Assembly: GCA_963793425.1 (NCBI GenBank)
Contig: CAWCAG010000009.1
Location: forward strand, 1,024,001-1,088,000
Direction: 5' to 3'
DNA length: 64,000 nt
Origin: an uncultured cyanobacterium
Lineage (GTDB): Bacteria > Cyanobacteriota > Cyanobacteriia > Cyanobacteriales > CAWCAG01
Of the stretch, positions 1 to 64,000 are shown one piece after another. Below the pieces are notes generated by a model that saw only the letters and a list, made by a program, of their open reading frames with translations, searched no databases and was not told where the DNA came from. A program made the translations under genes and the position numbers. Each line of letters opens with the position of its first letter. Positions within the stretch are counted from its first letter, which is position 1.

Positions 1-276
1 GCGCAGTTTCACCCGGAATTGCAAGAAAAGATTCAATCAGAGGTGATTGAAAAGATGACGGATGTAGCGGAAGCATTTTTCCAAACTGCTATGGATCGGG
101 GCATCTATCGCCGTACCAATCCTAAAATTGTTGCCCAAGTGTTTTTAGGTATGTTTGCGATCGCCGGTTTTTCAGAAAATACAATTATTAACCCTGATGC
201 TTCCCCTCAAGCGATGCAAGAAATGGCCGAAGGTATTGCAGATATTTTTCTCCATGGAGTTTTAGTGAAAGAATAG
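1..276 (+). CDS. TetR/AcrR family transcriptional regulator, C-terminal part (5' truncated by window)
   Basis: Open frame from base 1 (AQFHPELQEKIQ...GIYR..NPKIVAQVFLGMF...IFLHG), resembling the cyanobacterial TetR C-terminal domain. Confidence 0.75.
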   Translation, partial: AQFHPELQEKIQSEVIEKMTDVAEAFFQTAMDRGIYRRTNPKIVAQVFLGMFAIAGFSENTIINPDASPQAMQEMAEGIADIFLHGVLVKE

Positions 277-389
277 GTATCTTTAAGTGATAGATAATAG
301 GCTATATTTAGTTTGAATGATTGGCTATGGCACTTTTAGATAGCAGCGTTTAATAAATTAGACATCTGTAAAACTGGAAAGTATTTTAG

Positions 390-1715
390 TTATGAACCTT
401 CATTTAAACGCCTCTGCCACTCCGCATCAATTTTGTCGGCTTGTTCTAAATCTTGCTCTAATAAATCCTTTTCGGTAGAATAGGCAAGATCGTTTTGGGT
501 GATAGCTTTGTTGGCAGCAAATTTACGAGCAAAGGCTAGTTTCTTTTGCAATTGAGGAGTTGCTTCATTTAAGGCGATCGCCAGTTCTTGGCGTTGGAGA
601 GAACGCTTTTCAATGCGGCTATTTTTCCTTTGCAGCAAGAAGTAGCGAATTAAGGGTATGCCCAAGAAGGCGATTCCATAGCCGAGTAGGAACCAATAAA
701 TTGAGTTAACGAAGGCGATTAAACCAATAGATTGAATGGCTAAATCAGGACTACGCAACATTGAACCCAAAACTAAAGCGAGGATGAAATTAGCTGATCC
801 CAAAATCACTGCAAACATAGTTTGGCCGCTGGTTGCCTTGCTGAAACGCCAAGGTAATTCTTTTAAGTAAGAGGAGACAGATTTTTGTTTTTGCTTAGAG
901 GCACTCACCTGTAATTCTGGGAAGTGGTAGATGATGCCACCTTGGGGAGATACTTCCGGATAGCCATTGAAACGGGCTAACACTGGAAGCAGATATTCTT
1001 CGTATTCGTAGGCGTTGCTATTTTTGTCTAAATCGTCCATGTAAGGGGCAATTTGTTCAGCAATTACTGCACCCCCGTTATTACGAATAGTTACCCCAAT
1101 ATCATGCCAGCGTCTTTCTTCTAGATTCCAATTAGGATCACCATCCCCAAACAGAAAAGAAAAGATTGCTTCTAAGAAAGACATCTTCGGTTTTTCTGAG
1201 GAACCTTTGTGGCGAGGCTGCCTCTGGTAATAGGAATTGTAACCCGGATTAAACCACCAGAAAATATCTGGCCCAAACCAAAAACGAGGTAGATAGAAAA
1301 AGTTAAAACTACCGCCGCTAGAACGATTATCCCCATCATCGCCATCGCGGGAACTGTTCATGGCAATAAAAATAACGACAATTGCCGCTAACATCAGAAT
1401 AATAGAAAGAATGAGGACAATACCAAAAGAAATGCGGAGTAAGTAAAATAAGGTTTTGCTAACCTTTTGCCACCATTGCTTAAACCGCAACTGCCAATAT
1501 TTGTTATTGAGAATAGAACGAAAGTTTTTCGGAAATTCGTAGGCAATATCTCCTGACTCTGCTACTTGTAAATGTCCCCCAGCATCGGAGGCTAAAGCAA
1601 GTAATCCTTGCTGAGTTTCATTAAGTTCTAAACCAATATTCGCAGCCACATCACCGACAGTTACTCGGTAATTTAACTGTTCAATTGCTTGCATTATGGC
1701 AGGATTATGGGCCAT
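390..1715 (-). CDS. Conserved cyanobacterial/plastid membrane protein (At5g03900-like)
   Basis: 441 aa; VTVGDVAA...LASDAGGHLQV, FLFGDGDPN and IIYHFPELQ motifs; several TM segments. Confidence 0.7.
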   Translation of the reverse strand: MAHNPAIMQAIEQLNYRVTVGDVAANIGLELNETQQGLLALASDAGGHLQVAESGDIAYEFPKNFRSILNNKYWQLRFKQWWQKVSKTLFYLLRISFGIVLILSIILMLAAIVVIFIAMNSSRDGDDGDNRSSGGSFNFFYLPRFWFGPDIFWWFNPGYNSYYQRQPRHKGSSEKPKMSFLEAIFSFLFGDGDPNWNLEERRWHDIGVTIRNNGGAVIAEQIAPYMDDLDKNSNAYEYEEYLLPVLARFNGYPEVSPQGGIIYHFPELQVSASKQKQKSVSSYLKELPWRFSKATSGQTMFAVILGSANFILALVLGSMLRSPDLAIQSIGLIAFVNSIYWFLLGYGIAFLGIPLIRYFLLQRKNSRIEKRSLQRQELAIALNEATPQLQKKLAFARKFAANKAITQNDLAYSTEKDLLEQDLEQADKIDAEWQRRLNEGS

Positions 1716-1974
1716 ATCCTTACCTCTATTTATTAAGTTCTTGTTTACTATTATAAAAGCTCAGAGATTTACGGGATTTCCACAAAAGGGTTGGTAATGT
1801 TATCCTAAATAATCATCTTTCAAACACTATAAGTGTGTTTGTTTAACATCCTGGTCAAGACTTAATTCAAAATCATCTCTAAATAGCTACAGTTCTTTAT
1901 TAAAAGTAGAATGATGCAAGTTGCCAGAAAAAGTCTTGGTTTCCTATTGTGGTGGATGGATATAGTGAGGAATT

Positions 1975-2256
1975 ATGTTCCTCACTATATCTTCATTCTA
2001 CTACACTTCTCCAGCCCTAGCCCAACCCATAACCCCAGCCAGTGATGGTACAGGAACATTAGTTGATATTAATGGCAATCAATTTAATATTACTGGCGGT
2101 TCTTTTTCTGGTGACGGGAGAAATTTATTTCATAGTTTTCAACAATTTGGCTTAAATGCTAATCAAGTTGCTAACTTTCTTACTAATCCCCAGGTTGCCA
2201 ATGTTTTAGGTAGGGTGGTGGGGGGAGATGCTTCGGTTATTAATGGTTTAATCCAG
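1975..2256 (+). pseudogene. Filamentous haemagglutinin N-terminal (TPS secretion) domain gene, truncated by IS
   Basis: [43 protein letters not shown] stops abruptly at the IS end CAGGACTTACGCA. Confidence 0.85.
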
Positions 2257-2600
2257 CAGGACTTACGCAAAAGACATAGAAATAGAGGGTGACTTTAATT
2301 GAGCAATAAGATGGCCAGAAAGTAATTCATGCTTAATCTGGTAAACAGTTTTACCTGTATCATAGGCAACTTGTTTGAGTCTGAGCCAAACTAAAATAGC
2401 GCAGTTAATGTGGTTTCTTTGAATCCTTGCTTGGCGACACTGACAAGATTCAATACCTGTGAGTTGCTTCACTTCTCGATGAAACTCCTCAATCTTCCAA
2501 CGGATGCCGCACTCGAAAAGCACCGCATCAGTGGAGTTTTGAGCTATGTTGTTAGTCACCACATAGTCCGTCCTATTGGTAGAAATAGGTACTCGCATGG
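2257..2600 (-). mobile_element. IS701-family transposase 3' fragment with right end
   Basis: RWKIEEFHREVKQLTGIESCQCRQARIQRNHI; stop codon lies within terminal TGCGTAAGTCCTG; 5' part missing. Confidence 0.85.
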
Positions 2601-2646
2601 GGTTTCAGGCAAATAAAAGTATAAATTGTTTAGTGCTTACTTTTTA

Positions 2647-2690
2647 GTATTGTTTTATACTTTTGCTTTGACAACAAGGTGATATAAAAT
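2647..2690 (+). promoter_or_regulatory. Putative NtcA-activated promoter
   Basis: GTA-N8-TAC (GTATTGTTTTATAC, 2647-2660) 22-24 nt before TATAAAAT, just upstream of the riboswitch. Confidence 0.5.
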
Positions 2691-2711
2691 GTAGCTAAAG
2701 TAATTTTAACA

Positions 2712-2876
2712 ATAGCTTCTAGGGTTCCGATTTTCGAGAAAGTCTCTCTTAAATGCCTGGTCCAAGAGAAGCAGGTTATTAACTAAATATAGTTAGTAAT
2801 CCCACGGAGGGAGAAAAGCCCGGGAGATTTGGCGAAAGTAGAAAATCGTCAACTCTGGGGCTTTTTCCCATTTTTA
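2712..2876 (+). ncRNA. Guanidine-I (ykkC-yxkD) riboswitch with terminator
   Basis: CTAGGGTTCCG...CTGGTCCAAGAG...CACGGAGGGAGAAAAGCCCGGGAG; downstream CTCTGGGGCTTTTTCCCATTTTT can pair with the 3' tail. Confidence 0.93.
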
Positions 2877-2908
2877 TTAACAACATCTAGGGTTATTTGA
2901 GTAAATTA

Positions 2909-4081
2909 ATGAGTGAACAGTTACCGTTTGAACCGCCTAATAGTGAAGCCCAAAGGGCGTTAAACAAAGAACAACAGATTCCCTTAACAGGTTGGCAACA
3001 AGAAGTTGATCAGGGCTTGGAATATGGCTTAGAAGCCGCAGAGAGTATCCGCGATCGCACCATTCCCACCTTTTCGCGGGGAGAACTACCCCATTATGCC
3101 GGAATTAACACTTTCCTCAAAGCCCCTTATTTAGAAGATATACGCAAAGTGGGAGAATATGATGTAGCTATTATCGGTGTTCCCCACGACTCTGGAACCA
3201 CCTACCGTCCCGGTACTCGCTTCGGCCCCCAAGGTATCCGCCGCATCAGCGCCCTCTACACTACCTACAACTTCGAGTTGGGGGTTGATTTGCGGGAACA
3301 AATTACCCTTTGCGATGTAGGGGATATTTTCACCATCCCCGCCAACAACGAAAAGTCTTTTGACCAAATCAGCAAAGGGGTTGCCCATGTTTTCAACTCC
3401 GGTGCTTTTCCGATCATTTTAGGGGGGGATCATTCGATTGGTTTCCCTACAGTTAGGGCAGTTTGCCGTCATTTAGGAGATAAAAAAGTGGGTATCATCC
3501 ACTTTGATCGTCATGCTGACACCCAAGAAACGGATCTTGATGAACGGATGCACACCTGTCCTTGGTTTCATGCCACTAATATGGAAAATGCACCTGCTAA
3601 AAATCTTGTACAAATGGGCATCGGTGGTTGGCAAGTTCCTCGCCAAGGGGTTAAAGTTTGCCGGGAAAGGACGACAAACATTCTCACGGTAACAGACATT
3701 ACCGAAATGGGCTTAGATGCAGCAGCAGACTGGGCTATAGAAAGGGCAACAGACGGAACTGATTGCGTTTGGATTAGCTTTGATATTGATTGCATTGATG
3801 CAGGCTTTGTTCCTGGTACAGGCTGGCCTGAACCAGGGGGCTTGCTACCTCGCGAAGTCTTGCATTTACTAAAAAGAATTGTGCAAAATACCACAGTCTG
3901 CGGTTTAGAAGTGGTAGAAGTTTCTCCTCCCTACGATGTTAGTGATATGACTGCATTGATGGCAACCCGCGTTATCTGCGACACCATGGCTCATTTAGTA
4001 ATATCAGGACAATTACCCCGTATAGAAAAGCCTGCTTACATTCATCCAGCCTCAGAACCTAAAATGGTTCAGTGGGAGTAG
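2909..4081 (+). CDS. gdmH: Guanidine hydrolase (ureohydrolase/agmatinase family, Sll1077-like)
   Basis: GGDHS, HFDRHADTQE, SFDIDCID and WPEPGG motifs; N-terminal extension; guanidine riboswitch upstream. Confidence 0.88.
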   Translation: MSEQLPFEPPNSEAQRALNKEQQIPLTGWQQEVDQGLEYGLEAAESIRDRTIPTFSRGELPHYAGINTFLKAPYLEDIRKVGEYDVAIIGVPHDSGTTYRPGTRFGPQGIRRISALYTTYNFELGVDLREQITLCDVGDIFTIPANNEKSFDQISKGVAHVFNSGAFPIILGGDHSIGFPTVRAVCRHLGDKKVGIIHFDRHADTQETDLDERMHTCPWFHATNMENAPAKNLVQMGIGGWQVPRQGVKVCRERTTNILTVTDITEMGLDAAADWAIERATDGTDCVWISFDIDCIDAGFVPGTGWPEPGGLLPREVLHLLKRIVQNTTVCGLEVVEVSPPYDVSDMTALMATRVICDTMAHLVISGQLPRIEKPAYIHPASEPKMVQWE

Positions 4082-4092
4082 GTAATGGGTAA

Positions 4093-4497
4093 TGGAATAT
4101 TTTGTTGATTCTGGTTATAAAACCCAAGCTTTGGATACTATTATCGAAGCTGAACTAATTCAGTTTGAATTGCGGCGAAGAATGCCTTTAAGCAAGAGAG
4201 TTTCCTTTCTCCTTACCATCTTTTGTTAGTCAACCAGGCTATTAACTGTAGAGTGATTTATCCTAATGATAGTCGGGATCTTTATTTTTCAATTTGTTCT
4301 GCTGAAGATATAGTATTGCAAAAATTGATTTGGTATACAATTGCTGGCAATAAATCTTATAAACTAATGACGGGATATTTTAGGGGTGTTAAAACTTCAG
4401 GGAGAACAACTAGATTTTGATTATCTTTAGCGGTGGGGAGATAGATTAAAACTATTAAAGGAATTAAATAGAGGGTTTACTGAAGCAGGATTATAAA
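4093..4497 (+). pseudogene. Decayed two-gene relic: small protein N-terminus plus nucleotidyltransferase-like C-terminus
   Basis: YKTQALDTIIEAELIQFE...; then CSAEDIVLQKLIWY / *RDILGVLKLQGEQLDFDYL*RWG with a frameshift and stops. Confidence 0.6.
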
Positions 4498-4537
4498 GAG
4501 CTAAAAGTTATGATAAATGTTCAATGTTGAATGATAA

Positions 4538-5398
4538 ATGAAATTACTGCCACCATTTTTACTACTAGATAGATTATTACAAGAATGGTTATTAGAGGAT
4601 ATTGGTAGAGGCGATCGCACTACCCAAAGTTTAATTGCTAGTTCTCAAACTGTTAAAGCCCAATGGATTGCTAAAGAAGCTGGAGTGATTGCCGGGTTGC
4701 CCGTGGCAGCCAGGGTTTTTCAATTACTTAACAACAAGGTAAACTTTACTGCTACAGTGGCAGAGGGTGAGTATTGCGATTTATCTAGCCAAGATAAACC
4801 AGTTATTGCTACCATTGAGGGGCCTTTTGATGCACTTTTAATGGGAGAAAGAGTTGCTATAAATTTAGCGATGCGATTAAGCGGTATTGCAACCATGACT
4901 CAGAAATATGTAGCTGAAATTGCTGATTTACCAACTCAATTTGTTGATACTCGCAAGACAACACCAGGATTAAGATTGCTAGAAAAGTATGCTACTCAGG
5001 TAGGGGGTGGTGTTAACCAACGTTTAGGGTTAGATGATAGTGTCATTATTAAAGACAATCATATTGCTGTGGCAGGGGGAGTTGGTAAGGCAATAACTCA
5101 AGTTCGTTCTCATCTTCCTTATCCTCTTACTATTGAAGTTGAAACAGAGAATTTGGAGCAGGTGAAAGAAGTTTTAGAATATGAAATAGAGGCAATCATG
5201 TTAGATAATATGCCTGTGGAGATGATGAAACAAGCAGTGGCAATAATCAGAGATAAAAGCCCAAGAATTAAAATAGAAGCATCCGGTAACGTGACCCTAA
5301 AAACTATCCGCACCATAGCAAAAACGGGAATAGATTATATTTCTAGTAGTGCGCCCATTACTCGTTCAACTTGGTTAGATTTGAGTATGAGAATGTAA
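4538..5398 (+). CDS. nadC: Quinolinate phosphoribosyltransferase
   Basis: DTRKTTPGLR, IKDNH, MLDNM, EASGN motifs. Confidence 0.97.
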   Translation: MKLLPPFLLLDRLLQEWLLEDIGRGDRTTQSLIASSQTVKAQWIAKEAGVIAGLPVAARVFQLLNNKVNFTATVAEGEYCDLSSQDKPVIATIEGPFDALLMGERVAINLAMRLSGIATMTQKYVAEIADLPTQFVDTRKTTPGLRLLEKYATQVGGGVNQRLGLDDSVIIKDNHIAVAGGVGKAITQVRSHLPYPLTIEVETENLEQVKEVLEYEIEAIMLDNMPVEMMKQAVAIIRDKSPRIKIEASGNVTLKTIRTIAKTGIDYISSSAPITRSTWLDLSMRM

Positions 5399-5425
5399 TC
5401 ATTTGCTAATGGCTAATCCAATTGA

Positions 5426-5507
5426 AATGTTTAATGTTTAATGTTTAATGTAGCCTACGGCAACGCATAGTCTAACGACAACGTTTACACGAACGCGAAG
5501 CGCCAAC
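5426..5507 (+). repeat. (AATGTTT)n heptamer array with nested small double-hairpin repeat
   Basis: GTAGCCTACGGCAA...CGCCAAC, related to copies at 52351, 53388 and 54470. Confidence 0.75.
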
Positions 5508-5508
5508 A

Positions 5509-6513
5509 ATGATCAATGAAAAGAGAAATCTTTATTTTCTTCTGCCTGGAACAACTAAAAAATTTGGTGGCGGTGGGCTTTGGGCAGAGATGAAAACCAT
5601 CAACTTAGCTAGGCAAATTTGTCAGGTACAAATTGTTACTTATCGGCAACGAGAAGATGATTACCCTTTTTTAACCGATGTTCTTGAAAAACCTAATTTA
5701 GAAGATAGTATTTTTGTGATTAGTTGGGGTTTTGATGTTCCTAATTTAGTAGCTAAACTTAAAAATTACAAGGTAGTTTATCATGCCCATAGCGCCAATT
5801 ATGGGTTCAATTTACCTGCTAATGTTCCCATCATTACCGTAAGCCGCAATACTATGGGTTATTGGGGACAAAAATCTCCTAATAGTTTAATTTACTATTT
5901 ACCTAATCAAATTGGAGATGAGTTTTCTAACCTCAACAAACCGAGAGATATTGATATTTTAGTACAAGTTCGTAAGTCTTCTGAGTATTTATTAACCCAG
6001 CTAGTTCCTGCTTTGCAATCCCGTTGCCATGTTCACCTTCTTGAAGGATTTGTAGAAGATTTAGCAGGATTATTTAATCGTAGTAAAGTTTATATTTATG
6101 ACTCCGCAGAATATTGGGCAACAAACGGAGTGACAGAGGGTTTTGGTTTGCCCCCATTAGAAGCCCTTGCTTGTGGTTGTCAGGTATTTTCTAGTGTGAA
6201 TAGTGCTTTAGCGGATTATCTTGATCCCGGCTTTAATTGCCACAAAATTGCTGGTTATTCTTTGGAATATGATCTGCAACGCATTCTTGCTGTAATTAAT
6301 TCCCTTCAACCCCAAGAATTACCAGAATCCTTTTGGTCTACATATCGTCGTGAAACTCTATTACAAAGGTTAGAAGTGATCCTCACAGAAATAAATCACT
6401 TTTTTGATCATAATCAAACTAAGCAAACAAAAATTCAAGGGCTAAGTAAGAGGCGTTTGCAAAAGTTGTGGTTACAACAAAAATTGGCTAAGTTACGTAA
6501 AAAGCTTAATTAG
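5509..6513 (+). CDS. Glycosyltransferase (GT4/GT-B family)
   Basis: EGFGLPPLEALACG motif. Confidence 0.85.
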   Translation: MINEKRNLYFLLPGTTKKFGGGGLWAEMKTINLARQICQVQIVTYRQREDDYPFLTDVLEKPNLEDSIFVISWGFDVPNLVAKLKNYKVVYHAHSANYGFNLPANVPIITVSRNTMGYWGQKSPNSLIYYLPNQIGDEFSNLNKPRDIDILVQVRKSSEYLLTQLVPALQSRCHVHLLEGFVEDLAGLFNRSKVYIYDSAEYWATNGVTEGFGLPPLEALACGCQVFSSVNSALADYLDPGFNCHKIAGYSLEYDLQRILAVINSLQPQELPESFWSTYRRETLLQRLEVILTEINHFFDHNQTKQTKIQGLSKRRLQKLWLQQKLAKLRKKLN

Positions 6514-6515
6514 TT

Positions 6516-6719
6516 TTAAATATCCTTTTGCTTAGGCTTAAAACGCCAATAATAAACTACATAAGCCAACGCTAAAAGTTGTACGGGAACAATAGTGAGA
6601 TAGTTCCTGATAATAGGATTGATTTCTAAGCTAGAGAAGGTTAAAAAATAGCCCATACCTAGCAAAGCAAAAAAGAATAGTAATAGTTTCCCATTCCTAT
6701 TAAAACTATTACTATTCAA
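6516..6719 (-). CDS. Small two-TM membrane protein
   Basis: 67 aa, two hydrophobic stretches; overlaps the stop of the upstream gene by 4 nt. Confidence 0.55.
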   Translation of the reverse strand: MNSNSFNRNGKLLLFFFALLGMGYFLTFSSLEINPIIRNYLTIVPVQLLALAYVVYYWRFKPKQKDI

Positions 6720-7498
6720 CTAGAAGCGCTTGTATAGAAACGCAAAGCAAATCCCCAAAAAAGCTTAGAAACTGTCAATAAAATCAACGCCAAAATCCCA
6801 GCTCCCAAAAACCAAATTATTTCCCCTTTTCCTAACATAGCTTGGGCAGGAACAGTAGTTAAGAAAGCGACAGGAACCACAAAAGTAAAGAAGAGGCGAT
6901 ATATAGCAGGATAGGCTACTAAGGGATAACGTCCTGCTTCTAAGAAACCGCGCAATACTTCTGTTACATTATAAATTTTTACAAACCAAACACTAGTCGT
7001 TCCTAGCATAAACCAAAGACTATAAAGAATCATCAAGCCAAAAAGTAAAGGCACTAAACTCAATAAATAATCACCCCAAGATAAACCTAAACGTATCCCT
7101 GCATAAATAATAATTGCCCAACCAAACAATAAATCTGGTATGCCCCAAGGAGAAACCATTCTGGTTGAAAGCCAAAATTGACTGCTAATTGGCTTAAGGA
7201 GAATAAAGTCTAAAGTACCTTTTTCAACTTGCTTGACAATACGGTTAAGATTAGGTACTAAAAACGTGGTTGAAAAACCTTGTAAAATAGTAAAAACGCC
7301 CAAGACAATTAGGGACTCTTCCCAACTCCAACCTTCAAATTCATAACCAGTACGATAAAACAGAAAAAGACTAAATAAGTTCCCCGCCAAACTACCTAAA
7401 CTACTCAAAGCAGCAATCAAGAAATTGAGCCGATATTCTAACTCTGCTGCGGTCGCAGTTGCCCAAAACAACATCAGTACTTTAATATACCTGCCCAT
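6716..7498 (-). CDS. ABC-2 type transporter permease (DUF990 family)
   Basis: LEYRLNF, GTLDFILLKPISSQF, GRYP; about six TM helices. Confidence 0.85.
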   Translation of the reverse strand: MGRYIKVLMLFWATATAAELEYRLNFLIAALSSLGSLAGNLFSLFLFYRTGYEFEGWSWEESLIVLGVFTILQGFSTTFLVPNLNRIVKQVEKGTLDFILLKPISSQFWLSTRMVSPWGIPDLLFGWAIIIYAGIRLGLSWGDYLLSLVPLLFGLMILYSLWFMLGTTSVWFVKIYNVTEVLRGFLEAGRYPLVAYPAIYRLFFTFVVPVAFLTTVPAQAMLGKGEIIWFLGAGILALILLTVSKLFWGFALRFYTSASS

Positions 7499-7667
7499 TT
7501 ACCACCCCAACCATAGACTCGTATCTTAATTTTCACTATTTTCAGCGCAATTGTGTACCCGGTGCTGATATAAGATGGGACTATATGGAAACAAAATTAA
7601 ACTCATAGAGAAACTATATCTGTTTTCTCTCAAGTTTCGAGCAAAATTGTTAGGAGGAATAAATTTG

Positions 7668-8102
7668 ATGAAAAAATTGTTTAGTTTGCTAGCTGCACTC
7701 ATTCTTACAGTTAGCTCTTTTTGCCTATCAACTCAACAACCAGCCCAAGCCGTTGATTTAAGCGCTTTAACCCTGCAATCATCTTCGATTTTAGCAATGG
7801 ATCTAGACATCGAGCGTCGCAATCCTGCGGATGCCAAACTAGATAGTGATTATGGTCAAAAAATTGACCTAAACAATGCTAATGTACGTTCTTTTCGCGA
7901 TTTAAGGGGATTTTATCCTACTTTAGCTGCCAAAATCGCTCGCAATAGTCCCTATGATAAAGTAGAAGATGTTCTCAATATCCCTGGATTAAGTGAACGT
8001 TTAAAATCTCGTCTCCAAGCGAATTTAGATAAGTTCACTGTAACTAAGCCTTCTGATGCTTTTAATCAAGAAGCAAATCGCTTTAATAATGGGGAATATT
8101 AA
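7668..8102 (+). CDS. psbU: Photosystem II extrinsic protein PsbU
   Basis: Signal peptide; KIDLNN, GFYPTLA, PYDKVEDVLNIPGL; AGGAGG RBS before ATG 7668. Confidence 0.96.
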   Translation: MKKLFSLLAALILTVSSFCLSTQQPAQAVDLSALTLQSSSILAMDLDIERRNPADAKLDSDYGQKIDLNNANVRSFRDLRGFYPTLAAKIARNSPYDKVEDVLNIPGLSERLKSRLQANLDKFTVTKPSDAFNQEANRFNNGEY

Positions 8103-8244
8103 TCTTAAAGTTTAATTACCACAAATGTAATGAACTATTACAAAAATCTTTGGTGCTACTAAATTAATTAGCATTCAACACTAACCCATCCCCATATGAG
8201 GATGGGTTATTTAGTTTAATTGAAGTGTAATTGTAATACAATAA

Positions 8245-8598
<354 letters not shown>

Positions 8599-8732
8599 TT
8601 CATCGAGAAAAGTGATTATGTAACCACATTATGAGAATAAGTTTTCAAAGTTTATTATTCGCCCAACTCCTTGCCCAGAAAGGGTTTTCTTCTAACTATT
8701 GATAGATATAAGGAAAAAAAAGTACTATTTAC

Positions 8733-8761
8733 TTTACAAACAGTAACAAAGTTGTTAGTAT
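8733..8761 (+). promoter_or_regulatory. psbA promoter
   Basis: TTTACA-17 nt-TAGTAT about 100 nt upstream of psbA. Confidence 0.7.
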
Positions 8762-8859
8762 TAGTTCATAAGCAAGTTAAACAAACTTAAAAGTCTAAAC
8801 AACTGGAAAGTTAAATAAACTTCGCTTACATACATTTTTTTACGCAATTATACTGAACC

Positions 8860-9942
8860 ATGACAACTACATTACAACGTAGCCAAAGCGCAAGCTCTTG
8901 GGAACGGTTTTGCAGTTGGATCACCAGCACCGAAAACCGCCTCTATGTAGGTTGGTTTGGAGTCTTAATGATCCCAACTCTGTTAGCCGCCACCACTTGC
9001 TTTTTAATCGCCTTCGTCGCAGCACCTCCTGTAGACATAGACGGAATCCGCGAACCAGTAGCAGGTTCATTACTTTATGGAAACAACATCATCTCTGGTG
9101 CAGTTGTTCCATCATCTAATGCCATCGGCTTACACTTCTACCCAATTTGGGAAGCAGCTTCTCTTGATGAGTGGTTGTATAACGGTGGTCCTTACCAGCT
9201 AGTGATTTTCCACTTCCTCATTGGCATATTTGCTTACATGGGAAGAGAGTGGGAACTATCCTACCGCTTAGGAATGCGTCCTTGGATCTGTGTAGCTTAC
9301 TCTGCTCCAGTAGCAGCAGCAAGTGCAGTATTCCTAATCTACCCATTAGGACAAGGAAGCTTCTCAGATGGAATGCCTTTAGGTATATCCGGAACCTTCA
9401 ACTTCATGTTTGTCTTCCAAGCAGAACACAACATCTTAATGCACCCCTTCCACATGTTGGGAGTAGCGGGTGTATTTGGTGGAGCATTATTCAGTGCCAT
9501 GCACGGAAGCTTGGTCACCTCTAGCTTAGTAAGAGAAACCACCGAAACCGAATCACAGAACTACGGTTACAAATTCGGACAAGAAGAAGAAACCTACAAC
9601 ATTGTTGCAGCACACGGTTATTTTGGTCGTCTAATCTTCCAATATGCCTCCTTCAACAACAGTCGTAGCCTTCACTTTTTCTTAGGAGCATGGCCAGTAG
9701 TAGGAATCTGGTTCACCGCATTAGGAATCTCGACAATGGCGTTTAACCTCAACGGATTCAACTTCAACCAGTCGATACTAGATTCACAAGGTCATGTAGT
9801 CAACACCTGGGCTGATGTATTAAACCGCGCTAACTTAGGCTTTGAAGTAATGCACGAGCGCAATGCTCACAACTTCCCCTTAGATTTAGCAGCAGGCGAG
9901 TCTACACCAGTAGCACTAACTGCCCCAGCTATCAACGGTTAA
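8860..9942 (+). CDS. psbA: Photosystem II D1 protein, standard form (Q130)
   Basis: 360 aa D1; Mn-cluster ligands D170, E189, H332, E333, D342, A344 intact. Confidence 0.99.
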
Positions 9943-9978
9943 GTTGCAATGCTTACAATTAAATAATACCTAAATAAC

Positions 9979-10013
9979 AAAAAGCGTCCTCCCAATACGG
10001 AGGGCGCTTTTTT
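9979..10013 (+). terminator. Rho-independent terminator of psbA
   Basis: AAAAAGCGTCCTCC-loop-GGAGGGCGCTTTTTT. Confidence 0.9.
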
Positions 10014-10189
10014 GCTTGTTTTTAACTTTTATTTCTTAAGACGTAGCAATTACCAGAAACAAAGTTGAATATTGCCACAAGTGGTATCTTTTTAACTCTT
10101 TTACTCTTGTTCAAGACAGAAGTTCCAATAGGAATTTTCTGACACAATTTAAAGGGTATTAAGCTATAAAACAGACATTCAAGCTACTC

Positions 10190-11064
10190 ATGAAAACTAA
10201 AACATTACTTAAATTTATTCCAGCCACATTAGCTTGTTGCCTTGTCTTATCACCTCAAACTCTCAAAGCTCAACCCCAAATAGAAATTCCTGCACCACTT
10301 CCAGACTCTTCTATTCCAGGAGAATCAGCTTATGCTCAGTATATGAGATTAGGCTACGCCGCTTCTCAAAGAGGTGACTTCACAGTTGCTGCTAGTTATT
10401 TTCGTAGCGCCCTTTACGAACGCCCTCAAGACAGAGAAGCAACCATTGCTTATTGGAACGCTAAAGATGCTCTGCAAGAGACTCCGAATGAGGGTGAAAC
10501 TGCCTATGATCGCTACATGGAAATTGCTTATGATGCAACGGAACAAGAAGATTATCAAACTGCTTTAATTAACTTTCAAAGAGCTTTAGAAGAAAGACCA
10601 GGAGATTACTACGCTACTCAAGCGATTCGGAATGTTAAAACTTACATTGAGCGTGGTCAAGACCCTTCTCTCCAGGAGGTGTTGTTTCTGAACCCACAGT
10701 TTATCCAGGAGAGTTACCTTACGACCGCTATATGAGACTGGGGTATGCAGCTGAACAGAGGGAAGATTATCAAGCTGCTATTAGACATTTCCGCAGTGCT
10801 TTATACGAACGTCCTAAAGACCGGCAGGCAACTACTGCTTACTGGAATGCAAAAGATGCTTTTAAAAACAAGGGTAGTAATAGTACAGAAGTAGAAAGTG
10901 ATTATGACCGTTATATGCGTATTGGTTATGATGCAACAGAACGAGGAAACTATCAAACCGCGTTGATTAATTTCCGAAGAGCGTTAGAAGTGCGGCCAGG
11001 AGATACCTATGCAGCCCAAGCTATTCGTAATGTCACAACTTATATTAATCGTGGCGATGGCTAA
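10190..11064 (+). CDS. Secreted TPR-like repeat protein, split by one frameshift near 10670
   Basis: Signal peptide; repeats of Y.RYMR.GY.A; alternate frame reads SPGGVVSEPTVYPGELPYDRYMRL straight into ORF 10732. Confidence 0.75.
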
Positions 11065-11140
11065 CTGGCTAATTAAGTCTGTTTCCCTTTCTCCTCATCA
11101 CTGTATCTCCAACGAAACAAAGAAAAAAAGAAAAACGGCA

Positions 11141-11788
11141 TTAGTACTTGTCGTTTTTCTGCCCCAAAATTGTGTAAATACCCGCTTTAGAGACTAAAAT
11201 ACCTAATGCAGCTAGACCTAAAAATGTGGAAGGTTCTGGAACTTCTTGAGGTTTTGGTGGCTTATCTACAGGAGTTGGCTGCTCAAAAGCTACAGTGCCG
11301 CCAGCAAAAAAGTTAAAATTTTCATCAAAGTAGGTAAAGTCTCTTTTGCCATCAAAAGGATTGACGAAAATGTCAAAGCCTAGTATTTGAGGAGGAAGAG
11401 GATTGTTGGGAAGCATACCAAAGGTTGTATCTACAACATATTGCAACCCAATTAATTCTCCATCTAAAAAGTCCAAGCGAAGACCGTTATCTTCTCCTGT
11501 TGCTCCTCCATTGTTGTCAAATTCATCAAAATCATAACCCAGACCAAAATTAAAATTGACCTGAATTTTGCCGGAACCATTGAGTGTTTCAGAACCTACT
11601 CCAGTCAAAAGACTATCATCAAAGGTGAAATCTCCAAGGAAAGTTTGATTAGCAAAGGGGCCCTGTTCAGCCGTAACTTTGAAATCAAATGATTTAGTGA
11701 GGGCTGATACTGGCTCAACTTCTATAGTTGTACTGAGTAAAAGAGCAGCACCAATGAGGACAAACTTTTGTGGGAGGGTATTCAGCAT
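11141..11788 (-). CDS. PEP-CTERM sorting domain protein
   Basis: Signal peptide; C-terminal VPEPSTFLGLAALG plus hydrophobic and basic tail. Confidence 0.9.
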   Translation of the reverse strand: MLNTLPQKFVLIGAALLLSTTIEVEPVSALTKSFDFKVTAEQGPFANQTFLGDFTFDDSLLTGVGSETLNGSGKIQVNFNFGLGYDFDEFDNNGGATGEDNGLRLDFLDGELIGLQYVVDTTFGMLPNNPLPPQILGFDIFVNPFDGKRDFTYFDENFNFFAGGTVAFEQPTPVDKPPKPQEVPEPSTFLGLAALGILVSKAGIYTILGQKNDKY

Positions 11789-12359
11789 TTAGTATTACCT
11801 TGAGTTGATCATTTTCAAAATTCTCAATGTTATTTGTGCATAAGCGGAGCTATGAGGCTTGTCATATTTCTAATTGATTTCTAGTTAAGACTACTTTAGC
11901 TATTGCTATAGTTAAGTTGCCATAGGTTTTCTACATCTTCATTGAATCTTTATTCGTTCTAATTGTTTCTTTAAGATGAGTAATAAATTTGCTTTTGTTT
12001 CTAACGTTTATAAGTGTTAATGCCATAGCATAGCTTATTTACTAGCAAAAACAGAAAGTTTTTAAGAATATTTACGTAGTATCCTGTTTGGTTAAAACAA
12101 GCTATCTGGTTGATAAGAAGTAGGACTTTACTTTATCAATACATCTAGATTGAGATTTTTAAGTATAAAAATTGAGTGTAAATGACAAATAAACCATGAA
12201 ATTCAAATTTTTTCTTGATATAAAAGGCAATCATTTTTTCCTTGGTAAAATAAAATTTAGATTTGTTAAATCTAACTCAGTTACTACTCATTGCTGCTTT
12301 TAGTAATTATCATTGTTCGTAGTTTATTCAAAAGTAACTTCTGGAGGAAACTACCAACT

Positions 12360-12899
12360 ATGTCTGAACCATTTCTAGGTGAAATTAAAATGATTGCCTT
12401 TGACTTTGCACCTAAAGGATTTGCTTTTTGTTACGGTCAGGTACTAAGTATTAGTCAGAATCAATCCCTCTTCAACCTCATAGGAGATACTTATGGTGGA
12501 AATGGCACTAGTACTTTTGCTTTGCCTGATTTGAGGGGTAGAGTCCCTATTAATGCAGGACAAGGGCCTGGTTTAAGCAATAGAACTTTAGGTCAATCAG
12601 GAGGTAGTGAGACTGTTACTTTAACTGAGAGTCAGCTTCCTGCCCATAATCATGATCTGAATGCTGATCTGAACGCTACTAGTAGTAATGCCAATACTTG
12701 TGACCCCGCAGGCAAATTACTAGCAAAATCTAACCGACCGACTTATCTTTCCGGAACTGCTAATATTAAACTCGATTCTGATTCTATTAGCGGTTCGACA
12801 AGTAGTGTAGGAGGTGGTCAGACCCATAATAATGTGCAACCTTTTCTTAGTATTAACTTTGTTATTGCTTTAACCGGTATATTTCCTTCAGAGAATTAA
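12360..12899 (+). CDS. Phage tail-collar domain protein (microcystin-dependent protein MdpB-like)
   Basis: MSEPFLGEIKMIAFDFAP, YGGNG.STFALPDLRGR, HNNVQPFLSINFVIALTGIFP; GGAGG RBS. Confidence 0.9.
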   Translation: MSEPFLGEIKMIAFDFAPKGFAFCYGQVLSISQNQSLFNLIGDTYGGNGTSTFALPDLRGRVPINAGQGPGLSNRTLGQSGGSETVTLTESQLPAHNHDLNADLNATSSNANTCDPAGKLLAKSNRPTYLSGTANIKLDSDSISGSTSSVGGGQTHNNVQPFLSINFVIALTGIFPSEN

Positions 12900-12992
12900 T
12901 AGTTGTTGAGAAAAAGGGCAATGGGTTGATAGAGACGAGAAACTTGATATGATTTTTTTCAGCTAGGAGGAGTCCAAGGCTTTCAACATCTC

Positions 12993-15557
12993 TTGAAACC
13001 AGCAACCCCTTTATCTGGGAGGAAGAAGGAAATTAGCACCGATAAGACTACCAAAGGGCAATTTATTACCACCGAACCTCTGGGTAAAAGCGGTGAAGCA
13101 GCAGAAAAACAAGTTTGGGAAGCAATCCAAGTTGCTTTTAAGGAAAGAGAATGTTTGGGCTATTGGCGCTATCCTATTTTCTCCCAGGTAGGGCAGTATC
13201 GTCGGGAACCAGATATTCTCATCGCTGATCGTCAGTTGGGATTGATTATTATTGAAGTTAAAGCCCTGAATATTGAACAAATTGTCCGAATTTCTGGGCA
13301 TTGTTGGGAATACCAGAACTTTTATACAACCAAAGGTAATCCTTATCAACAGGCGGAACAGCAACTATATACTCTTTTGGAATATAGCGATCGCGAACCT
13401 AGCTTAAACGGGCAGGTAACGGGGCGGGCTTTGGTTGCGTTGCCTTTAATTAGGGAAAGTCAGTGGCAAGAAAGAGGTTTTCAGCAACTACCCTCTTCTC
13501 CTCCTATTTTGCATCAAGATTTGCTTCAACCGGAAACTAGGCAGCTACTTCATCAACTCATTGCCAAAATTCCTCCCCTCACTCCTAGCAATCATCTCTC
13601 TACTGAACAGTGGCAATTACTTTTAGCAACCTTAGCTGGCACTCCTCTTTATGGCCAACCTACCCACCGTGTCCTCACCGCTGAGACTTCTAAGGGCAGC
13701 ATCTTACAACAGATACGCACCAGCAAAGGTATCCTCGACTGGGAACAGGAACGTATTGCTAAACAAATTCCTCCGGGGCCACAGCGTCTTAGAGGGGTTG
13801 CCGGTTCAGGAAAGTCGGTTCTCCTTTGTCAAAAAGCGGCCCACTTCCATCTAAAATATCCCCACTGGCAAATTGCTTTAGTCTTTTTCTCCCGCAGTCT
13901 TTACTACCCAATTGTCGCTCAGGTAGATCGCTGGCTGCGGTATTTTAGCTGCAACCAAGTGAGTTATGACCCACAAAACTACAACCTGCGAGTTCTCCAT
14001 GCTTGGGGTAGCCGTCAGCAACCGGGTTTGTATAGTGTTCTCTGCCGTCAAACTGGCATCCCTCCCCTCGCTGTAACTGATACCCGAAGTCGGCAACCCC
14101 AGGAAGCATTAGCGGAAGCTTGCACAGACTTGCTGCAACAGGCTGCTATTCCCCAACTCTTTGATGCTATCCTCATTGATGAAGGGCAAGATTTACTAGT
14201 AGAGCCAGAGTATAAGTATCAGCATAAACAACCTTTCTATTGGTTAGCTTATCAGGCATTGCACCCAGCAAACCCTGCTCAACCAGAACAGAAAAGATTG
14301 ATCTGGGCTGATGATGAGGCCCAGAGTTTAACCAGTCTCCGGGTAGCTAATGCTCAAGAACTGTTTGGGGAAGAATTAGCCCATTTAGTCGCTGGTGAGT
14401 ATAGTGGTGGTATGGCCAAAACTGCTCTGTTGCGCCGTTCCTACCGTACACCAGAAAGCATTTTAACCGTAGCCCAGGCCCTGAGTATGGGTTTCCTGAA
14501 ACCAGGGGGTATGGTGACAGGCATGAGTAGTTTGGCAGACTGGCAAGCTTTAGGTTATCGCTCTCAGGTGACGAATAGTTCTCTAGGCAGGGGGAAAGTT
14601 CTCACCATTGAACGTTTAGAGGATAACTCCCCTCACCCTTTGCCTCAACTTTGGACTGGAGAAATTATTGAGTTTCAGATTCACCGCGATCGCAACTCTG
14701 AGTTAGCCGCTCTAAGTCAGAATCTATTCTACAATCTTCGTTATGATGGTTTGCGCCCTAGTCGAGAACTATTGGTAATTATCCTTGGTAGTGGTTTAGA
14801 AGCTATAAAGTTAGAAAAAACAGTAGCCCAATTTTTGATCGCTCAGGGTTTAGATATTTATATTCCCAGCACTAGTACTCATAACCAGCTTCGCTCCGAC
14901 AAAAGCAACTCTCAACCCAACCAATTTTGGTATGAAGGGGCAATTACTATCAGCCGCATTCACCGAGCGAAGGGTCAGGAAGCAGATTTAGTTTATCTGG
15001 TTGGTTTAGAGCAAATCGCTAAAGAAGAGCATAATCTTTCCCTACGTAACCAACTATTGGTAGCCTTAACTAGAACCAGAGGTTGGGTTCACCTCAGCGG
15101 AATTGGTGACTACCCCTTATACGAAGAGTTGCACAGTATTATTCACAAAGGTACTAGCTTCAGCTTTCGCCAAGATCGTCCCCCTCAAAGACAAATTAGC
15201 CTTACCCCTGCCGGAGAAGTGCTGCAAAGCTATGGCCAAGGCAGTAGAAACTTTCAGAATGCTCATCTTTTGGGGGCGCAACTACCAGGAGTTAATCTCA
15301 GTAAAGCTAATCTAATCGGGGCTAATCTTAAAGGTGCTAACTTAGAAGGCGCAACATTGGATGGAGCCAAATTAGCGATCGCCAATTTGGCAGAAGCTAA
15401 TCTCTCTGGGGCTAGTCTACGTAAAGCTCAGTTAATGGGGGCTAATCTACAGGAAGCTAAGCTGAGAGATGCTGATTTGCAGTTTGCAGATGTAACAGAT
15501 GCTTTCCTGGAAGGAGCAGATTTAAAGGGGACGTTGCTAGAGCAAAATGAGATTTAA
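12993..15557 (+). CDS. NERD nuclease - SF1 helicase - pentapeptide repeat fusion
   Basis: EPDILI..IIEVK (PD-D/ExK); GVAGSGKS; IDEGQD; IHRAKGQE; VALTR; C-terminal A[N/D]LxG pentapeptides. Confidence 0.85.
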   Translation: MKPATPLSGRKKEISTDKTTKGQFITTEPLGKSGEAAEKQVWEAIQVAFKERECLGYWRYPIFSQVGQYRREPDILIADRQLGLIIIEVKALNIEQIVRISGHCWEYQNFYTTKGNPYQQAEQQLYTLLEYSDREPSLNGQVTGRALVALPLIRESQWQERGFQQLPSSPPILHQDLLQPETRQLLHQLIAKIPPLTPSNHLSTEQWQLLLATLAGTPLYGQPTHRVLTAETSKGSILQQIRTSKGILDWEQERIAKQIPPGPQRLRGVAGSGKSVLLCQKAAHFHLKYPHWQIALVFFSRSLYYPIVAQVDRWLRYFSCNQVSYDPQNYNLRVLHAWGSRQQPGLYSVLCRQTGIPPLAVTDTRSRQPQEALAEACTDLLQQAAIPQLFDAILIDEGQDLLVEPEYKYQHKQPFYWLAYQALHPANPAQPEQKRLIWADDEAQSLTSLRVANAQELFGEELAHLVAGEYSGGMAKTALLRRSYRTPESILTVAQALSMGFLKPGGMVTGMSSLADWQALGYRSQVTNSSLGRGKVLTIERLEDNSPHPLPQLWTGEIIEFQIHRDRNSELAALSQNLFYNLRYDGLRPSRELLVIILGSGLEAIKLEKTVAQFLIAQGLDIYIPSTSTHNQLRSDKSNSQPNQFWYEGAITISRIHRAKGQEADLVYLVGLEQIAKEEHNLSLRNQLLVALTRTRGWVHLSGIGDYPLYEELHSIIHKGTSFSFRQDRPPQRQISLTPAGEVLQSYGQGSRNFQNAHLLGAQLPGVNLSKANLIGANLKGANLEGATLDGAKLAIANLAEANLSGASLRKAQLMGANLQEAKLRDADLQFADVTDAFLEGADLKGTLLEQNEI

Positions 15558-15573
15558 ACAAGAGTAGATTTAT

Positions 15574-15867
15574 TTAATTAAATACAGCTTGGTAAAGTTG
15601 CCCTTTTCCATCAGAACCAATTGGTACTACAAATAGCTCTAGTTTGCCAAGCTGGTCTTGTTTAAAAGTGTAGGTTTCTTGGGGGAGAACAAAACCTTTT
15701 GGTAGACGGAAGACTAAATCAAAGGGTCGTCCTGTATCTAAGTTTTGCTCAGGATAGTCTGATACTTCGATTAATTCAACTTCCAGAAAGTCATTTTCAT
15801 CTAAAAAGACATAAAACTTTTGCTGGAGATAAGGACGAAAGTCACTACTTTTAAGTTTTGCTAGCAT
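15574..15867 (-). CDS. DUF6916-like small beta protein
   Basis: RPFDLVF...LPQETYTF...LELFVVPIG...YQAVFN, a family typical of tail-collar clusters. Confidence 0.7.
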   Translation of the reverse strand: MLAKLKSSDFRPYLQQKFYVFLDENDFLEVELIEVSDYPEQNLDTGRPFDLVFRLPKGFVLPQETYTFKQDQLGKLELFVVPIGSDGKGQLYQAVFN

Positions 15868-15900
15868 AAAATTATGTCGTTTAAATGGGTAAAAGCTTAC

Positions 15901-17340
15901 CTACTCCCCAACTTCCTGCTTCCTATCTTCGGGTTGATCAATATAAACCCTTACTCCTTTTTTTATACCAGATAGAATTTGAGTTTGGTCATTTATAGTT
16001 ATGCCCGCAGTTACAGGTTTAAATGCTGATTTTTTATTACCAGTAGGAACATAAACCCCAGTTTTTCCTTCCTCTGTCACAATTGCTACTGTGGGAACTA
16101 CTAATGCTGCCTCAATTTCTTCCCCCAAAAAGGTTACATCTACATTCATTCCTGATTTAAGTTCATCTTGCCCCTCTAACAAATTCACCTTAACTTGAAA
16201 AGAAGTAACATTTTGCTCTTCAATTGCTTCAGGGGCAACTAACTTAACTCTGCCCTCAAATACCTGATCAGGATAGGCATCGGCAACAACTTCTACCGGT
16301 TGCCCTGGTTTCAACTGCCCTACATCCACTTCAGGAACCTTAGCCGTCACTTCCAAACCTTTAGCTAAAGCAATAACAGAAGTAGAAGTTGCTGAAGCTG
16401 TACTAGAAGCAGAAGTGGTGGGGGTAACAAAAGAGCCTTCAGTGGCGTATTTTTGGGTCACGATGCCATCAAAAGGAGCTTTGAGGAGTGTATCATCCAA
16501 ATTCACCTTAGCTGCCTGTACTTGGGCTAGGGCAGCTTCAGTCGCAGCTTGGAGTTGAGCAACTTCTTCGGCACGACTTCCTTTTTCCAACTCTTCTAAA
16601 GCTGCCCTAGCTTCTGCTACTTGTGCTTCTAACTGGCTAATCCCTGGCGCTTGCGTTCTTTTTTCTTGCTGGAGTCGTCTTTCAGCTTCATCCAAAGATG
16701 CCCTAGCATTGCGATATTCCGTTAAAGTTTCTTGATATTGGTCTTCTGATATAGCCCCTTGTTGCTGTAAACTTTGGTAGCGTCTGGTGCGAGCTTCAGC
16801 CAAATCCAACCTTGCATTAGCTGCTTCAACCTGAGACTCTCCTTGAGCAATTTGTTCTGGATTAGAAAGTTTAGCTTCTTGCAAACGAGACTCTGCCTGC
16901 TCTAAACGCGCCCTTCCTTGGAGAATATCCCCTTTGCGATTCCCTGCGAGGGCTTCATCCAACCTTGCTTTAGCTTGTTGATAATCAGCCTGTGCCTTGG
17001 CGTACTGAGCTTGTAAGTCTTTATTTTCCATAATGGCCAGGACTTGCCCTTGCCGAACCTTCTGCCCCTGTTCCACAAGAAGTTCACCTAACCGCCCAGG
17101 ATTCTTGGGGCTAACATTAACACTTTGAATTGGCTCTACTTTACCACTAGCCGGGATGCGTAAAGTGAGGTCTTTTGCTTCTACAGGTACGGTTAATTCC
17201 TCAAGGTCTTGTTTTGGTTGAGCGTTATTAATAACCAAATAGCCCAGACTACCAATAATCAAAATACTTGTAGCCCCTAGTCCTATAGCCCAACGTAAAG
17301 GTTGTTTAACTTTACCAAAAAACGGAATTTCCATATTCAA
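15901..17340 (-). CDS. Efflux transporter periplasmic adaptor (HlyD/MacA-like)
   Basis: N-terminal TM, lipoyl halves, coiled coil, APFDGIV, VPEVDVG, LKSGMNV. Confidence 0.92.
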   Translation of the reverse strand: MNMEIPFFGKVKQPLRWAIGLGATSILIIGSLGYLVINNAQPKQDLEELTVPVEAKDLTLRIPASGKVEPIQSVNVSPKNPGRLGELLVEQGQKVRQGQVLAIMENKDLQAQYAKAQADYQQAKARLDEALAGNRKGDILQGRARLEQAESRLQEAKLSNPEQIAQGESQVEAANARLDLAEARTRRYQSLQQQGAISEDQYQETLTEYRNARASLDEAERRLQQEKRTQAPGISQLEAQVAEARAALEELEKGSRAEEVAQLQAATEAALAQVQAAKVNLDDTLLKAPFDGIVTQKYATEGSFVTPTTSASSTASATSTSVIALAKGLEVTAKVPEVDVGQLKPGQPVEVVADAYPDQVFEGRVKLVAPEAIEEQNVTSFQVKVNLLEGQDELKSGMNVDVTFLGEEIEAALVVPTVAIVTEEGKTGVYVPTGNKKSAFKPVTAGITINDQTQILSGIKKGVRVYIDQPEDRKQEVGE

Positions 17341-17533
17341 GAGCGATTGTCACATATAAGTATCGCTTTTCAAATCATCCTACTTTCCCTACCATAACGA
17401 AAACGAGGTTGGAGAAACCTTCATACTTAGGTACAAAATGGGGAACAAAAGAGCAGGAAATTAACCCTTGATTATCAATGATCATTGATCGCTGACTGTA
17501 CTAGGATATTGTTAATGATTATGAGGCGGCACC

Positions 17534-18412
17534 GTGCCTAAAAGTAATTGGTTATTTTCTTTTTTTGCTGGCGTAACTTCTTTGGGAAGCTTAGCGTTAC
17601 CAGCTTCTGGACAGGCTCTTTTACCTTACACCCTAGAACTTGATTCAGAACAGCTTGAACAACAAGGTTTAAATTTGGTACAGGATGCGGTGCAATTGGT
17701 AAGGTTTCAACAGTATGAACTAGCCTTACCAAGAGCAAAGTTAGCTACTCAAGTGGCTCCTGATAATTTTCAAACTTGGTTTGTTCTGGGCAGTTTATAC
17801 TTACAAAATGAAGAAGCAGATAAAGCCATTGAAAGCTTACAAATAGCTCGCTCTTTGTCTCCGGAAGACGAGTCTGGTATTCTTTTTACTCTTGGTTCGG
17901 CTTATTTTCAAAAGGAAAATTATCAAGCTGCTATAGAGAATATAGAGAAAGGTTTGGCAATAGAGCCAAATGCTGTGGAAGCTTTATTTGATTTGGGTAA
18001 CTCTTACTTGATGCTTAAGAATTACTCTAAAGCTTTGAGTAGTTATGAGCAGGCATACAATAAAGAACAAAAATTCTGGCCGGCGATTAATAATATCGGT
18101 TTGGTTAAATATGAACAAGGGGACATAACCGGAGCTATTAAACAATGGGAAAAAGCCCTAGAAATAGACTCTGAGGCCGCAGAACCCCAGTTGGCGATCG
18201 CTGTTGCTTGGTATACCCATCAAGCAGACAAGAAAGCTAGTGGTTTAGCTTTAGGTAAAGCTGCTTTAAACCAAGATAATCGCTATGGAGATTTAGAATT
18301 TCTCAAGCAAAATCTTTGGGGTGATCAGCTTTTAGCCGATACAGCTAGATTTTTGTCCGATCCTCAAGTTGAAGCACTTGTACCTCTAACTCCTGAGCTT
18401 AACTCAAGATAA
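17534..18412 (+). CDS. Tetratricopeptide repeat protein (signal peptide)
   Basis: Multiple 34-aa TPR units. Confidence 0.88.
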   Translation: MPKSNWLFSFFAGVTSLGSLALPASGQALLPYTLELDSEQLEQQGLNLVQDAVQLVRFQQYELALPRAKLATQVAPDNFQTWFVLGSLYLQNEEADKAIESLQIARSLSPEDESGILFTLGSAYFQKENYQAAIENIEKGLAIEPNAVEALFDLGNSYLMLKNYSKALSSYEQAYNKEQKFWPAINNIGLVKYEQGDITGAIKQWEKALEIDSEAAEPQLAIAVAWYTHQADKKASGLALGKAALNQDNRYGDLEFLKQNLWGDQLLADTARFLSDPQVEALVPLTPELNSR

Positions 18413-18497
18413 GTATTGGTTTAGAGATCACGATTTTCCCTCCTCTCCCTTGCCAAAATTGGCAATTAACAGTACATATGTATTGAGAGGGGGTAAT

Positions 18498-18533
18498 AGG
18501 AAATACCTTAGCTTTTAAACTAAGGTATTTCTT
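18498..18533. terminator. Hairpin between convergent genes
   Basis: GAAATACCTTAG-loop-CTAAGGTATTTC. Confidence 0.6.
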
Positions 18534-18600
18534 AAAGGTAAAGAGTGACAAAAAGGAGGTCAGAAGTCTTAATCACCTTCCTTCCTCTAACTCAACCAAA

Positions 18601-18998
18601 TTATTCTTTAGGCAACAGTTGGCGAATCTGTTCAACAAATTGTTGATGATCTACCACTGGTTTAGAGATGTAGCTATTAGCACCACTTTGTTTGAGGAAA
18701 CTTTCTTTGTCTCCTTCCATAGCATGGGCTGTGACCAAGATAATTGGTATTTCAGAGGTTTGAGGGTCTGCTTTTAACATTTGGGTAATTTTAATGCCAT
18801 CTACAGCCTTACCTCGGTAAACGCTGTGGGCAAGAGAAACATCCATCAAAATAATATCGGCCCCCCTGCTTGGGCAATTTCCATCACCTCTTCTACATCT
18901 TCAGTATGTTTAACATCCAAACCCGCGCGTTTGGTAAGAATCTTAGAAAAAACGCGAGCATTAATAGGATCGTCTTCTACAATCAAAACGGTTGTCAT
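18601..18998 (-). CDS. Single-domain response regulator (DivK-like); 1-nt deletion in a G homopolymer at ~18861
   Basis: MTTVLIVEDDPINARVF...AQAGG / ADIILMDVSL...VTAHAMEGD...ISKP; 398 nt, one base short of 133 codons. Confidence 0.85.
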
Positions 18999-19145
18999 AG
19001 GCGTAGCCTCAAGGGAGTCGCTGTAAATAAGGGCGAATTTTAAGATAAAACTGACAAGGACTTTTGTAATGTTGCCATCAACAGCAGCAATAAGTCATTA
19101 ATTAATTCATTATCTTTGTTTTAAGGAAAGTAGGATAAATAACTC

Positions 19146-21659
19146 ATGGCAAAACAGCTAAACCTGTTAGAAAGTGGTCAGATAGTTCCCACCGCGATAC
19201 ATACAGAAATGGAACGGTCTTATCTTGAATATGCCATGAGTGTCATAGTTGGTAGGGCCTTACCTGATGTTCGAGACGGGCTAAAACCTGTCCATCGACG
19301 AATTTTGTATGCCATGCACGAACTAGGTTTGACCCCAGACCGACCTTATCGTAAATGTGCCAGAGTAGTTGGAGATGTTTTAGGTAAATATCATCCCCAC
19401 GGAGATCAGTCCGTTTATGACGCATTGGTACGGATGGTACAAGATTTCTCCAGTCGTCATCCCCTGTTATCCGGACATGGGAACTTTGGTTCGGTGGATA
19501 ATGACCCTCCCGCTGCGATGCGCTATACAGAAACACGACTGGCAGAAATTGCTCATCAAGCTCTGTTGAGGGAAATTGGCGAAGCAACTGTTGATTTTAC
19601 AAGCAACTTTGACAATTCTCAGCAAGAACCAGTAGTACTACCAGCTCAGTTACCTATATTATTGCTTAATGGTTGTTCCGGAATAGCAGTAGGTATGGCC
19701 ACCAATGTACCTCCTCATAACTTGGGAGAGGTGGTAGATGGCTTAATTGCCTTGATTGATAAGCCTAATTTACCTGATGAAAAACTTTGGCAATTAATTA
19801 GGGGACCAGATTTTCCCACTGGGGGAGAGATTATTGAAACCGCAGTCATTAAGGAAGTTTATCGCCAAGGGAGAGGAAGTATCCCTCTGCGGGGGGTTGC
19901 TGCCATTGAAAAGTTGCGTACCGAAGGTAAGCGACGCAGAATTAAGACAGCGATTGTGGTGACAGAATTACCTTTCCAGGTTAATAAAGCAGGTTGGATT
20001 GAAAAAGTTGCTGATTTGGTTAATCAAGGGCGTTTAGAAGGCATCTCTGATATTCGCGATGAGAGCGATCGCGATGGTATGCGGGTGGTGATTGAATTAA
20101 AACGTGATACTAATGCTCAACAAATTCTCCGTCAACTCTACAAACAAACAGCCCTACAAAATAACTTTGGGGCCATTATGCTGGCGTTGGTGGATAACAA
20201 GCCCTGTCAGCTCTCTTTGAGGGAATTATTAGAAAAGTTCCTTAGCTTCCGAGAACAAACCCTTACTCGGCTTTATAGATACGAATTAGAGCAGAATCAA
20301 AGAAGAATTCATCTGGTTGAAGGGTTGTTAGCGGCACTCAAAAACTTAGATCGAGTTATTGAGATTTTACGCAATGCCCCCGATGGCAGCACAGCTAAAG
20401 TGACATTACAAGAAGAATTAGCAATTAGTGAACCCCAAGCCGATTCTATTTTAGCTATGCCGATGCGCCGCTTGACGGGGTTAGAAAGGCAGAAGTTACA
20501 GACAGAGTATGAGGAATTACAAGAAAAGATTGCTGAGTTAAACAAATTATTAGGCGATCGCGGGGAGTTCTTAAAAGCCCTGAAAAAAGAGTTACGTTCT
20601 TTGAAGCGTAAATATGGTAATCCTCGCCGTACTAAAATTCTTTCAGCGGAGGAGGTACGAAAAGCTGCCGCTACAGCGAAGAAAGGGCAAAAAAGCAAAA
20701 AGTCCCCTCAGAAATCTAGTGTTGCACCAGTTTTGTCAGCAACAGAAGCTTTACCCCCCAAAGATGCAGTAATTGAGGTTACTCGCCAAGGATATGTTCA
20801 TTGGCAAACCCCCTCCGGAGGGAGAAAAGCTTCAACTAGCAATCGGGATTTTGTTGTCAATACTTTAGCTGTTAAGCAACAAGAGCAATTGGTGGTACTA
20901 ACAGCGAGTGGCAAGGCATATCCGGTTGCCCTCACAGAAATTCCCCAAGTAGGAAATATTAAAAAAACTCGTCTTTTAAGCTTATTACCAAAATCTGTCC
21001 AGAAGCCGGAAGAAAGGGTTGTAGGGCAATTTTTCTTGCCCCAGGACAAAAAACAAAAACCTCAAGATTTAGTCTTACTTACCAAAGAAGGGCGCATTAA
21101 ACGCTTGGCAATCTCAGAGTTGAAAGATTTAAGTAACCGAGGACTACAAGTAATTAAACTCAAAGACAAAGACAGCTTGGATTATGCTTGTTTGGCACAA
21201 GAAGGGCAACAAATGGCGATCGCCACTACAGGAGGGCGCATTTTACGTTTTGAGGTGAATGATGAACAATTGGCAATTATGGGACGTAATGCCCAAGGCA
21301 ATCAGGCTTTAAGGTTACGTTACAACGAGAATTTGGTTAGTGGCGTTGTTGTTAATGAAAATGATAGTCTTTTGCTAGTGTCAGGATTTGGTTATGCTAA
21401 GCGATTGGCAGTTAAATCTTTACGTTTGGCTAATCGAGGGGATATTGGTACTCAAGCTTTACAGTTTGCTGAGTCAGACGATTCCTTAGTAGGATTAATT
21501 TTAGCTCCGAAGCAAGCTAGTTTTACTCTTTTAACAGCGACGGATAAAGTAATTAGTTTACCGATTAAGCCTATTAAAAATTTGGGCAAGGATGGTACGG
21601 GGAATCATCTCTCAAAACTAAAAGCTAGAGAAAGAGTGAAAGAGATTTGGTTACAGTAA
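19146..21659 (+). CDS. Type IIA topoisomerase subunit A (GyrA paralogue without evident GyrA-box; ParC-like)
   Basis: [23 protein letters not shown]; beta-pinwheel C-terminal domain. Confidence 0.93.
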
Positions 21660-21764
21660 AATAAAAGGACTGGTTTACTTAGTTACCAGCTTATAACTCA
21701 TATAGCTAAATACACGGGATTGAGTGAAAATGAAGTTGAACAACTGTAGTTTTATTACCAACAA

Positions 21765-24761
21765 TTAGGGTTCTGGTCCTAAAAGGGTAGGATTTTCAAC
21801 TTCGCGAATAATTGTTTCTGGAGAAGCATTCTCTGCTTGTTCGGGGTTGAAAAGTACTTCAAGGGCTTTCTCTAAAGTTTCTGCCATAGCAATGCGGTTT
21901 TCATAAACAACAATTACCCTAGCTAAAATCGGTAAACTATTCTCTTCTGCTTCTAAATAAAGAGGCTCTACATAAATTAAAGATTGTTCAATGGGAATCA
22001 TCAATAAGTTTCCCTGAATAGCGTTAGAGCCTTGGTTATCCCAAAGGGAAATTTGTTGAGAAATAACTGGATCTTGGTTAATTAGGGCTTCAATTTGTTC
22101 TGGTCCGTAGATCAGTCTTTGTTTAGGAAATTCATAGAGTAGGAGTTTACCATAATTATCACCATCAGAACGTGCCGCTAGCCAAGCAACTAAGTTATTA
22201 CGACTAGTGGGAGTGTAGGGGTGGAGGAGAATAAATTCTTCTGAGGCTAACTCTGGTAGTTTAACAATTAAGTAGTAAGGTTCTACTGGTTGAGATTCTG
22301 CCCCGTAAATCTCTTTGGGAATTTGCCATTGATCTTCCCGGTTATAAAAGACTTGGAAGTCTGTCATGTGGTAGGTTAGCAACTGTTCCGATTGGGTGCT
22401 AAATAAGTCTAGGGGATAGCGAATATGGCTGAAGAGAGTTTCTGGCATCTCTTCTAAGGGTTTGAAGAGTTGAGGGAAAATTTTAGCCCAGGTTTGGATG
22501 ATGGGATCATCCTTATCGACAACATAAAAATCGACATCGCCGTTGTAGGCATCCACAACAATTTTGACTGAGTTACGGATGTAATTAAATTTGTTCTTGC
22601 CTGGGTCAGAATAAGGATAACGATTGCTGGTGGTGTAGGCATCAATGATCCAATAGAGGTAGTTTTCTTGGTCAGTTTCCCCAATTTCTGGCACATTGGC
22701 ATTAACTAAATAGGGGTCATGATCAAAACGTAAAAAAGGGGCGATCGCTTGGCAACGAGTTTTGATATCCCGGCGTAGGAGAAGTTTGGTTTCTGGTGTG
22801 AAGTTTTCTGTGAAAAGCATTTGCCAATCTTTAAGATAGGCTGCAAAAAAGATACGCTGCCAGTAGTTGCCAATGTCAATACCCCCTCTACCGTCGTAGG
22901 TGTTGTAGACGTTATCATCCCCGCTGGGATAGTCTAATTCCTCAATTCTGGTGGAGGTGAGGACGTAGTTATCTGTGAGTTGCCCGTAGTAAATGCGGGG
23001 TTTGCCAATGGGGATACTATCTCTGATATAAGGATCGGAGGTACGTAATGTCCCTTGTTCACTTTCCTCTGATCCTGTACCAATGTCCTTAACAAAATAA
23101 AAAGGTAGTCCCCCTTCTCCGACTTTGTTAACAGGAGAGAGAGTAAAACCATAACCGTGGGTATAAACTAGATGTTTGTTGACCCAAGTTTGGGCTTCTT
23201 GGGGTACAGACTTATAGTCTAGTTCCCTGGGGGCAATGATTACTTGCTGTCTGAGAGTATCAGGGATTGTACTATCTTCTTCTTCGCCAACTTTAAGGGT
23301 ATAACGGTCAATATCAGCATCAGGAAAGCGGTAGTAGAGGCGAATTTGCTGTAGTTGGCGATTCGTTTGTAATAGAGGGCGAGTGTCCCAAAGACGAATA
23401 TCCCTAACGGTTAAACTGTTTTCTGTAATATCTTTAGCATTAAGCCCTGCTTGGGGGTTAAATTGTATTGCTTCAATTGTGTCTAAACCAAAGGCTTTTC
23501 TGGTATTAGTAATACTTCTTTGAATATAAAGTTCTTCCCTAGCTAATTCGTTAGGTAATACTTCCAAATTCTGTACTATTGCTGGTAATAATTTGGCGAA
23601 AAGAACAAAAGCAATTAAGTATGAAGCAAGGACACCCATAGCCGGGTAAAGTGAAGGAGAAAGAGAATATTTAGCTAAACTCCGCCACAAAAGCCAAAAG
23701 GCAATTCCACCTGCCACTACAGCGAGGCCTGTTTCTACAGGTAACTGTATTTTAACATCGGTATAGCTAGCTCCATAAGCTACTCCCCGTAAAGAGTACA
23801 GCAATTCATAGCGCTTAAGCCAATGGTTAAAGGCTTCGGTAAACATCATCAAACTTCCTAGCCCCTGAAGATGATGCAATTGAGGTGAGGAAAAGCCGGG
23901 GAATTTACCTTGAGAAAGGCTATTTCCAGATACTAAATAGAGTAAACAACAAGCAATAAAGGTATAGCCAAATAGACCGCTTAGCCAAAAATCCAATAAT
24001 TTCCAGATCGGAAATTTAAAGATATAGAAACTCAGATCATTTTGGAAGAGAGGATCTAGTTCATTAAAATTCGTGGCCGCGAAGTATTGGAGAAACCTTG
24101 TCCAGTTGCCAGCAATGATGGTACTAAAAGTTAAACTTAGTCCCACGGCGATCGCCATGAGAATAAATTCAGTATTAATGAATAAAATAGTTGCTATGGC
24201 AATCAATATCGCAATTTGCCAGATAATCGCATTTTTAGCTAAGATTGCATTTGCTAATTCAAGTATTTCTAACCTCAAGGAAAAAGGCAGAGGTGGAGCA
24301 ACATTTAAGACACTCAAGCCAGGTTGCCAAAACTTGGCAACTATTTGGCTATAGTGCAGAACAATCAATCCAACCAGTAAGTTTAAGCTAATTAGAAGTG
24401 GTAGTAATATTTTCAGGTTAAAGGCAGTTTTAGTCGCCGCTTTTTCAGTTGCCTCCCTAGGCAAAGAGTTAATTGTTAAATATTTTCTTTCTTGTTCTTC
24501 TGGCTGAGGATAGCGAAATTTTCTAGCTAGAAAGATATTAAGAAAGAGAAACACTCCTGAAACCAAGAAAGTAAGGAGCCAAAGTTGTAATTTATTAGTT
24601 AATCCTTTGACAAAAACTTCTAGATAACCAATTTCTTGAAACCAAAAGGATTCTGCTTTCAAAGTAGCAATAATATCCAAAGCAAAGCCTAGTCCGATTA
24701 GAAGAACTAGCAAGGTTAATATCTTGTGGTGACGAGGAAAGTTGGCTAAGCTTTTTAGCAT
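21765..24761 (-). CDS. UPF0182 family membrane protein
   Basis: 998 aa; IRLWD, HLVYTHGYG, NYIRNSVK, IYVEPLYL. Confidence 0.93.
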   Translation of the reverse strand: MLKSLANFPRHHKILTLLVLLIGLGFALDIIATLKAESFWFQEIGYLEVFVKGLTNKLQLWLLTFLVSGVFLFLNIFLARKFRYPQPEEQERKYLTINSLPREATEKAATKTAFNLKILLPLLISLNLLVGLIVLHYSQIVAKFWQPGLSVLNVAPPLPFSLRLEILELANAILAKNAIIWQIAILIAIATILFINTEFILMAIAVGLSLTFSTIIAGNWTRFLQYFAATNFNELDPLFQNDLSFYIFKFPIWKLLDFWLSGLFGYTFIACCLLYLVSGNSLSQGKFPGFSSPQLHHLQGLGSLMMFTEAFNHWLKRYELLYSLRGVAYGASYTDVKIQLPVETGLAVVAGGIAFWLLWRSLAKYSLSPSLYPAMGVLASYLIAFVLFAKLLPAIVQNLEVLPNELAREELYIQRSITNTRKAFGLDTIEAIQFNPQAGLNAKDITENSLTVRDIRLWDTRPLLQTNRQLQQIRLYYRFPDADIDRYTLKVGEEEDSTIPDTLRQQVIIAPRELDYKSVPQEAQTWVNKHLVYTHGYGFTLSPVNKVGEGGLPFYFVKDIGTGSEESEQGTLRTSDPYIRDSIPIGKPRIYYGQLTDNYVLTSTRIEELDYPSGDDNVYNTYDGRGGIDIGNYWQRIFFAAYLKDWQMLFTENFTPETKLLLRRDIKTRCQAIAPFLRFDHDPYLVNANVPEIGETDQENYLYWIIDAYTTSNRYPYSDPGKNKFNYIRNSVKIVVDAYNGDVDFYVVDKDDPIIQTWAKIFPQLFKPLEEMPETLFSHIRYPLDLFSTQSEQLLTYHMTDFQVFYNREDQWQIPKEIYGAESQPVEPYYLIVKLPELASEEFILLHPYTPTSRNNLVAWLAARSDGDNYGKLLLYEFPKQRLIYGPEQIEALINQDPVISQQISLWDNQGSNAIQGNLLMIPIEQSLIYVEPLYLEAEENSLPILARVIVVYENRIAMAETLEKALEVLFNPEQAENASPETIIREVENPTLLGPEP

Positions 24762-24805
24762 TTAGAATAAGTAATTAGGTGGTCAGTAAACATCTACACT
24801 GCTCC

Positions 24806-25177
24806 CTACTCCCCACTCTCTTCTCCCTTATGCTTGGGGCGATTATTTTTATCGACGAAAACCACTGTTGGTTGATGATTTTTTGCTTCTTCTGAATTTA
24901 ACTGACCGTAGGTCATAATAATTAAGCGATCGCCTCCTACTCCTAAACGGGCAGCAGCACCATTTAGTTCAATGATGCCAGAGTTAGCTGTTGCTTCAAT
25001 AGCGTAGGTAATTAACCTCTCTCCGTTGGAAATATTAACCACTTGCACTTGTTCATAAACAGAAATTCCTGATTTATCTAACAAGGTTTTATCAACACTA
25101 ATACTACCAACATAATTGAGATTAGTAGACGTTAAAGTACAGTTATGAATTTTAGCCAATAAAAATATACGTTGCAT
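24806..25177 (-). CDS. panD: Aspartate 1-decarboxylase
   Basis: KIH, YVG/SI self-cleavage site, [14 protein letters not shown]. Confidence 0.96.
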
Positions 25178-25292
25178 AGATTAGTTATTAGTTGAGCTTT
25201 TTAGCAAGAGCTAAATAATACATTTTTTCAGAAAAAAATACAGTAAAGTAGTATCAATTTTATTTTATCTTACTCAGCTCCCCAACTCTCCA

Positions 25293-28200
25293 TCACTCCG
25301 CTTCACCAAGCAACATAAACCCCGCCCAATTAAGAGGATTGGGGTCAACTTCTTTTCTGGTTAACATTGCTTGTCGTAATGCCTGGGCTTTGTCGGGATT
25401 AGTTTCCAGGTTCTTATAAAACTCTGTCATCAAGGGGGCTGTGGGATTGTCTGGTAAACTCCACAGGGAAACTACGAGGCTGGGAACTCCGGCGTTAAAG
25501 AAAGCGCGGGATAAACCAATAACCCCGTCGCTAGTGATGTCTCCTAAGCCTGTATTGCAAGCGCTGAGAACAACGAGATCCGCTTGTAACTTCATGTTGT
25601 AAATATCAACAGCGCTGAGTAAACCATCATTCTTTTCATCTGGGGCGAGGGCAATTACTCCAGGCATCAGGTTTTCGGAGTAGTTGAGTAAACCGTGGGT
25701 GGCGAAGTGGATTAACTTCGCTTGGGGCATCTTCTCCACTACAGCGGTTTCTGTTGCTTCTGTACCAATGAGGGGTTGCACTCCTTGCCTTTGAGCAATT
25801 GTTTTTGCTTCTGCTTCTGTTCCTGGCAAGGAGTCTAGTTTATCCTCTGGTGGTTCCCCTGGTACTACGGTAATGGGAGGCATCTTCGGATTACCAATGA
25901 TTAAGGCTTCTCCTGTTGTTCCGGTTAAGCTGGTTTTTCTTTTATGGGTTAAATCTAAAACTTGGATGGAAGGAGAAGAGACAATAGTGTGTTTGTCGAT
26001 TAAATATTGCCCCTCTTCATCTTGCAAGGCGGCAAAGGGAACAAAGAACAGTTCTTGATCCGGAATAAATACTACCCTGGCTTCAGGATCTTGGGGCAGT
26101 AAGTCAGCGATGGGGGCGATGAGGAGTTGGTGGAGTTTCTTTAACTTCTGTTCCGTATACTGTTCTTTTCCTGGTTGTACTAATTCTCCTAAGCCGCGAC
26201 TATCGATACCAGGAGATTCACCAGTGTTGGCGATGAGTTGGGCAAAGGCGGATTCGGAGGTGTTGTCTGTGGCTAACTGTTGGTTTGAGGTGACGAGGAA
26301 GATGAGGCTACCTGTGCTGGCGAGGCAGATAACTCCTAGTAGCGAGGGGACAAAGATTTTAGTTTTTGATGTTTTTCGGTAGAAGTAAATTAAGGCAAGG
26401 AGGCTAAGTAGGGAAAGTAGGGAGGTGGTGATGGTGAGGGGGAAGCCCCAGGCTGGTTTCTTTTGTTCCCAGAAGAAGTCTAGGAATGAGAGTAGAGGGG
26501 TTGTTCCAAATTCCTTTTCTTTCCAGAGGGGAGTGAGATCCACGGATTGAAATTCAACTTTACCGGAAGGTTGGATTACCCAAATATAGAGTGCTGATTC
26601 TTTAGGAATTTGTTTACCTTCGATGTGAACAGTCTCATAAACAACGGCATATTCTACGAGAGCGGCTTTTTGTTTTTGAGCAATTTTCTTAATTTCTGAC
26701 AATAAAGGAGGTTGAATGGGAGTTATCTAAATCCTTAGCTAATAATTCTACTAAGGTTCTTGTGCGACTCCGTTCAGAAACTTCTAGAGCTGCTTCCGTT
26801 TTCTGTTGGGCGATGAGAACTTCTTGTAAGAGGCGATAGGTGCGGGCTTGCTGTTCAAAAATTGAGAGTTTATTTGCAGTATTTAATTCTTCTCGGATTG
26901 TTTCCCATACATTAATTCCTGCCTGAAGAACCTTTTCTGCTTCGGCAAACTTACTTGCTTTATGCAAAGCCATTGCCAAGATTATTTAAAGAACTAGCTT
27001 CCCCTTGTCTGTCCCCTATTTCCCTAGCTATATCAAGGGACTGCTGATAGAATTCAATCGCTTTTTGGTATTGCCCTAGGTAATGGTAAGCAACTCCCAA
27101 ATTACTCAAGGACTTAGCTTCTCCTTCGTCTGTCTCCTATTTCCCTAGCTATATCAAGAGACTGCTGATGTAATTTAATCGCTTTTTGGTATTGCCCTAG
27201 AGAATGGTAAGCATTACCCAAATTACTAAAGGAATTAGCTTCCCCTTGTCTATTCCCTATTTCCCTCGCTATATCAAGAGACTGCTGATTGTAGTTTAAT
27301 CTGCTTTTTGATATTGTCCTAGGGAATGATAAGCACTCCCAAATTACCTAAAGGAATTAGCTTCCCCTTGTCTATTACCTATTTCCCTGTCTATATCAAG
27401 GGACTGTTAGTAGAAATGTAATCGCTTTTTCGTATTGCCCTAGGGAATGGTAAGCAAGTCCCAAATTACCCAAGGAATTAGCTTCCCCTTGTCTATCCCC
27501 TATTTCCCTCGCTATATCTCGATGCTGCTGATGGAATTTAATCGCTTTTTCGTATTGCCCTAGGGAATGGTAAGCAATGTCCTAAATTACCTAAAGGAAT
27601 TAGCTTCCCCTTGTCTATCCCCTATTTTCCTCGCTATATCTCGATGACTGCAGATGGTATCGTAATTGCTTTTTGATATTGCCCTAACGAATAGTAAGCA
27701 ATGCCCAGATTACCCAAGGAATTAGCTTCCCATTGAAGATCTCCTAATTTCCCTAGCTATATCCAGAGACTGTCGGTGAAATTGTAATCGCTTTTTCGTA
27801 TTGCCCTAGAGAATCGTAAGCGAGTCCTAAATTACCCAAGGAAGCAGCTTCCCATTGAAGATCACTAATCTCCCTAGCTATATCCAGGGACTGTTGGTGG
27901 AATTGTAATTGCTTTTTGATATTGTCCTAAGGAATAGTAAGCCATTCCCAAATTACCCAATGAATTAGCTTCCCCTTGTCTGTCCCCTATTTTCCTGGCT
28001 ATATCTAAGATGCTTGCTGGATGGAAATGTAATCGCTTTTTGATATTGTCCTAAGGATATAGTAAGCTATTCCCAAATTACCCAGGGAATTAGCTTCCTT
28101 TGTCTGATCTACCTATTTCACGATAAATCTTCAATGCTTGTTCCCAAGACTGAATTGCAGCACTAAATTGACTATTATTGAACTGCTGCTTTCCCTGCTC

Positions 28201-28329
28201 AAATAGTTGATCTGCTTCTGCTTCACGGTTAGTTTGTGCCAGTATCTGCCTGGACTGAGTGGGAACAGACTGTGCTTGAGGAAGAGGGAGAAAGAGAAGG
28301 AAAATTAGTGTTAGGAGAAACTTTTTCAT
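25293..28329 (-). pseudogene. Signal peptide - TPR array - CHAT (caspase-like) protease, multiply frameshifted
   Basis: MKKFLLTLIF start; ~9 TPR units; HFATHG and LSACNTG catalytic motifs; frameshifts at ~26715, ~26980 and throughout the repeats. Confidence 0.85.
27001..28096 (-). repeat. Nine tandem ~120-125 nt TPR-coding repeats
   Basis: Recurring CCCCTTGTCT...ATCGCTTTTT...AAATTACC.AAGGAATTAGCTT. Confidence 0.92.
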
Positions 28330-28342
28330 ACAAGTCATTTTC

Positions 28343-28470
28343 GTAGGGTGGGCAAAATGCAACAGAATCGGCAATCATTCATCATCCCCCTTTGCCCACC
28401 ACAATCATCATGGTGGGCAAAGCTAACTGTACTGTCACAATCACGAATTAACAACAACTTGCCTACCCTA
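28343..28470. repeat. GTAG-type REP-like palindromic doublet
   Basis: GTAGGGTGGGCAAA...TTTGCCCACC and GGTGGGCAAAG...TTGCCTACCCTA. Confidence 0.65.
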
Positions 28471-28474
28471 GGTT

Positions 28475-29128
28475 TTATGACCTCTCCAAAATCCCCAAAC
28501 TCTCAATCAACTGGGGTTTCTCCTCTAAAGCAATCCTAGCGATCGCCACAAAATCACTCAACCAAACATTAAGCTCCTCAATCACCCCGTCCCTCACCTT
28601 CGTTGCATCCTGTGCCTCTCCCATCTCCTTCTTCTGGGCCAAATTAGCAGCCTCCACAGCCTCTACTTCAGCTTGTGCCGCCTCTAACTTCGCGGGAGTA
28701 ATGCCATACTCAGCAACAGCATCCAGAAAACCTTGATTACTAAGGATATTTTCATAAAACTGCTTCGCCTCCAACAACCAAGCAGAAAGAGCGCGTTTGC
28801 GGATACCATTGAGGGCTAACTCTGCTGCTGCACCCGGATTATCTTTAAAAGTGATGCGGGCAATTTTCAGGTGACGATTGTAACTTGCTTTAGCTGCTTC
28901 CCAAGTTTCGTTAAGGGCTGCTGTAGCGCTGTATTGTTCCCCGTACTCCTTGGTTTGCTTTTGTTGTGCTGCTAAAGCTTTGTCATAGAGGGTTTTACCT
29001 TGTTGGAGTTTTTCTGGAGTGTAACCATATTCTGTTAAATAAGCTTGAATTTGAGGTTGAGCGAGGGCGTTATCAATAGCAACGCGAGCATCATTGAGAA
29101 AACTGTCCAGAGTTTGATTAATTGCCAC
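28475..29128 (-). CDS. Hypothetical all-alpha protein with internal two-fold repeat
   Basis: 217 aa; EYGYTPEKL / EYGITPAKL and IARITF / IARIAL repeats. Confidence 0.8.
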   Translation of the reverse strand: MAINQTLDSFLNDARVAIDNALAQPQIQAYLTEYGYTPEKLQQGKTLYDKALAAQQKQTKEYGEQYSATAALNETWEAAKASYNRHLKIARITFKDNPGAAAELALNGIRKRALSAWLLEAKQFYENILSNQGFLDAVAEYGITPAKLEAAQAEVEAVEAANLAQKKEMGEAQDATKVRDGVIEELNVWLSDFVAIARIALEEKPQLIESLGILERS

Positions 29129-29255
29129 GGCGATTAATTTAGTAAGTTATTGTTGTTTGGCTATACATAGCTACGAAGGAATCACCAATTATTAAAGAAA
29201 AATGAGGAAAAATGTCATAAAAATTAAAGAGTTAGTCCGAGAAATAGCAAAGTAA

Positions 29256-29460
29256 GCTTACGGAACGACTTATTCGGCTTACGGAACAATTTATTTAGCT
29301 TGCTCAACGACTTATTCGGCTTACGGAACCATTCATTTAACTTACTCAACGACTTATTCGACTTACGGAACCATTCATTTAACTTACTCAACGACTTATT
29401 ACTTATTACTTATTACTTATTACTTATTACTTATTACTTATTACTTATTACTTATTACTT
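29256..29460. repeat. Seven 21-nt units (42-nt higher order) running into (ACTTATT)9
   Basis: Units such as GCTTACGGAACCATTCATTTA / ACTTACTCAACGACTTATTCG from 29256; heptamer run 29394-29460. Confidence 0.95.
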
Positions 29461-30213
29461 CCCCATCTCCCCAACTTCCTCAATAGACAAACTCAAAGCC
29501 GCAGCTACTTGCTCCACACTTAAACCCAAAGCTAATAAGCGGGGTACAGCTTGTCGCCTAGCTTGAGCTTCAGCTAAACGACCCTGTTCAGCCTCTTGTC
29601 TTGCTTCCTCAGTTTCTTGATAACTCAACAACTTCTTATTAGTTTGAGAGTCATAGAAACGTAATTCTTTCCCAATTAATCTTAAATCTAACCCCAATGT
29701 CTCAGAATACATCGACATCACTCCCCCACTCGCCACATTCTTAGCTATGGGTTGGTAAACCCCCTCTACTAGTCTCACCCCCTTGATTTGCTGCTTGAGA
29801 TAATCTCCTGTGGGGTCATATTGAAAATACTCTTCTACCCCCAGGTTTTGGTAGGTAATCGGCTTTTGTTCTTCATCTACCTTTTTGGTTGTGTTTGAAG
29901 TGATTTCTAGGATAAAACTAGGAACTTTTCCCCCTTCTTCCCACACTTTGTAAGTCTTCCGTTTCTTCTTCTCTACACCGAAGACCACAAAGACATCTGG
30001 GGCCACTACTGACTTTGGTACACCTTGTTGATAATAAATAAATAAGTTACCGGAAATATAAACATCTTCCCGGTTTTGAAAGTAGATGCTGAGGGCTTCT
30101 ACGCCATAAATTAAATAATCCCTAGTCGGATCACTTTCTGCCATTGGTTCACCATCACAATAGGGATAGAGATCATCTTCTGTTTCGATGAGTTGTTCTG
30201 ATGAAAGAGTCAT
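29455..30213 (-). CDS. Uma2 family PD-(D/E)xK endonuclease-like protein
   Basis: DGEPMAES, VAPDVFVVFG, ILEITS, EYFQYDP. Confidence 0.92.
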   Translation of the reverse strand: MTLSSEQLIETEDDLYPYCDGEPMAESDPTRDYLIYGVEALSIYFQNREDVYISGNLFIYYQQGVPKSVVAPDVFVVFGVEKKKRKTYKVWEEGGKVPSFILEITSNTTKKVDEEQKPITYQNLGVEEYFQYDPTGDYLKQQIKGVRLVEGVYQPIAKNVASGGVMSMYSETLGLDLRLIGKELRFYDSQTNKKLLSYQETEEARQEAEQGRLAEAQARRQAVPRLLALGLSVEQVAAALSLSIEEVGEMGK

Positions 30214-30282
30214 GATTTAGTAGACCTCTTACTCAATGGCTGTTGATTTTAGGATAACACTGCCCTTGTGTCTAGGAGTTAA

Positions 30283-30813
30283 TCAACCTTGCTTGGGGAT
30301 GACTGTTAATCTCGTGATTTCTGAGGAATCAAGTCTAAATTCTATTTCCTCAATCAAATAGTGATCTGCTTCACCTTCCGAAGGATTAAAAAGTTTTTTC
30401 ACTGCTTCTCGCTTTAACTTTGCCCCCTCTCCTATCGCATTAAGGGGTAACTCAGTAATTGGTTTAACTGCCCAAGTTTCTTTCCCATCGCGAATAGTTC
30501 CTGTGTCACTTTCAGGAATATTTTCCTCTGTAAAAGTTAACTTCTCAATATTAGCCATAGCCACCACTTCAGAAATACCATTGGATTCTAGGGTGATATT
30601 TTCTTGTCCTTCATTAATGTTGCTTAATTGCCCAGCTTTCCTATTACCATCTTTGAGTTCCACTGTAGCAACAGGGGGTAAAGTAATACAGACTATTTCC
30701 TCAGTTGCCTGACACTGGGATTGAGGGTTTTCTTGGGTTTCGCTACTACAACCGCTTAAGCTAATCAAGGTAAGCAATAAGGTGGCTATCCATCCTGAGT
30801 AAACAGTTTTCAT
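30283..30813 (-). CDS. Hypothetical lipoprotein
   Basis: Signal peptide with LSGC lipobox. Confidence 0.7.
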   Translation of the reverse strand: MKTVYSGWIATLLLTLISLSGCSSETQENPQSQCQATEEIVCITLPPVATVELKDGNRKAGQLSNINEGQENITLESNGISEVVAMANIEKLTFTEENIPESDTGTIRDGKETWAVKPITELPLNAIGEGAKLKREAVKKLFNPSEGEADHYLIEEIEFRLDSSEITRLTVIPKQG

Positions 30814-30952
30814 CTTACTTAATCTCTAAAATTCAAGTATAAATAAAAACTTAATACAGGCTTAGTAATGGTTTCAGGTTAATTTATGAATATGTTTAGC
30901 AATCAATAGTGAATCTTTCTTTTAGTTAATCTGTAGGTAGAATTAGTTTTAT

Positions 30953-31010
30953 TGGGGGACTAAGCCCCCCAAACCCCCCAGCAGGGAAACAACTGTTTCC
31001 CCACACCCCT
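30953..31010. repeat. GC-rich double-hairpin intergenic element
   Basis: GGGGGACTAAGCCCCC and GGGAAACAACTGTTTCCC stems. Confidence 0.5.
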
Positions 31011-31235
31011 TCCTAACCGCTTCGCTCTTTCGTTGGTTATATTTAACTGACTAATTTTGAGTTGGCCTATCGTCGGAAATAGACCTCGTGGTAGGGCGTA
31101 TCTATATTTGGGATCGTTGTTTAAGAAGTTACTTGCCACTGGCACAGAGGAAATAGCTTGATTCAATAGACTCAGAATTAGCAATGATAAAATATTATTC
31201 AGTTCTAACCCTTTTGAGTAAATAATTTCTGAGTT

Positions 31236-32132
31236 GTGTCAAACTCCAACCAAAACACTATCCTGGGTAAATTTGCAAGCGTTGTTGCTCTTTTAGGTAG
31301 CGCTCTTTATTTTACAGGCTGGATTTATCGTTGGTCTTACTTTGGCTTTTTTCAACTGGAAGTTACTACCCTCAACTTTCCCTTTGAGTCGTTTCTCTTT
31401 GTTCCTCTCCAGGTATTTTTAGGTAGCTTTGCACCAAATAACCTGGGTAAAGCGATTCTGCAAACTCTCTTTACTATTGCAGTTACTTTAATTATTATTC
31501 AAATCACCGTCAGTCTTTTGCAACTAATCAGCTTAACTATCACTGCCACCCTCAATTGGTTAACTCAAAAGTTAAGAAAAAGGCTGCAAACTTGGCGAAA
31601 TCAAAAACCTTTTACCTACAAAACTCGTTCTCTAATTAACTCAGTTTTAATCCAACTCAATCGCCACCGCTTCACTCCCCTAAAAATCCGCCACACTCTC
31701 TTTTATGAACTAATCATCGTCCTCCATATCATCATCGCCCTCTTTTTCCTCGCCAGACACCAAGGCATCGTAGATGCTAGACAAGATGCGGGGATAAACT
31801 CTAGCCTCTCTGCTGTTACCCTAGTTATCCCGGAAAACAAACTAGGTTTTGGCCAAAAACAAAGTAGTTTAGATCAGCCCACAGGGTTGCAAATAATCGG
31901 CGATCGCCAACGTTATGAGGACATAGTTAAAAGCCCAACCAATGACCCCAACAATCAAAGAGTGTGGCGCATTGTTATTGATCAAGGAGGTTACTTTTAC
32001 ATCTTCCGCACCTTACCCCCCAATGCTTCCCCCGAAGCACGGCCAGTGATTTTAGCTGTGCAAGGTAGTCTCAATGGTGATCAACTATGGATTTTTAGCC
32101 CTGAACCAATTCCTAATCAGGTTAAAGATTAA
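31236..32132 (+). CDS. Hypothetical membrane protein
   Basis: 298 aa; ALYFTGWIYRWSYFGFF; 3-4 TM segments. Confidence 0.7.
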   Translation: MSNSNQNTILGKFASVVALLGSALYFTGWIYRWSYFGFFQLEVTTLNFPFESFLFVPLQVFLGSFAPNNLGKAILQTLFTIAVTLIIIQITVSLLQLISLTITATLNWLTQKLRKRLQTWRNQKPFTYKTRSLINSVLIQLNRHRFTPLKIRHTLFYELIIVLHIIIALFFLARHQGIVDARQDAGINSSLSAVTLVIPENKLGFGQKQSSLDQPTGLQIIGDRQRYEDIVKSPTNDPNNQRVWRIVIDQGGYFYIFRTLPPNASPEARPVILAVQGSLNGDQLWIFSPEPIPNQVKD

Positions 32133-32914
32133 ACTAATTCTCCCCGCAAAACCGTCACAGCTTGCCCTGCTAAGAAAACGCGATTCCCGCCGTCGTAATT
32201 TACTTTAACTGTGCCGCCTCGCCTTGATGCTTGGTAAGCTAAAAACTCATCTTTTCCTAGGCGATCGCGCCAAAAAGGAGCCAAACAACAATGGGCGGCT
32301 CCCGTTACAGGATCTTCATTTATACCTAATTCTGGGGCAAAGAAGCGGGAAACAAAGTCATATTCTGAACCAGCACTAGTGACAATTACTTTTCCGAAAG
32401 AGAGCTTTTTTAATAAGCCAAAATTTGGTTGCATTTGTTTGACTAATGCTGCTGATTCTACTTCTACTAAATAACCTAAAGAATTTTGCCAAACTGATTG
32501 ACAAGGGACTCCTAAAGCTTGAGATAATTCTGGTGGTGTAGGAATACTTTGAGAAGGATTTGCAGGAAAGTTTAATTCAATCCAATCACCCTGCCGGCGC
32601 GCAGTTAAGTCCCCACTCTTAGTATAAAAATAAGCTACTTCTTCTAGGGGTAAATGTCCTTCACTCCAAAGGACATGGGCGCTAGCCAAAGTAGCATGAC
32701 CACACAAAGGAACTTCCACCGTTGGGGTAAACCAACGTAGATGATAACCTTTATTTTGGGGTAGTAAAAATGCTGTTTCTGATAAGTTCATTTCCGCTGC
32801 GACTTGTTGCATCCATTCCTCATCCCTGGCCCTGTCTAAAACACATACAGCCGCAGGATTGCCAGCAAAGACTTGGCTAGTAAACGCATCTACTTGAATG
32901 ATAGTTTGTTTCAA
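32129..32914 (-). CDS. PhzF/YddE family isomerase
   Basis: VDAF..FAGNPA, NLSETAF, EVPLCGHATLA, EDPVTGAAH. Confidence 0.95.
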   Translation of the reverse strand: MKQTIIQVDAFTSQVFAGNPAAVCVLDRARDEEWMQQVAAEMNLSETAFLLPQNKGYHLRWFTPTVEVPLCGHATLASAHVLWSEGHLPLEEVAYFYTKSGDLTARRQGDWIELNFPANPSQSIPTPPELSQALGVPCQSVWQNSLGYLVEVESAALVKQMQPNFGLLKKLSFGKVIVTSAGSEYDFVSRFFAPELGINEDPVTGAAHCCLAPFWRDRLGKDEFLAYQASRRGGTVKVNYDGGNRVFLAGQAVTVLRGELV

Positions 32915-32952
32915 AATGTTTCCCCTGATTTAAGCAAAGTTTAGGCTATCAA

Positions 32953-33025
32953 TATAGCAATTCTCTTACTTGTGAGATACAGCCTGGTTTTCGCTAACGG
33001 CTAATGGCTAATGGCTAGTAGCTAG
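32953..33025 (+). mobile_element. Partial copy (one end) of the MITE at 41127
   Basis: TATAGCAATTCTCTTACTTGTGAGATACAGCCTGGTTTT resembles the reverse complement of 41181-41219. Confidence 0.7.
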
Positions 33026-33139
33026 GCAAGGAACAGAGTTAATAAATCCTTGGGCTTATAAGTATTGTTAAACCAACCAGAAACGACCTTATGCTTAATT
33101 GTATAAAGAAAATAGACTTGACAAAATTGAGGTAATGGG

Positions 33140-35518
33140 TTGAAAAAAATTTTTGCTCGTATCATTCTTTTCTTCTATACAGTAGGCTTAGGGATTTTAT
33201 TTACTTTCAATGCCTTACGTAAAAAAGCCCGCGCTACCCATAAATATGGCGTAGGAGGAGCAGGAATTGCCAAAATTATTGATCATCCTCAATTCCCGGA
33301 ACACGAATTTTTTCAGGCAGGCAGGGTTTTTCCTCTACGCCTGCGTCATGCCACAGTAACTTATCCTGATGAGGCAGCTAAGGATATTCGTAGCGTTTCG
33401 CTTAAGTTTTCTGATCATGAGAAGGAAAGTCCTTTAGATATTGTCATGAATACTGCCCCCCAAACTTTCCGACATATTGTCGGTTTTTGGCGATTTGCTC
33501 TTAGTTCTATTCTGAAAAAGAAGCCTGATGAACCGGTTAGTTCTTTAGGATTAAAGGAATACTGTAATTATGACTCTCATCAGCGGCTAATTTTTACAAC
33601 CGCTTTACGTCGCGCCCCTGAGAGCTTTACCCAAGTTTATTATCATTCTCAACTTGTCAACTATTTTAAGGCTGAAGATGGCAAAATCCGTTATGTAAAA
33701 TATCGCTTAATACCAGAAAATCGGGGGAAAGAGTCTGGTTTGCAAAGTGAAGAAGATGCCCAAACTCCTTGGTTACAAAAACGTTATCCTCAAGAAAAGA
33801 AGCGCCAAGATTATTTAAGTTTAGAATATATTGAAAGGGCCTCTAAAGAACCGATTATCTACCACCTACAACTACGTCTCCATGAAGATACAGGGGATGT
33901 AAAAGAGATTTGTCGCCAGGATCGGCCATGGAGTGAGGAGACTTCCCCTTGGTTAGACTTAGCCACCGTTACTATTCAGCGTCCGCTTACTTTCCAAGAA
34001 ACAGAAAAACTCACCTTTAATATTGGGACTCAACCTCCATCTTTGGGTATAGTAGATGGCAAGTCTATCTATGACCCTAACTCCATTAATTATGCGCGTA
34101 CTCGCGTTTATGGATTTTCTCAAGCAGTTCGCTACATTATCTACAAAATGAGTAAGTTCAAAAATCCTAAAGAAGAGTTTGTTTATCATGGGCAACCGGG
34201 TAAAGATTTACCCCGTTTTGACTTTAATAAAAAGTTGCCTAAACGAGTAGATGTCACCAAGAAATATAAGGCACAGGTAGGTTTAAATCTTCTCCCTGCT
34301 GTTAAAATTCTTAAATTTATTCCTATATTAGGTATTGTTGGTAGCGAGAAAATGATGGGGGCAAAAGCACCTAAATGGATGCCCACAAATTTAACTCGCT
34401 GTCGTTTAGATCGAGATAGTGATGAATTTTTTGTTGAACGCCGCCTTAATGGTTTCAATCCCGGCAAAATTAATCTTGAAAAGGATGCCAGTAAGGAGTG
34501 GCAATATTACGTTAGATACGATTGTAGTAAGTATGAAGTTGAGCCGGCAGGAATTTTACCCCAGGTAACAGAGGCACGCTTTCAGTTAATAGATGAAGAA
34601 TTAAAAGTTCACTCTATTGAATATACTTTGCAAAAGGAAACAAAAACCGTTTTCCCTAGCGAAAAAGATTGGAGTTTTGCTAAACGCCTTTTCCGCAGTG
34701 CCGAGTTTGTTTTCCAAGAAATTCAATCCCATTTAGGGCGTACCCATATGAATATGGATCAGTACGCTATGGCTTTTTATCGCAATATTGTTGATAATCC
34801 GATCAAGTCTCTTTTAGAACCCCATTTTGAAGGTTTAATTAGTATTGATAAAAATGGTGCAACTTCAATTCTCGGTTACGAAGGATTCATCCCTCAAGCT
34901 TCTGTCCTCACCAGCGATGACGTACATCGCCTTTTAATTGAAGAGGTGAGTCAGCTAAGTTACAAATGGACACCAGAGGTTATTAAACTCCCAGATTATA
35001 TCAAGAATAACTATTTCGACCCTGCCGCTAGTGCCATGTGGGGAATTATTGAAGAATATGTGGGAGAGTTTTTCGCTCAAAACGAAAATGCTATCAAACA
35101 TTATTGGTCAGAAGTTGTCGGAATGTCTGAGGATTTGGTTAAACATTCTATCCTCGAATCCACTTCAAAAACCTTAGCAGTTAATAATATAAATGAGCTT
35201 AAACAATTATGCGTTTATGTTATTTACCACAACACTTTTGTCCATTCCTGGGTTAATAATAAACAATACGATGATGGTGGCGATGTAGAGTATACACCTT
35301 TCGGTTTATGGGATGAGAATCATCCTAGTTATGATGTTAAAACTGAAGCGAAAAGACAGGCGAAACAAACGATTTTGATGTGGACTCTTTCTAATGTCCG
35401 TTACAACCCCATAATGGATGTAGGACCAGGAAATTTAAAAGAGTTACTTTGGCAGCACCGTCAAGAAATTGAACCAGGTATTGCCCTTGCTGATTTGATG
35501 ATGAGTATTCATATTTAA
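33140..35518 (+). CDS. Catalase-related heme (allene oxide synthase/hydroperoxide lyase-like) - lipoxygenase fusion
   Basis: RATH distal His, LDIVMNT, RTRVY proximal Tyr; LOX iron ligands HLGRTH, HSWVN and C-terminal Ile. Confidence 0.9.
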   Translation: MKKIFARIILFFYTVGLGILFTFNALRKKARATHKYGVGGAGIAKIIDHPQFPEHEFFQAGRVFPLRLRHATVTYPDEAAKDIRSVSLKFSDHEKESPLDIVMNTAPQTFRHIVGFWRFALSSILKKKPDEPVSSLGLKEYCNYDSHQRLIFTTALRRAPESFTQVYYHSQLVNYFKAEDGKIRYVKYRLIPENRGKESGLQSEEDAQTPWLQKRYPQEKKRQDYLSLEYIERASKEPIIYHLQLRLHEDTGDVKEICRQDRPWSEETSPWLDLATVTIQRPLTFQETEKLTFNIGTQPPSLGIVDGKSIYDPNSINYARTRVYGFSQAVRYIIYKMSKFKNPKEEFVYHGQPGKDLPRFDFNKKLPKRVDVTKKYKAQVGLNLLPAVKILKFIPILGIVGSEKMMGAKAPKWMPTNLTRCRLDRDSDEFFVERRLNGFNPGKINLEKDASKEWQYYVRYDCSKYEVEPAGILPQVTEARFQLIDEELKVHSIEYTLQKETKTVFPSEKDWSFAKRLFRSAEFVFQEIQSHLGRTHMNMDQYAMAFYRNIVDNPIKSLLEPHFEGLISIDKNGATSILGYEGFIPQASVLTSDDVHRLLIEEVSQLSYKWTPEVIKLPDYIKNNYFDPAASAMWGIIEEYVGEFFAQNENAIKHYWSEVVGMSEDLVKHSILESTSKTLAVNNINELKQLCVYVIYHNTFVHSWVNNKQYDDGGDVEYTPFGLWDENHPSYDVKTEAKRQAKQTILMWTLSNVRYNPIMDVGPGNLKELLWQHRQEIEPGIALADLMMSIHI

Positions 35519-35630
35519 ACTACACTTCACAGGAAAAATTCGTGATTAAGCTTAGACGAACAGAAACGCACTGTTAAAAAAAATAAGCAGGAGGGAATCG
35601 CCTTTCCCGTAATTTCTCGCAAAACGGAAT

Positions 35631-35664
35631 AAAAAAATCTCCCTAGTTTAGAACTGGGAGATTT
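35631..35664 (-). terminator. Terminator of rbp
   Basis: AAATCTCCC.AG-loop-CTGGGAGATTT with an A-run on the + strand. Confidence 0.7.
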
Positions 35665-35760
35665 ATAAGGGTTGAGGTTAGAGAAGTCAGTTGAACTTCT
35701 CTAAAAGTAGTTAGCTACTTGGTTCCTCGAAGAGTTGATTTTAAAATTCAACAAGCATTT

Positions 35761-36045
35761 CTAGAAACGGTTGTTTCGACGACCGCCGCCACCTCTATTT
35801 TCTTCACGAGGTTTAGCTTTATTAACTTTTAGGACACGATCCATCCACTCTGCGCCATCTAGAGCGCTAATGGCTTCATCTTCGTTGGCTTCGGATTCCA
35901 TCTCGACGAAAGCAAACCCGCGCATACGACCTGTTTCGCGATCGCTAGGAATATGAACCCGCTTAACGGTTCCATACTCGGCAAAGACTTCATTTAAGTC
36001 TTCTTGCTTAACTTCGTAAGATAAATTGCCTACATAAATCGACAT
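35761..36045 (-). CDS. RRM RNA-binding protein (Rbp family)
   Basis: IYVGNL (RNP2), RGFAFVEM (RNP1), Gly/Arg tail. Confidence 0.96.
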   Translation of the reverse strand: MSIYVGNLSYEVKQEDLNEVFAEYGTVKRVHIPSDRETGRMRGFAFVEMESEANEDEAISALDGAEWMDRVLKVNKAKPREENRGGGGRRNNRF

Positions 36046-36412
36046 ATTTTGTTTGTCTTCTCAGTGAGTGTTGTGTTTAGAGAGACAGAATTATTCAGAA
36101 AGCAATAGCTCAATACTTTACGGAAAAAACCTTTAGATACTGGATGCAAACTTAATCGTCAATAATTATGATTCTCAGTCTAAATAGTAACACTTTTATC
36201 GATGAAAACACACCATTCTATTTTTTCTAATGATTTGTTTAGATTTTGAGTGCTGAAAAAAAAATATAGTTCTCTGTTTTCGCTATCCAAAACTACAGCG
36301 ACGTAAAGGTTTCGCTGTGGCGTGATCGGAGCAAATAGCGATCGCGAGATGAACCATAACGATCCCCCGTGAACCGAAACTATAATCGTAAGAAAGCTTT
36401 GGAGAGAAATTG

Positions 36413-36637
36413 ATGACATTGCAGGAGTTGCAAAAGCAAGCATTACAGTTGTCAATTGGCAATCGCTGGCGTTTAGTTCAATCCTTGCTTGGCTCAATTA
36501 AACAAGAAACCTTACTATTTGGTTCTCCAAACCTAAATATGAATTTGGTTACTGGGCTTGTTCCCTGGACTCAAGGCTTAATCGGCACTATTTGGCTAAG
36601 CCCAGAAGAACTAACAAAATCCTATATAGCAAAGTAG
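36413..36637 (+). CDS. Small antitoxin-like protein (module copy A, probably truncated)
   Basis: MTLQELQKQALQLS; paralogue at 38919; TATAAT at 36381. Confidence 0.55.
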   Translation: MTLQELQKQALQLSIGNRWRLVQSLLGSIKQETLLFGSPNLNMNLVTGLVPWTQGLIGTIWLSPEELTKSYIAK

Positions 36638-36649
36638 CCCTAGACAAAG

Positions 36650-37303
36650 ATGAAGCCAATTTTGAACATTGAAGGCTTGTGTAGTGAGGCTGCCAAGCTT
36701 GCTGAAATAGAATCTTTATACAACGAGCCTACAATTTACGGTGTAACAGATGGAAAAGCTGTTGGAACTTATTTTGAACATAAGTTTAAAGCTTATTTAT
36801 CTGAAAACTACAGTTATCAACCAGGTAATTCAGCTTCAGGCATTGATATTCCTAGTCTTGAAGTTGATATAAAAGTAACAAGTATTAAACAGCCGCAATC
36901 ATCTTGTCCTTTCAAGTCAGCAACTCAAAAAGTATTTGGACTAGGACATCATCTTTTAGTTTTTGTTTATGAGAAATATGATGATCATGCCAATAAAACT
37001 GGAAGGTTAAATATGCAGCACACAATTTTCATAGATAAAAGTAGAACAGCAGATTTTCAGACAACTAAAGGCATCATAGACATTCTCAATCGAGATGGTA
37101 ATAAAGATGACATAATTGCTTTTATAATGGAGAGAAATTTGCCTGTTGATGACATTGGTGCAAATCAGTTAGGTGAAAGAATATTAGAATCGCCTCCAAA
37201 TCTGGGCTACTTAACAATTTCCAATGCTCTTCAATGGAGATTGCAATACAGTCGAGTTATTCAGCAAGCTGGTAGTATTTCAGGCATAATTAGAGTTCGA
37301 TAA
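36650..37303 (+). CDS. Type II restriction endonuclease, NspV-like
   Basis: GVTDGKAVGTY, SGID..VDIKVTS.KQPQSSCPF, SNALQWRLQY; adjacent to an MTase. Confidence 0.8.
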   Translation: MKPILNIEGLCSEAAKLAEIESLYNEPTIYGVTDGKAVGTYFEHKFKAYLSENYSYQPGNSASGIDIPSLEVDIKVTSIKQPQSSCPFKSATQKVFGLGHHLLVFVYEKYDDHANKTGRLNMQHTIFIDKSRTADFQTTKGIIDILNRDGNKDDIIAFIMERNLPVDDIGANQLGERILESPPNLGYLTISNALQWRLQYSRVIQQAGSISGIIRVR

Positions 37304-37306
37304 ATA

Positions 37307-38824
37307 ATGGTGAAAAAAATATCAGATAAGTGGCAGTTTGGCGACTTTCAAACTCCTAATAATCTTGCTAACAAAGTAGTAAAAATTCTCAGGTTAAATC
37401 ATAAAATAGCACCACAAGTTATTATTGAGCCATGCTGCGGTCAAGGAGTATTTGTTAAAGTAGCTCTCAAAGAGTTTAAAAAAGCAAAAATAATTGGCTT
37501 AGATATTAATGAAAAGTATGTTGAAGAAGCAATAAATTCTATATCTAAATACCCGAATTCAGAAAATGCTATTGTAGAAAAGTCTGACTTTTTTAACACT
37601 GATTGGCAGGATCTAATTTCTCAACAATTGGGTTATATTTTAATAATTGGTAATCCTCCTTGGGTTACAAGCAGTGAACTAAGTGTTCTTAATAGTCAAA
37701 ATCTTCCGGCTAAATCGAACTTTCATAATAGGCGAGGTATTGAAGCTATAACAGGTTCAGGAAACTTTGATATTTCTGAGTGGATGCTTCTACAACAGGT
37801 CGAATGGTTATCAAAAAGAGAAGGTACTATAGCTACTTTATGCAAGTTCTCTGTGGCTAGAAAGGTCATGCTTAAAGTGAGAAAAAAGTTAGGAAGTAGA
37901 TTTTCTACTTGTGTTTATTTAATAGATGCAAAAGCCTATTTCGGAGTATCAGTAGAAGCTTGCTTATTTGTTTTATCAACTAATAAAAATGAGGTTGATT
38001 GCGAAGTTTATGGAAATTTAGAAGCGGAGAAGCCATCTTATACAATTGGACAAAGAGATGGGCTAATGCTCAAGGATACAGTTAAATATGAGAAGTGGAG
38101 ACATTTATTAGGTCAAAATTTGAGATATGTATGGCGTTCTGGAGTTAAACACGACTGTTCTAAAATAATGGAACTAGAACGAGTTAATGATACTTTATTC
38201 CAAAATGGATTAGGAGAAAAATATATTTTAGAAGAAGACTACTTATATCCTCTTTTGAAAAGCTCAGATATTGGCAATGGTAGAACTGATTATTACCGGA
38301 AACTTGTTTTAATTACCCAGCAGGCAGTCGGAGAAGATACAAGCCTTATTCAACATAAAGCACCTCAAACCTGGCAATATTTACTTGAACATAAAAAGTT
38401 CTTTGAAAATAGAAAAAGTTCAATTTATAAAAATAAGCCATCATATTCTATTTTTGGCGTTGGCCCTTATTCTTTCAAAAGCTGGAAAGTGGCAATTTCA
38501 GGATTTTATAAAAGATTAAATTTTTGTCTTATTCATCCTTTAGATGGAAAACCAGTTATATTTGATGATACTGTTAATTTTTTATCTTTTGATACTGAAG
38601 AAGAAGCAAAGTTTATATTTAACCTGGTTACATCGCCTCCTTCGTTAGAGTTTCTCGATTATATGATTTTTTGGGATGAAAAAAGACCAATAACTATAGA
38701 TATTCTAAAGCGATTATCCCTTAAAGCTGTTGCTAAAGAATTGGGTGTTTTGGAAGAATATCTACATTGGGCTAAGGCTATTCAGATTAATGCTACAGGT
38801 CAGTTAGAGTTGGGGTTAGCATGA
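37307..38824 (+). CDS. Amino-DNA methyltransferase (gamma order), M.NspV-like
   Basis: GDFQTP; motif I EPCCGQG precedes motif IV NPPW; WRSGVKHDCSK. Confidence 0.88.
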   Translation: MVKKISDKWQFGDFQTPNNLANKVVKILRLNHKIAPQVIIEPCCGQGVFVKVALKEFKKAKIIGLDINEKYVEEAINSISKYPNSENAIVEKSDFFNTDWQDLISQQLGYILIIGNPPWVTSSELSVLNSQNLPAKSNFHNRRGIEAITGSGNFDISEWMLLQQVEWLSKREGTIATLCKFSVARKVMLKVRKKLGSRFSTCVYLIDAKAYFGVSVEACLFVLSTNKNEVDCEVYGNLEAEKPSYTIGQRDGLMLKDTVKYEKWRHLLGQNLRYVWRSGVKHDCSKIMELERVNDTLFQNGLGEKYILEEDYLYPLLKSSDIGNGRTDYYRKLVLITQQAVGEDTSLIQHKAPQTWQYLLEHKKFFENRKSSIYKNKPSYSIFGVGPYSFKSWKVAISGFYKRLNFCLIHPLDGKPVIFDDTVNFLSFDTEEEAKFIFNLVTSPPSLEFLDYMIFWDEKRPITIDILKRLSLKAVAKELGVLEEYLHWAKAIQINATGQLELGLA

Positions 38825-38918
38825 TTAGTGAATAGGAGACTAAATGCAAGTGTTCGTAACTATCGTGCCTTGAGAAGAAACCGTTTACAATAATCCCAAA
38901 AGCTGTGGAGAGGAACTG

Positions 38919-39419
38919 ATGACATTACAGGAATTACAAAATCAGGTATTACAATTGTCAGTTGGAGATCGCTGGCATTTAGTTCAATCCTTGCTTGGCT
39001 CAATTAAACAAGAAACCCTATCATTGAATTCCTCAGACTCAAGTGGCAATGAAATTTCAGGACTTAATCCTTGGAGGCAAAGCTTAATAGGCTTAATTCA
39101 GCCAAGCCCAGAAAACCAGACCACTCCCTATGACCTAACTTTAGAACTAAGTGATCAGGTTTTTGCTGCTATTATGCAACAAGCCCAAGCAGTTGGTGTT
39201 TCTCCGGAAAGATTAGCAACAACTTTACTTGAGAAGGAATTTAGTCAAGCTTTTAAGTTATTTAAAAGTGAGGCTGAAAAAGGTGCAGCACGAGCAAGAT
39301 TTGAGGCTCATTTTGGTACATTAGAATCAAGTGATTTAATGAGTTTAGATAATGAGAGTATCGATGCTGATTTAGCTAGAGAATATGCCAGTAAGCATGA
39401 AGAAGAGTATGCTTCTTGA
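38919..39419 (+). CDS. Chimeric antitoxin (module copy B fused to a VapB-like antitoxin)
   Basis: N-terminal ~68 aa paralogous to 36413; C-terminal LTLELSD...DNESIDADLAREY overlaps the PIN gene. Confidence 0.7.
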   Translation: MTLQELQNQVLQLSVGDRWHLVQSLLGSIKQETLSLNSSDSSGNEISGLNPWRQSLIGLIQPSPENQTTPYDLTLELSDQVFAAIMQQAQAVGVSPERLATTLLEKEFSQAFKLFKSEAEKGAARARFEAHFGTLESSDLMSLDNESIDADLAREYASKHEEEYAS

Positions 39420-39810
39420 TACATCTGGACTTCTCTGTCTGCAATTTTTAACTGAACCATTTCATACCCAAGCTTGTACCGAGTATCAGAAGGCAACTAA
39501 TAGATTAACTCATAATTACATCATTGCTGAGTATGTAGCACTTGCTAATGCGAGACGCTTTTCGCGATCTTCTGTTCTTAATTTTATTGTTGATTTGTTA
39601 AGTAATCCAGACATAGAAACTGTGTGGATTGATGAATCTTTAAATAGAGAAGCAGTTGAGCTATTGATTGCACGACCAGACAAATCTTATTCTCTGTGTG
39701 ATGCTGTTAGCTTCGTTTTGATGCGTCAACGTGGAATTACTAAGGCACTGACAACTGACCGTCATTTTGAGCAAGAAGGTTTTGTTAGACTCTTGCAGTT
39801 ATCTATTTGA
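39409..39810 (+). CDS. vapC: PIN-domain VapC toxin
   Basis: LLDTS, IIAE, YSLCDAVSF, LTTDRHF. Confidence 0.88.
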   Translation: MLLDTSGLLCLQFLTEPFHTQACTEYQKATNRLTHNYIIAEYVALANARRFSRSSVLNFIVDLLSNPDIETVWIDESLNREAVELLIARPDKSYSLCDAVSFVLMRQRGITKALTTDRHFEQEGFVRLLQLSI

Positions 39811-39890
39811 GCAATTCTCTTTCCTATCGATTTATACAAACTCCATAAAGCTATACTCATAGATGAAATAGCTGATCATAAACGCTTCCC

Positions 39891-42800
39891 ATGGAAAATG
39901 AGGCTCGAAGTATTCCTTCTTGGCTAGAAGAAAGTCCAGGCTCAAAAGTTAAGCCTCCCGTTCAAACAAAAATTCAAGAACTACCATTTGATAAATTAAC
40001 CTGGGAGAATTTTGAAAGACTATGCTTACGTTTAGTCAGGAAAGAAGCAAACGTAGAGCATTGTCAACTGTATGGTCAACGAGGCGATAATCAAGAGGGC
40101 ATTGATATCTATGCGAGATTGCTGGATAGAGACAAATATACTGTCTATCAGTGTAAACGAGAGAAGAACTTTGGCCCTGCAAAAATCAAATCAGCAGTCG
40201 ATAAATTCCTAAAGGGTAAATGGGCTAAACGAACAAACTGTTTCGTATTATGCACTCAAGAAAGCTTAAGACACAAAAACCGTGCTGATGAATTTAAAAG
40301 CCAAAGTGAAAAGCTCAGAAATGAAGGAATTTCTTTCATTGCCTGGGATGAGGATTATCTATCTAACACGCTCAAAAATTATCCTGATATTGTAGAAGAC
40401 TTCTTTGGTAAGCCTTGGGTAAATGCTTTCTGTAGTAAGACACAAGTAGATAATGTCAGCAACGAATCAGAAAAAGATATTTGTGTTGAGGAATATCAAT
40501 TATGGCTTGCGAAGAAAACATCTTCCTTTGTGATTCCGACGTTAGGTAAAACATTTTCTATAGCTACTGATTGGTTGCCGAGAAAAGCACTTTGCATTCA
40601 AGCAGATAAAGAAAGTTTTGATGTAGAACTAATTACAGAACTATATAAACGTTGCCTTATAATAGGCAATTCTGCTAGTGGTAAAAGTACGCTTGTCCGA
40701 AGATTGGCAAACTGTTTGACTCAGAAAAGAAAGAAAGTTTTGCTAGTACGTCTGCCAGATGTACTTCGTTTATATCAGCAAGGAAAGACCTTTACTGATG
40801 CTATTTTAGATTGCTCTATTGATGGTTCAAATATTGACCATTCTTTATTACGATTAGCGCTTAATAATCCTGACTACTTGTTAGCAGATGGTTTAGATGA
40901 ATGTAATACAGATAGAGCAGACATTGCTAGAAAATTGATGTCTTGGGCGGATGGTCATTCAACAACTAGAGTTATAGTAGCCAGTCGAAAAAATTGTATA
41001 CCGGAATCGTTATCGAATTGGCCACAATTGGAATTACAGCAACTCAATAAAGAGGAGATTCAGAAATTCTTTTCAAAGATTTTGAGTGCTGCTTCAGAAG
41101 AAAAATCGAAGCTTGAGGAAAAGTTATAGCCTTTCTCGGACTGATGAGGTACATTTCCACTAGCCACTAGCCAAAGCGCAAAAACCAGGCTGTACCTCAC
41201 TAGCCTAAGAATCGCTATAGCACTAATTGAAACAATTTTCCAAAACGAAAAAACATTATCTCTAGCACAGGAAAGTCCTCTCCTAGCTGGTTTTATTATT
41301 AGATTGGTTTTATCAGACGTAGATATCACTCAGAAGAATCGAACTGAACTTTATGAGGCGATAGTTAATCTCGCTTATGGTCATTCACCGGAGTTTAGGA
41401 AGTCTATTGAGCTTAGCAAGCGCAGTGCAAAGAGGTTTTTTTGTGTAGCTGGTTGGAAGCTAATGCAGAAACCTTCAATAACTGAAGATGAACTTGTAGA
41501 AGAATTAGTTCAAGAGCTTCAAACAATGGGTTACACTCTACAAGAAGCTGAAAATGAGACTGAGAAAGGCATTCAATTTTGGGAAGATAAACGTATTTTT
41601 TGTCGCTCCACTTTTGGACATAAAGATAGGGTCAGTTTTGTGCATTTATCTTTGTGCGAATATGCAGCAGGTAAATATGTTTCTCAACTAAACGACACGG
41701 CTTTGCAAAATTGGCTTAAGGAAGCTAAGAGAGATACTAGATGGAAAGAAACAATATGTTTTGCATCCAGCTTAGGTATGGGAGAAAAGGTTGTCAGATG
41801 CTTACTTGATTTAAACGATTCAAGAGATTTAGATTTCCCTGAAATAATACTAGCTTTAGCAGTCACTATAGAGAACAAAAACATTCCAGCAGAGTTGTTA
41901 GAGACTTTAATATCTCGAATCCAACCTCAACTAGAGTCATCTGAGCCTGACAATATCTTTGAAATTACAGTAGGACTATTATCTATATTGCCAAAAGCCT
42001 CTAACTTGATTGGTGATTTAGCTAAAACTTTACTTGAAAATGACAATTTTCATACTCGTATAGCTGCTACAAGGCTTATTTTAGCTTGTAAAGAGGAAAA
42101 CATTTGTCTAGATAAATTAACTCAGTTAATCAAAGAGATTTTATCAAATCCTATACCTAATATGAGATTATCATTTATGATTGGAGACAAAGGAAGCAAA
42201 AAATATGAGTGGGATATTAGAAATGAGATTATATTTTCTGGTTGTCAATTACTTCTGAAAAAGCGGCAAAATATTGAGACTCATAACCAGATATTGTTAT
42301 TAATTTCTGAATGTTCTTTCATCGGTGCAGGTATAGTAGACTCAGTGAAGGAATTGTTGTCAAACAGCGCATCAACAAAGTTGCAGACAGAAGACGCAAA
42401 AGAATGGATTTCTTTTCTGCAAAAGCTCACACCTTCTGATAGTTTTCCTAAAAAACTAAAACTAGAATCTCCCAAAGACATCTTGAGGAAACTTAAAATC
42501 TCAGAGAGAGCTAGATTGGCTGATAAGACATTTCTAGAATCAATTTTTCGCATAGTTGGAGTACCCCAAGAACACGAAAAGCTTAAATATTCTTCTGTTG
42601 GAATAGAATTAGTTGCTTTAGGAACTCTTTTTAAGGGAATGGGGTTGTGGCACATACCAATAACTGCATGGAATATTTTGAGTAATTGTGATGACCCTGA
42701 AGCTGTTGATACTGTTCTTAAGGGTATGATTATTGCTTTAGACATTGATCAAGAGAGGCTTATGGCTGAAGCATCAAAGGTTCTAAATGATATAGAACGT

Positions 42801-43151
42801 TTCTTTTCGTTTGACTTAAATTCGGTTAAATCTGTACTACAAAAGGACGAATATTCAGAAAGATTTTTTGAAACACTGGATTACTTATCCAGAGAGATTT
42901 ATCAAGACAAAAAAGCCTCACTTGCTATGTACCGCCATCTACCAAAAGTGCCTGTTATATACAAGTGGCATCTTGTTACTAATATTAGACTCTCTTCAAA
43001 AGTTTTAGTACGCGCCTTTGAGCATCCGTCAGCAGCAATTTCCCAAAACGCAGCTCTATTAGTAAAGTATGGAGCGGGAGGTGAAGAGGCAGTGAGATTG
43101 GCAAGAAAACTTGTAGGAGAGGAGGAATGGGAATCTTTTGAAAAAATGTAA
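39891..43151 (+). pseudogene. Restriction-endonuclease-like + NACHT NTPase + helical domain (NLR-like defence protein), interrupted by a MITE
   Basis: FERLC..QEGIDI..YQCK; GNSASGKS; LADGLDE; FVHLSLCEY; both ORFs share a frame and join when 93 nt are removed. Confidence 0.85.
41127..41217. mobile_element. 91-bp MITE with TA target duplication (IS630/Tc1-mariner type)
   Basis: 27-nt imperfect TIRs (20/27 match) TAGC..TTCT........TGAGGTACA; TA at 41125-6 and 41218-9. Confidence 0.88.
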
Positions 43152-43170
43152 AAAAGAATAATTCCTTTAT

Positions 43171-43517
43171 AAAAAATGTAGAGGCATAAAAAACACCTCT
43201 ACACTCAACTTCCAAATAATTAAACTACTGAAATTAGGTCAAAGCCATCGCGGGTTCTTCCCAACGTTCCACTGCCTTACCAATCACAGCTAACTCTTTA
43301 ACCAAACGCTCAAAACGCTCTGGAGTTAGAGATTGTGGCCCATCAGACATCGCCTTAGCAGGGTTGGGATGCACCTCAATCATTAATGAATCTGTCCCTG
43401 CTGCGATACCTACGGTGGGCTTTGCCTACGCAGCTTTAGCCATCGGAGGAACATACTCCCATTTCCCTGTACCGTGGCTAGGATCGATCATAATTGGTAG
43501 GTGAGAAGCACGATCGC
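43171..43517 (-). pseudogene. Displaced duplicate of the aroF 3' end with its terminator
   Basis: 43234-43505 encodes [11 protein letters not shown]...EEPAMALT* with 2 aa differences from aroF; terminator copy at 43171-43203. Confidence 0.95.
43408..43428. repeat. 21-nt insertion into a HIP1 site (SDR5-like)
   Basis: GCGAT[ACCTACGGTGGGCTTTGCCTA]CGC versus the intact GCGATCGC at the same position in aroF. Confidence 0.9.
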
Positions 43518-43759
43518 AAAGCATCTCAACTCAGAAAAATCGCATTCTTGGCAGATAAGAAACCAAAATAAAAGAATCGCACCTTAAGCGAGGATGAAAT
43601 TACCGGACTTGGTCTTTGGACGCAAAGCTTAATTGGTGTACTTAAGCCAAACTCAGAAAATTAAACTGCCCCCTATGATGTAACTTTAGAACTAATAAGA
43701 TTTAAGTAATCTTAAAACATATAGAATACAGTCAACTCTCCTATGCGGAGTTTTTATTT

Positions 43760-43969
43760 ATGACCTTAACTGAAATGCTTCCTGTAATCCGGCAGCTTTC
43801 TATAGTAGAAAAGCTTAAATTGATTCGGATTCTTGCAGAAGACCTAGAAGCGGCAGAGGATATTTCTCCTCTAGAACCGTTTAAGACCTATGACCTGCCA
43901 ACTCCTTACAATAGCTTTGGATCTGGTGCTGTATTGATGCAGGCAGTAGAGTCAGTAAACCAACCTTAA
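43760..43969 (+). CDS. Small hypothetical (antitoxin-like) protein
   Basis: MTLTEMLPVIRQLSIVEKLKLIRILAEDL; GGAG RBS. Confidence 0.7.
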   Translation: MTLTEMLPVIRQLSIVEKLKLIRILAEDLEAAEDISPLEPFKTYDLPTPYNSFGSGAVLMQAVESVNQP

Positions 43970-43974
43970 TTGTA

Positions 43975-44142
43975 ATGCGTTTTCGCTACTCTACTACCGA
44001 TTCTTCCCAAAACGAGTTCGATAGCCTGCCACGAGTTTCAATCATTCTTCGTCGAGAAGGACACACTGTAGAAGCTCTCGGACTTGTTGATAGTGGTGCA
44101 ACCATTAATGTTTTGCCCTATGAAATTGGTCTTCAATTCTAA
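43975..44142 (+). pseudogene. Retropepsin-like aspartic protease, truncated at 55 aa
   Basis: MRFRY...ALGLVDSGATINVLPY.IGLQF*; cut off by a 16-nt aroF-end fragment. Confidence 0.75.
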
Positions 44143-44183
44143 GTTAAAGCCATCAGATGAGAAGCGCGATCGCAATATAAGAC

Positions 44184-44217
44184 AAAAAATGTAGAGGCAT
44201 CAAAAAACACCTCTACA
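44184..44217 (-). terminator. aroF terminator
   Basis: TGTAGAGG-loop-CCTCTACA with an A-run. Confidence 0.75.
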
Positions 44218-44240
44218 CTTAAATTTTAAACTATCCAAGC

Positions 44241-45299
44241 CTAAGTTAAAGCCATCGCTGGCTCTTCCCAACGTTCTACTGCCTTACCAATCACAGCTAA
44301 CTCCTTCACCAAACGGTCAAAACGTTCTGGAGTGAGAGATTGTGGCCCATCAGACATGGCTTTGGCGGGGTTGGGGTGAACTTCGAGCATTAATGAATCT
44401 GTTCCGGCTGCGATCGCCGCTTTAGCCATCGGGGGAACATATTCCCATTTCCCAGTACCATGACTGGGATCAATCATGATGGGGAGGTGAGTTAGCGATC
44501 GCAACACAGGAATTGCGGCTAAATCTAAGGTATTGCGGGCATATTTACGGTCGAAGGTACGAATACCCCGTTCACAAAGAATTACATTAGGATTACCTGC
44601 TGCTAGGATATATTCTGCTGCCATTAATAAATCATCAATAGTTGCTGCCATACCCCTTTTGAGGAGGACTGGCTTATCTTGCGCCCCTACCTTCTTTAGC
44701 AAGGCGAAGTTTTGCATATTCCGCGCCCCAATTTGCACCACATCGGCAACAGCGGAGATTTTTTCTACATCCGCAGTATCCATCACTTCTGTGATGATGC
44801 CTAAGCCTGTTGCTTCCCTCGCTGCTGCCAAGAAATGTAAAGCACTTTCCCCATGACCTTGGAAAGCATAGGGAGAAGTGCGAGGCTTGTAAGCGCCACC
44901 CCGCAAGAATTTTGCCCCCGCAGCTTTAACTCGCTTAGCTGTTTCAACAATCATCTCCTCATTCTCCACAGAACAAGGGCCAGCCACTAAAACAATGGGA
45001 TGATTTTCACTGAAGCTAACCTTACCATTCGGGGTAGAAACCACCACTTCACTAGGTTGCCCGTGGCGAAACTCCCGGCTAGCACGTTTGTAGGGGCGTT
45101 CTACTCGTAAAACCCTTTCAATCCAAGGGCTAACTTCCTGTAGTTGTAAAGGGTCTAAAGAAGCAGTATCTCCTACTAAACCAATCACAACTTTATGTTG
45201 ACCAACAATTTTTTCTGGGGTTAAGCCCCAATCTGTAAATTCGGTGCTAACACGACTAATTTCCTCTTCTGGGGAACCAACTTTCATGACAACGATCAT
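44241..45299 (-). CDS. aroF: DAHP synthase (class I-beta)
   Basis: AGPCSVE, GGAYKPRTSPY, IGARNMQN, DPSHG. Confidence 0.96.
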   Translation of the reverse strand: MIVVMKVGSPEEEISRVSTEFTDWGLTPEKIVGQHKVVIGLVGDTASLDPLQLQEVSPWIERVLRVERPYKRASREFRHGQPSEVVVSTPNGKVSFSENHPIVLVAGPCSVENEEMIVETAKRVKAAGAKFLRGGAYKPRTSPYAFQGHGESALHFLAAAREATGLGIITEVMDTADVEKISAVADVVQIGARNMQNFALLKKVGAQDKPVLLKRGMAATIDDLLMAAEYILAAGNPNVILCERGIRTFDRKYARNTLDLAAIPVLRSLTHLPIMIDPSHGTGKWEYVPPMAKAAIAAGTDSLMLEVHPNPAKAMSDGPQSLTPERFDRLVKELAVIGKAVERWEEPAMALT

Positions 45300-45540
45300 C
45301 TATACAATCTCCGTATGCCCAGCAGTTTTAACCCTGGGAACAATAAATTAAGAATCGACAATTGAGAAAAATATTTTTAGTAACCTGCTTATGAGGTTCG
45401 CTTAACTATTTAGATATTTAATCAAACCGAGCATAAAGTTGCGATAAAAAACACAAAACTTTGATTGTCTTATTGATTTGGGTAACTTCCCTAAAATATT
45501 TTTAACCTAATTTTGGTTAATTTTCTTCCCTTGACTTGGC

Positions 45541-45990
45541 TTATTTTCTTCCGTCCCGCCAAGCGCTGGTAGTCCTCCTGAAGTTGGGGCCAACTTCTGC
45601 TAAACCTAGCCAACTACCTTGTCTGTTTTCATCCCAGGAACTAGAGAATAAACCATAGCTTAAGCCCAAAACACCTAGGCCAAAAAAGCCCATACTTACT
45701 AGCAAGACAGCAGAGGTGGGCAGTTTAAATAAATTGTGGGAGACAATCCAGTAGCTGACAAAGAAGCTAAGAATACCAAAGCTGGTGGGAATGCCAGAAA
45801 ATAGTGCCATACGACGCACCATACGCTTACTTACAGCATCTGGTATGGCAGCAAGACTTGCCTCAGTTTTGCGAGGGGTTTTCTCCACAACTTTACTAGG
45901 AGAAGAAGAGGGAGGGGCTTTTTTTGGGGTTTTCTTCTTTTTGTTTTTGGGTTCAAAAGGCAGATGTTCCCCTTGAGATTCAGAAGACAT
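45541..45990 (-). CDS. PAM68 family PSII assembly factor
   Basis: IPDAVSKRMVRRM, LSYGLFSSSWD; downstream of rpsO. Confidence 0.92.
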   Translation of the reverse strand: MSSESQGEHLPFEPKNKKKKTPKKAPPSSSPSKVVEKTPRKTEASLAAIPDAVSKRMVRRMALFSGIPTSFGILSFFVSYWIVSHNLFKLPTSAVLLVSMGFFGLGVLGLSYGLFSSSWDENRQGSWLGLAEVGPNFRRTTSAWRDGRK

Positions 45991-46097
45991 ATACAGCAGT
46001 TTTAATCAAAATGATTTATTCTAGACTTTGGTTTTGGCTAATCGCTAATTGCTTTACAAGGAGCGAGATTGCTTGTGGGTTAGGCTGTATAGTTTTG

Positions 46098-46367
46098 TTA
46101 GCGACGAATGCCTAAGCGCTTGATTAATTGGAGATAGCGTTCACGACTTTCGCTTTGAATGAAAGATAAGAGGCGACGGCGACGACCAATCATTTTTAGT
46201 AGCCCTCGGCGAGAAGCATAATCTTTTTTGTTCTTTTTAAGATGCTCAGTTAGTTGGTTAATGCGTTCAGTTAGCATTGCTACTTGTAGATCAGCAGAAC
46301 CTGTATCGGTTTCATGCTTCTGATATTCAGACATTAATTCTTGTTTGCGCTGTTGAGTGAGAGTCAT
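46098..46367 (-). CDS. rpsO: 30S ribosomal protein S15
   Basis: DTGSADLQVAMLT, SRRGLLKMIGRRRRLL. Confidence 0.99.
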   Translation of the reverse strand: MTLTQQRKQELMSEYQKHETDTGSADLQVAMLTERINQLTEHLKKNKKDYASRRGLLKMIGRRRRLLSFIQSESRERYLQLIKRLGIRR

Positions 46368-46491
46368 AGTTGTTAGATTAAATTAATAAAACGCAGCAAT
46401 TTACCATATTATCACTCCTCATAAGCTGTTTGGGCTTAAGAGGAGTGATTTTGGTGAGGGAGACTAGTTGAGATCAAGTCGCTCTGGGAAT

Positions 46492-48177
46492 TTATTGATT
46501 TTCCAAAGTTAAAGAATCTAGCAAAATTAAAGGTAAAGCTTCTTTGCTAATGCTTAGAGCATAACTGGAAGTTAAATAATCTTGGTACTCAGGCAATTGA
46601 CCAATGTAAGTGCTGAAGAAAGCTAAGCTCAGGGCCTTAACATATTCTTGGGCTATTTTGGGATCAGGACCGACGGCTTCAGGGGGAAGGGGAATACTAC
46701 CTTCGTCTTCGGCGATCGCAGAAAAATGTGTACCTCCTTTTAAAAGGGCTAGATATTTTGGGGGAGAGGTTAACCAAGTGAAGGGCATGATTTGCTCAAC
46801 TAAAACTGGGGTAACGGTGTCGTCACTGCTACCAAAAATCATAATTGGTTGCTCAATTTTGCCGATTTCAGTTTCTCCAAAAATTGTACTATCTAGAGGA
46901 TTGATCGCTATTACTGCGGCGATGCGGTCATCTTTTAACTCATAATTAGCGTCCTCTAAGTAAATAGCTTGACACTGAAGCAACAAAGAGATGTTAAGAA
47001 AATCGACATTACTATCAGATTGACAATCTGCTCGTACTTGTTCGCGGTTAATGTCTGCACCTGCTAGGGCTAAGCTGGTATAAGCGCCGTAGGATTGTCC
47101 TAAAATACCTATCCGTTCGAGATTAATCTTGTTGCTATAGGATTGTTCCAAAACATCTAATAAGTATTTAATATCTAAGGGTCGGTCAATTAATTCTTGG
47201 GGGGGAGAAACTTCGTTAGCCAATCCAGCTAACAAAGCCCCAACTTGTGCAGAATTACTACCAGGATGTTCTAAAGCAGCCACAGCAAAGCCGTGGGAGG
47301 CTAAATGAAGGGCAACATAGCGAAAGGAATTAAGATTGGAACCGAGTCCGTGGGAAATGACGATTAAAGGAGACGTTTCCTTACTATTTTGGGGTAAATA
47401 CAAATCAACAGGAAAGCTTCTTAAACGTTGATTGTCTCGGAGATTCAACCTTTCTACCGTAAATTTAGTTGTGCCAGACTCCCTTAGTTCCCTTAAATTC
47501 GGTAGGTTAGTGATGGGATTGGCTAAGGCAGATTCCCTCCCTTGAATTTCAATGTCGCTTACAGCTTGTTGAGTAAGCTTGATGGTACTGCTTAATTGAT
47601 CGAGAATTTGAAAACCGCTTCGGGAGTTGATGCGTATGCCGACGGTGGGAAACTTTTTTAAAATATTTAAAGGGGTTAGTCCTTCTTCATCAGCCGCAGC
47701 CAAAATTAAAGCAGAACGTAAAGCATAGAAACCTGATTGGCGGGCTTGGGTTTGAATTACTTTTCCTACCCGTTGCAAGATAATTTCTCCTTGGGGAGTA
47801 TAGAAAAACTGTGCTACAGCTACTGCATCTAAATCAGCACGGGTTTGCAATACTTGTCTGAGTTGAATTAACTGTTTTTCATTCAAATAACCAGCATAGG
47901 TAGTTAATTCTTGCTCAATTTTTCCTTCCCTAGCATAGGTTTCTAAAGCTTCTACGGAGATAGAAAAATCTAAAATCCCATAAGAAACATAAATGCGTTC
48001 TGCACTCAGGGCGCGATCAGCAAGTAAGTTAGGAGTGGTTAGCAAAAAGCCTAGATTAATTAGGGCAATTCCCCATTTAGTCCAAGACCGAGAAGTCGCC
48101 TTCGGAAAGGTGATTTTTTGATGAGTTAGCTTAGAGTTTTCGGTCAAAGGAGCAAACTTGGTGGAAAAAAAATTCAT
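46492..48177 (-). CDS. DUF1400 + alpha/beta hydrolase
   Basis: AERIYVSYG, SHGLGS, GQSYG nucleophile, GTHFS. Confidence 0.9.
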   Translation of the reverse strand: MNFFSTKFAPLTENSKLTHQKITFPKATSRSWTKWGIALINLGFLLTTPNLLADRALSAERIYVSYGILDFSISVEALETYAREGKIEQELTTYAGYLNEKQLIQLRQVLQTRADLDAVAVAQFFYTPQGEIILQRVGKVIQTQARQSGFYALRSALILAAADEEGLTPLNILKKFPTVGIRINSRSGFQILDQLSSTIKLTQQAVSDIEIQGRESALANPITNLPNLRELRESGTTKFTVERLNLRDNQRLRSFPVDLYLPQNSKETSPLIVISHGLGSNLNSFRYVALHLASHGFAVAALEHPGSNSAQVGALLAGLANEVSPPQELIDRPLDIKYLLDVLEQSYSNKINLERIGILGQSYGAYTSLALAGADINREQVRADCQSDSNVDFLNISLLLQCQAIYLEDANYELKDDRIAAVIAINPLDSTIFGETEIGKIEQPIMIFGSSDDTVTPVLVEQIMPFTWLTSPPKYLALLKGGTHFSAIAEDEGSIPLPPEAVGPDPKIAQEYVKALSLAFFSTYIGQLPEYQDYLTSSYALSISKEALPLILLDSLTLENQ

Positions 48178-48425
48178 AACGTGGTTGGTGCTGTCTAGTA
48201 TATGGGTTACTCGTTGGCGACGATCAACTTTCCTATTTCTCTTTGGTGCTTAATTAAGCTGTACTGACTAGTTGTTTTGAGATCAGGATTTCATTTCTCT
48301 CATTCTAGAACTTCACTATCTCTGACAGTTTTAAGCTTTAAATTTGACTTAAATACAATTTAAAGTTTAATCCAGCTTATAATAGACTCTTTGCTATTAA
48401 TCTGGGTAAATTAAGCAATTAAACG

Positions 48426-49352
48426 ATGGGTATACAGGATTTAAAGGGAAGAGATTTTCTCAGAATAACAGACCTCAATTCCTCAGAGATTAAAGAGCTA
48501 TTGCATCTAGCTAAAGAGCTTAAAAGTGGAGAGCGTTCTTTTCGCACCCATAAAGAATTGGGGCTTTTGTTTTATAAAGCTTCCACTCGCACCCGTGTTA
48601 GTTTTACTGTGGCGATGCACCGTTTAGGAGGGCAAGTAATTGATCTTAACCCTAATGTTACTCAAGTAGGTAGAGGAGAACCAATCTCAGATACAGCAAG
48701 AGTTCTAGATCGTTACCTCAATATTCTCGCCATTCGTACTTTTAAGCAAGAAGATTTGGAAATTTTCGCTAAGTACACCAAAGTTCCCATCGTTAATGCT
48801 TTGAGTGATTTAGAGCATCCCTGTCAAATTTTAGCTGATTTATTGACGATACAAGAATCTTTTGAGGATCTTCGTGGGGTCAATTTAGCCTATTTGGGAG
48901 ATGGTAATAATGTTGCCCATTCTCTACTGTTAGGTTGCGCGTTGATGGGTATTAATATTAGCCTTGCTACCCCAATCAATCACCAACCCTCTAGAAAAAT
49001 TGTTGAACAAGGTCGAAATATTGCTGGCGATCGCTCTCAAGTTTTGCTTACTGATGACCCGATGCAAGCAGTCAAAAATGCCCAGGTTATTTATACTGAT
49101 GTTTGGGCAAGTATGGGGCAAGAAGATTTGGCAGATAGCCGCTTACCTGTATTTCAAAATTATCAAGTTAATGGCACTATTCTCAACAATGCTCATCCCG
49201 GAGCCATCGTACTTCACTGTTTGCCCGCCCATCGAGGAGAAGAAATAACAGAAGCAGTTATTGAAGGAAAACAATCAAAAGTTTGGGAACAAGCAGAAAA
49301 TAGAATGCACGCTCAACAAGCTCTTTTGGCAGCTTTATTAGGATTGTGTTGA
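48426..49352 (+). CDS. argF: Ornithine carbamoyltransferase
   Basis: STRTR, HPCQ, HCLP. Confidence 0.97.
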   Translation: MGIQDLKGRDFLRITDLNSSEIKELLHLAKELKSGERSFRTHKELGLLFYKASTRTRVSFTVAMHRLGGQVIDLNPNVTQVGRGEPISDTARVLDRYLNILAIRTFKQEDLEIFAKYTKVPIVNALSDLEHPCQILADLLTIQESFEDLRGVNLAYLGDGNNVAHSLLLGCALMGINISLATPINHQPSRKIVEQGRNIAGDRSQVLLTDDPMQAVKNAQVIYTDVWASMGQEDLADSRLPVFQNYQVNGTILNNAHPGAIVLHCLPAHRGEEITEAVIEGKQSKVWEQAENRMHAQQALLAALLGLC

Positions 49353-49400
49353 TGAGGCAAATCAACTAGCAATTAGCAATTAGCAATTACTTTCTTTGCT

Positions 49401-49414
49401 AGTACTAGTGTTCT
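49401..49414. promoter_or_regulatory. Cyanobacterial LexA box
   Basis: AGTACTAGTGTTCT fits RGTACNNNDGTWCB, upstream of lexA. Confidence 0.85.
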
Positions 49415-49497
49415 AGAATTAATAACAGTTAGTTAGAGGGAGAAAACTTTTCCTAACCTAACTACTATTAAACAACTATTTGTCCTCATAGAAAATT

Positions 49498-50100
49498 ATG
49501 GAACCTCTCACCGAAGCTCAAAAAGAACTATTTGATTGGTTAGTAGAATATATTCGTACCTCCCAATATGCTCCTTCAATTAGACAGATGATGCGAGCGA
49601 TGAATCTCAAATCCCCTGCACCAATTCAAAGCCGCTTAGAGAGATTGCGGTCTAAAGGTTATATTGATTGGACAGAAGGAAAAGCTCGTACCCTTCGCAT
49701 TCTTCATGCAGAAGCAAAAGGATTGCCAGTATTAGGAGCGATCGCAGCAGGGGGATTAGTGGAACCTTTTACTGATGAAAAGGAGAAGTTAGATTTATCA
49801 GATTTAATTCAACGCCCCAACTGTTTTGCTTTGAGGGTGACAGGAGATAGCATGATTGAAGACTATATTACTGAAGGGGATATGGCAATTATGCGCTCTG
49901 TTCCGGCTAAGGATGAGGTTAAGAATGGTGAAATTGTGGCTGCTAGGGTGGAAGGATACGGCACTACCTTAAAGCGCTTCTATCGCCAAGCAGACCAAGT
50001 TACCCTCAGACCTTCCAATCCTAAATATACTCCCATCCAAGTTGCCGCAGATAGAGTGGATATACAAGGGGTTTTGGTTGGGGTTTGGCGGGGGTATTGA
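49498..50100 (+). CDS. lexA: SOS repressor LexA
   Basis: wHTH; AAG cleavage site; GDSM Ser; TLKR Lys. Confidence 0.97.
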   Translation: MEPLTEAQKELFDWLVEYIRTSQYAPSIRQMMRAMNLKSPAPIQSRLERLRSKGYIDWTEGKARTLRILHAEAKGLPVLGAIAAGGLVEPFTDEKEKLDLSDLIQRPNCFALRVTGDSMIEDYITEGDMAIMRSVPAKDEVKNGEIVAARVEGYGTTLKRFYRQADQVTLRPSNPKYTPIQVAADRVDIQGVLVGVWRGY

Positions 50101-50138
50101 GTGATTAGGGAGCAGGGAGCTAGGGATGTAAATTAAAT

Positions 50139-51140
50139 ATGCTCAATGATAAATTGTTTTCTACTCCTTTAAAAATTGGCTCAGTGGAAGTGAATAGCCG
50201 TGTTTTGCAGTCCCCTTTGTCAGGGGTGACTGATTTGGTGTTTCGGCGTTTAGTTCGGCGCTACTCTCCGGACTCAATGATGTATACAGAGATGGTTAGT
50301 GCTAAGGAAATACACCATCTCCGGGAATTGCCCAAGTTGATGGAAATTGACCCTCAAGAGCGTCCTATTAGTATTCAACTTTTTGACTGTCGCCCTGATT
50401 TTATGGGAGAAGCAGCTCAAAAAGCTGTGGCAGAGGGGGCGGATACTGTGGATATTAATATGGGTTGTCCGGTTAATAAGATTACTAAAAAAGGTGGTGG
50501 TTCTTCTTTGTTGAGGCAACCGGAAGTAGCTGTGGCTATTGTCAAAGCAGTGGTGCAAGCGGTGGATGTTCCGGTAACAGTGAAAACTCGCTTGGGGTGG
50601 GATGATGCTCAGATTAATATCCTCGATTTTGCTAAAGCTCTTGAAAATGCTGGGGCAGCAATGCTAACTTTGCACGGCCGCACTCGCGCTCAGGGTTACA
50701 ATGGTTCTGCAAGGTGGGAATGGATTAAGAAAGTGAAGGAAGTTCTGACTATTCCGGTTATTGCTAACGGTGATATTTTTTCTGTAGAAGCTGCGGTGAA
50801 ATGCTTGGCAGAAACTGGGGCAGATGGAGTGATGTGTTCGCGAGGTACTCTAGGTTATCCCTTTTTGGTGGGGGAAATAGATACTTACCTAAAAACAGGT
50901 GTAAGATTGCCTCAAGCTACCCCTATTGACAGGCTTCAATGTGCAAAAGAACATTTAAAAGGGTTGTGGGAATATAAAGGGGAACGAGGTCTTCTCCAAT
51001 CTAGGAAGCATATGGCTTGGTATGCTAAAGGTTTTGTGGGGGCTGGGGAGTTGCGGGATAAGTTATCTCGTTTAGAGAGTGTTGCTCAAGGTTGTGAGTT
51101 GATTGATGTTGCGATCGCTAATTTGGAAGTTGAAGTTTGA
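50139..51140 (+). CDS. dusB: tRNA dihydrouridine synthase
   Basis: DINMGCP, HGRTRAQ, ANGDI. Confidence 0.94.
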   Translation: MLNDKLFSTPLKIGSVEVNSRVLQSPLSGVTDLVFRRLVRRYSPDSMMYTEMVSAKEIHHLRELPKLMEIDPQERPISIQLFDCRPDFMGEAAQKAVAEGADTVDINMGCPVNKITKKGGGSSLLRQPEVAVAIVKAVVQAVDVPVTVKTRLGWDDAQINILDFAKALENAGAAMLTLHGRTRAQGYNGSARWEWIKKVKEVLTIPVIANGDIFSVEAAVKCLAETGADGVMCSRGTLGYPFLVGEIDTYLKTGVRLPQATPIDRLQCAKEHLKGLWEYKGERGLLQSRKHMAWYAKGFVGAGELRDKLSRLESVAQGCELIDVAIANLEVEV

Positions 51141-51658
51141 TTTCAATCTCTTTAGCAAAATAACGACATTTTGTCAAAAAAACTTTTCAAAGCCCCTCAA
51201 AAATTTGTCATTCACTTGCCCCTCATGTTCTGGTTTTTGAGGGAGAATAGCAGCTTAATTAACGATTTATCGAGGTTGTAGAGATTGCGTTTTAATTTTG
51301 GACAGGAGGAGAGAAGTATGAATTTTTTGATTATACTACTAAACCACGTAAATGCGTCATTTTTAGGATTTTTCGGGGCTTGACATTTTTAAAGTTGAAG
51401 TTATGTAAATTTAAAATGTTTAATCATCAACTTATTTTTCTTGAACTTTTGCTTATGGTTGTGTAACCTCTAGCTTTTTTCTCCCTTGACATGATATTAT
51501 CTATATGGTGGAAAAGGTGCGTCCTGAAAAGCAGTTTTCCAGCAGATTTTTACTTAAAAGTACCTTTATAAAATCGACCGAATAAAGTTCTCAAACCCTG
51601 CTCCCTGCTCTTACAAATAACCTGTGCTAGTAAACCAAATCTAGTTGAGATGACCCCA

Positions 51659-52279
51659 CTAAACAACCCGCTTGAGAATCTTCAACACATCGTATAACTC
51701 GTTGTGAGATTGTCGAAAGAGGGAAAAATCATCAGAAAGGGCATAAAGAGGTTGAGGCTTTTTATGCAACTTGAGAAACAAAAACCCATCACCATTAGTT
51801 ACTAAACCAAAAATTGGCTTTTCTGTATTAGGACTCCCCATCATATAGGTTAAGGCTTGAGGAATAGCAAGAGAAAAAGAAAACTTAGCTTGTTTTGATT
51901 CCACCAACAGCAACCAAAAGTTATCTTGCAGCACCAAGGCATCAATACGACCTCTGTAAGTAACCTCCTCATCTTCAACAGTAAGATTTACTCCAGCTTC
52001 TCCCCTTAACTTGAAAGGAGGATCACACAAACCAGCGAGATAGAGCAGAGGAGAGACTAATAGTAAATTAATCGTACTTTCTGTTAAAGGGCCATCAGCA
52101 CTATTGTAGAGGTAACTAGCTTTAATCCGGTCTAGGCTAGCTTCCTCCCCTGGAGTTAAGTTGGGCAACTGTTGCCGCCATTCAAAGAAAAACTGCCAGT
52201 CGGAAGCCCGACTCAAGCCTAGTTGAGTTTCTGCTTGGTTAAGGGATTTAATTGCTTCTGTAACAGCAAGGGTAGTCAT
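51659..52279 (-). CDS. HsdR_N-like PD-(D/E)xK protein (cyanobacterial family)
   Basis: GRIDALVL..LVESK, PQALTYM, GLVTNG. Confidence 0.8.
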   Translation of the reverse strand: MTTLAVTEAIKSLNQAETQLGLSRASDWQFFFEWRQQLPNLTPGEEASLDRIKASYLYNSADGPLTESTINLLLVSPLLYLAGLCDPPFKLRGEAGVNLTVEDEEVTYRGRIDALVLQDNFWLLLVESKQAKFSFSLAIPQALTYMMGSPNTEKPIFGLVTNGDGFLFLKLHKKPQPLYALSDDFSLFRQSHNELYDVLKILKRVV

Positions 52280-52410
52280 ACCAAATCCTGTTTAAATAGC
52301 ATAAGTTATCGGTGAGGGTAGGGAGTAGGGAGCAGGGAGCAGGGAGCAGGGTTGGCGCACTTCCTTGCCGTAGGCTACAGGCAGTAGGGTTTGAAAACTT
52401 TTTAAAGTCC

Positions 52411-53358
52411 TCATGGCTTATTAGCATCTGCTTCCTGCAAAGATACTCGGCTTCCCAAACACTTGGTTTCAATAAAAATCTGTTTAATTTCTGGGTGTTG
52501 AGTATTTATTTTTGTTTCTAAGCGTTCGATGGCTTCTGCTACTTCTGCGCTAGATAAATCACTTTTAAACTCTAGGTCTAAGTTAAGTAAAATGTCTTCC
52601 GGACCAAAATGTAAAGTAAGTAAGCGGACAACTTCGGCAATGGCAGGATCAGTACTAGCTAGCAGACGAATACTTGTAACTTTTTCTGGATCTGCTCCTT
52701 CACCAATCAATAACCCTTTGCTTTCGTAACCCAAAACAATAGCAACTAGACCAAGAAGTAGACCAATAATAATTGAAGCTACTCCATCTAAGTAAGGGTT
52801 GTTTAATAAATGTCCTAAGAAAATACCTATAAAAGCGATTAATAGACCTAAAATAGCGGCCGAATCTTCAAATAAAATAGTTAATACGGTGGGGTCTTTG
52901 CTTCTACGAATAGCTTGCCAAATATTTTTCCCCTTCATTTGAGAGCGAAATTCCCGAAAGGCAACACTCCAAGCATAGCCTTCAACAATAGCTGCAAAAG
53001 CCAGCACAAAGTAATTCCATTTAGGGTCTTCTACCGGATGGGGGTTAAGAATGTGGTTAATACCTTCATAAATAGATGTACCACCCCCCACTGCGAAAAT
53101 ACCAAAGGCAACCACAAGAGTCCAAAAGTAGAGTTCTTGGCTGTAACCAAAAGGATGGCTGGCATCAGCAGGTTTTTGGGAATTGCGTACCCCCAACAAC
53201 AGAAATAATTCATTCCCTGTATCTACTAAAGAATGAATCCCTTCTGATAACATCGCAGAACTACCACTAATGCTAGCGGTAATAAACTTAACTATGGCAA
53301 TGGTTAAGTTACCACCCATGGCCACAAAAATTGTTTTTTTCGTTGCTCCTGCTTCCAC
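52411..53358 (-). CDS. Cation diffusion facilitator transporter
   Basis: SEGIHSLVD, HPFG, EDSAA, DGVASI. Confidence 0.93.
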   Translation of the reverse strand: MEAGATKKTIFVAMGGNLTIAIVKFITASISGSSAMLSEGIHSLVDTGNELFLLLGVRNSQKPADASHPFGYSQELYFWTLVVAFGIFAVGGGTSIYEGINHILNPHPVEDPKWNYFVLAFAAIVEGYAWSVAFREFRSQMKGKNIWQAIRRSKDPTVLTILFEDSAAILGLLIAFIGIFLGHLLNNPYLDGVASIIIGLLLGLVAIVLGYESKGLLIGEGADPEKVTSIRLLASTDPAIAEVVRLLTLHFGPEDILLNLDLEFKSDLSSAEVAEAIERLETKINTQHPEIKQIFIETKCLGSRVSLQEADANKP

Positions 53359-53433
53359 ATTAACTCCTGTTCATAACATCAAACATTGTTGGCGTAAGCC
53401 TTGCCGTAGGCTACATTTATCATTAAACATTTA

Positions 53434-54102
53434 TTAAGCAGGATACAAAGGAGATTGTTCATAATGAGCTAGAATATCGTCTGGATCTTTATAAATAGCG
53501 ATACAACCTGCTTCCCTTAACACCTCTTCAGAAAAGCCACCACAAAGAACTCCTACGGTGCGTAAAGGCACTTTTTGCGCTGCTTGGGCATCGTAGGGAC
53601 TATCTCCGACAACGATTACTTCTTCTGGTTTGATATTTTCTAGTTTTTCCATTGCAGTGGTAAAGATATCGGGATTAGGTTTAGATTTTTCGACATCATC
53701 GCCACAGGTATAATTATCTATCAGGTCTTCAATATTTAACAACTTTTGATAATGGGCAATTGAGTCTTTTCTACCGGAAGAAGCAAGTACTACCCGAAGC
53801 CCATCTTCTCTTAGTCGTGTGAAAAGCTCTTTAACTTGAGGAAAAGGTTCTACTTTCGGCAATAAACTATCTTGATAATATTCCTTGCGGTACTGGGAAA
53901 TTTTCTCACCTAACTGTTCAAATTCTTCTTGAGAGATAAAATCTTGCATGATATAGTCACCCCCTTTACCAATTTGCTGGCGTATTTCCTCATAAGGAAA
54001 ATCATAACCATATTCTTGGAAAGCTTTAACCCAAGCTTGGGCATGGAACTTAACGGAGTCTACTAAGGTTCCATCTACATCAAAAATGACTGCTTTAAGC
54101 AT
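53434..54102 (-). CDS. HAD family hydrolase
   Basis: DVDGT, SKPNPD, GDSPYD. Confidence 0.93.
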   Translation of the reverse strand: MLKAVIFDVDGTLVDSVKFHAQAWVKAFQEYGYDFPYEEIRQQIGKGGDYIMQDFISQEEFEQLGEKISQYRKEYYQDSLLPKVEPFPQVKELFTRLREDGLRVVLASSGRKDSIAHYQKLLNIEDLIDNYTCGDDVEKSKPNPDIFTTAMEKLENIKPEEVIVVGDSPYDAQAAQKVPLRTVGVLCGGFSEEVLREAGCIAIYKDPDDILAHYEQSPLYPA

Positions 54103-54261
54103 TGATTATCCTAATCACAACAGACTCCCATTTTGCTATTTTTCGATGATCAAAATCATCATTCTTGAGAACAATTGTTGTTTCCTTTAACACTCTACCT
54201 GTAGTTATATGTATTGAAGGAAACATAATTGTTTCCTTGGGGTACAAACCTTACCGAAATT

Positions 54262-54585
54262 AATGGGTATAAAGCCTCGTCCTCGCAGGACTGCTCTTAT
54301 TCATTTTAGTCTGTGTTTATACTCGCCATGGTAGTATAACTTGGGAGGCAAACCTAGACAGATTTTGAGTAAACATCATCTCAAAATAAGTAGGCAATCG
54401 TATTGCATCACGCTGTGAAATTAGCGCGGTGCGTAGTTCAGTCTTAAGTCTGACGAATTGATAGCCTATGTTCGGCGAAGCCGTTGCCGAAGGCTAAATC
54501 TGAGAATTAAGAATATGGTGAAGAATCATTGTCTAGCTAAGTCTATTAACGAGGCTTCCTGGTATCAGTTCCGTTGCTGGTTTGT
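54262..54585 (+). mobile_element. IS200/IS605 remnant with tnpB fragment
   Basis: Frameshifted RQILSKHHLKISRQ / HAVKLARCVVQS / LRIKNMVKNHCLAKSINEASWYQFR; end-like hairpin at 54262-54295. Confidence 0.8.
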
Positions 54586-54851
54586 GCTATTATTAATTAG
54601 GTAGGTGTAACCCAATTAAATGTGTAAATGCAGCCTACATTCAGCCTGGGAAAATTTTCTAAAAACCGGTGCGGATGGGCATCCCGTATCGCAAATAAAG
54701 CTCACTTTTATATCCTAAGCAATAGCCGGAGTTAGTGAGAAGCCCACACTTACAGCAAGCTGAAGTGTGGGAGTATGTCACACTGGCACTTAATTTATGG
54801 GCAGAATCTCTTACAATCATGGTTTTAGAGTCCTCGGTTAACACTGGCAGA

Positions 54852-55838
54852 ATGGTTCAATTCAATATTCAGCCAGACAGCGAAATACCATCTTCCAAAC
54901 AACTGTTTGACCAAATTCAGTTTGCGATCGCCTCTCGACAGTTTCCTCCTGGACATCGCCTACCAAGTACCCGACAGCTAGCGATGATTACGGGACTACA
55001 CCGCAATACCATCAGCAAGGTGTATCGCCAATTAGAAGAAACTGGCTTAGTAGAGTCTCAAGCAGGTTCAGGTATTTATGTTAGGGCCCAAGGACATGAA
55101 GGGGGAACTCAGTTAAGTTCTCCGACTCTAGATAAATACCCCCAAGAAGCATATAAATTAGTTCAGCGAAGTTTAGATGAATTGCTAGCTAAAGGTTGTA
55201 GCCTTACCCAAGCCAGGGATTTGTTTTTATCAGAGATTGACTGGCGTTTACGTTGCAGTGCCAGGGTATTAGTCACTATACCGGGAAGAGATTTAGGGGC
55301 AGGGGAATTAATGGTACATGAACTAGAGAAGTCTTTAGGTATTCCTGTACAACTTGTTCCAATGGAAGAGTTAGAAAAGGTCTTAGAACAAACTCACTCC
55401 GGGACAGTAGTTACTAGTCGTTACTATATTGGTCAAGCAGAAGAAATTGCTGCCCCCAAATCTGTCCGCGTTATTCCGGTGGATATTTATGACTATGGCA
55501 AAGAAATGGATATCATCAAAACTTTGCCCAAGGGCAGTTGTGTCGGCTTAGTTAGTCTTAGTGTTGGTATCCTCAAAATCGCCGAAACAATGGTTTATAG
55601 TTTTAGGGGAGACGAGCTTTTGATTATGAGCGCTCAAGTTACTGATGATTATAAGCTTAAAGCTTTAGTGCGTTCTGCTCAAACTATTATCTGCGATAGT
55701 CCTAGTTATGACTTAGTTAAAAAAGCAATTTTGACTGCTAGAGAAGATTTAATCCGCCATCCTGAGTTGATTTGTAGTGAGAATTACATAGGTTCTAAAT
55801 CAATTAATTTATTGAAGCGAGAATTAGGTTTAGGGTAA
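54852..55838 (+). CDS. plmA: GntR family regulator, PlmA subfamily
   Basis: MVQFNIQPDSEIP, LPSTRQLA, HRNTISKVY, LLKRELGL. Confidence 0.9.
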   Translation: MVQFNIQPDSEIPSSKQLFDQIQFAIASRQFPPGHRLPSTRQLAMITGLHRNTISKVYRQLEETGLVESQAGSGIYVRAQGHEGGTQLSSPTLDKYPQEAYKLVQRSLDELLAKGCSLTQARDLFLSEIDWRLRCSARVLVTIPGRDLGAGELMVHELEKSLGIPVQLVPMEELEKVLEQTHSGTVVTSRYYIGQAEEIAAPKSVRVIPVDIYDYGKEMDIIKTLPKGSCVGLVSLSVGILKIAETMVYSFRGDELLIMSAQVTDDYKLKALVRSAQTIICDSPSYDLVKKAILTAREDLIRHPELICSENYIGSKSINLLKRELGLG

Positions 55839-56003
55839 ATAATCTTTCTTTTGAACTAAAAATACTAATTTACTATTGCTAAAATAATTTACTTTTGTTA
55901 CTTTGATGAGAGTAAATTAGCTCCTTGCAAATATTAAGCTAGCAATGAAAAATAGTAAAAGCGACCCCAGCATTAACAATCAAACAAGTAAATCTCTACT
56001 CAG

Positions 56004-56543
56004 ATGAGATTGCAGGTTGGAGAAAAGCAAGCAGGATTTACTTTAATTGAGGCAATGATCGTCTTAGTTATCATCTCGATTTTCGCGGCTATTGCTATTC
56101 CTACTTATTTGCACTTTGCTTCTAAAGCTAAACTTAGGGCTGCTATATTCGAGTTATCCCAATTCTGGAAAGAAACTCGTTTTGATGCTATGGATAGTGG
56201 CAGTACTCCCTCAACTATCTGCATGGCAGAATCTACTTCAAATCAGGTAGTTTATGCCAAACTGAACGGTAAAGATTGTAACTTAGTCACTGCTTGGCAT
56301 AGCTTACCGCGCGGGGTAAGTATTGATGAAGAAAATTCTACTTTGCGTACTGTAAGTGGTGTCGCTGGCAACGATGGCAAAATTTATCGGGTTAGTTGGG
56401 CTGATACCAAAGCTGGTTACGGGGGATCTTGGGGGCAACTAGGGCGTATTACCCTCCAAGCAGGTACAGCAAAACAATGCCTATTTTTGTTTAGCACCAA
56501 GGGAGATTGGGAAGCAAGGAAGGGAAAGAAATGTTTTAAGTAA
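56004..56543 (+). CDS. Type IV pilin-like protein
   Basis: G/FTLIE prepilin cleavage site plus hydrophobic helix; Cys pairs. Confidence 0.88.
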   Translation: MRLQVGEKQAGFTLIEAMIVLVIISIFAAIAIPTYLHFASKAKLRAAIFELSQFWKETRFDAMDSGSTPSTICMAESTSNQVVYAKLNGKDCNLVTAWHSLPRGVSIDEENSTLRTVSGVAGNDGKIYRVSWADTKAGYGGSWGQLGRITLQAGTAKQCLFLFSTKGDWEARKGKKCFK

Positions 56544-56774
56544 GCTAATTGCTAAACTGGACTTCATAAGCAATAGTCAAGAAAGCTTAATAGAGTTGAG
56601 ATTACTTCCTTTCTTCCTTCCTTCCTTGTAGACATTACCGACACAATGTCAAGCAAACGTAAGCGCTTTTTTCTGAGTAATAACTCACCGAGGGGTTCTT
56701 CAAACAAGCTTTTGTAAGCCCAAATAGGTAATGCCAGATACAATATAGCAAAACAAGAGTCTAGTAAAGAATAA

Positions 56775-57152
56775 CTATTTTCTGGCTAACCAATAGCCAA
56801 AGGAAATGCCAATTAAGCTAGCCACTAAATCCAAAACAGTCAAAGTACGATTAGGAGAGAAGCCTTGTAAAAGTTCTTCAGCAATCGTGAAAATTCCGAA
56901 TAAAACTGGCCATAGAGGCAAAACATAATCCAATAATTTTAGTTTGCGGTGTTTAAAGACTCGATGACCTAAATAGGTTGCGATTGCATAAATAACAAAA
57001 TGCCCTATGGTATCGTGATAGGGTATGCGACTTAACCAACCAGGTAGATTTCCTGTATAAGCCACAACTAAAATTGTTAGTAGTGTAGCGCCGTAAATAC
57101 TCGCAATAACTTTGACAGAGAGATTATTTGATTTTTGGTTAAGTAATTTCAT
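56775..57152 (-). CDS. VanZ-like membrane protein
   Basis: DTIGHFVIY, EELLQGFSPNRT..LDL. Confidence 0.8.
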   Translation of the reverse strand: MKLLNQKSNNLSVKVIASIYGATLLTILVVAYTGNLPGWLSRIPYHDTIGHFVIYAIATYLGHRVFKHRKLKLLDYVLPLWPVLFGIFTIAEELLQGFSPNRTLTVLDLVASLIGISFGYWLARK

Positions 57153-57228
57153 AAACGAACCAGAACTGTTTTAATTACTTCATACCCAAAGCAGTACTTT
57201 TGGGAAAAGTAAGCAGAAGAAATGACAA

Positions 57229-58239
57229 ATGAGCAATGATAAATCTTTAAAGCAACCAAAAAAGCCAGGTAAATCTCTCCCAGGTAAATTTATTATCAAA
57301 CTGGGAAAATTCACTTGGACAACCATGTGGCAAATTATGATGTCACAACTCGCCCCTCGTAACAAATCGGGGGCTTACATTCGCCCAGAAAGTCAGTTCC
57401 GTAATTCCATTGGTACAGAAGCTTATACCCCCCAGAAAGGGCGCTACCGCCTTTATGCTGGTTTAGGTTGTCCTTGGGCCCATCGTACCTTAGTAACAAG
57501 AAGTCTCAAAGGCTTAGAAGAGGTTGTAGGAGTATCTATTGTTTCTCCTGCTGCTGAAGCGGGAATTTGGGTATTCAATCAAGAAAAAGAAGGTTGTCAA
57601 ACTGTTCCTCAATTATATAACTTAGCTAAACCAGGTTATCAGGGACGTTGCACTGTTCCTATATTATGGGACACTGAAACAAAGACGATTGTTAATAACG
57701 AGAGTGCAGAAATTATCATCATGCTGAACTCCCAATTTAACGAATATGCAACAAACCCTAACCTTGACTTATATCCAGAGGAATTGCAGGAGAAAATTGA
57801 ATGGTGGAATGAGAAAATTTATCACGCTGTTAACAATGGTGTCTATCGCTGCGGTTTTGCCCAAACCCAAGAAGCATACAACCAAGCTTGTGAGGAACTT
57901 TTCACTACTTTAGATGAAATTGATACGGCTTTAGCAACTAGTCATTATCTTTGTGGAGAACAATTAACTTTAGCAGATGTGCGTTTATTTACAACCCTGT
58001 TCCGTTTTGATGTAGTCTATTACGGGCTATTCAAATGCAACCGCCGCAGAATTCAAGATTATGCAAACCTCGGCCCTTATTTGCGAGATATTTATCAGTT
58101 GCCAGGGGTTGCTGACACTTGCGATCTCGATAGTGTGAAGCAAGATTATTACGGCAATCTTTTCCCCCTCAATCCAGGAAGTATAATACCTTCGGGGCCA
58201 GATATTATGCCATTTCTCTCTAAGTCTGCTGAAAGATGA
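57229..58239 (+). CDS. Glutathionyl-hydroquinone reductase (GST Xi/omega)
   Basis: CPWAHR, TVPILWD, NNESAEI, NNGVYRCGFA. Confidence 0.93.
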   Translation: MSNDKSLKQPKKPGKSLPGKFIIKLGKFTWTTMWQIMMSQLAPRNKSGAYIRPESQFRNSIGTEAYTPQKGRYRLYAGLGCPWAHRTLVTRSLKGLEEVVGVSIVSPAAEAGIWVFNQEKEGCQTVPQLYNLAKPGYQGRCTVPILWDTETKTIVNNESAEIIIMLNSQFNEYATNPNLDLYPEELQEKIEWWNEKIYHAVNNGVYRCGFAQTQEAYNQACEELFTTLDEIDTALATSHYLCGEQLTLADVRLFTTLFRFDVVYYGLFKCNRRRIQDYANLGPYLRDIYQLPGVADTCDLDSVKQDYYGNLFPLNPGSIIPSGPDIMPFLSKSAER

Positions 58240-58293
58240 TCACACTAATTCTCTTTAGTTGTGACAAAAATGTACATATGGGAGAAATAATAA

Positions 58294-59172
58294 ATGTTAA
58301 ATGAAAATTGTCTCTATCTCGTCGGTACTCCCATTGGTAACCTAGAAGATATGACCTTTCGGGCAGTACGCATCCTCCAAAGTGTCGATTTAATTGCTGC
58401 CGAAGATACTCGCCATACCGGTAAACTCTTACAACACTTTCAAATTACAACCCCTCAGCTTAGTTATCACCAACACAATTGTCAACAACGCCACCAAGAA
58501 TTATTAAAGCGTTTACAAAAAGGAGAGGCGATCGCCTTAGTAACTGATGCAGGAATGCCTTGTATTTCTGATCCTGGTTACGAACTAGTTAAAGCTTGTG
58601 TAGAAGCTAAAATCTCTGTTGTACCAATCCCTGGTGTAACAGCCGCCATAACCGCTTTGGCAGCCTCTGGATTACCTGGGGAAGGTTTCATCTTTAATGG
58701 ATTCTTGCCCTACAAAAATAAACCCCGTCAGGAACAATTAAATAGTATCAAAAAAGAAACTCGTACCCTAATTTTCTACGAAGCCCCCCATCACTTGCTA
58801 CAAACCCTTAAGGATTTAGAAATTACTTTAGGTGAGAATCGTCCCATTGTTCTGGCGAGGGAACTAACTAAACTCCATGAAGAATTTTGGCGAGGTACAA
58901 TCAAAGAGGCGATCGCCCTCTATACGAATCTAAGGCAACCCAAGGGAGAATATACTTTAGTGGTAGCTGGGGCAGAAACTGCTGCAACTCTTAATCTTTC
59001 GGAAGCAGAACTTAAAGTTGAATTGCAACAACTATTAAAACAAGGAATGACACGATCGCAAGCTAGTCGCCATCTTGCTGAATTAACTTCTCTGTCTCGG
59101 AGGGAGATTTATCAGTTGTCAATGATACCTAACGGCAACGTAAAGCAGAACAATGATAAATGCTCAACGTAG
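58294..59172 (+). CDS. rsmI: 16S rRNA C1402 2'-O-methyltransferase
   Basis: TPIGNLED, AEDTR, DAGMP.ISDPG, RELTKLHEE. Confidence 0.96.
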   Translation: MLNENCLYLVGTPIGNLEDMTFRAVRILQSVDLIAAEDTRHTGKLLQHFQITTPQLSYHQHNCQQRHQELLKRLQKGEAIALVTDAGMPCISDPGYELVKACVEAKISVVPIPGVTAAITALAASGLPGEGFIFNGFLPYKNKPRQEQLNSIKKETRTLIFYEAPHHLLQTLKDLEITLGENRPIVLARELTKLHEEFWRGTIKEAIALYTNLRQPKGEYTLVVAGAETAATLNLSEAELKVELQQLLKQGMTRSQASRHLAELTSLSRREIYQLSMIPNGNVKQNNDKCST

Positions 59173-59242
59173 GGGCGACCCGTTTTTCCCGTATTATTAA
59201 TAAATCAAAGGTCTATGTTGGGTCGCCCTCTATCAATTATTC

Positions 59243-60937
59243 TCAGTAACTCAACACAGGCAAAGAATCATCAACACGCCATAATAACTCCAACCCCTTA
59301 GCAGGCATAGTTAAAAATAAAATATCTCCTGGTTGGAGGTGAATTTCTAAGAGTTGCCTACCATGGATTGTTTTATTGTTGCTATCTAAATATAAAGGAA
59401 CAAAGTCTGCATCCATCGCTGCATCCTTGACAGTTTTGTTGCAAAAAGGATGGGCTGGGGTGATTAGCGTACCTACAGCAATCCAAAGGAGGTCTGCTGT
59501 CATACCATGACCTAAAACCTTACCACCCAATGCTGCTGCCACAAAGGAAGGTGTGGCCAACTCCGTAGGACAAAGTACGTTATCAAAACCAAATACTTCT
59601 TGTACAGATTCAGCAAATTGAGGTTCTCGATGACGGGCTACTACTGTTATACCAGAAGTGATTGCTTTGGCACAGAGAGCAATTTCCACATTAGCCATGT
59701 CATCGCTAGTTACGGCTAATAGCGCCGCTGCTTTGGCAATATTAGCTGCTTTGAGAGTATTGGCGATGCGAGAGTCTTCTATAATTACAGGTACTCCCAA
59801 AGAACGGGCTGTGTGAAGAAAACGATTGTTGTGATCTTTTTCTATTACCACCACCTCTTGCCCTTGTTTAAGGAGTTGATGGACAATTTTCATGCCAATT
59901 TCTCCTAAGCCACAAACTATGTAGTGGTTGCGAGGGGGAATCCTCGCTGCATCCCAAAACTGCTTGAGACGACTACCTAGCACAAAATCATTAATTAGGG
60001 CATAACAAATACCAATTACTCCAGCCCCCACAATCATCATAATCGCTGTGAAAAGCTTGATACTATCTGGGGCTTGTTCAGCAACTTGTTCTTGCCCCCC
60101 TGCCCCGGTTATCATACCTACAGAGAAGTAGAGAGCATCGATAATAGAGGTATTAAAGTTAACGCTAACATAAGTGACAGTAGCTAGTAAAATTGTTACC
60201 AATAAAGCCAGCATCACAATAGCAATGGGGCGACCATGACGGTTAAACTTACCGAAATTAGTCAAGGCTTTGAGAAAAGTTAAAGGTTTGGGGCGGCGAT
60301 TTCTGCTAACTTTCGGTTGAGTACCAATAACTAAATGATCCCCTAACTCTAACTTATCCCCATGTACCACCGCAGAAATTAAGTCTTGTTCGCCTTTCGC
60401 CGGTAAGTAATAGATTAACATCCGCTCTAAGCTAGTCCAAAGCTGGCTTAAAGGCATTCCCAACCAAGGATGGTTAGCATCGATAACCTCTTCGTAGATA
60501 GGCCAAGTTTTGTTAAATAGTTGTAACTGACCAATAGCTTGACTACCAAAAGCTGCAAAGGTAAAAATAGGAGCAGCCCATTCAGAAACGCTCATGGAAA
60601 AGTGATGGGGCAGAATTTTGTCTAAGCGTTCCCCCAAAGTTTCATTAAAAATACGATTAACAATACGAATGTGGGGATTAATCACCCTTGCTTGGGTGAG
60701 AATAGCTAAATTAAGTCCGTCATCGTCGCTACAAAGAACGAGGGTATTAGCTTCCCGAATACCCGCTGTGATTAAGGTAGAAGCAGCACGCAAATCCCCA
60801 ACAATTAGGTCATCACCACGTTCGCAAGGGAAAGGTCGGTCGCTAATCGCTACAACATTTGCTCCCTGTTGACGCAATAAACAAAAAATTTTATACCCAG
60901 TACGACCTAAGCCAGAGACAATGATTCGAGGTTTCAT
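59243..60937 (-). CDS. TrkA-N/RCK potassium channel family protein
   Basis: Two Rossmann motifs (GLGRTG, GLGEIG) flanking a 2-TM pore domain. Confidence 0.88.
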   Translation of the reverse strand: MKPRIIVSGLGRTGYKIFCLLRQQGANVVAISDRPFPCERGDDLIVGDLRAASTLITAGIREANTLVLCSDDDGLNLAILTQARVINPHIRIVNRIFNETLGERLDKILPHHFSMSVSEWAAPIFTFAAFGSQAIGQLQLFNKTWPIYEEVIDANHPWLGMPLSQLWTSLERMLIYYLPAKGEQDLISAVVHGDKLELGDHLVIGTQPKVSRNRRPKPLTFLKALTNFGKFNRHGRPIAIVMLALLVTILLATVTYVSVNFNTSIIDALYFSVGMITGAGGQEQVAEQAPDSIKLFTAIMMIVGAGVIGICYALINDFVLGSRLKQFWDAARIPPRNHYIVCGLGEIGMKIVHQLLKQGQEVVVIEKDHNNRFLHTARSLGVPVIIEDSRIANTLKAANIAKAAALLAVTSDDMANVEIALCAKAITSGITVVARHREPQFAESVQEVFGFDNVLCPTELATPSFVAAALGGKVLGHGMTADLLWIAVGTLITPAHPFCNKTVKDAAMDADFVPLYLDSNNKTIHGRQLLEIHLQPGDILFLTMPAKGLELLWRVDDSLPVLSY

Positions 60938-61204
60938 AACTCACCAACATCTACCAATCAAAAAAGCCGCCGTTCATCATACTAATACTAATTCTCAACT
61001 TTTCCGGGAAACATACTTCCATTGTCACTTGTTTGCGACCCGAATAATGTATCCCAGTACACTAACAAACCAATCTTTTTACTTAAAATAAAGCCTGAAT
61101 TTTATACATTCAAAAACAAATTACCTAAGACTGAAAATCTAAAATCCCAAGTAGTTAGCTTTTGCCGTAAACTTTTAAATTGTTTACTAAACTACAAACT
61201 AGCA

Positions 61205-61402
61205 ATGGAAATTGGGCAAAAAGTACAAGTCTGCCGTCTTAGAGATCGCGTCGCACCTGGCATCTTAGGCAAACTGGGTAAAGTTGGTGTGATTAAAGAC
61301 TTCAAAATGACTGATGGTAGCGGAGTTGGTGCAGTGGTGAAATTTGAAGATAACTCAACTACTTGGTTTTTTGAAGATGAACTCAGAGCCGTAGGATCAT
61401 AG
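61205..61402 (+). CDS. petP: Cytochrome b6f subunit PetP (DUF2862)
   Basis: MEIGQKV.V.RLRDR, KMTDGSG, TWFFEDEL. Confidence 0.9.
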   Translation: MEIGQKVQVCRLRDRVAPGILGKLGKVGVIKDFKMTDGSGVGAVVKFEDNSTTWFFEDELRAVGS

Positions 61403-61553
61403 AGTCTGGTAAGACCATTTTTCAAAAATTATGGCATTTGTTAATAAACAAGGGGGGAATGGTACAGGGTAAAAAACTAAAACCTGTCAGCCTCTCCCAT
61501 TTTGGGCGCAAGGCTTGCGCCCCTAAAATTATATTCTTTCAACCTACAACAAA

Positions 61554-62651
61554 ATGGCACAAATACTCACTTTTTTAGGGAAAGGCGGTAGTGGTCGTAC
61601 CACAGTTGCGATCGCCGCAGCTAAACAGCTTTCTGCCCAAGGTTCTCGTGTTCTTTTGGCAGGACAAGACCCTAGCCCTGGCTTTAGTCTACTCTTGGGA
61701 GTTCCTCTGACCTCTGAACCCCAAGAAATTGCCCCCAACCTCAAAGTTGTCCAACTGCAATCTACCACACTGTTAGAGCAGAGTTGGGATGAGGTTAAAA
61801 AACTAGAGGCTAAATACTTGCGATCGCCGACATTAAAAAATGTTTATGGTCAAGAATTAAGCATTTTACCAGGGATGGATAGCGCCCTCGCTTTAAATGC
61901 GATTCGGGAATACAACCAAAGAGGCGATTATGATGTCATTATTTATGATAGTCCTGGAAACTTAGCAACCTTGAAAATGTTGGGCATTCCTGAAAGTTTA
62001 AGCTGGTATATTCGCCGCTTCCGTCAGGTATTTGTTGATTCTGATGTGGGTAAAGCTATTAGTCCTTTTATTCAACCTGTAAGCGCTGCTATTCTCAATG
62101 TAACTTGGACAGCAGATAGTTTCGCCAAAGAACCTACCAATGAAGCTAATAACATCCTGGAGGAGGGTAGAGCAGCCTTAGCAGATCCTAACCGAGTAGT
62201 TGCTTATTTAGTCACCAATGATGACCCAGTTGCGATCGCCACAGCTAAGTATCTTTGGGGTAGCGCCCAGCAAGTAGGTTTAACGGTAGGGGGAACTTTA
62301 CTCAATCAAGGGGAAACCACAGATGACATTACCACAGAATTTGCACCTTTAACAGTAACCCCCTTACCAAAACGCCAAGGAAATGATTGGCAAAATTTAA
62401 TTGATGCTTTACCTAATTTAAGAACAGTTCCTCAAGTCCCTAAACCGGTGGAAGTCGATACCGCAGCCCGTGAAGTGCGCCTATTTTTACCGGGATTAAA
62501 TAAAAAGCAGGTAAAACTAACTCAATATGGGCCAGAAATCACCATTGAAGCAGGAGATCAAAGACGCAACTTAACTTTACCACCCCAATTAAGTGGTCGT
62601 CCTGTCAAGGGTGCAAAGTTTCAAGATGGCTACTTGATTGTATCTTTTTGA
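61554..62651 (+). CDS. ArsA/Get3-family ATPase with C-terminal HSP20-like domain
   Basis: GKGGSGRT; C-terminal FLPGL.KKQVKLTQ.GPE..IEAGDQRR. Confidence 0.9.
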   Translation: MAQILTFLGKGGSGRTTVAIAAAKQLSAQGSRVLLAGQDPSPGFSLLLGVPLTSEPQEIAPNLKVVQLQSTTLLEQSWDEVKKLEAKYLRSPTLKNVYGQELSILPGMDSALALNAIREYNQRGDYDVIIYDSPGNLATLKMLGIPESLSWYIRRFRQVFVDSDVGKAISPFIQPVSAAILNVTWTADSFAKEPTNEANNILEEGRAALADPNRVVAYLVTNDDPVAIATAKYLWGSAQQVGLTVGGTLLNQGETTDDITTEFAPLTVTPLPKRQGNDWQNLIDALPNLRTVPQVPKPVEVDTAAREVRLFLPGLNKKQVKLTQYGPEITIEAGDQRRNLTLPPQLSGRPVKGAKFQDGYLIVSF

Positions 62652-62710
62652 AAGATAGGGAGTAGGGAGTAGGGAGTAGGGAGTAAAGCTTTGAGAAGTT
62701 TATCCTAACC

Positions 62711-64000
62711 TCACCTAATTGCTGGTGGTAAATCCGCCGGAGGAGGGGAATTGCGGCCAGGAGGTATGGGGGGAGAAGCCCCAGGAGGTTCTGGTAAAGG
62801 AGGAGGTGCGCCCTCTCCTTCTTCATTTTCTCCCTCTTTACCCGCAGCCTTATCTCCTCCAGACTCAGAAGAGCCTTCTTCCCCTTCCTTTTCCTTACCT
62901 GCTTCGTCTCCTTCTGCCCCTCCTGGAGATTCCTCCGCCCCTTCTTCTTGCTCTTGATCTCCTTCCCCCTCTACACCATCTGCCCTTTCTGCCCCTTCTT
63001 CTACTTCCTCCTCCGGCAGAAAACTCTCAATCGTCACAGAACGAGTTTTTTGCTCTCCTTCTGCATTGGTTACTTGTAGGATAATAGTCTCGCTACCCGG
63101 TTCCTTCCCTAAAGGAAAAGCAACCTTTCCCTGTTTATTTACAGTTCCGGGGGAGGGTAGCAACTCAACCTTAATATCTTTGCCCCCCGCAACTTGCCAC
63201 TCAATAATAATCGGCGTTGGTTGTGCTTGGTTGATGGGTACAGAATACTTAGGTTGGGCATCAACCCCATTAATAGTGAACTCAGCAATCTCAAAAGGTA
63301 CAGGTTGGGCAATCACTTTAATTATATCGGTTTGGGCTGGTTCGATGGGTTCTTCGGGTTTTTCTTGGGGAACTGGAGTTAATTCAAAAATATAACTCCC
63401 GGCTTTACTGGCCCCGGTAGATACAGACTGGCAGGTTAACTCTAATTTAACAATTACACAAAAACGATCTAACCCCACAGGAATACGGGCATTCTGACAC
63501 AGTTGCTGAGTTTGGTTACTTTCGCACAGTTCCACTAACTGCTGAAGATTCTTACCCCGTTTGCAAAGGGCTTGGTTAGCATTCTCTTCCTGGGAACATA
63601 ACCTAGCTAACTTCTGGGGATTGACGGTATCAAACTTAAAGGTTCTTTCTTTGCTATTAACGGAACCATCGGGGGCTTTACCCACCAATTTTAACTCCTT
63701 GATTTGATCAGCATCGCCAATTTTCCAATTCAAACGGATGCCGGGGCTAACTCTAACGGGAGGTTGCGGAGTTGCAACCGCAACGGTTTGGGTTTCTTGG
63801 TATTGAGGTTCTGTAGCCGCAAACTCCAACACTTGAGGAACAGGAATACCCGTAATCCGAACTGCACTAGTTTTCGCTGTTTCTACAGCACCTTTTTTAC
63901 GCCCTTGAGGAATTAGGGTTAACTCAAAAACATAATCCCCCGCTTTACGGGCATCAGTGGGAACATTCTGACAAACCAATTCCTGTTCCTGTTCGCAAAA
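62711..64000 (-). CDS. Large hypothetical protein, C-terminal part (repeated Cys-containing beta domains, Glu/Gly/Pro tail)
   Basis: Frame open to the window edge; CQ.V.T.A.KAG.Y.FELT occurs twice. Confidence 0.8.
   Translation of the reverse strand, partial: FCEQEQELVCQNVPTDARKAGDYVFELTLIPQGRKKGAVETAKTSAVRITGIPVPQVLEFAATEPQYQETQTVAVATPQPPVRVSPGIRLNWKIGDADQIKELKLVGKAPDGSVNSKERTFKFDTVNPQKLARLCSQEENANQALCKRGKNLQQLVELCESNQTQQLCQNARIPVGLDRFCVIVKLELTCQSVSTGASKAGSYIFELTPVPQEKPEEPIEPAQTDIIKVIAQPVPFEIAEFTINGVDAQPKYSVPINQAQPTPIIIEWQVAGGKDIKVELLPSPGTVNKQGKVAFPLGKEPGSETIILQVTNAEGEQKTRSVTIESFLPEEEVEEGAERADGVEGEGDQEQEEGAEESPGGAEGDEAGKEKEGEEGSSESGGDKAAGKEGENEEGEGAPPPLPEPPGASPPIPPGRNSPPPADLPPAIR

Follow-up and report, generated by a model that had tools for sequence, protein, structure and literature searches.

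A second aroF 3' end beside cyanobacterial defence genes: a probable scar of recombination with a related strain's DNA

The window considered here is a stretch of 64,000 nucleotides from an uncultured cyanobacterium, and the locus of interest lies between rbp, which encodes an RRM-type RNA-binding protein (35761..36045, minus strand; Pfam RRM_1, E 1.4e-21), and aroF, which encodes a DAHP synthase of 352 amino acids (44241..45299, minus strand; Pfam DAHP_synth_1, E 7e-86). The live aroF gene carries the iterated palindrome HIP1 at 44410-17 and 44495-502, and its terminator T1 (44184..44220, minus strand) was recovered by a terminator scan. Homology to the sister species G001 ends at 35517 and resumes (by BLAST) at 44187, and homology to G002 ends at about 36176. 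Aside from aroF and MITE matches, the cargo from 36050 to 44240 is absent from both of these genomes, and the stretch 35518-44186 is accessory relative to these two nearest genomes. The rbp gene falls within the stretch that has no G001 counterpart at the same place, and its best match in G001 is orthologous to a different paralogue, one located on contig C5. G001 is rearranged at the place of the aroF island, neither an empty site nor a donor was found, and genome and metagenome collections yielded no closer relative. The original prediction placed the left edge of the island at a HIP1 (36338..36345). This site is present, but it coincides with neither mapped boundary, and the A/B repeat described below begins at 36393.

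The island carries a Type II restriction-modification (R-M) pair on the plus strand, comprising an endonuclease (36650..37303; NCBIfam NF052465, 346.6 bits against a cut-off of 290; PADLOC REase_II, E 1.4e-96) and a DNA methyltransferase (37307..38824; PADLOC MTase_II, E 5e-163; Pfam N6_Mtase). The pair is flanked by two small plus-strand ORFs, A (75 aa; 36410..36637) and B (166 aa; 38919..39419), as a diverged direct repeat of 233 nt (D1; 36393-36625 versus 38899-39131, 76% identical). ORF A is 64% identical to the N-terminus of B, which may be antitoxin-like, given a weak match to the addiction-module component TIGR02574 (17.5 bits, below the cut-off of 31.9). By tblastn, the only copies of this family in the genome are A, B and a fragment C, all in the island. 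The arrangement of the A/B repeat around the R-M pair suggests another scar, structurally of one class with the aroF duplication but older. Farther along are a 141-aa ORF (39385..39810, plus strand), whose frame is doubtful because the Logan contigs of runs X1-X3 lack one T at 39445 and are thereby frameshifted, and which had no Pfam, NCBIfam or PADLOC match, and a gene with Pfam Mrr_cat and NACHT domains and a helical C-terminal part (39891..43151, plus strand). The latter is split by a MITE-like insertion of 93 nt (41125-41217), minus which it forms a single open frame of 1055 codons; one contig of run X4 lacks these 93 nt.

Three remnants or small genes, all on the plus strand, precede aroF. 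Pseudogene fragment C (43565..43695; repeat D3, 77% identical to 39038-39150) corresponds to the 3' part of an A-family gene whose 5' part is absent at junction J2. It is disrupted by a frameshift and a stop codon, and from 43518 to 43565 the A-family homology is no more than marginal. A PDC-M52A-like ORF of 69 aa (43760..43969; PADLOC PDC-M52A, E 2.6e-4, with weak antitoxin-type matches below cut-off) is followed by a PDC-M52B-like ORF (43975..44142; PADLOC PDC-M52B, E 1.2e-10, profile positions 6-58 of 139) that is truncated at residue 55, where a 16-nt aroF end cuts it. This truncation had been foreseen for a protease gene, a label for which the sole basis is a DSGA motif picked out by eye; the truncated ORF had no Pfam family match at E<=1.

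Checking of the sequence upheld the reported presence of a second aroF 3' end with a terminator, at 43171-43517, 1 kb downstream of the live gene. This segment aligns with 44184-44504 over the terminator, the spacer and the last 83 codons (repeat families D2, D4, D8 and D10). The coding part (43234..43505, minus strand; about 270 bases, including the stop codon) is split by an SDR5-like module of 21 nt (43408-43428), which introduces an in-frame TAG and itself splits a HIP1. Genome-wide there are 17 copies of this 21-mer at <=3 mismatches, 11 of them in an exactly split HIP1 (GCGAT before the module and CGC after it) and 6 in one-base variants of that context. The terminator copy T2 (43171..43203, minus strand), which aligns with 44184-44217, was missed by the terminator scan and preserves the 8-bp stem and the T-run. 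No further aroF fragments were found elsewhere in the genome.

The two aroF ends are 86.5% identical in nucleotides over 252 coding sites, and 3 of 83 residues differ (S/T, I/L and E/D) rather than the two originally counted. The predicted excess of synonymous changes is real, with dN at 0.016 and dS at 0.892 (dN/dS about 0.02), which fits an allelic end from a relative. Relative to G001, dS is 0.74 for the duplicate and 0.58 for live aroF; private changes over the 252 sites number 19 in the duplicate, 14 in live aroF and 10 in G001, and all three differ at a single site. Because few residues and many synonymous positions have changed, the duplicate evolved within a working aroF of another lineage. 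Thus, these comparisons support its assignment as an allelic aroF end from a relative, apparently another lineage of the same genus.

Which of the two ends is the newcomer is a separate matter. The live 3' end is 90.1% identical to G001, the 5' part of the gene 90.5% and the duplicate 88.1%. Identity of aroF to G001 in 90-nt windows ranges from 0.88 to 0.96 and is higher in the first 180 nt only, such that no jump in divergence along the gene marks a replaced segment; furthermore, G001 has derived states in common with both copies in a mosaic pattern. Since the live 3' end is as distant from G001 as the 5' part is, and the duplicate only slightly further, the newcomer cannot be identified in this way, and the G001 identities appear compatible both with an old end pushed downstream, as originally proposed, and with a foreign end brought in with the cargo.

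HIP1 (GCGATCGC) occurs 32 times in the window versus 0.10 expected from shuffles. Sites are present at 36338, 44166, 44410 and 44495 and none from 36346 to 44165, which agrees with the earlier remark that the R-M and NACHT genes contain none; HIP1-free gaps of >7.8 kb make up 48 of 2582 genome-wide and cover 10% of the genome, so a gap of island length is not rare. At junction J2 (43495..43517), clear homology stops at nucleotide 809 of the gene, 5 nt from a CGATCG core (799-804). A HIP1-like ACGATCGC in the copy (43510-17) stands opposite GCGATCGC in aroF (44495-502). The expected stop of similarity beside HIP1 was therefore found, but not the exact correspondence of the two sites: the CGATCG core of J2 is shifted by one base relative to the aroF frame, which is not the picture of a clean HIP1-to-HIP1 joint. 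Junction J3 (44139..44175) consists of 16 nt of the aroF end (44139-44154, confirmed to be identical to 44241-44256; repeat D11) followed by AGATGAGAAGCGCGATCGCAA, with HIP1 at 44166-73. The predicted common motif, GAGAAGC(A/G)CGATCGCA, is indeed present at both 43503 and 44159. The two junctions match at 19 of 21 bases and have nothing in common beyond these 21 nt. The motif is found nowhere else in the 5.28-Mb genome at <=3 mismatches, and its three matches among 185,579 species genomes are all unrelated to aroF. Because the common bases include some that are neither aroF nor HIP1, both junctions descend from one and are not independent resolutions at HIP1. We propose that J3 arose from a junction of the J2 type through further deletion, and not through a resolution of its own.

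Most likely, the second aroF tail was left behind by ordinary recombination with a related strain's DNA. Specifically, we give a probability of roughly 0.55 to an integrase-free insertion with long target duplication that was joined at HIP1. The DNA would have come from a different lineage within the genus, probably through natural transformation (ComEC is present and intact). It would have paired with the chromosome through aroF homology, and its other end would have been joined illegitimately at or beside HIP1 (CGATCG). The incoming fragment could have been linear, with homology-facilitated illegitimate recombination as the mechanism, or it could have circularised at HIP1 and integrated by a single crossover (Campbell-type). 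In both cases a complete aroF and a second, allelic aroF 3' end with its terminator would result, with about 0.7 kb of cargo between them: the PDC-M52A-like gene, the truncated M52B-like gene and the small-gene fragment. Three elements of this scheme are inferred: transformation as the means of uptake, the part played by HIP1 (whether microhomology, cut site or priming site) and the order of events. Part of the original prediction of a HIP1-anchored replacement of the aroF 3' end carries over, namely an allelic end from a relative, the absence of a recombinase and an end adjacent to HIP1. Independent junctions, the HIP1 left edge, generality and stacking do not; as regards the last, the R-M and NACHT genes lie beyond the duplicate with no aroF scar to link them to it.

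One alternative is that the scar is real and the HIP1 at its boundary coincidental, with conserved peptide motifs encoding HIP1 in aroF tails. The aroF tails have one to three conserved CGATCG sites, so that in any single case the proximity of a boundary to such a site is no great surprise (P 0.04-0.12). The one-base offset at J2 also favours coincidence, as do genome-wide counts. HIP1 is not enriched at the ends of low-copy repeats (40/1330 versus 2.8% in controls; 12/292 for short, high-identity repeats), and none of the 51 listed G000/G001 block ends has CGATCG within 30 nt away from aroF; only four of those listed are near CGATCG, all at the aroF locus, with two of them listed twice. Thus, the notion that breakpoints in general are enriched in HIP1 was not borne out at this genome's repeat ends or synteny breaks. 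Against coincidence, CGATCG is found in both copies at 8 of 1330 repeat ends versus about 0.1% in controls, and a HIP1 core lies on the non-aroF side of both J2 and J3.

Other cyanobacteria provide further evidence against coincidence. When the idea that gene-end duplicates elsewhere also end at HIP1 was checked on 79 other cyanobacterial aroF loci, an extra aroF coding fragment was found in only two, and both fragments end at CGATCG. In the Microcoleus case (L045), a 96-nt fragment that is 94% identical to the neighbouring gene has GGCGATCGC on both sides and frame-breaking changes, and the receiving site was itself a HIP1, which became duplicated. In the second case (L246), a 76-nt copy of the aroF tail has its boundary inside CGATCG. 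All three independent aroF-tail fragments therefore end <=5 nt from CGATCG. With boundaries assumed to be random over the last 400 nt, this has a joint chance of about 0.08 x 0.04 x 0.12 = 3.8e-4. On balance, coincidence is an unlikely explanation, albeit one to be taken seriously.

It is improbable that the locus is instead what is left of site-specific integrative elements, one or several, that targeted the aroF 3' end and had their integrase lost or acting in trans. Such an element brings a replacement for the gene end and leaves the host's own end displaced at the far att site, and J2 and J3 would be attR-type sites with a common short element arm, as in accretion of cis-mobilisable elements. 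The layout fits the order attL, element, att, element, attR, with displaced ends starting from one fixed point; the likeness of J2 and J3 extends to non-aroF bases; and mainly synonymous divergence is expected if a gene end was carried from another host. However, the absence of an integrase, as originally reported, was corroborated: no tyrosine or serine recombinase was found on the 1.14-Mb contig C9 (the genome has six Phage_integrase matches, none on C9, and one weak Resolvase match, on C5), and Pfam searches detected no integrase or transposase families among the scanned ORFs at 33140-48177 or in 16 flanking ORFs (21765-32914 and 48426-56543). In addition, the likeness of the junctions stops at 21 nt, their motif is confined to them in this genome and unrelated to aroF in others, no phage or plasmid record carrying this aroF fragment was matched, none of the 79 other loci holds an element with a full aroF tail and integrase-type layout, and the supposed elements would measure just about 0.3 and 0.7 kb.

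Copying of the aroF tail within the genome, by HIP1-primed template switching or break repair, could also have been followed by allele replacement through homologous recombination, either of live aroF or of the copy's neighbourhood, and hence produce the allelic look. The Microcoleus fragment is such a recent intragenomic copy with HIP1 at both bounds, and the mosaic of derived states in G001 is expected in a recombining population. Regardless, this explanation is hardly probable, given that it requires two events, that a dead copy should gain non-synonymous changes and indels where only three residues and the 21-nt module are seen, and that divergence from G001 is without a jump along aroF.

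That two strain haplotypes of the aroF tail were wrongly joined in series, as might be suspected of a genome assembled from a metagenome and with strain variants in X4 (one contig of which stops at 44138), is very improbable, because separately assembled single Logan contigs from three of four runs bridge both copies, spanning 41190-46000 in X1 (0 other letters) and X3 (1 other letter) and 41190-44917 in X2 (0 other letters), and cross T2, the duplicate, J2, the cargo, J3, T1 and aroF with even depth. These three runs may be the source of the assembly and thus constitute a test of the join, not independent samples.

An integrase-free insertion joined at HIP1 can be compared with several known systems. 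Insertion with long target duplication was reportedly described by Nobusato et al. in 2000. The locus resembles this class in that about 330 bp of aroF tail and terminator are repeated around 0.7 kb of cargo, as is a 233-nt sequence around the R-M pair. In the cases described by Furuta, Abe and Kobayashi (NAR 2010, PMC2853133), mobility genes are absent, the direct repeats measure 30 to over 400 bp and are nearly identical (417/423, for example), and the hosts are mostly naturally competent bacteria, with one case in Microcystis. The copies here differ in being 13% apart with a dN/dS of 0.02, so they are two alleles of the target and not a fresh copy, and in having one end at HIP1.

Homology-facilitated illegitimate recombination occurs during natural transformation of Acinetobacter, S. 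pneumoniae and P. stutzeri, in laboratory crosses in which recipient DNA is usually replaced. A definition is provided in PMC3240628. The similarities are aroF as a one-sided anchor, a short GC-rich illegitimate joint opposite, no need for a recombinase and a relative as donor. Unlike in those crosses, the joint lies upstream of the anchor end, so that the gene tail is duplicated, and an iterated palindrome native to the genome would serve as the short match. ICESt1 and ICESt3 in fda, with their cis-mobilisable elements, restore the 3' end of the target gene and grow by accretion. They have in common with the aroF locus a complete gene, cargo, a displaced end from a fixed point and tandem units with internal att-like sites; the differences here are a contig that lacks an integrase, a 21-nt arm, units of <1 kb and no such aroF family in 79 loci.

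The small dispersed repeat SDR5 sits in HIP1 between the third and fourth bases (Elhai et al. 2008, via PMC4390886 and PMC5861425). The 21-nt module splits GCGAT and CGC at the described position, on the other strand, a likeness in position that covers this insertion only and not the aroF duplication. Finally, HIP1 has been linked to illegitimate or site-specific recombination through a deletion at smtB in Synechococcus PCC 6301 with HIP1 on either side (Gupta 1993, via PMC13756078), through further cases (Robinson 1997 and Akiyama 1998, via PMC4390886), and through a Chi-like increase in the efficiency of transformation and recombination (bioRxiv 10.1101/2024.09.10.611283). The cases share with the aroF locus the presence of HIP1 at the ends of rearranged segments, but they involve two HIP1 sites between which DNA was deleted or plasmids recombined, whereas here HIP1 bounds duplicated gene tails beside accessory genes. 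The aroF tail scar thus offers a modest clue to the function of HIP1.

The duplicated aroF 3′ end is a genuine scar of recombination; it is well preserved and belongs to a structural class already known. Live aroF, which encodes a DAHP synthase of 352 amino acids, lies on the minus strand at 44241-45299, and a terminator scan places its terminator hairpin at 44184-44220. The duplicate (43171-43517) sits 1 kb downstream of the live gene and comprises a terminator, a spacer, and the last 83 codons. With 44184-44504 it forms a direct repeat of ~330 bp, whose coding part is 86.5% identical (252 sites) and differs from live aroF by three amino acid changes (S/T, I/L, and E/D). A 21-nt insertion at 43408-43428 breaks the duplicate and adds an in-frame TAG. 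What is new here is the allelic divergence of the repeats, together with the recurrence of the iterated cyanobacterial palindrome HIP1 (core CGATCG) at aroF-tail boundaries in three lineages.

Between the aroF repeats lie a decayed 3′ piece of a small gene (fragment C, ~43565-43695), a PDC-M52A-like ORF (43760-43969), and a PDC-M52B-like ORF (43975-44142) that is cut at residue 55 of ~139. The original prediction held that defense cargo had been stacked in repeated rounds, but this 0.7-kb M52-type remnant is all that the repeats enclose. The NACHT and restriction-modification (R-M) genes assigned to the stack both lie beyond the duplicate, and the R-M genes have their own repeats, formed by ORFs A and B, which are unrelated to aroF and end without HIP1. 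Also, J2 (43495-43517, the inner end of the large duplicate) and J3 (44139-44175, a 37-nt relic beside the live terminator, consisting of the last 16 nt of aroF and then AGATGAGAAGCGCGATCGCAA) had been taken for two separate HIP1 resolutions. The two match at 19 of 21 bases, and the 4-5 bases that separate the core from the aroF sequence are common to both and fit neither aroF nor HIP1. Thus, J2 and J3 descend from a single ancestral junction and are counted once. Their motif was found nowhere else in the host genome with up to three mismatches allowed, and a search of 185,579 species genomes yielded three matches, none adjoining aroF.

The host genome contains 2591 copies of GCGATCGC (0.49 per kb), and of the 2700 CGATCG cores present, 2591 belong to a complete HIP1. 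Clear aroF homology in the duplicate stops at gene nucleotide 809, which is 5 nt from the core at 799-804, and beyond this end the duplicate has its own ACGATCGC, one base out of the aroF frame. Collinearity of the J2 HIP1 with the GATCGC of ORFs A and B was considered and dropped as marginal, since 63 of the 2000 shuffles run for B, and 114 of 2000 in the case of A, reached the alignment score. The left island edge is not supported as a HIP1 joint: the HIP1 at 36338 is 55 nt from the start of the A/B repeat and at least 160 nt from both mapped homology ends.

A survey of 79 cyanobacterial aroF loci (19 plus 60, with three of the 60 shortened by contig ends), conducted without regard to HIP1 and extending up to 10-12 kb downstream, revealed extra DNA matches in 12. 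Ten of these are confined to the 60-nt flanks and are intergenic repeats, and two include coding sequence. In Microcoleus sp. S13_C3 (locus L045; JAUBPT010000091.1, 12066-12175), a 96-nt internal aroF fragment that is 94% identical to the neighboring gene lies ~1 kb downstream of aroF, directly after a Uma2-family gene. It carries GGCGATCGC on both flanks, and its left end is aroF's own CGATCGC. It looks as if this fragment was copied from the aroF HIP1 and inserted at a HIP1 that became duplicated, a course that would fit microhomology-primed synthesis or HIP1 cutting. In the other case (locus L246 of genome G229, 10856-10931), 76 nt from the aroF end and its downstream flank recur with 89% identity; this copy follows an RTX-repeat ORF, 1.1 kb on the downstream side of a second aroF gene, and its boundary is within the aroF CGATCG at gene nucleotides 1026-1031. 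All three aroF-tail fragments, including the one in the window, end no more than 5 nt from CGATCG. The chances of such proximity are 0.08, 0.04, and 0.12 for the three genes, giving a product of 3.8e-4 if boundaries are random in the last 400 nt.

The proposal that HIP1 marks breakpoints agrees with the aroF-tail fragments, and other classes of ends speak against it as a general rule. No general HIP1 excess is seen at the ends of low-copy repeats, where a core lies within 12 nt in either copy at 40 of 1330 ends (3.0%) versus 2.8% at control offsets. A core is present in both copies at 8 of 1330 ends versus ~0.1% in controls, and short repeats of at least 85% identity have a core near 12 of 292 ends. 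At the ends of blocks shared by the host and its same-genus sister species, a core occurs within 30 nt in four aroF-locus rows only, among 51 ends listed, a list in which one locus overlaps another and some ends are entered twice. The HIP1 link is suggestive and is not general in the host genome. Coincidence is an improbable, though not negligible, source of HIP1 at the boundary: aroF tails contain conserved cores that any breakpoint might happen to fall beside, and the agreement among three of three fragments weighs on the other side.

The 21-nt module that interrupts the duplicate occurs 17 times in the genome with up to three mismatches (43408-43428 and 16 others), and the consensus of these copies is near the sequence in the duplicate. 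An exact HIP1 is split as GCGAT-module-CGC in 11 of the 17, and the remaining six reside in one-base variants of this context. The HIP1 of live aroF at 44410-44417, which corresponds to the site split in the duplicate, is intact. By position the module resembles SDR5, whose insertion point in HIP1, as described in two reports (PMC4390886, PMC5861425), is the same. The words 'breakpoint' and 'island' are absent from PMC5861425.

A tentative reading, with a probability of roughly 0.3, is that cyanobacteria that gain genes without an integrase preferentially join them at HIP1. A relative's DNA, anchored by homology in a conserved gene, would be sealed at HIP1, which might offer a universal 8-bp microhomology or be a place of cutting or priming. 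Conserved HIP1 sites in the tails of housekeeping genes such as aroF would then be docking points at which accessory and defense genes could be added while the essential gene stays whole. The purpose of HIP1 has been a question for about 30 years, and this reading, if true, would give the palindrome a concrete role in genome plasticity, consistent with reports that HIP1 boosts transformation. Recent work connects HIP1 with the efficiency of transformation and with a Chi-like effect (bioRxiv 10.1101/2024.09.10.611283; PMC13756078), and scars found in nature, with an allelic gene tail that stops at HIP1 beside accessory genes, would be field evidence for such a role. If HIP1 is incidental, the finding adds one scar to a class already described. 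As an example of defense-type genes entering a chromosome without mobile-element machinery and with the essential gene intact, the locus is clear.

The duplicate and live aroF differ with a dN of 0.016 and a dS of 0.892 (dN/dS 0.018). Among the 252 sites, private changes number 19 in the duplicate, 14 in live aroF, and 10 in the sister species, and all three differ at one site. This ratio and site pattern indicate that the duplicate diverged under purifying selection within a working aroF, and the idea that it is an allelic aroF end from a relative is thereby upheld. Measured against the sister species, dS is 0.741 for the duplicate, 0.577 for the live tail, and 0.492 for the 5′ part of live aroF, with identities of 88.1%, 90.1%, and 90.5%, respectively; in the spacer, the sister species is partly like each of the two copies. 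Judging from these sequence comparisons, the source lineage is about as distant as the sister species. Whether the live tail is the newcomer, as originally predicted, is not decidable from 25 (live) and 30 (duplicate) differences from the sister species in 252 sites, and the dS values are too close. An in-place copy that decayed afterwards was also considered and is ruled out by the purifying-selection pattern. An intragenomic copy of the aroF tail followed by later allele replacement is unlikely, requiring two events and fitting poorly with the low dN.

The relatives available for comparison are the same-genus sister species and one same-family genome. Homology to the sister species stops at 35517 on the left and resumes at 44187 on the right, and 36050-44240 is absent from both relatives except for the aroF tail and a MITE. 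Each of the two has one aroF tail, followed by unrelated DNA in a rearranged region. The flanks lie on separate contigs of the sister species, and the two genomes are broken into few-kb blocks, so there is no clean empty site in the genomes compared. At ~85-90% DNA identity, the host and the sister species are collinear only in such blocks (window 28000-36400; aroF loci L031 and L033), and ~38 kb of sister-species sequence includes six changes of place, none of which has a HIP1 core within 30 nt outside the aroF locus. A search for an AroF donor found none above 81% identity in genome contigs and none above 79% in metagenome contigs. A protein search with the AroF tail across the order gave 601 matches in 360 of 401 genomes, which is not a count of duplicates. 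No aroF fragment was found elsewhere in the host genome, and no record in phage and plasmid collections matches the duplicate.

To the left of the duplicate, the island includes an Mrr_cat-NACHT gene (39891-43151), a 141-aa ORF without family, the antitoxin-like ORF B (166 aa), a type II methyltransferase (37307-38824), a type II endonuclease (36650-37303), and, leftmost of the listed island genes, ORF A (75 aa). On each side of the R-M pair lies one copy of a 233-nt direct repeat with 76% identity (36393-36625 and 38899-39131), which consists of the 5′ portions of two small antitoxin-like genes and is identical at 56 of the central 60 nt. This arrangement resembles another insertion with long target duplication, of older date. 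Within the host genome, the family of ORFs A, B, and C is restricted to this island. A 93-nt MITE-like element (41125-41217) splits the Mrr_cat-NACHT gene, and with it removed the gene reads as a single open frame of 1055 codons. A single contig from sequencing run X4 omits exactly this element (ends TA..TA), which makes the insertion a polymorphic one; near-full copies number 10 in the genome, and several are 100% identical. A search of genome contigs with the C-terminal 615 aa encoded by the NACHT gene found no usable relative.

A decayed integrative element that targets the aroF 3′ end would fit the layout, but this origin is doubtful given that every other defining feature is missing. Pfam searches found no integrase or transposase in the ORFs of 33140-48177 or in 16 flanking ORFs (21765-32914 and 48426-56543), and no mobility gene was detected within the insert or next to it when ORFs were scanned with Pfam, PADLOC, and NCBIfam. 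The six Phage_integrase matches in the genome are on contigs C2, C3, C4, C6, and C7, and the only Resolvase match is weak and on contig C5; neither family matches on the window's own 1.14-Mb contig (C9). The predicted lack of an integrase at the locus is borne out by these empty scans, and no recombinase gene lies in or adjoining the island. Furthermore, the cores at its ends are not identical (GCGATCGC-TAACTCAC versus ACGATCGTGCTTCTCAC on the gene strand), no such element is present at 79 of 79 other aroF loci, and the motif is absent near aroF elsewhere.

An assembly artefact, in which two aroF-tail haplotypes were joined in series, is extremely improbable and, to the extent that contigs can tell, excluded. 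The stretch is contained in four sequencing runs from a single study, and separately built Logan contigs run through both copies in X1 (41190-46000), X3 (41192-46000), and X2 (41190-44917) with 0, 1, and 0 other letters, respectively. These runs may themselves have supplied the assembly, and so they examine the join rather than provide independent samples. One X4 contig ends at 44138, which might reflect a strain difference at J3. The X1-X3 contigs also have one T fewer in the run of T at 39445, so that the 141-aa ORF changes frame, and C instead of A at 37216, inside the endonuclease gene. These are either two small assembly errors or signs of a slightly different strain.

The aroF structure belongs to the class described as insertion with long target duplication, in which genes, often R-M genes, lie between direct repeats of 30 to >400 bp without a mobility gene; such insertions are described mainly from competent bacteria, with one example in Microcystis (PMC2853133). 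Here the aroF repeats represent two alleles of the target, which points to a relative's DNA. Of the simplest routes, one would be homology-facilitated illegitimate recombination, with aroF as the anchor and a joint at a short match, and the other would be single-crossover integration of a previously circularized fragment. The host, which has an intact ComEC gene, may be naturally transformable. For HIP1 at the joint, published precedents include an smtB deletion with HIP1 flanks (Gupta 1993, as told in PMC13756078), hints of HIP1-linked recombination (cited in PMC4390886), and an increase by HIP1 in transformation and recombination efficiency (bioRxiv 10.1101/2024.09.10.611283).

Compared with long target duplications (Furuta 2010), which have repeats of >30 bp, the window has the ~330-bp aroF repeat and the 233-nt, 76% identical repeat around the R-M pair, and a mobility gene is likewise absent. 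The Furuta 2010 search required R and M genes in the insert, whereas M52A/B-like ORFs are all that the aroF repeats have between them; R and M genes are enclosed by the A/B repeat pair, around 36650-38824. Homology-facilitated illegitimate recombination is characterized by one-sided homology and a donor from another lineage, and both have counterparts in the divergence of the duplicate, with its low dN/dS and its private changes. Its illegitimate joint would lie at a short, GC-rich microhomology; at J2 a CGATCG core sits 5 nt past the last clear aroF base, but one base out of register.
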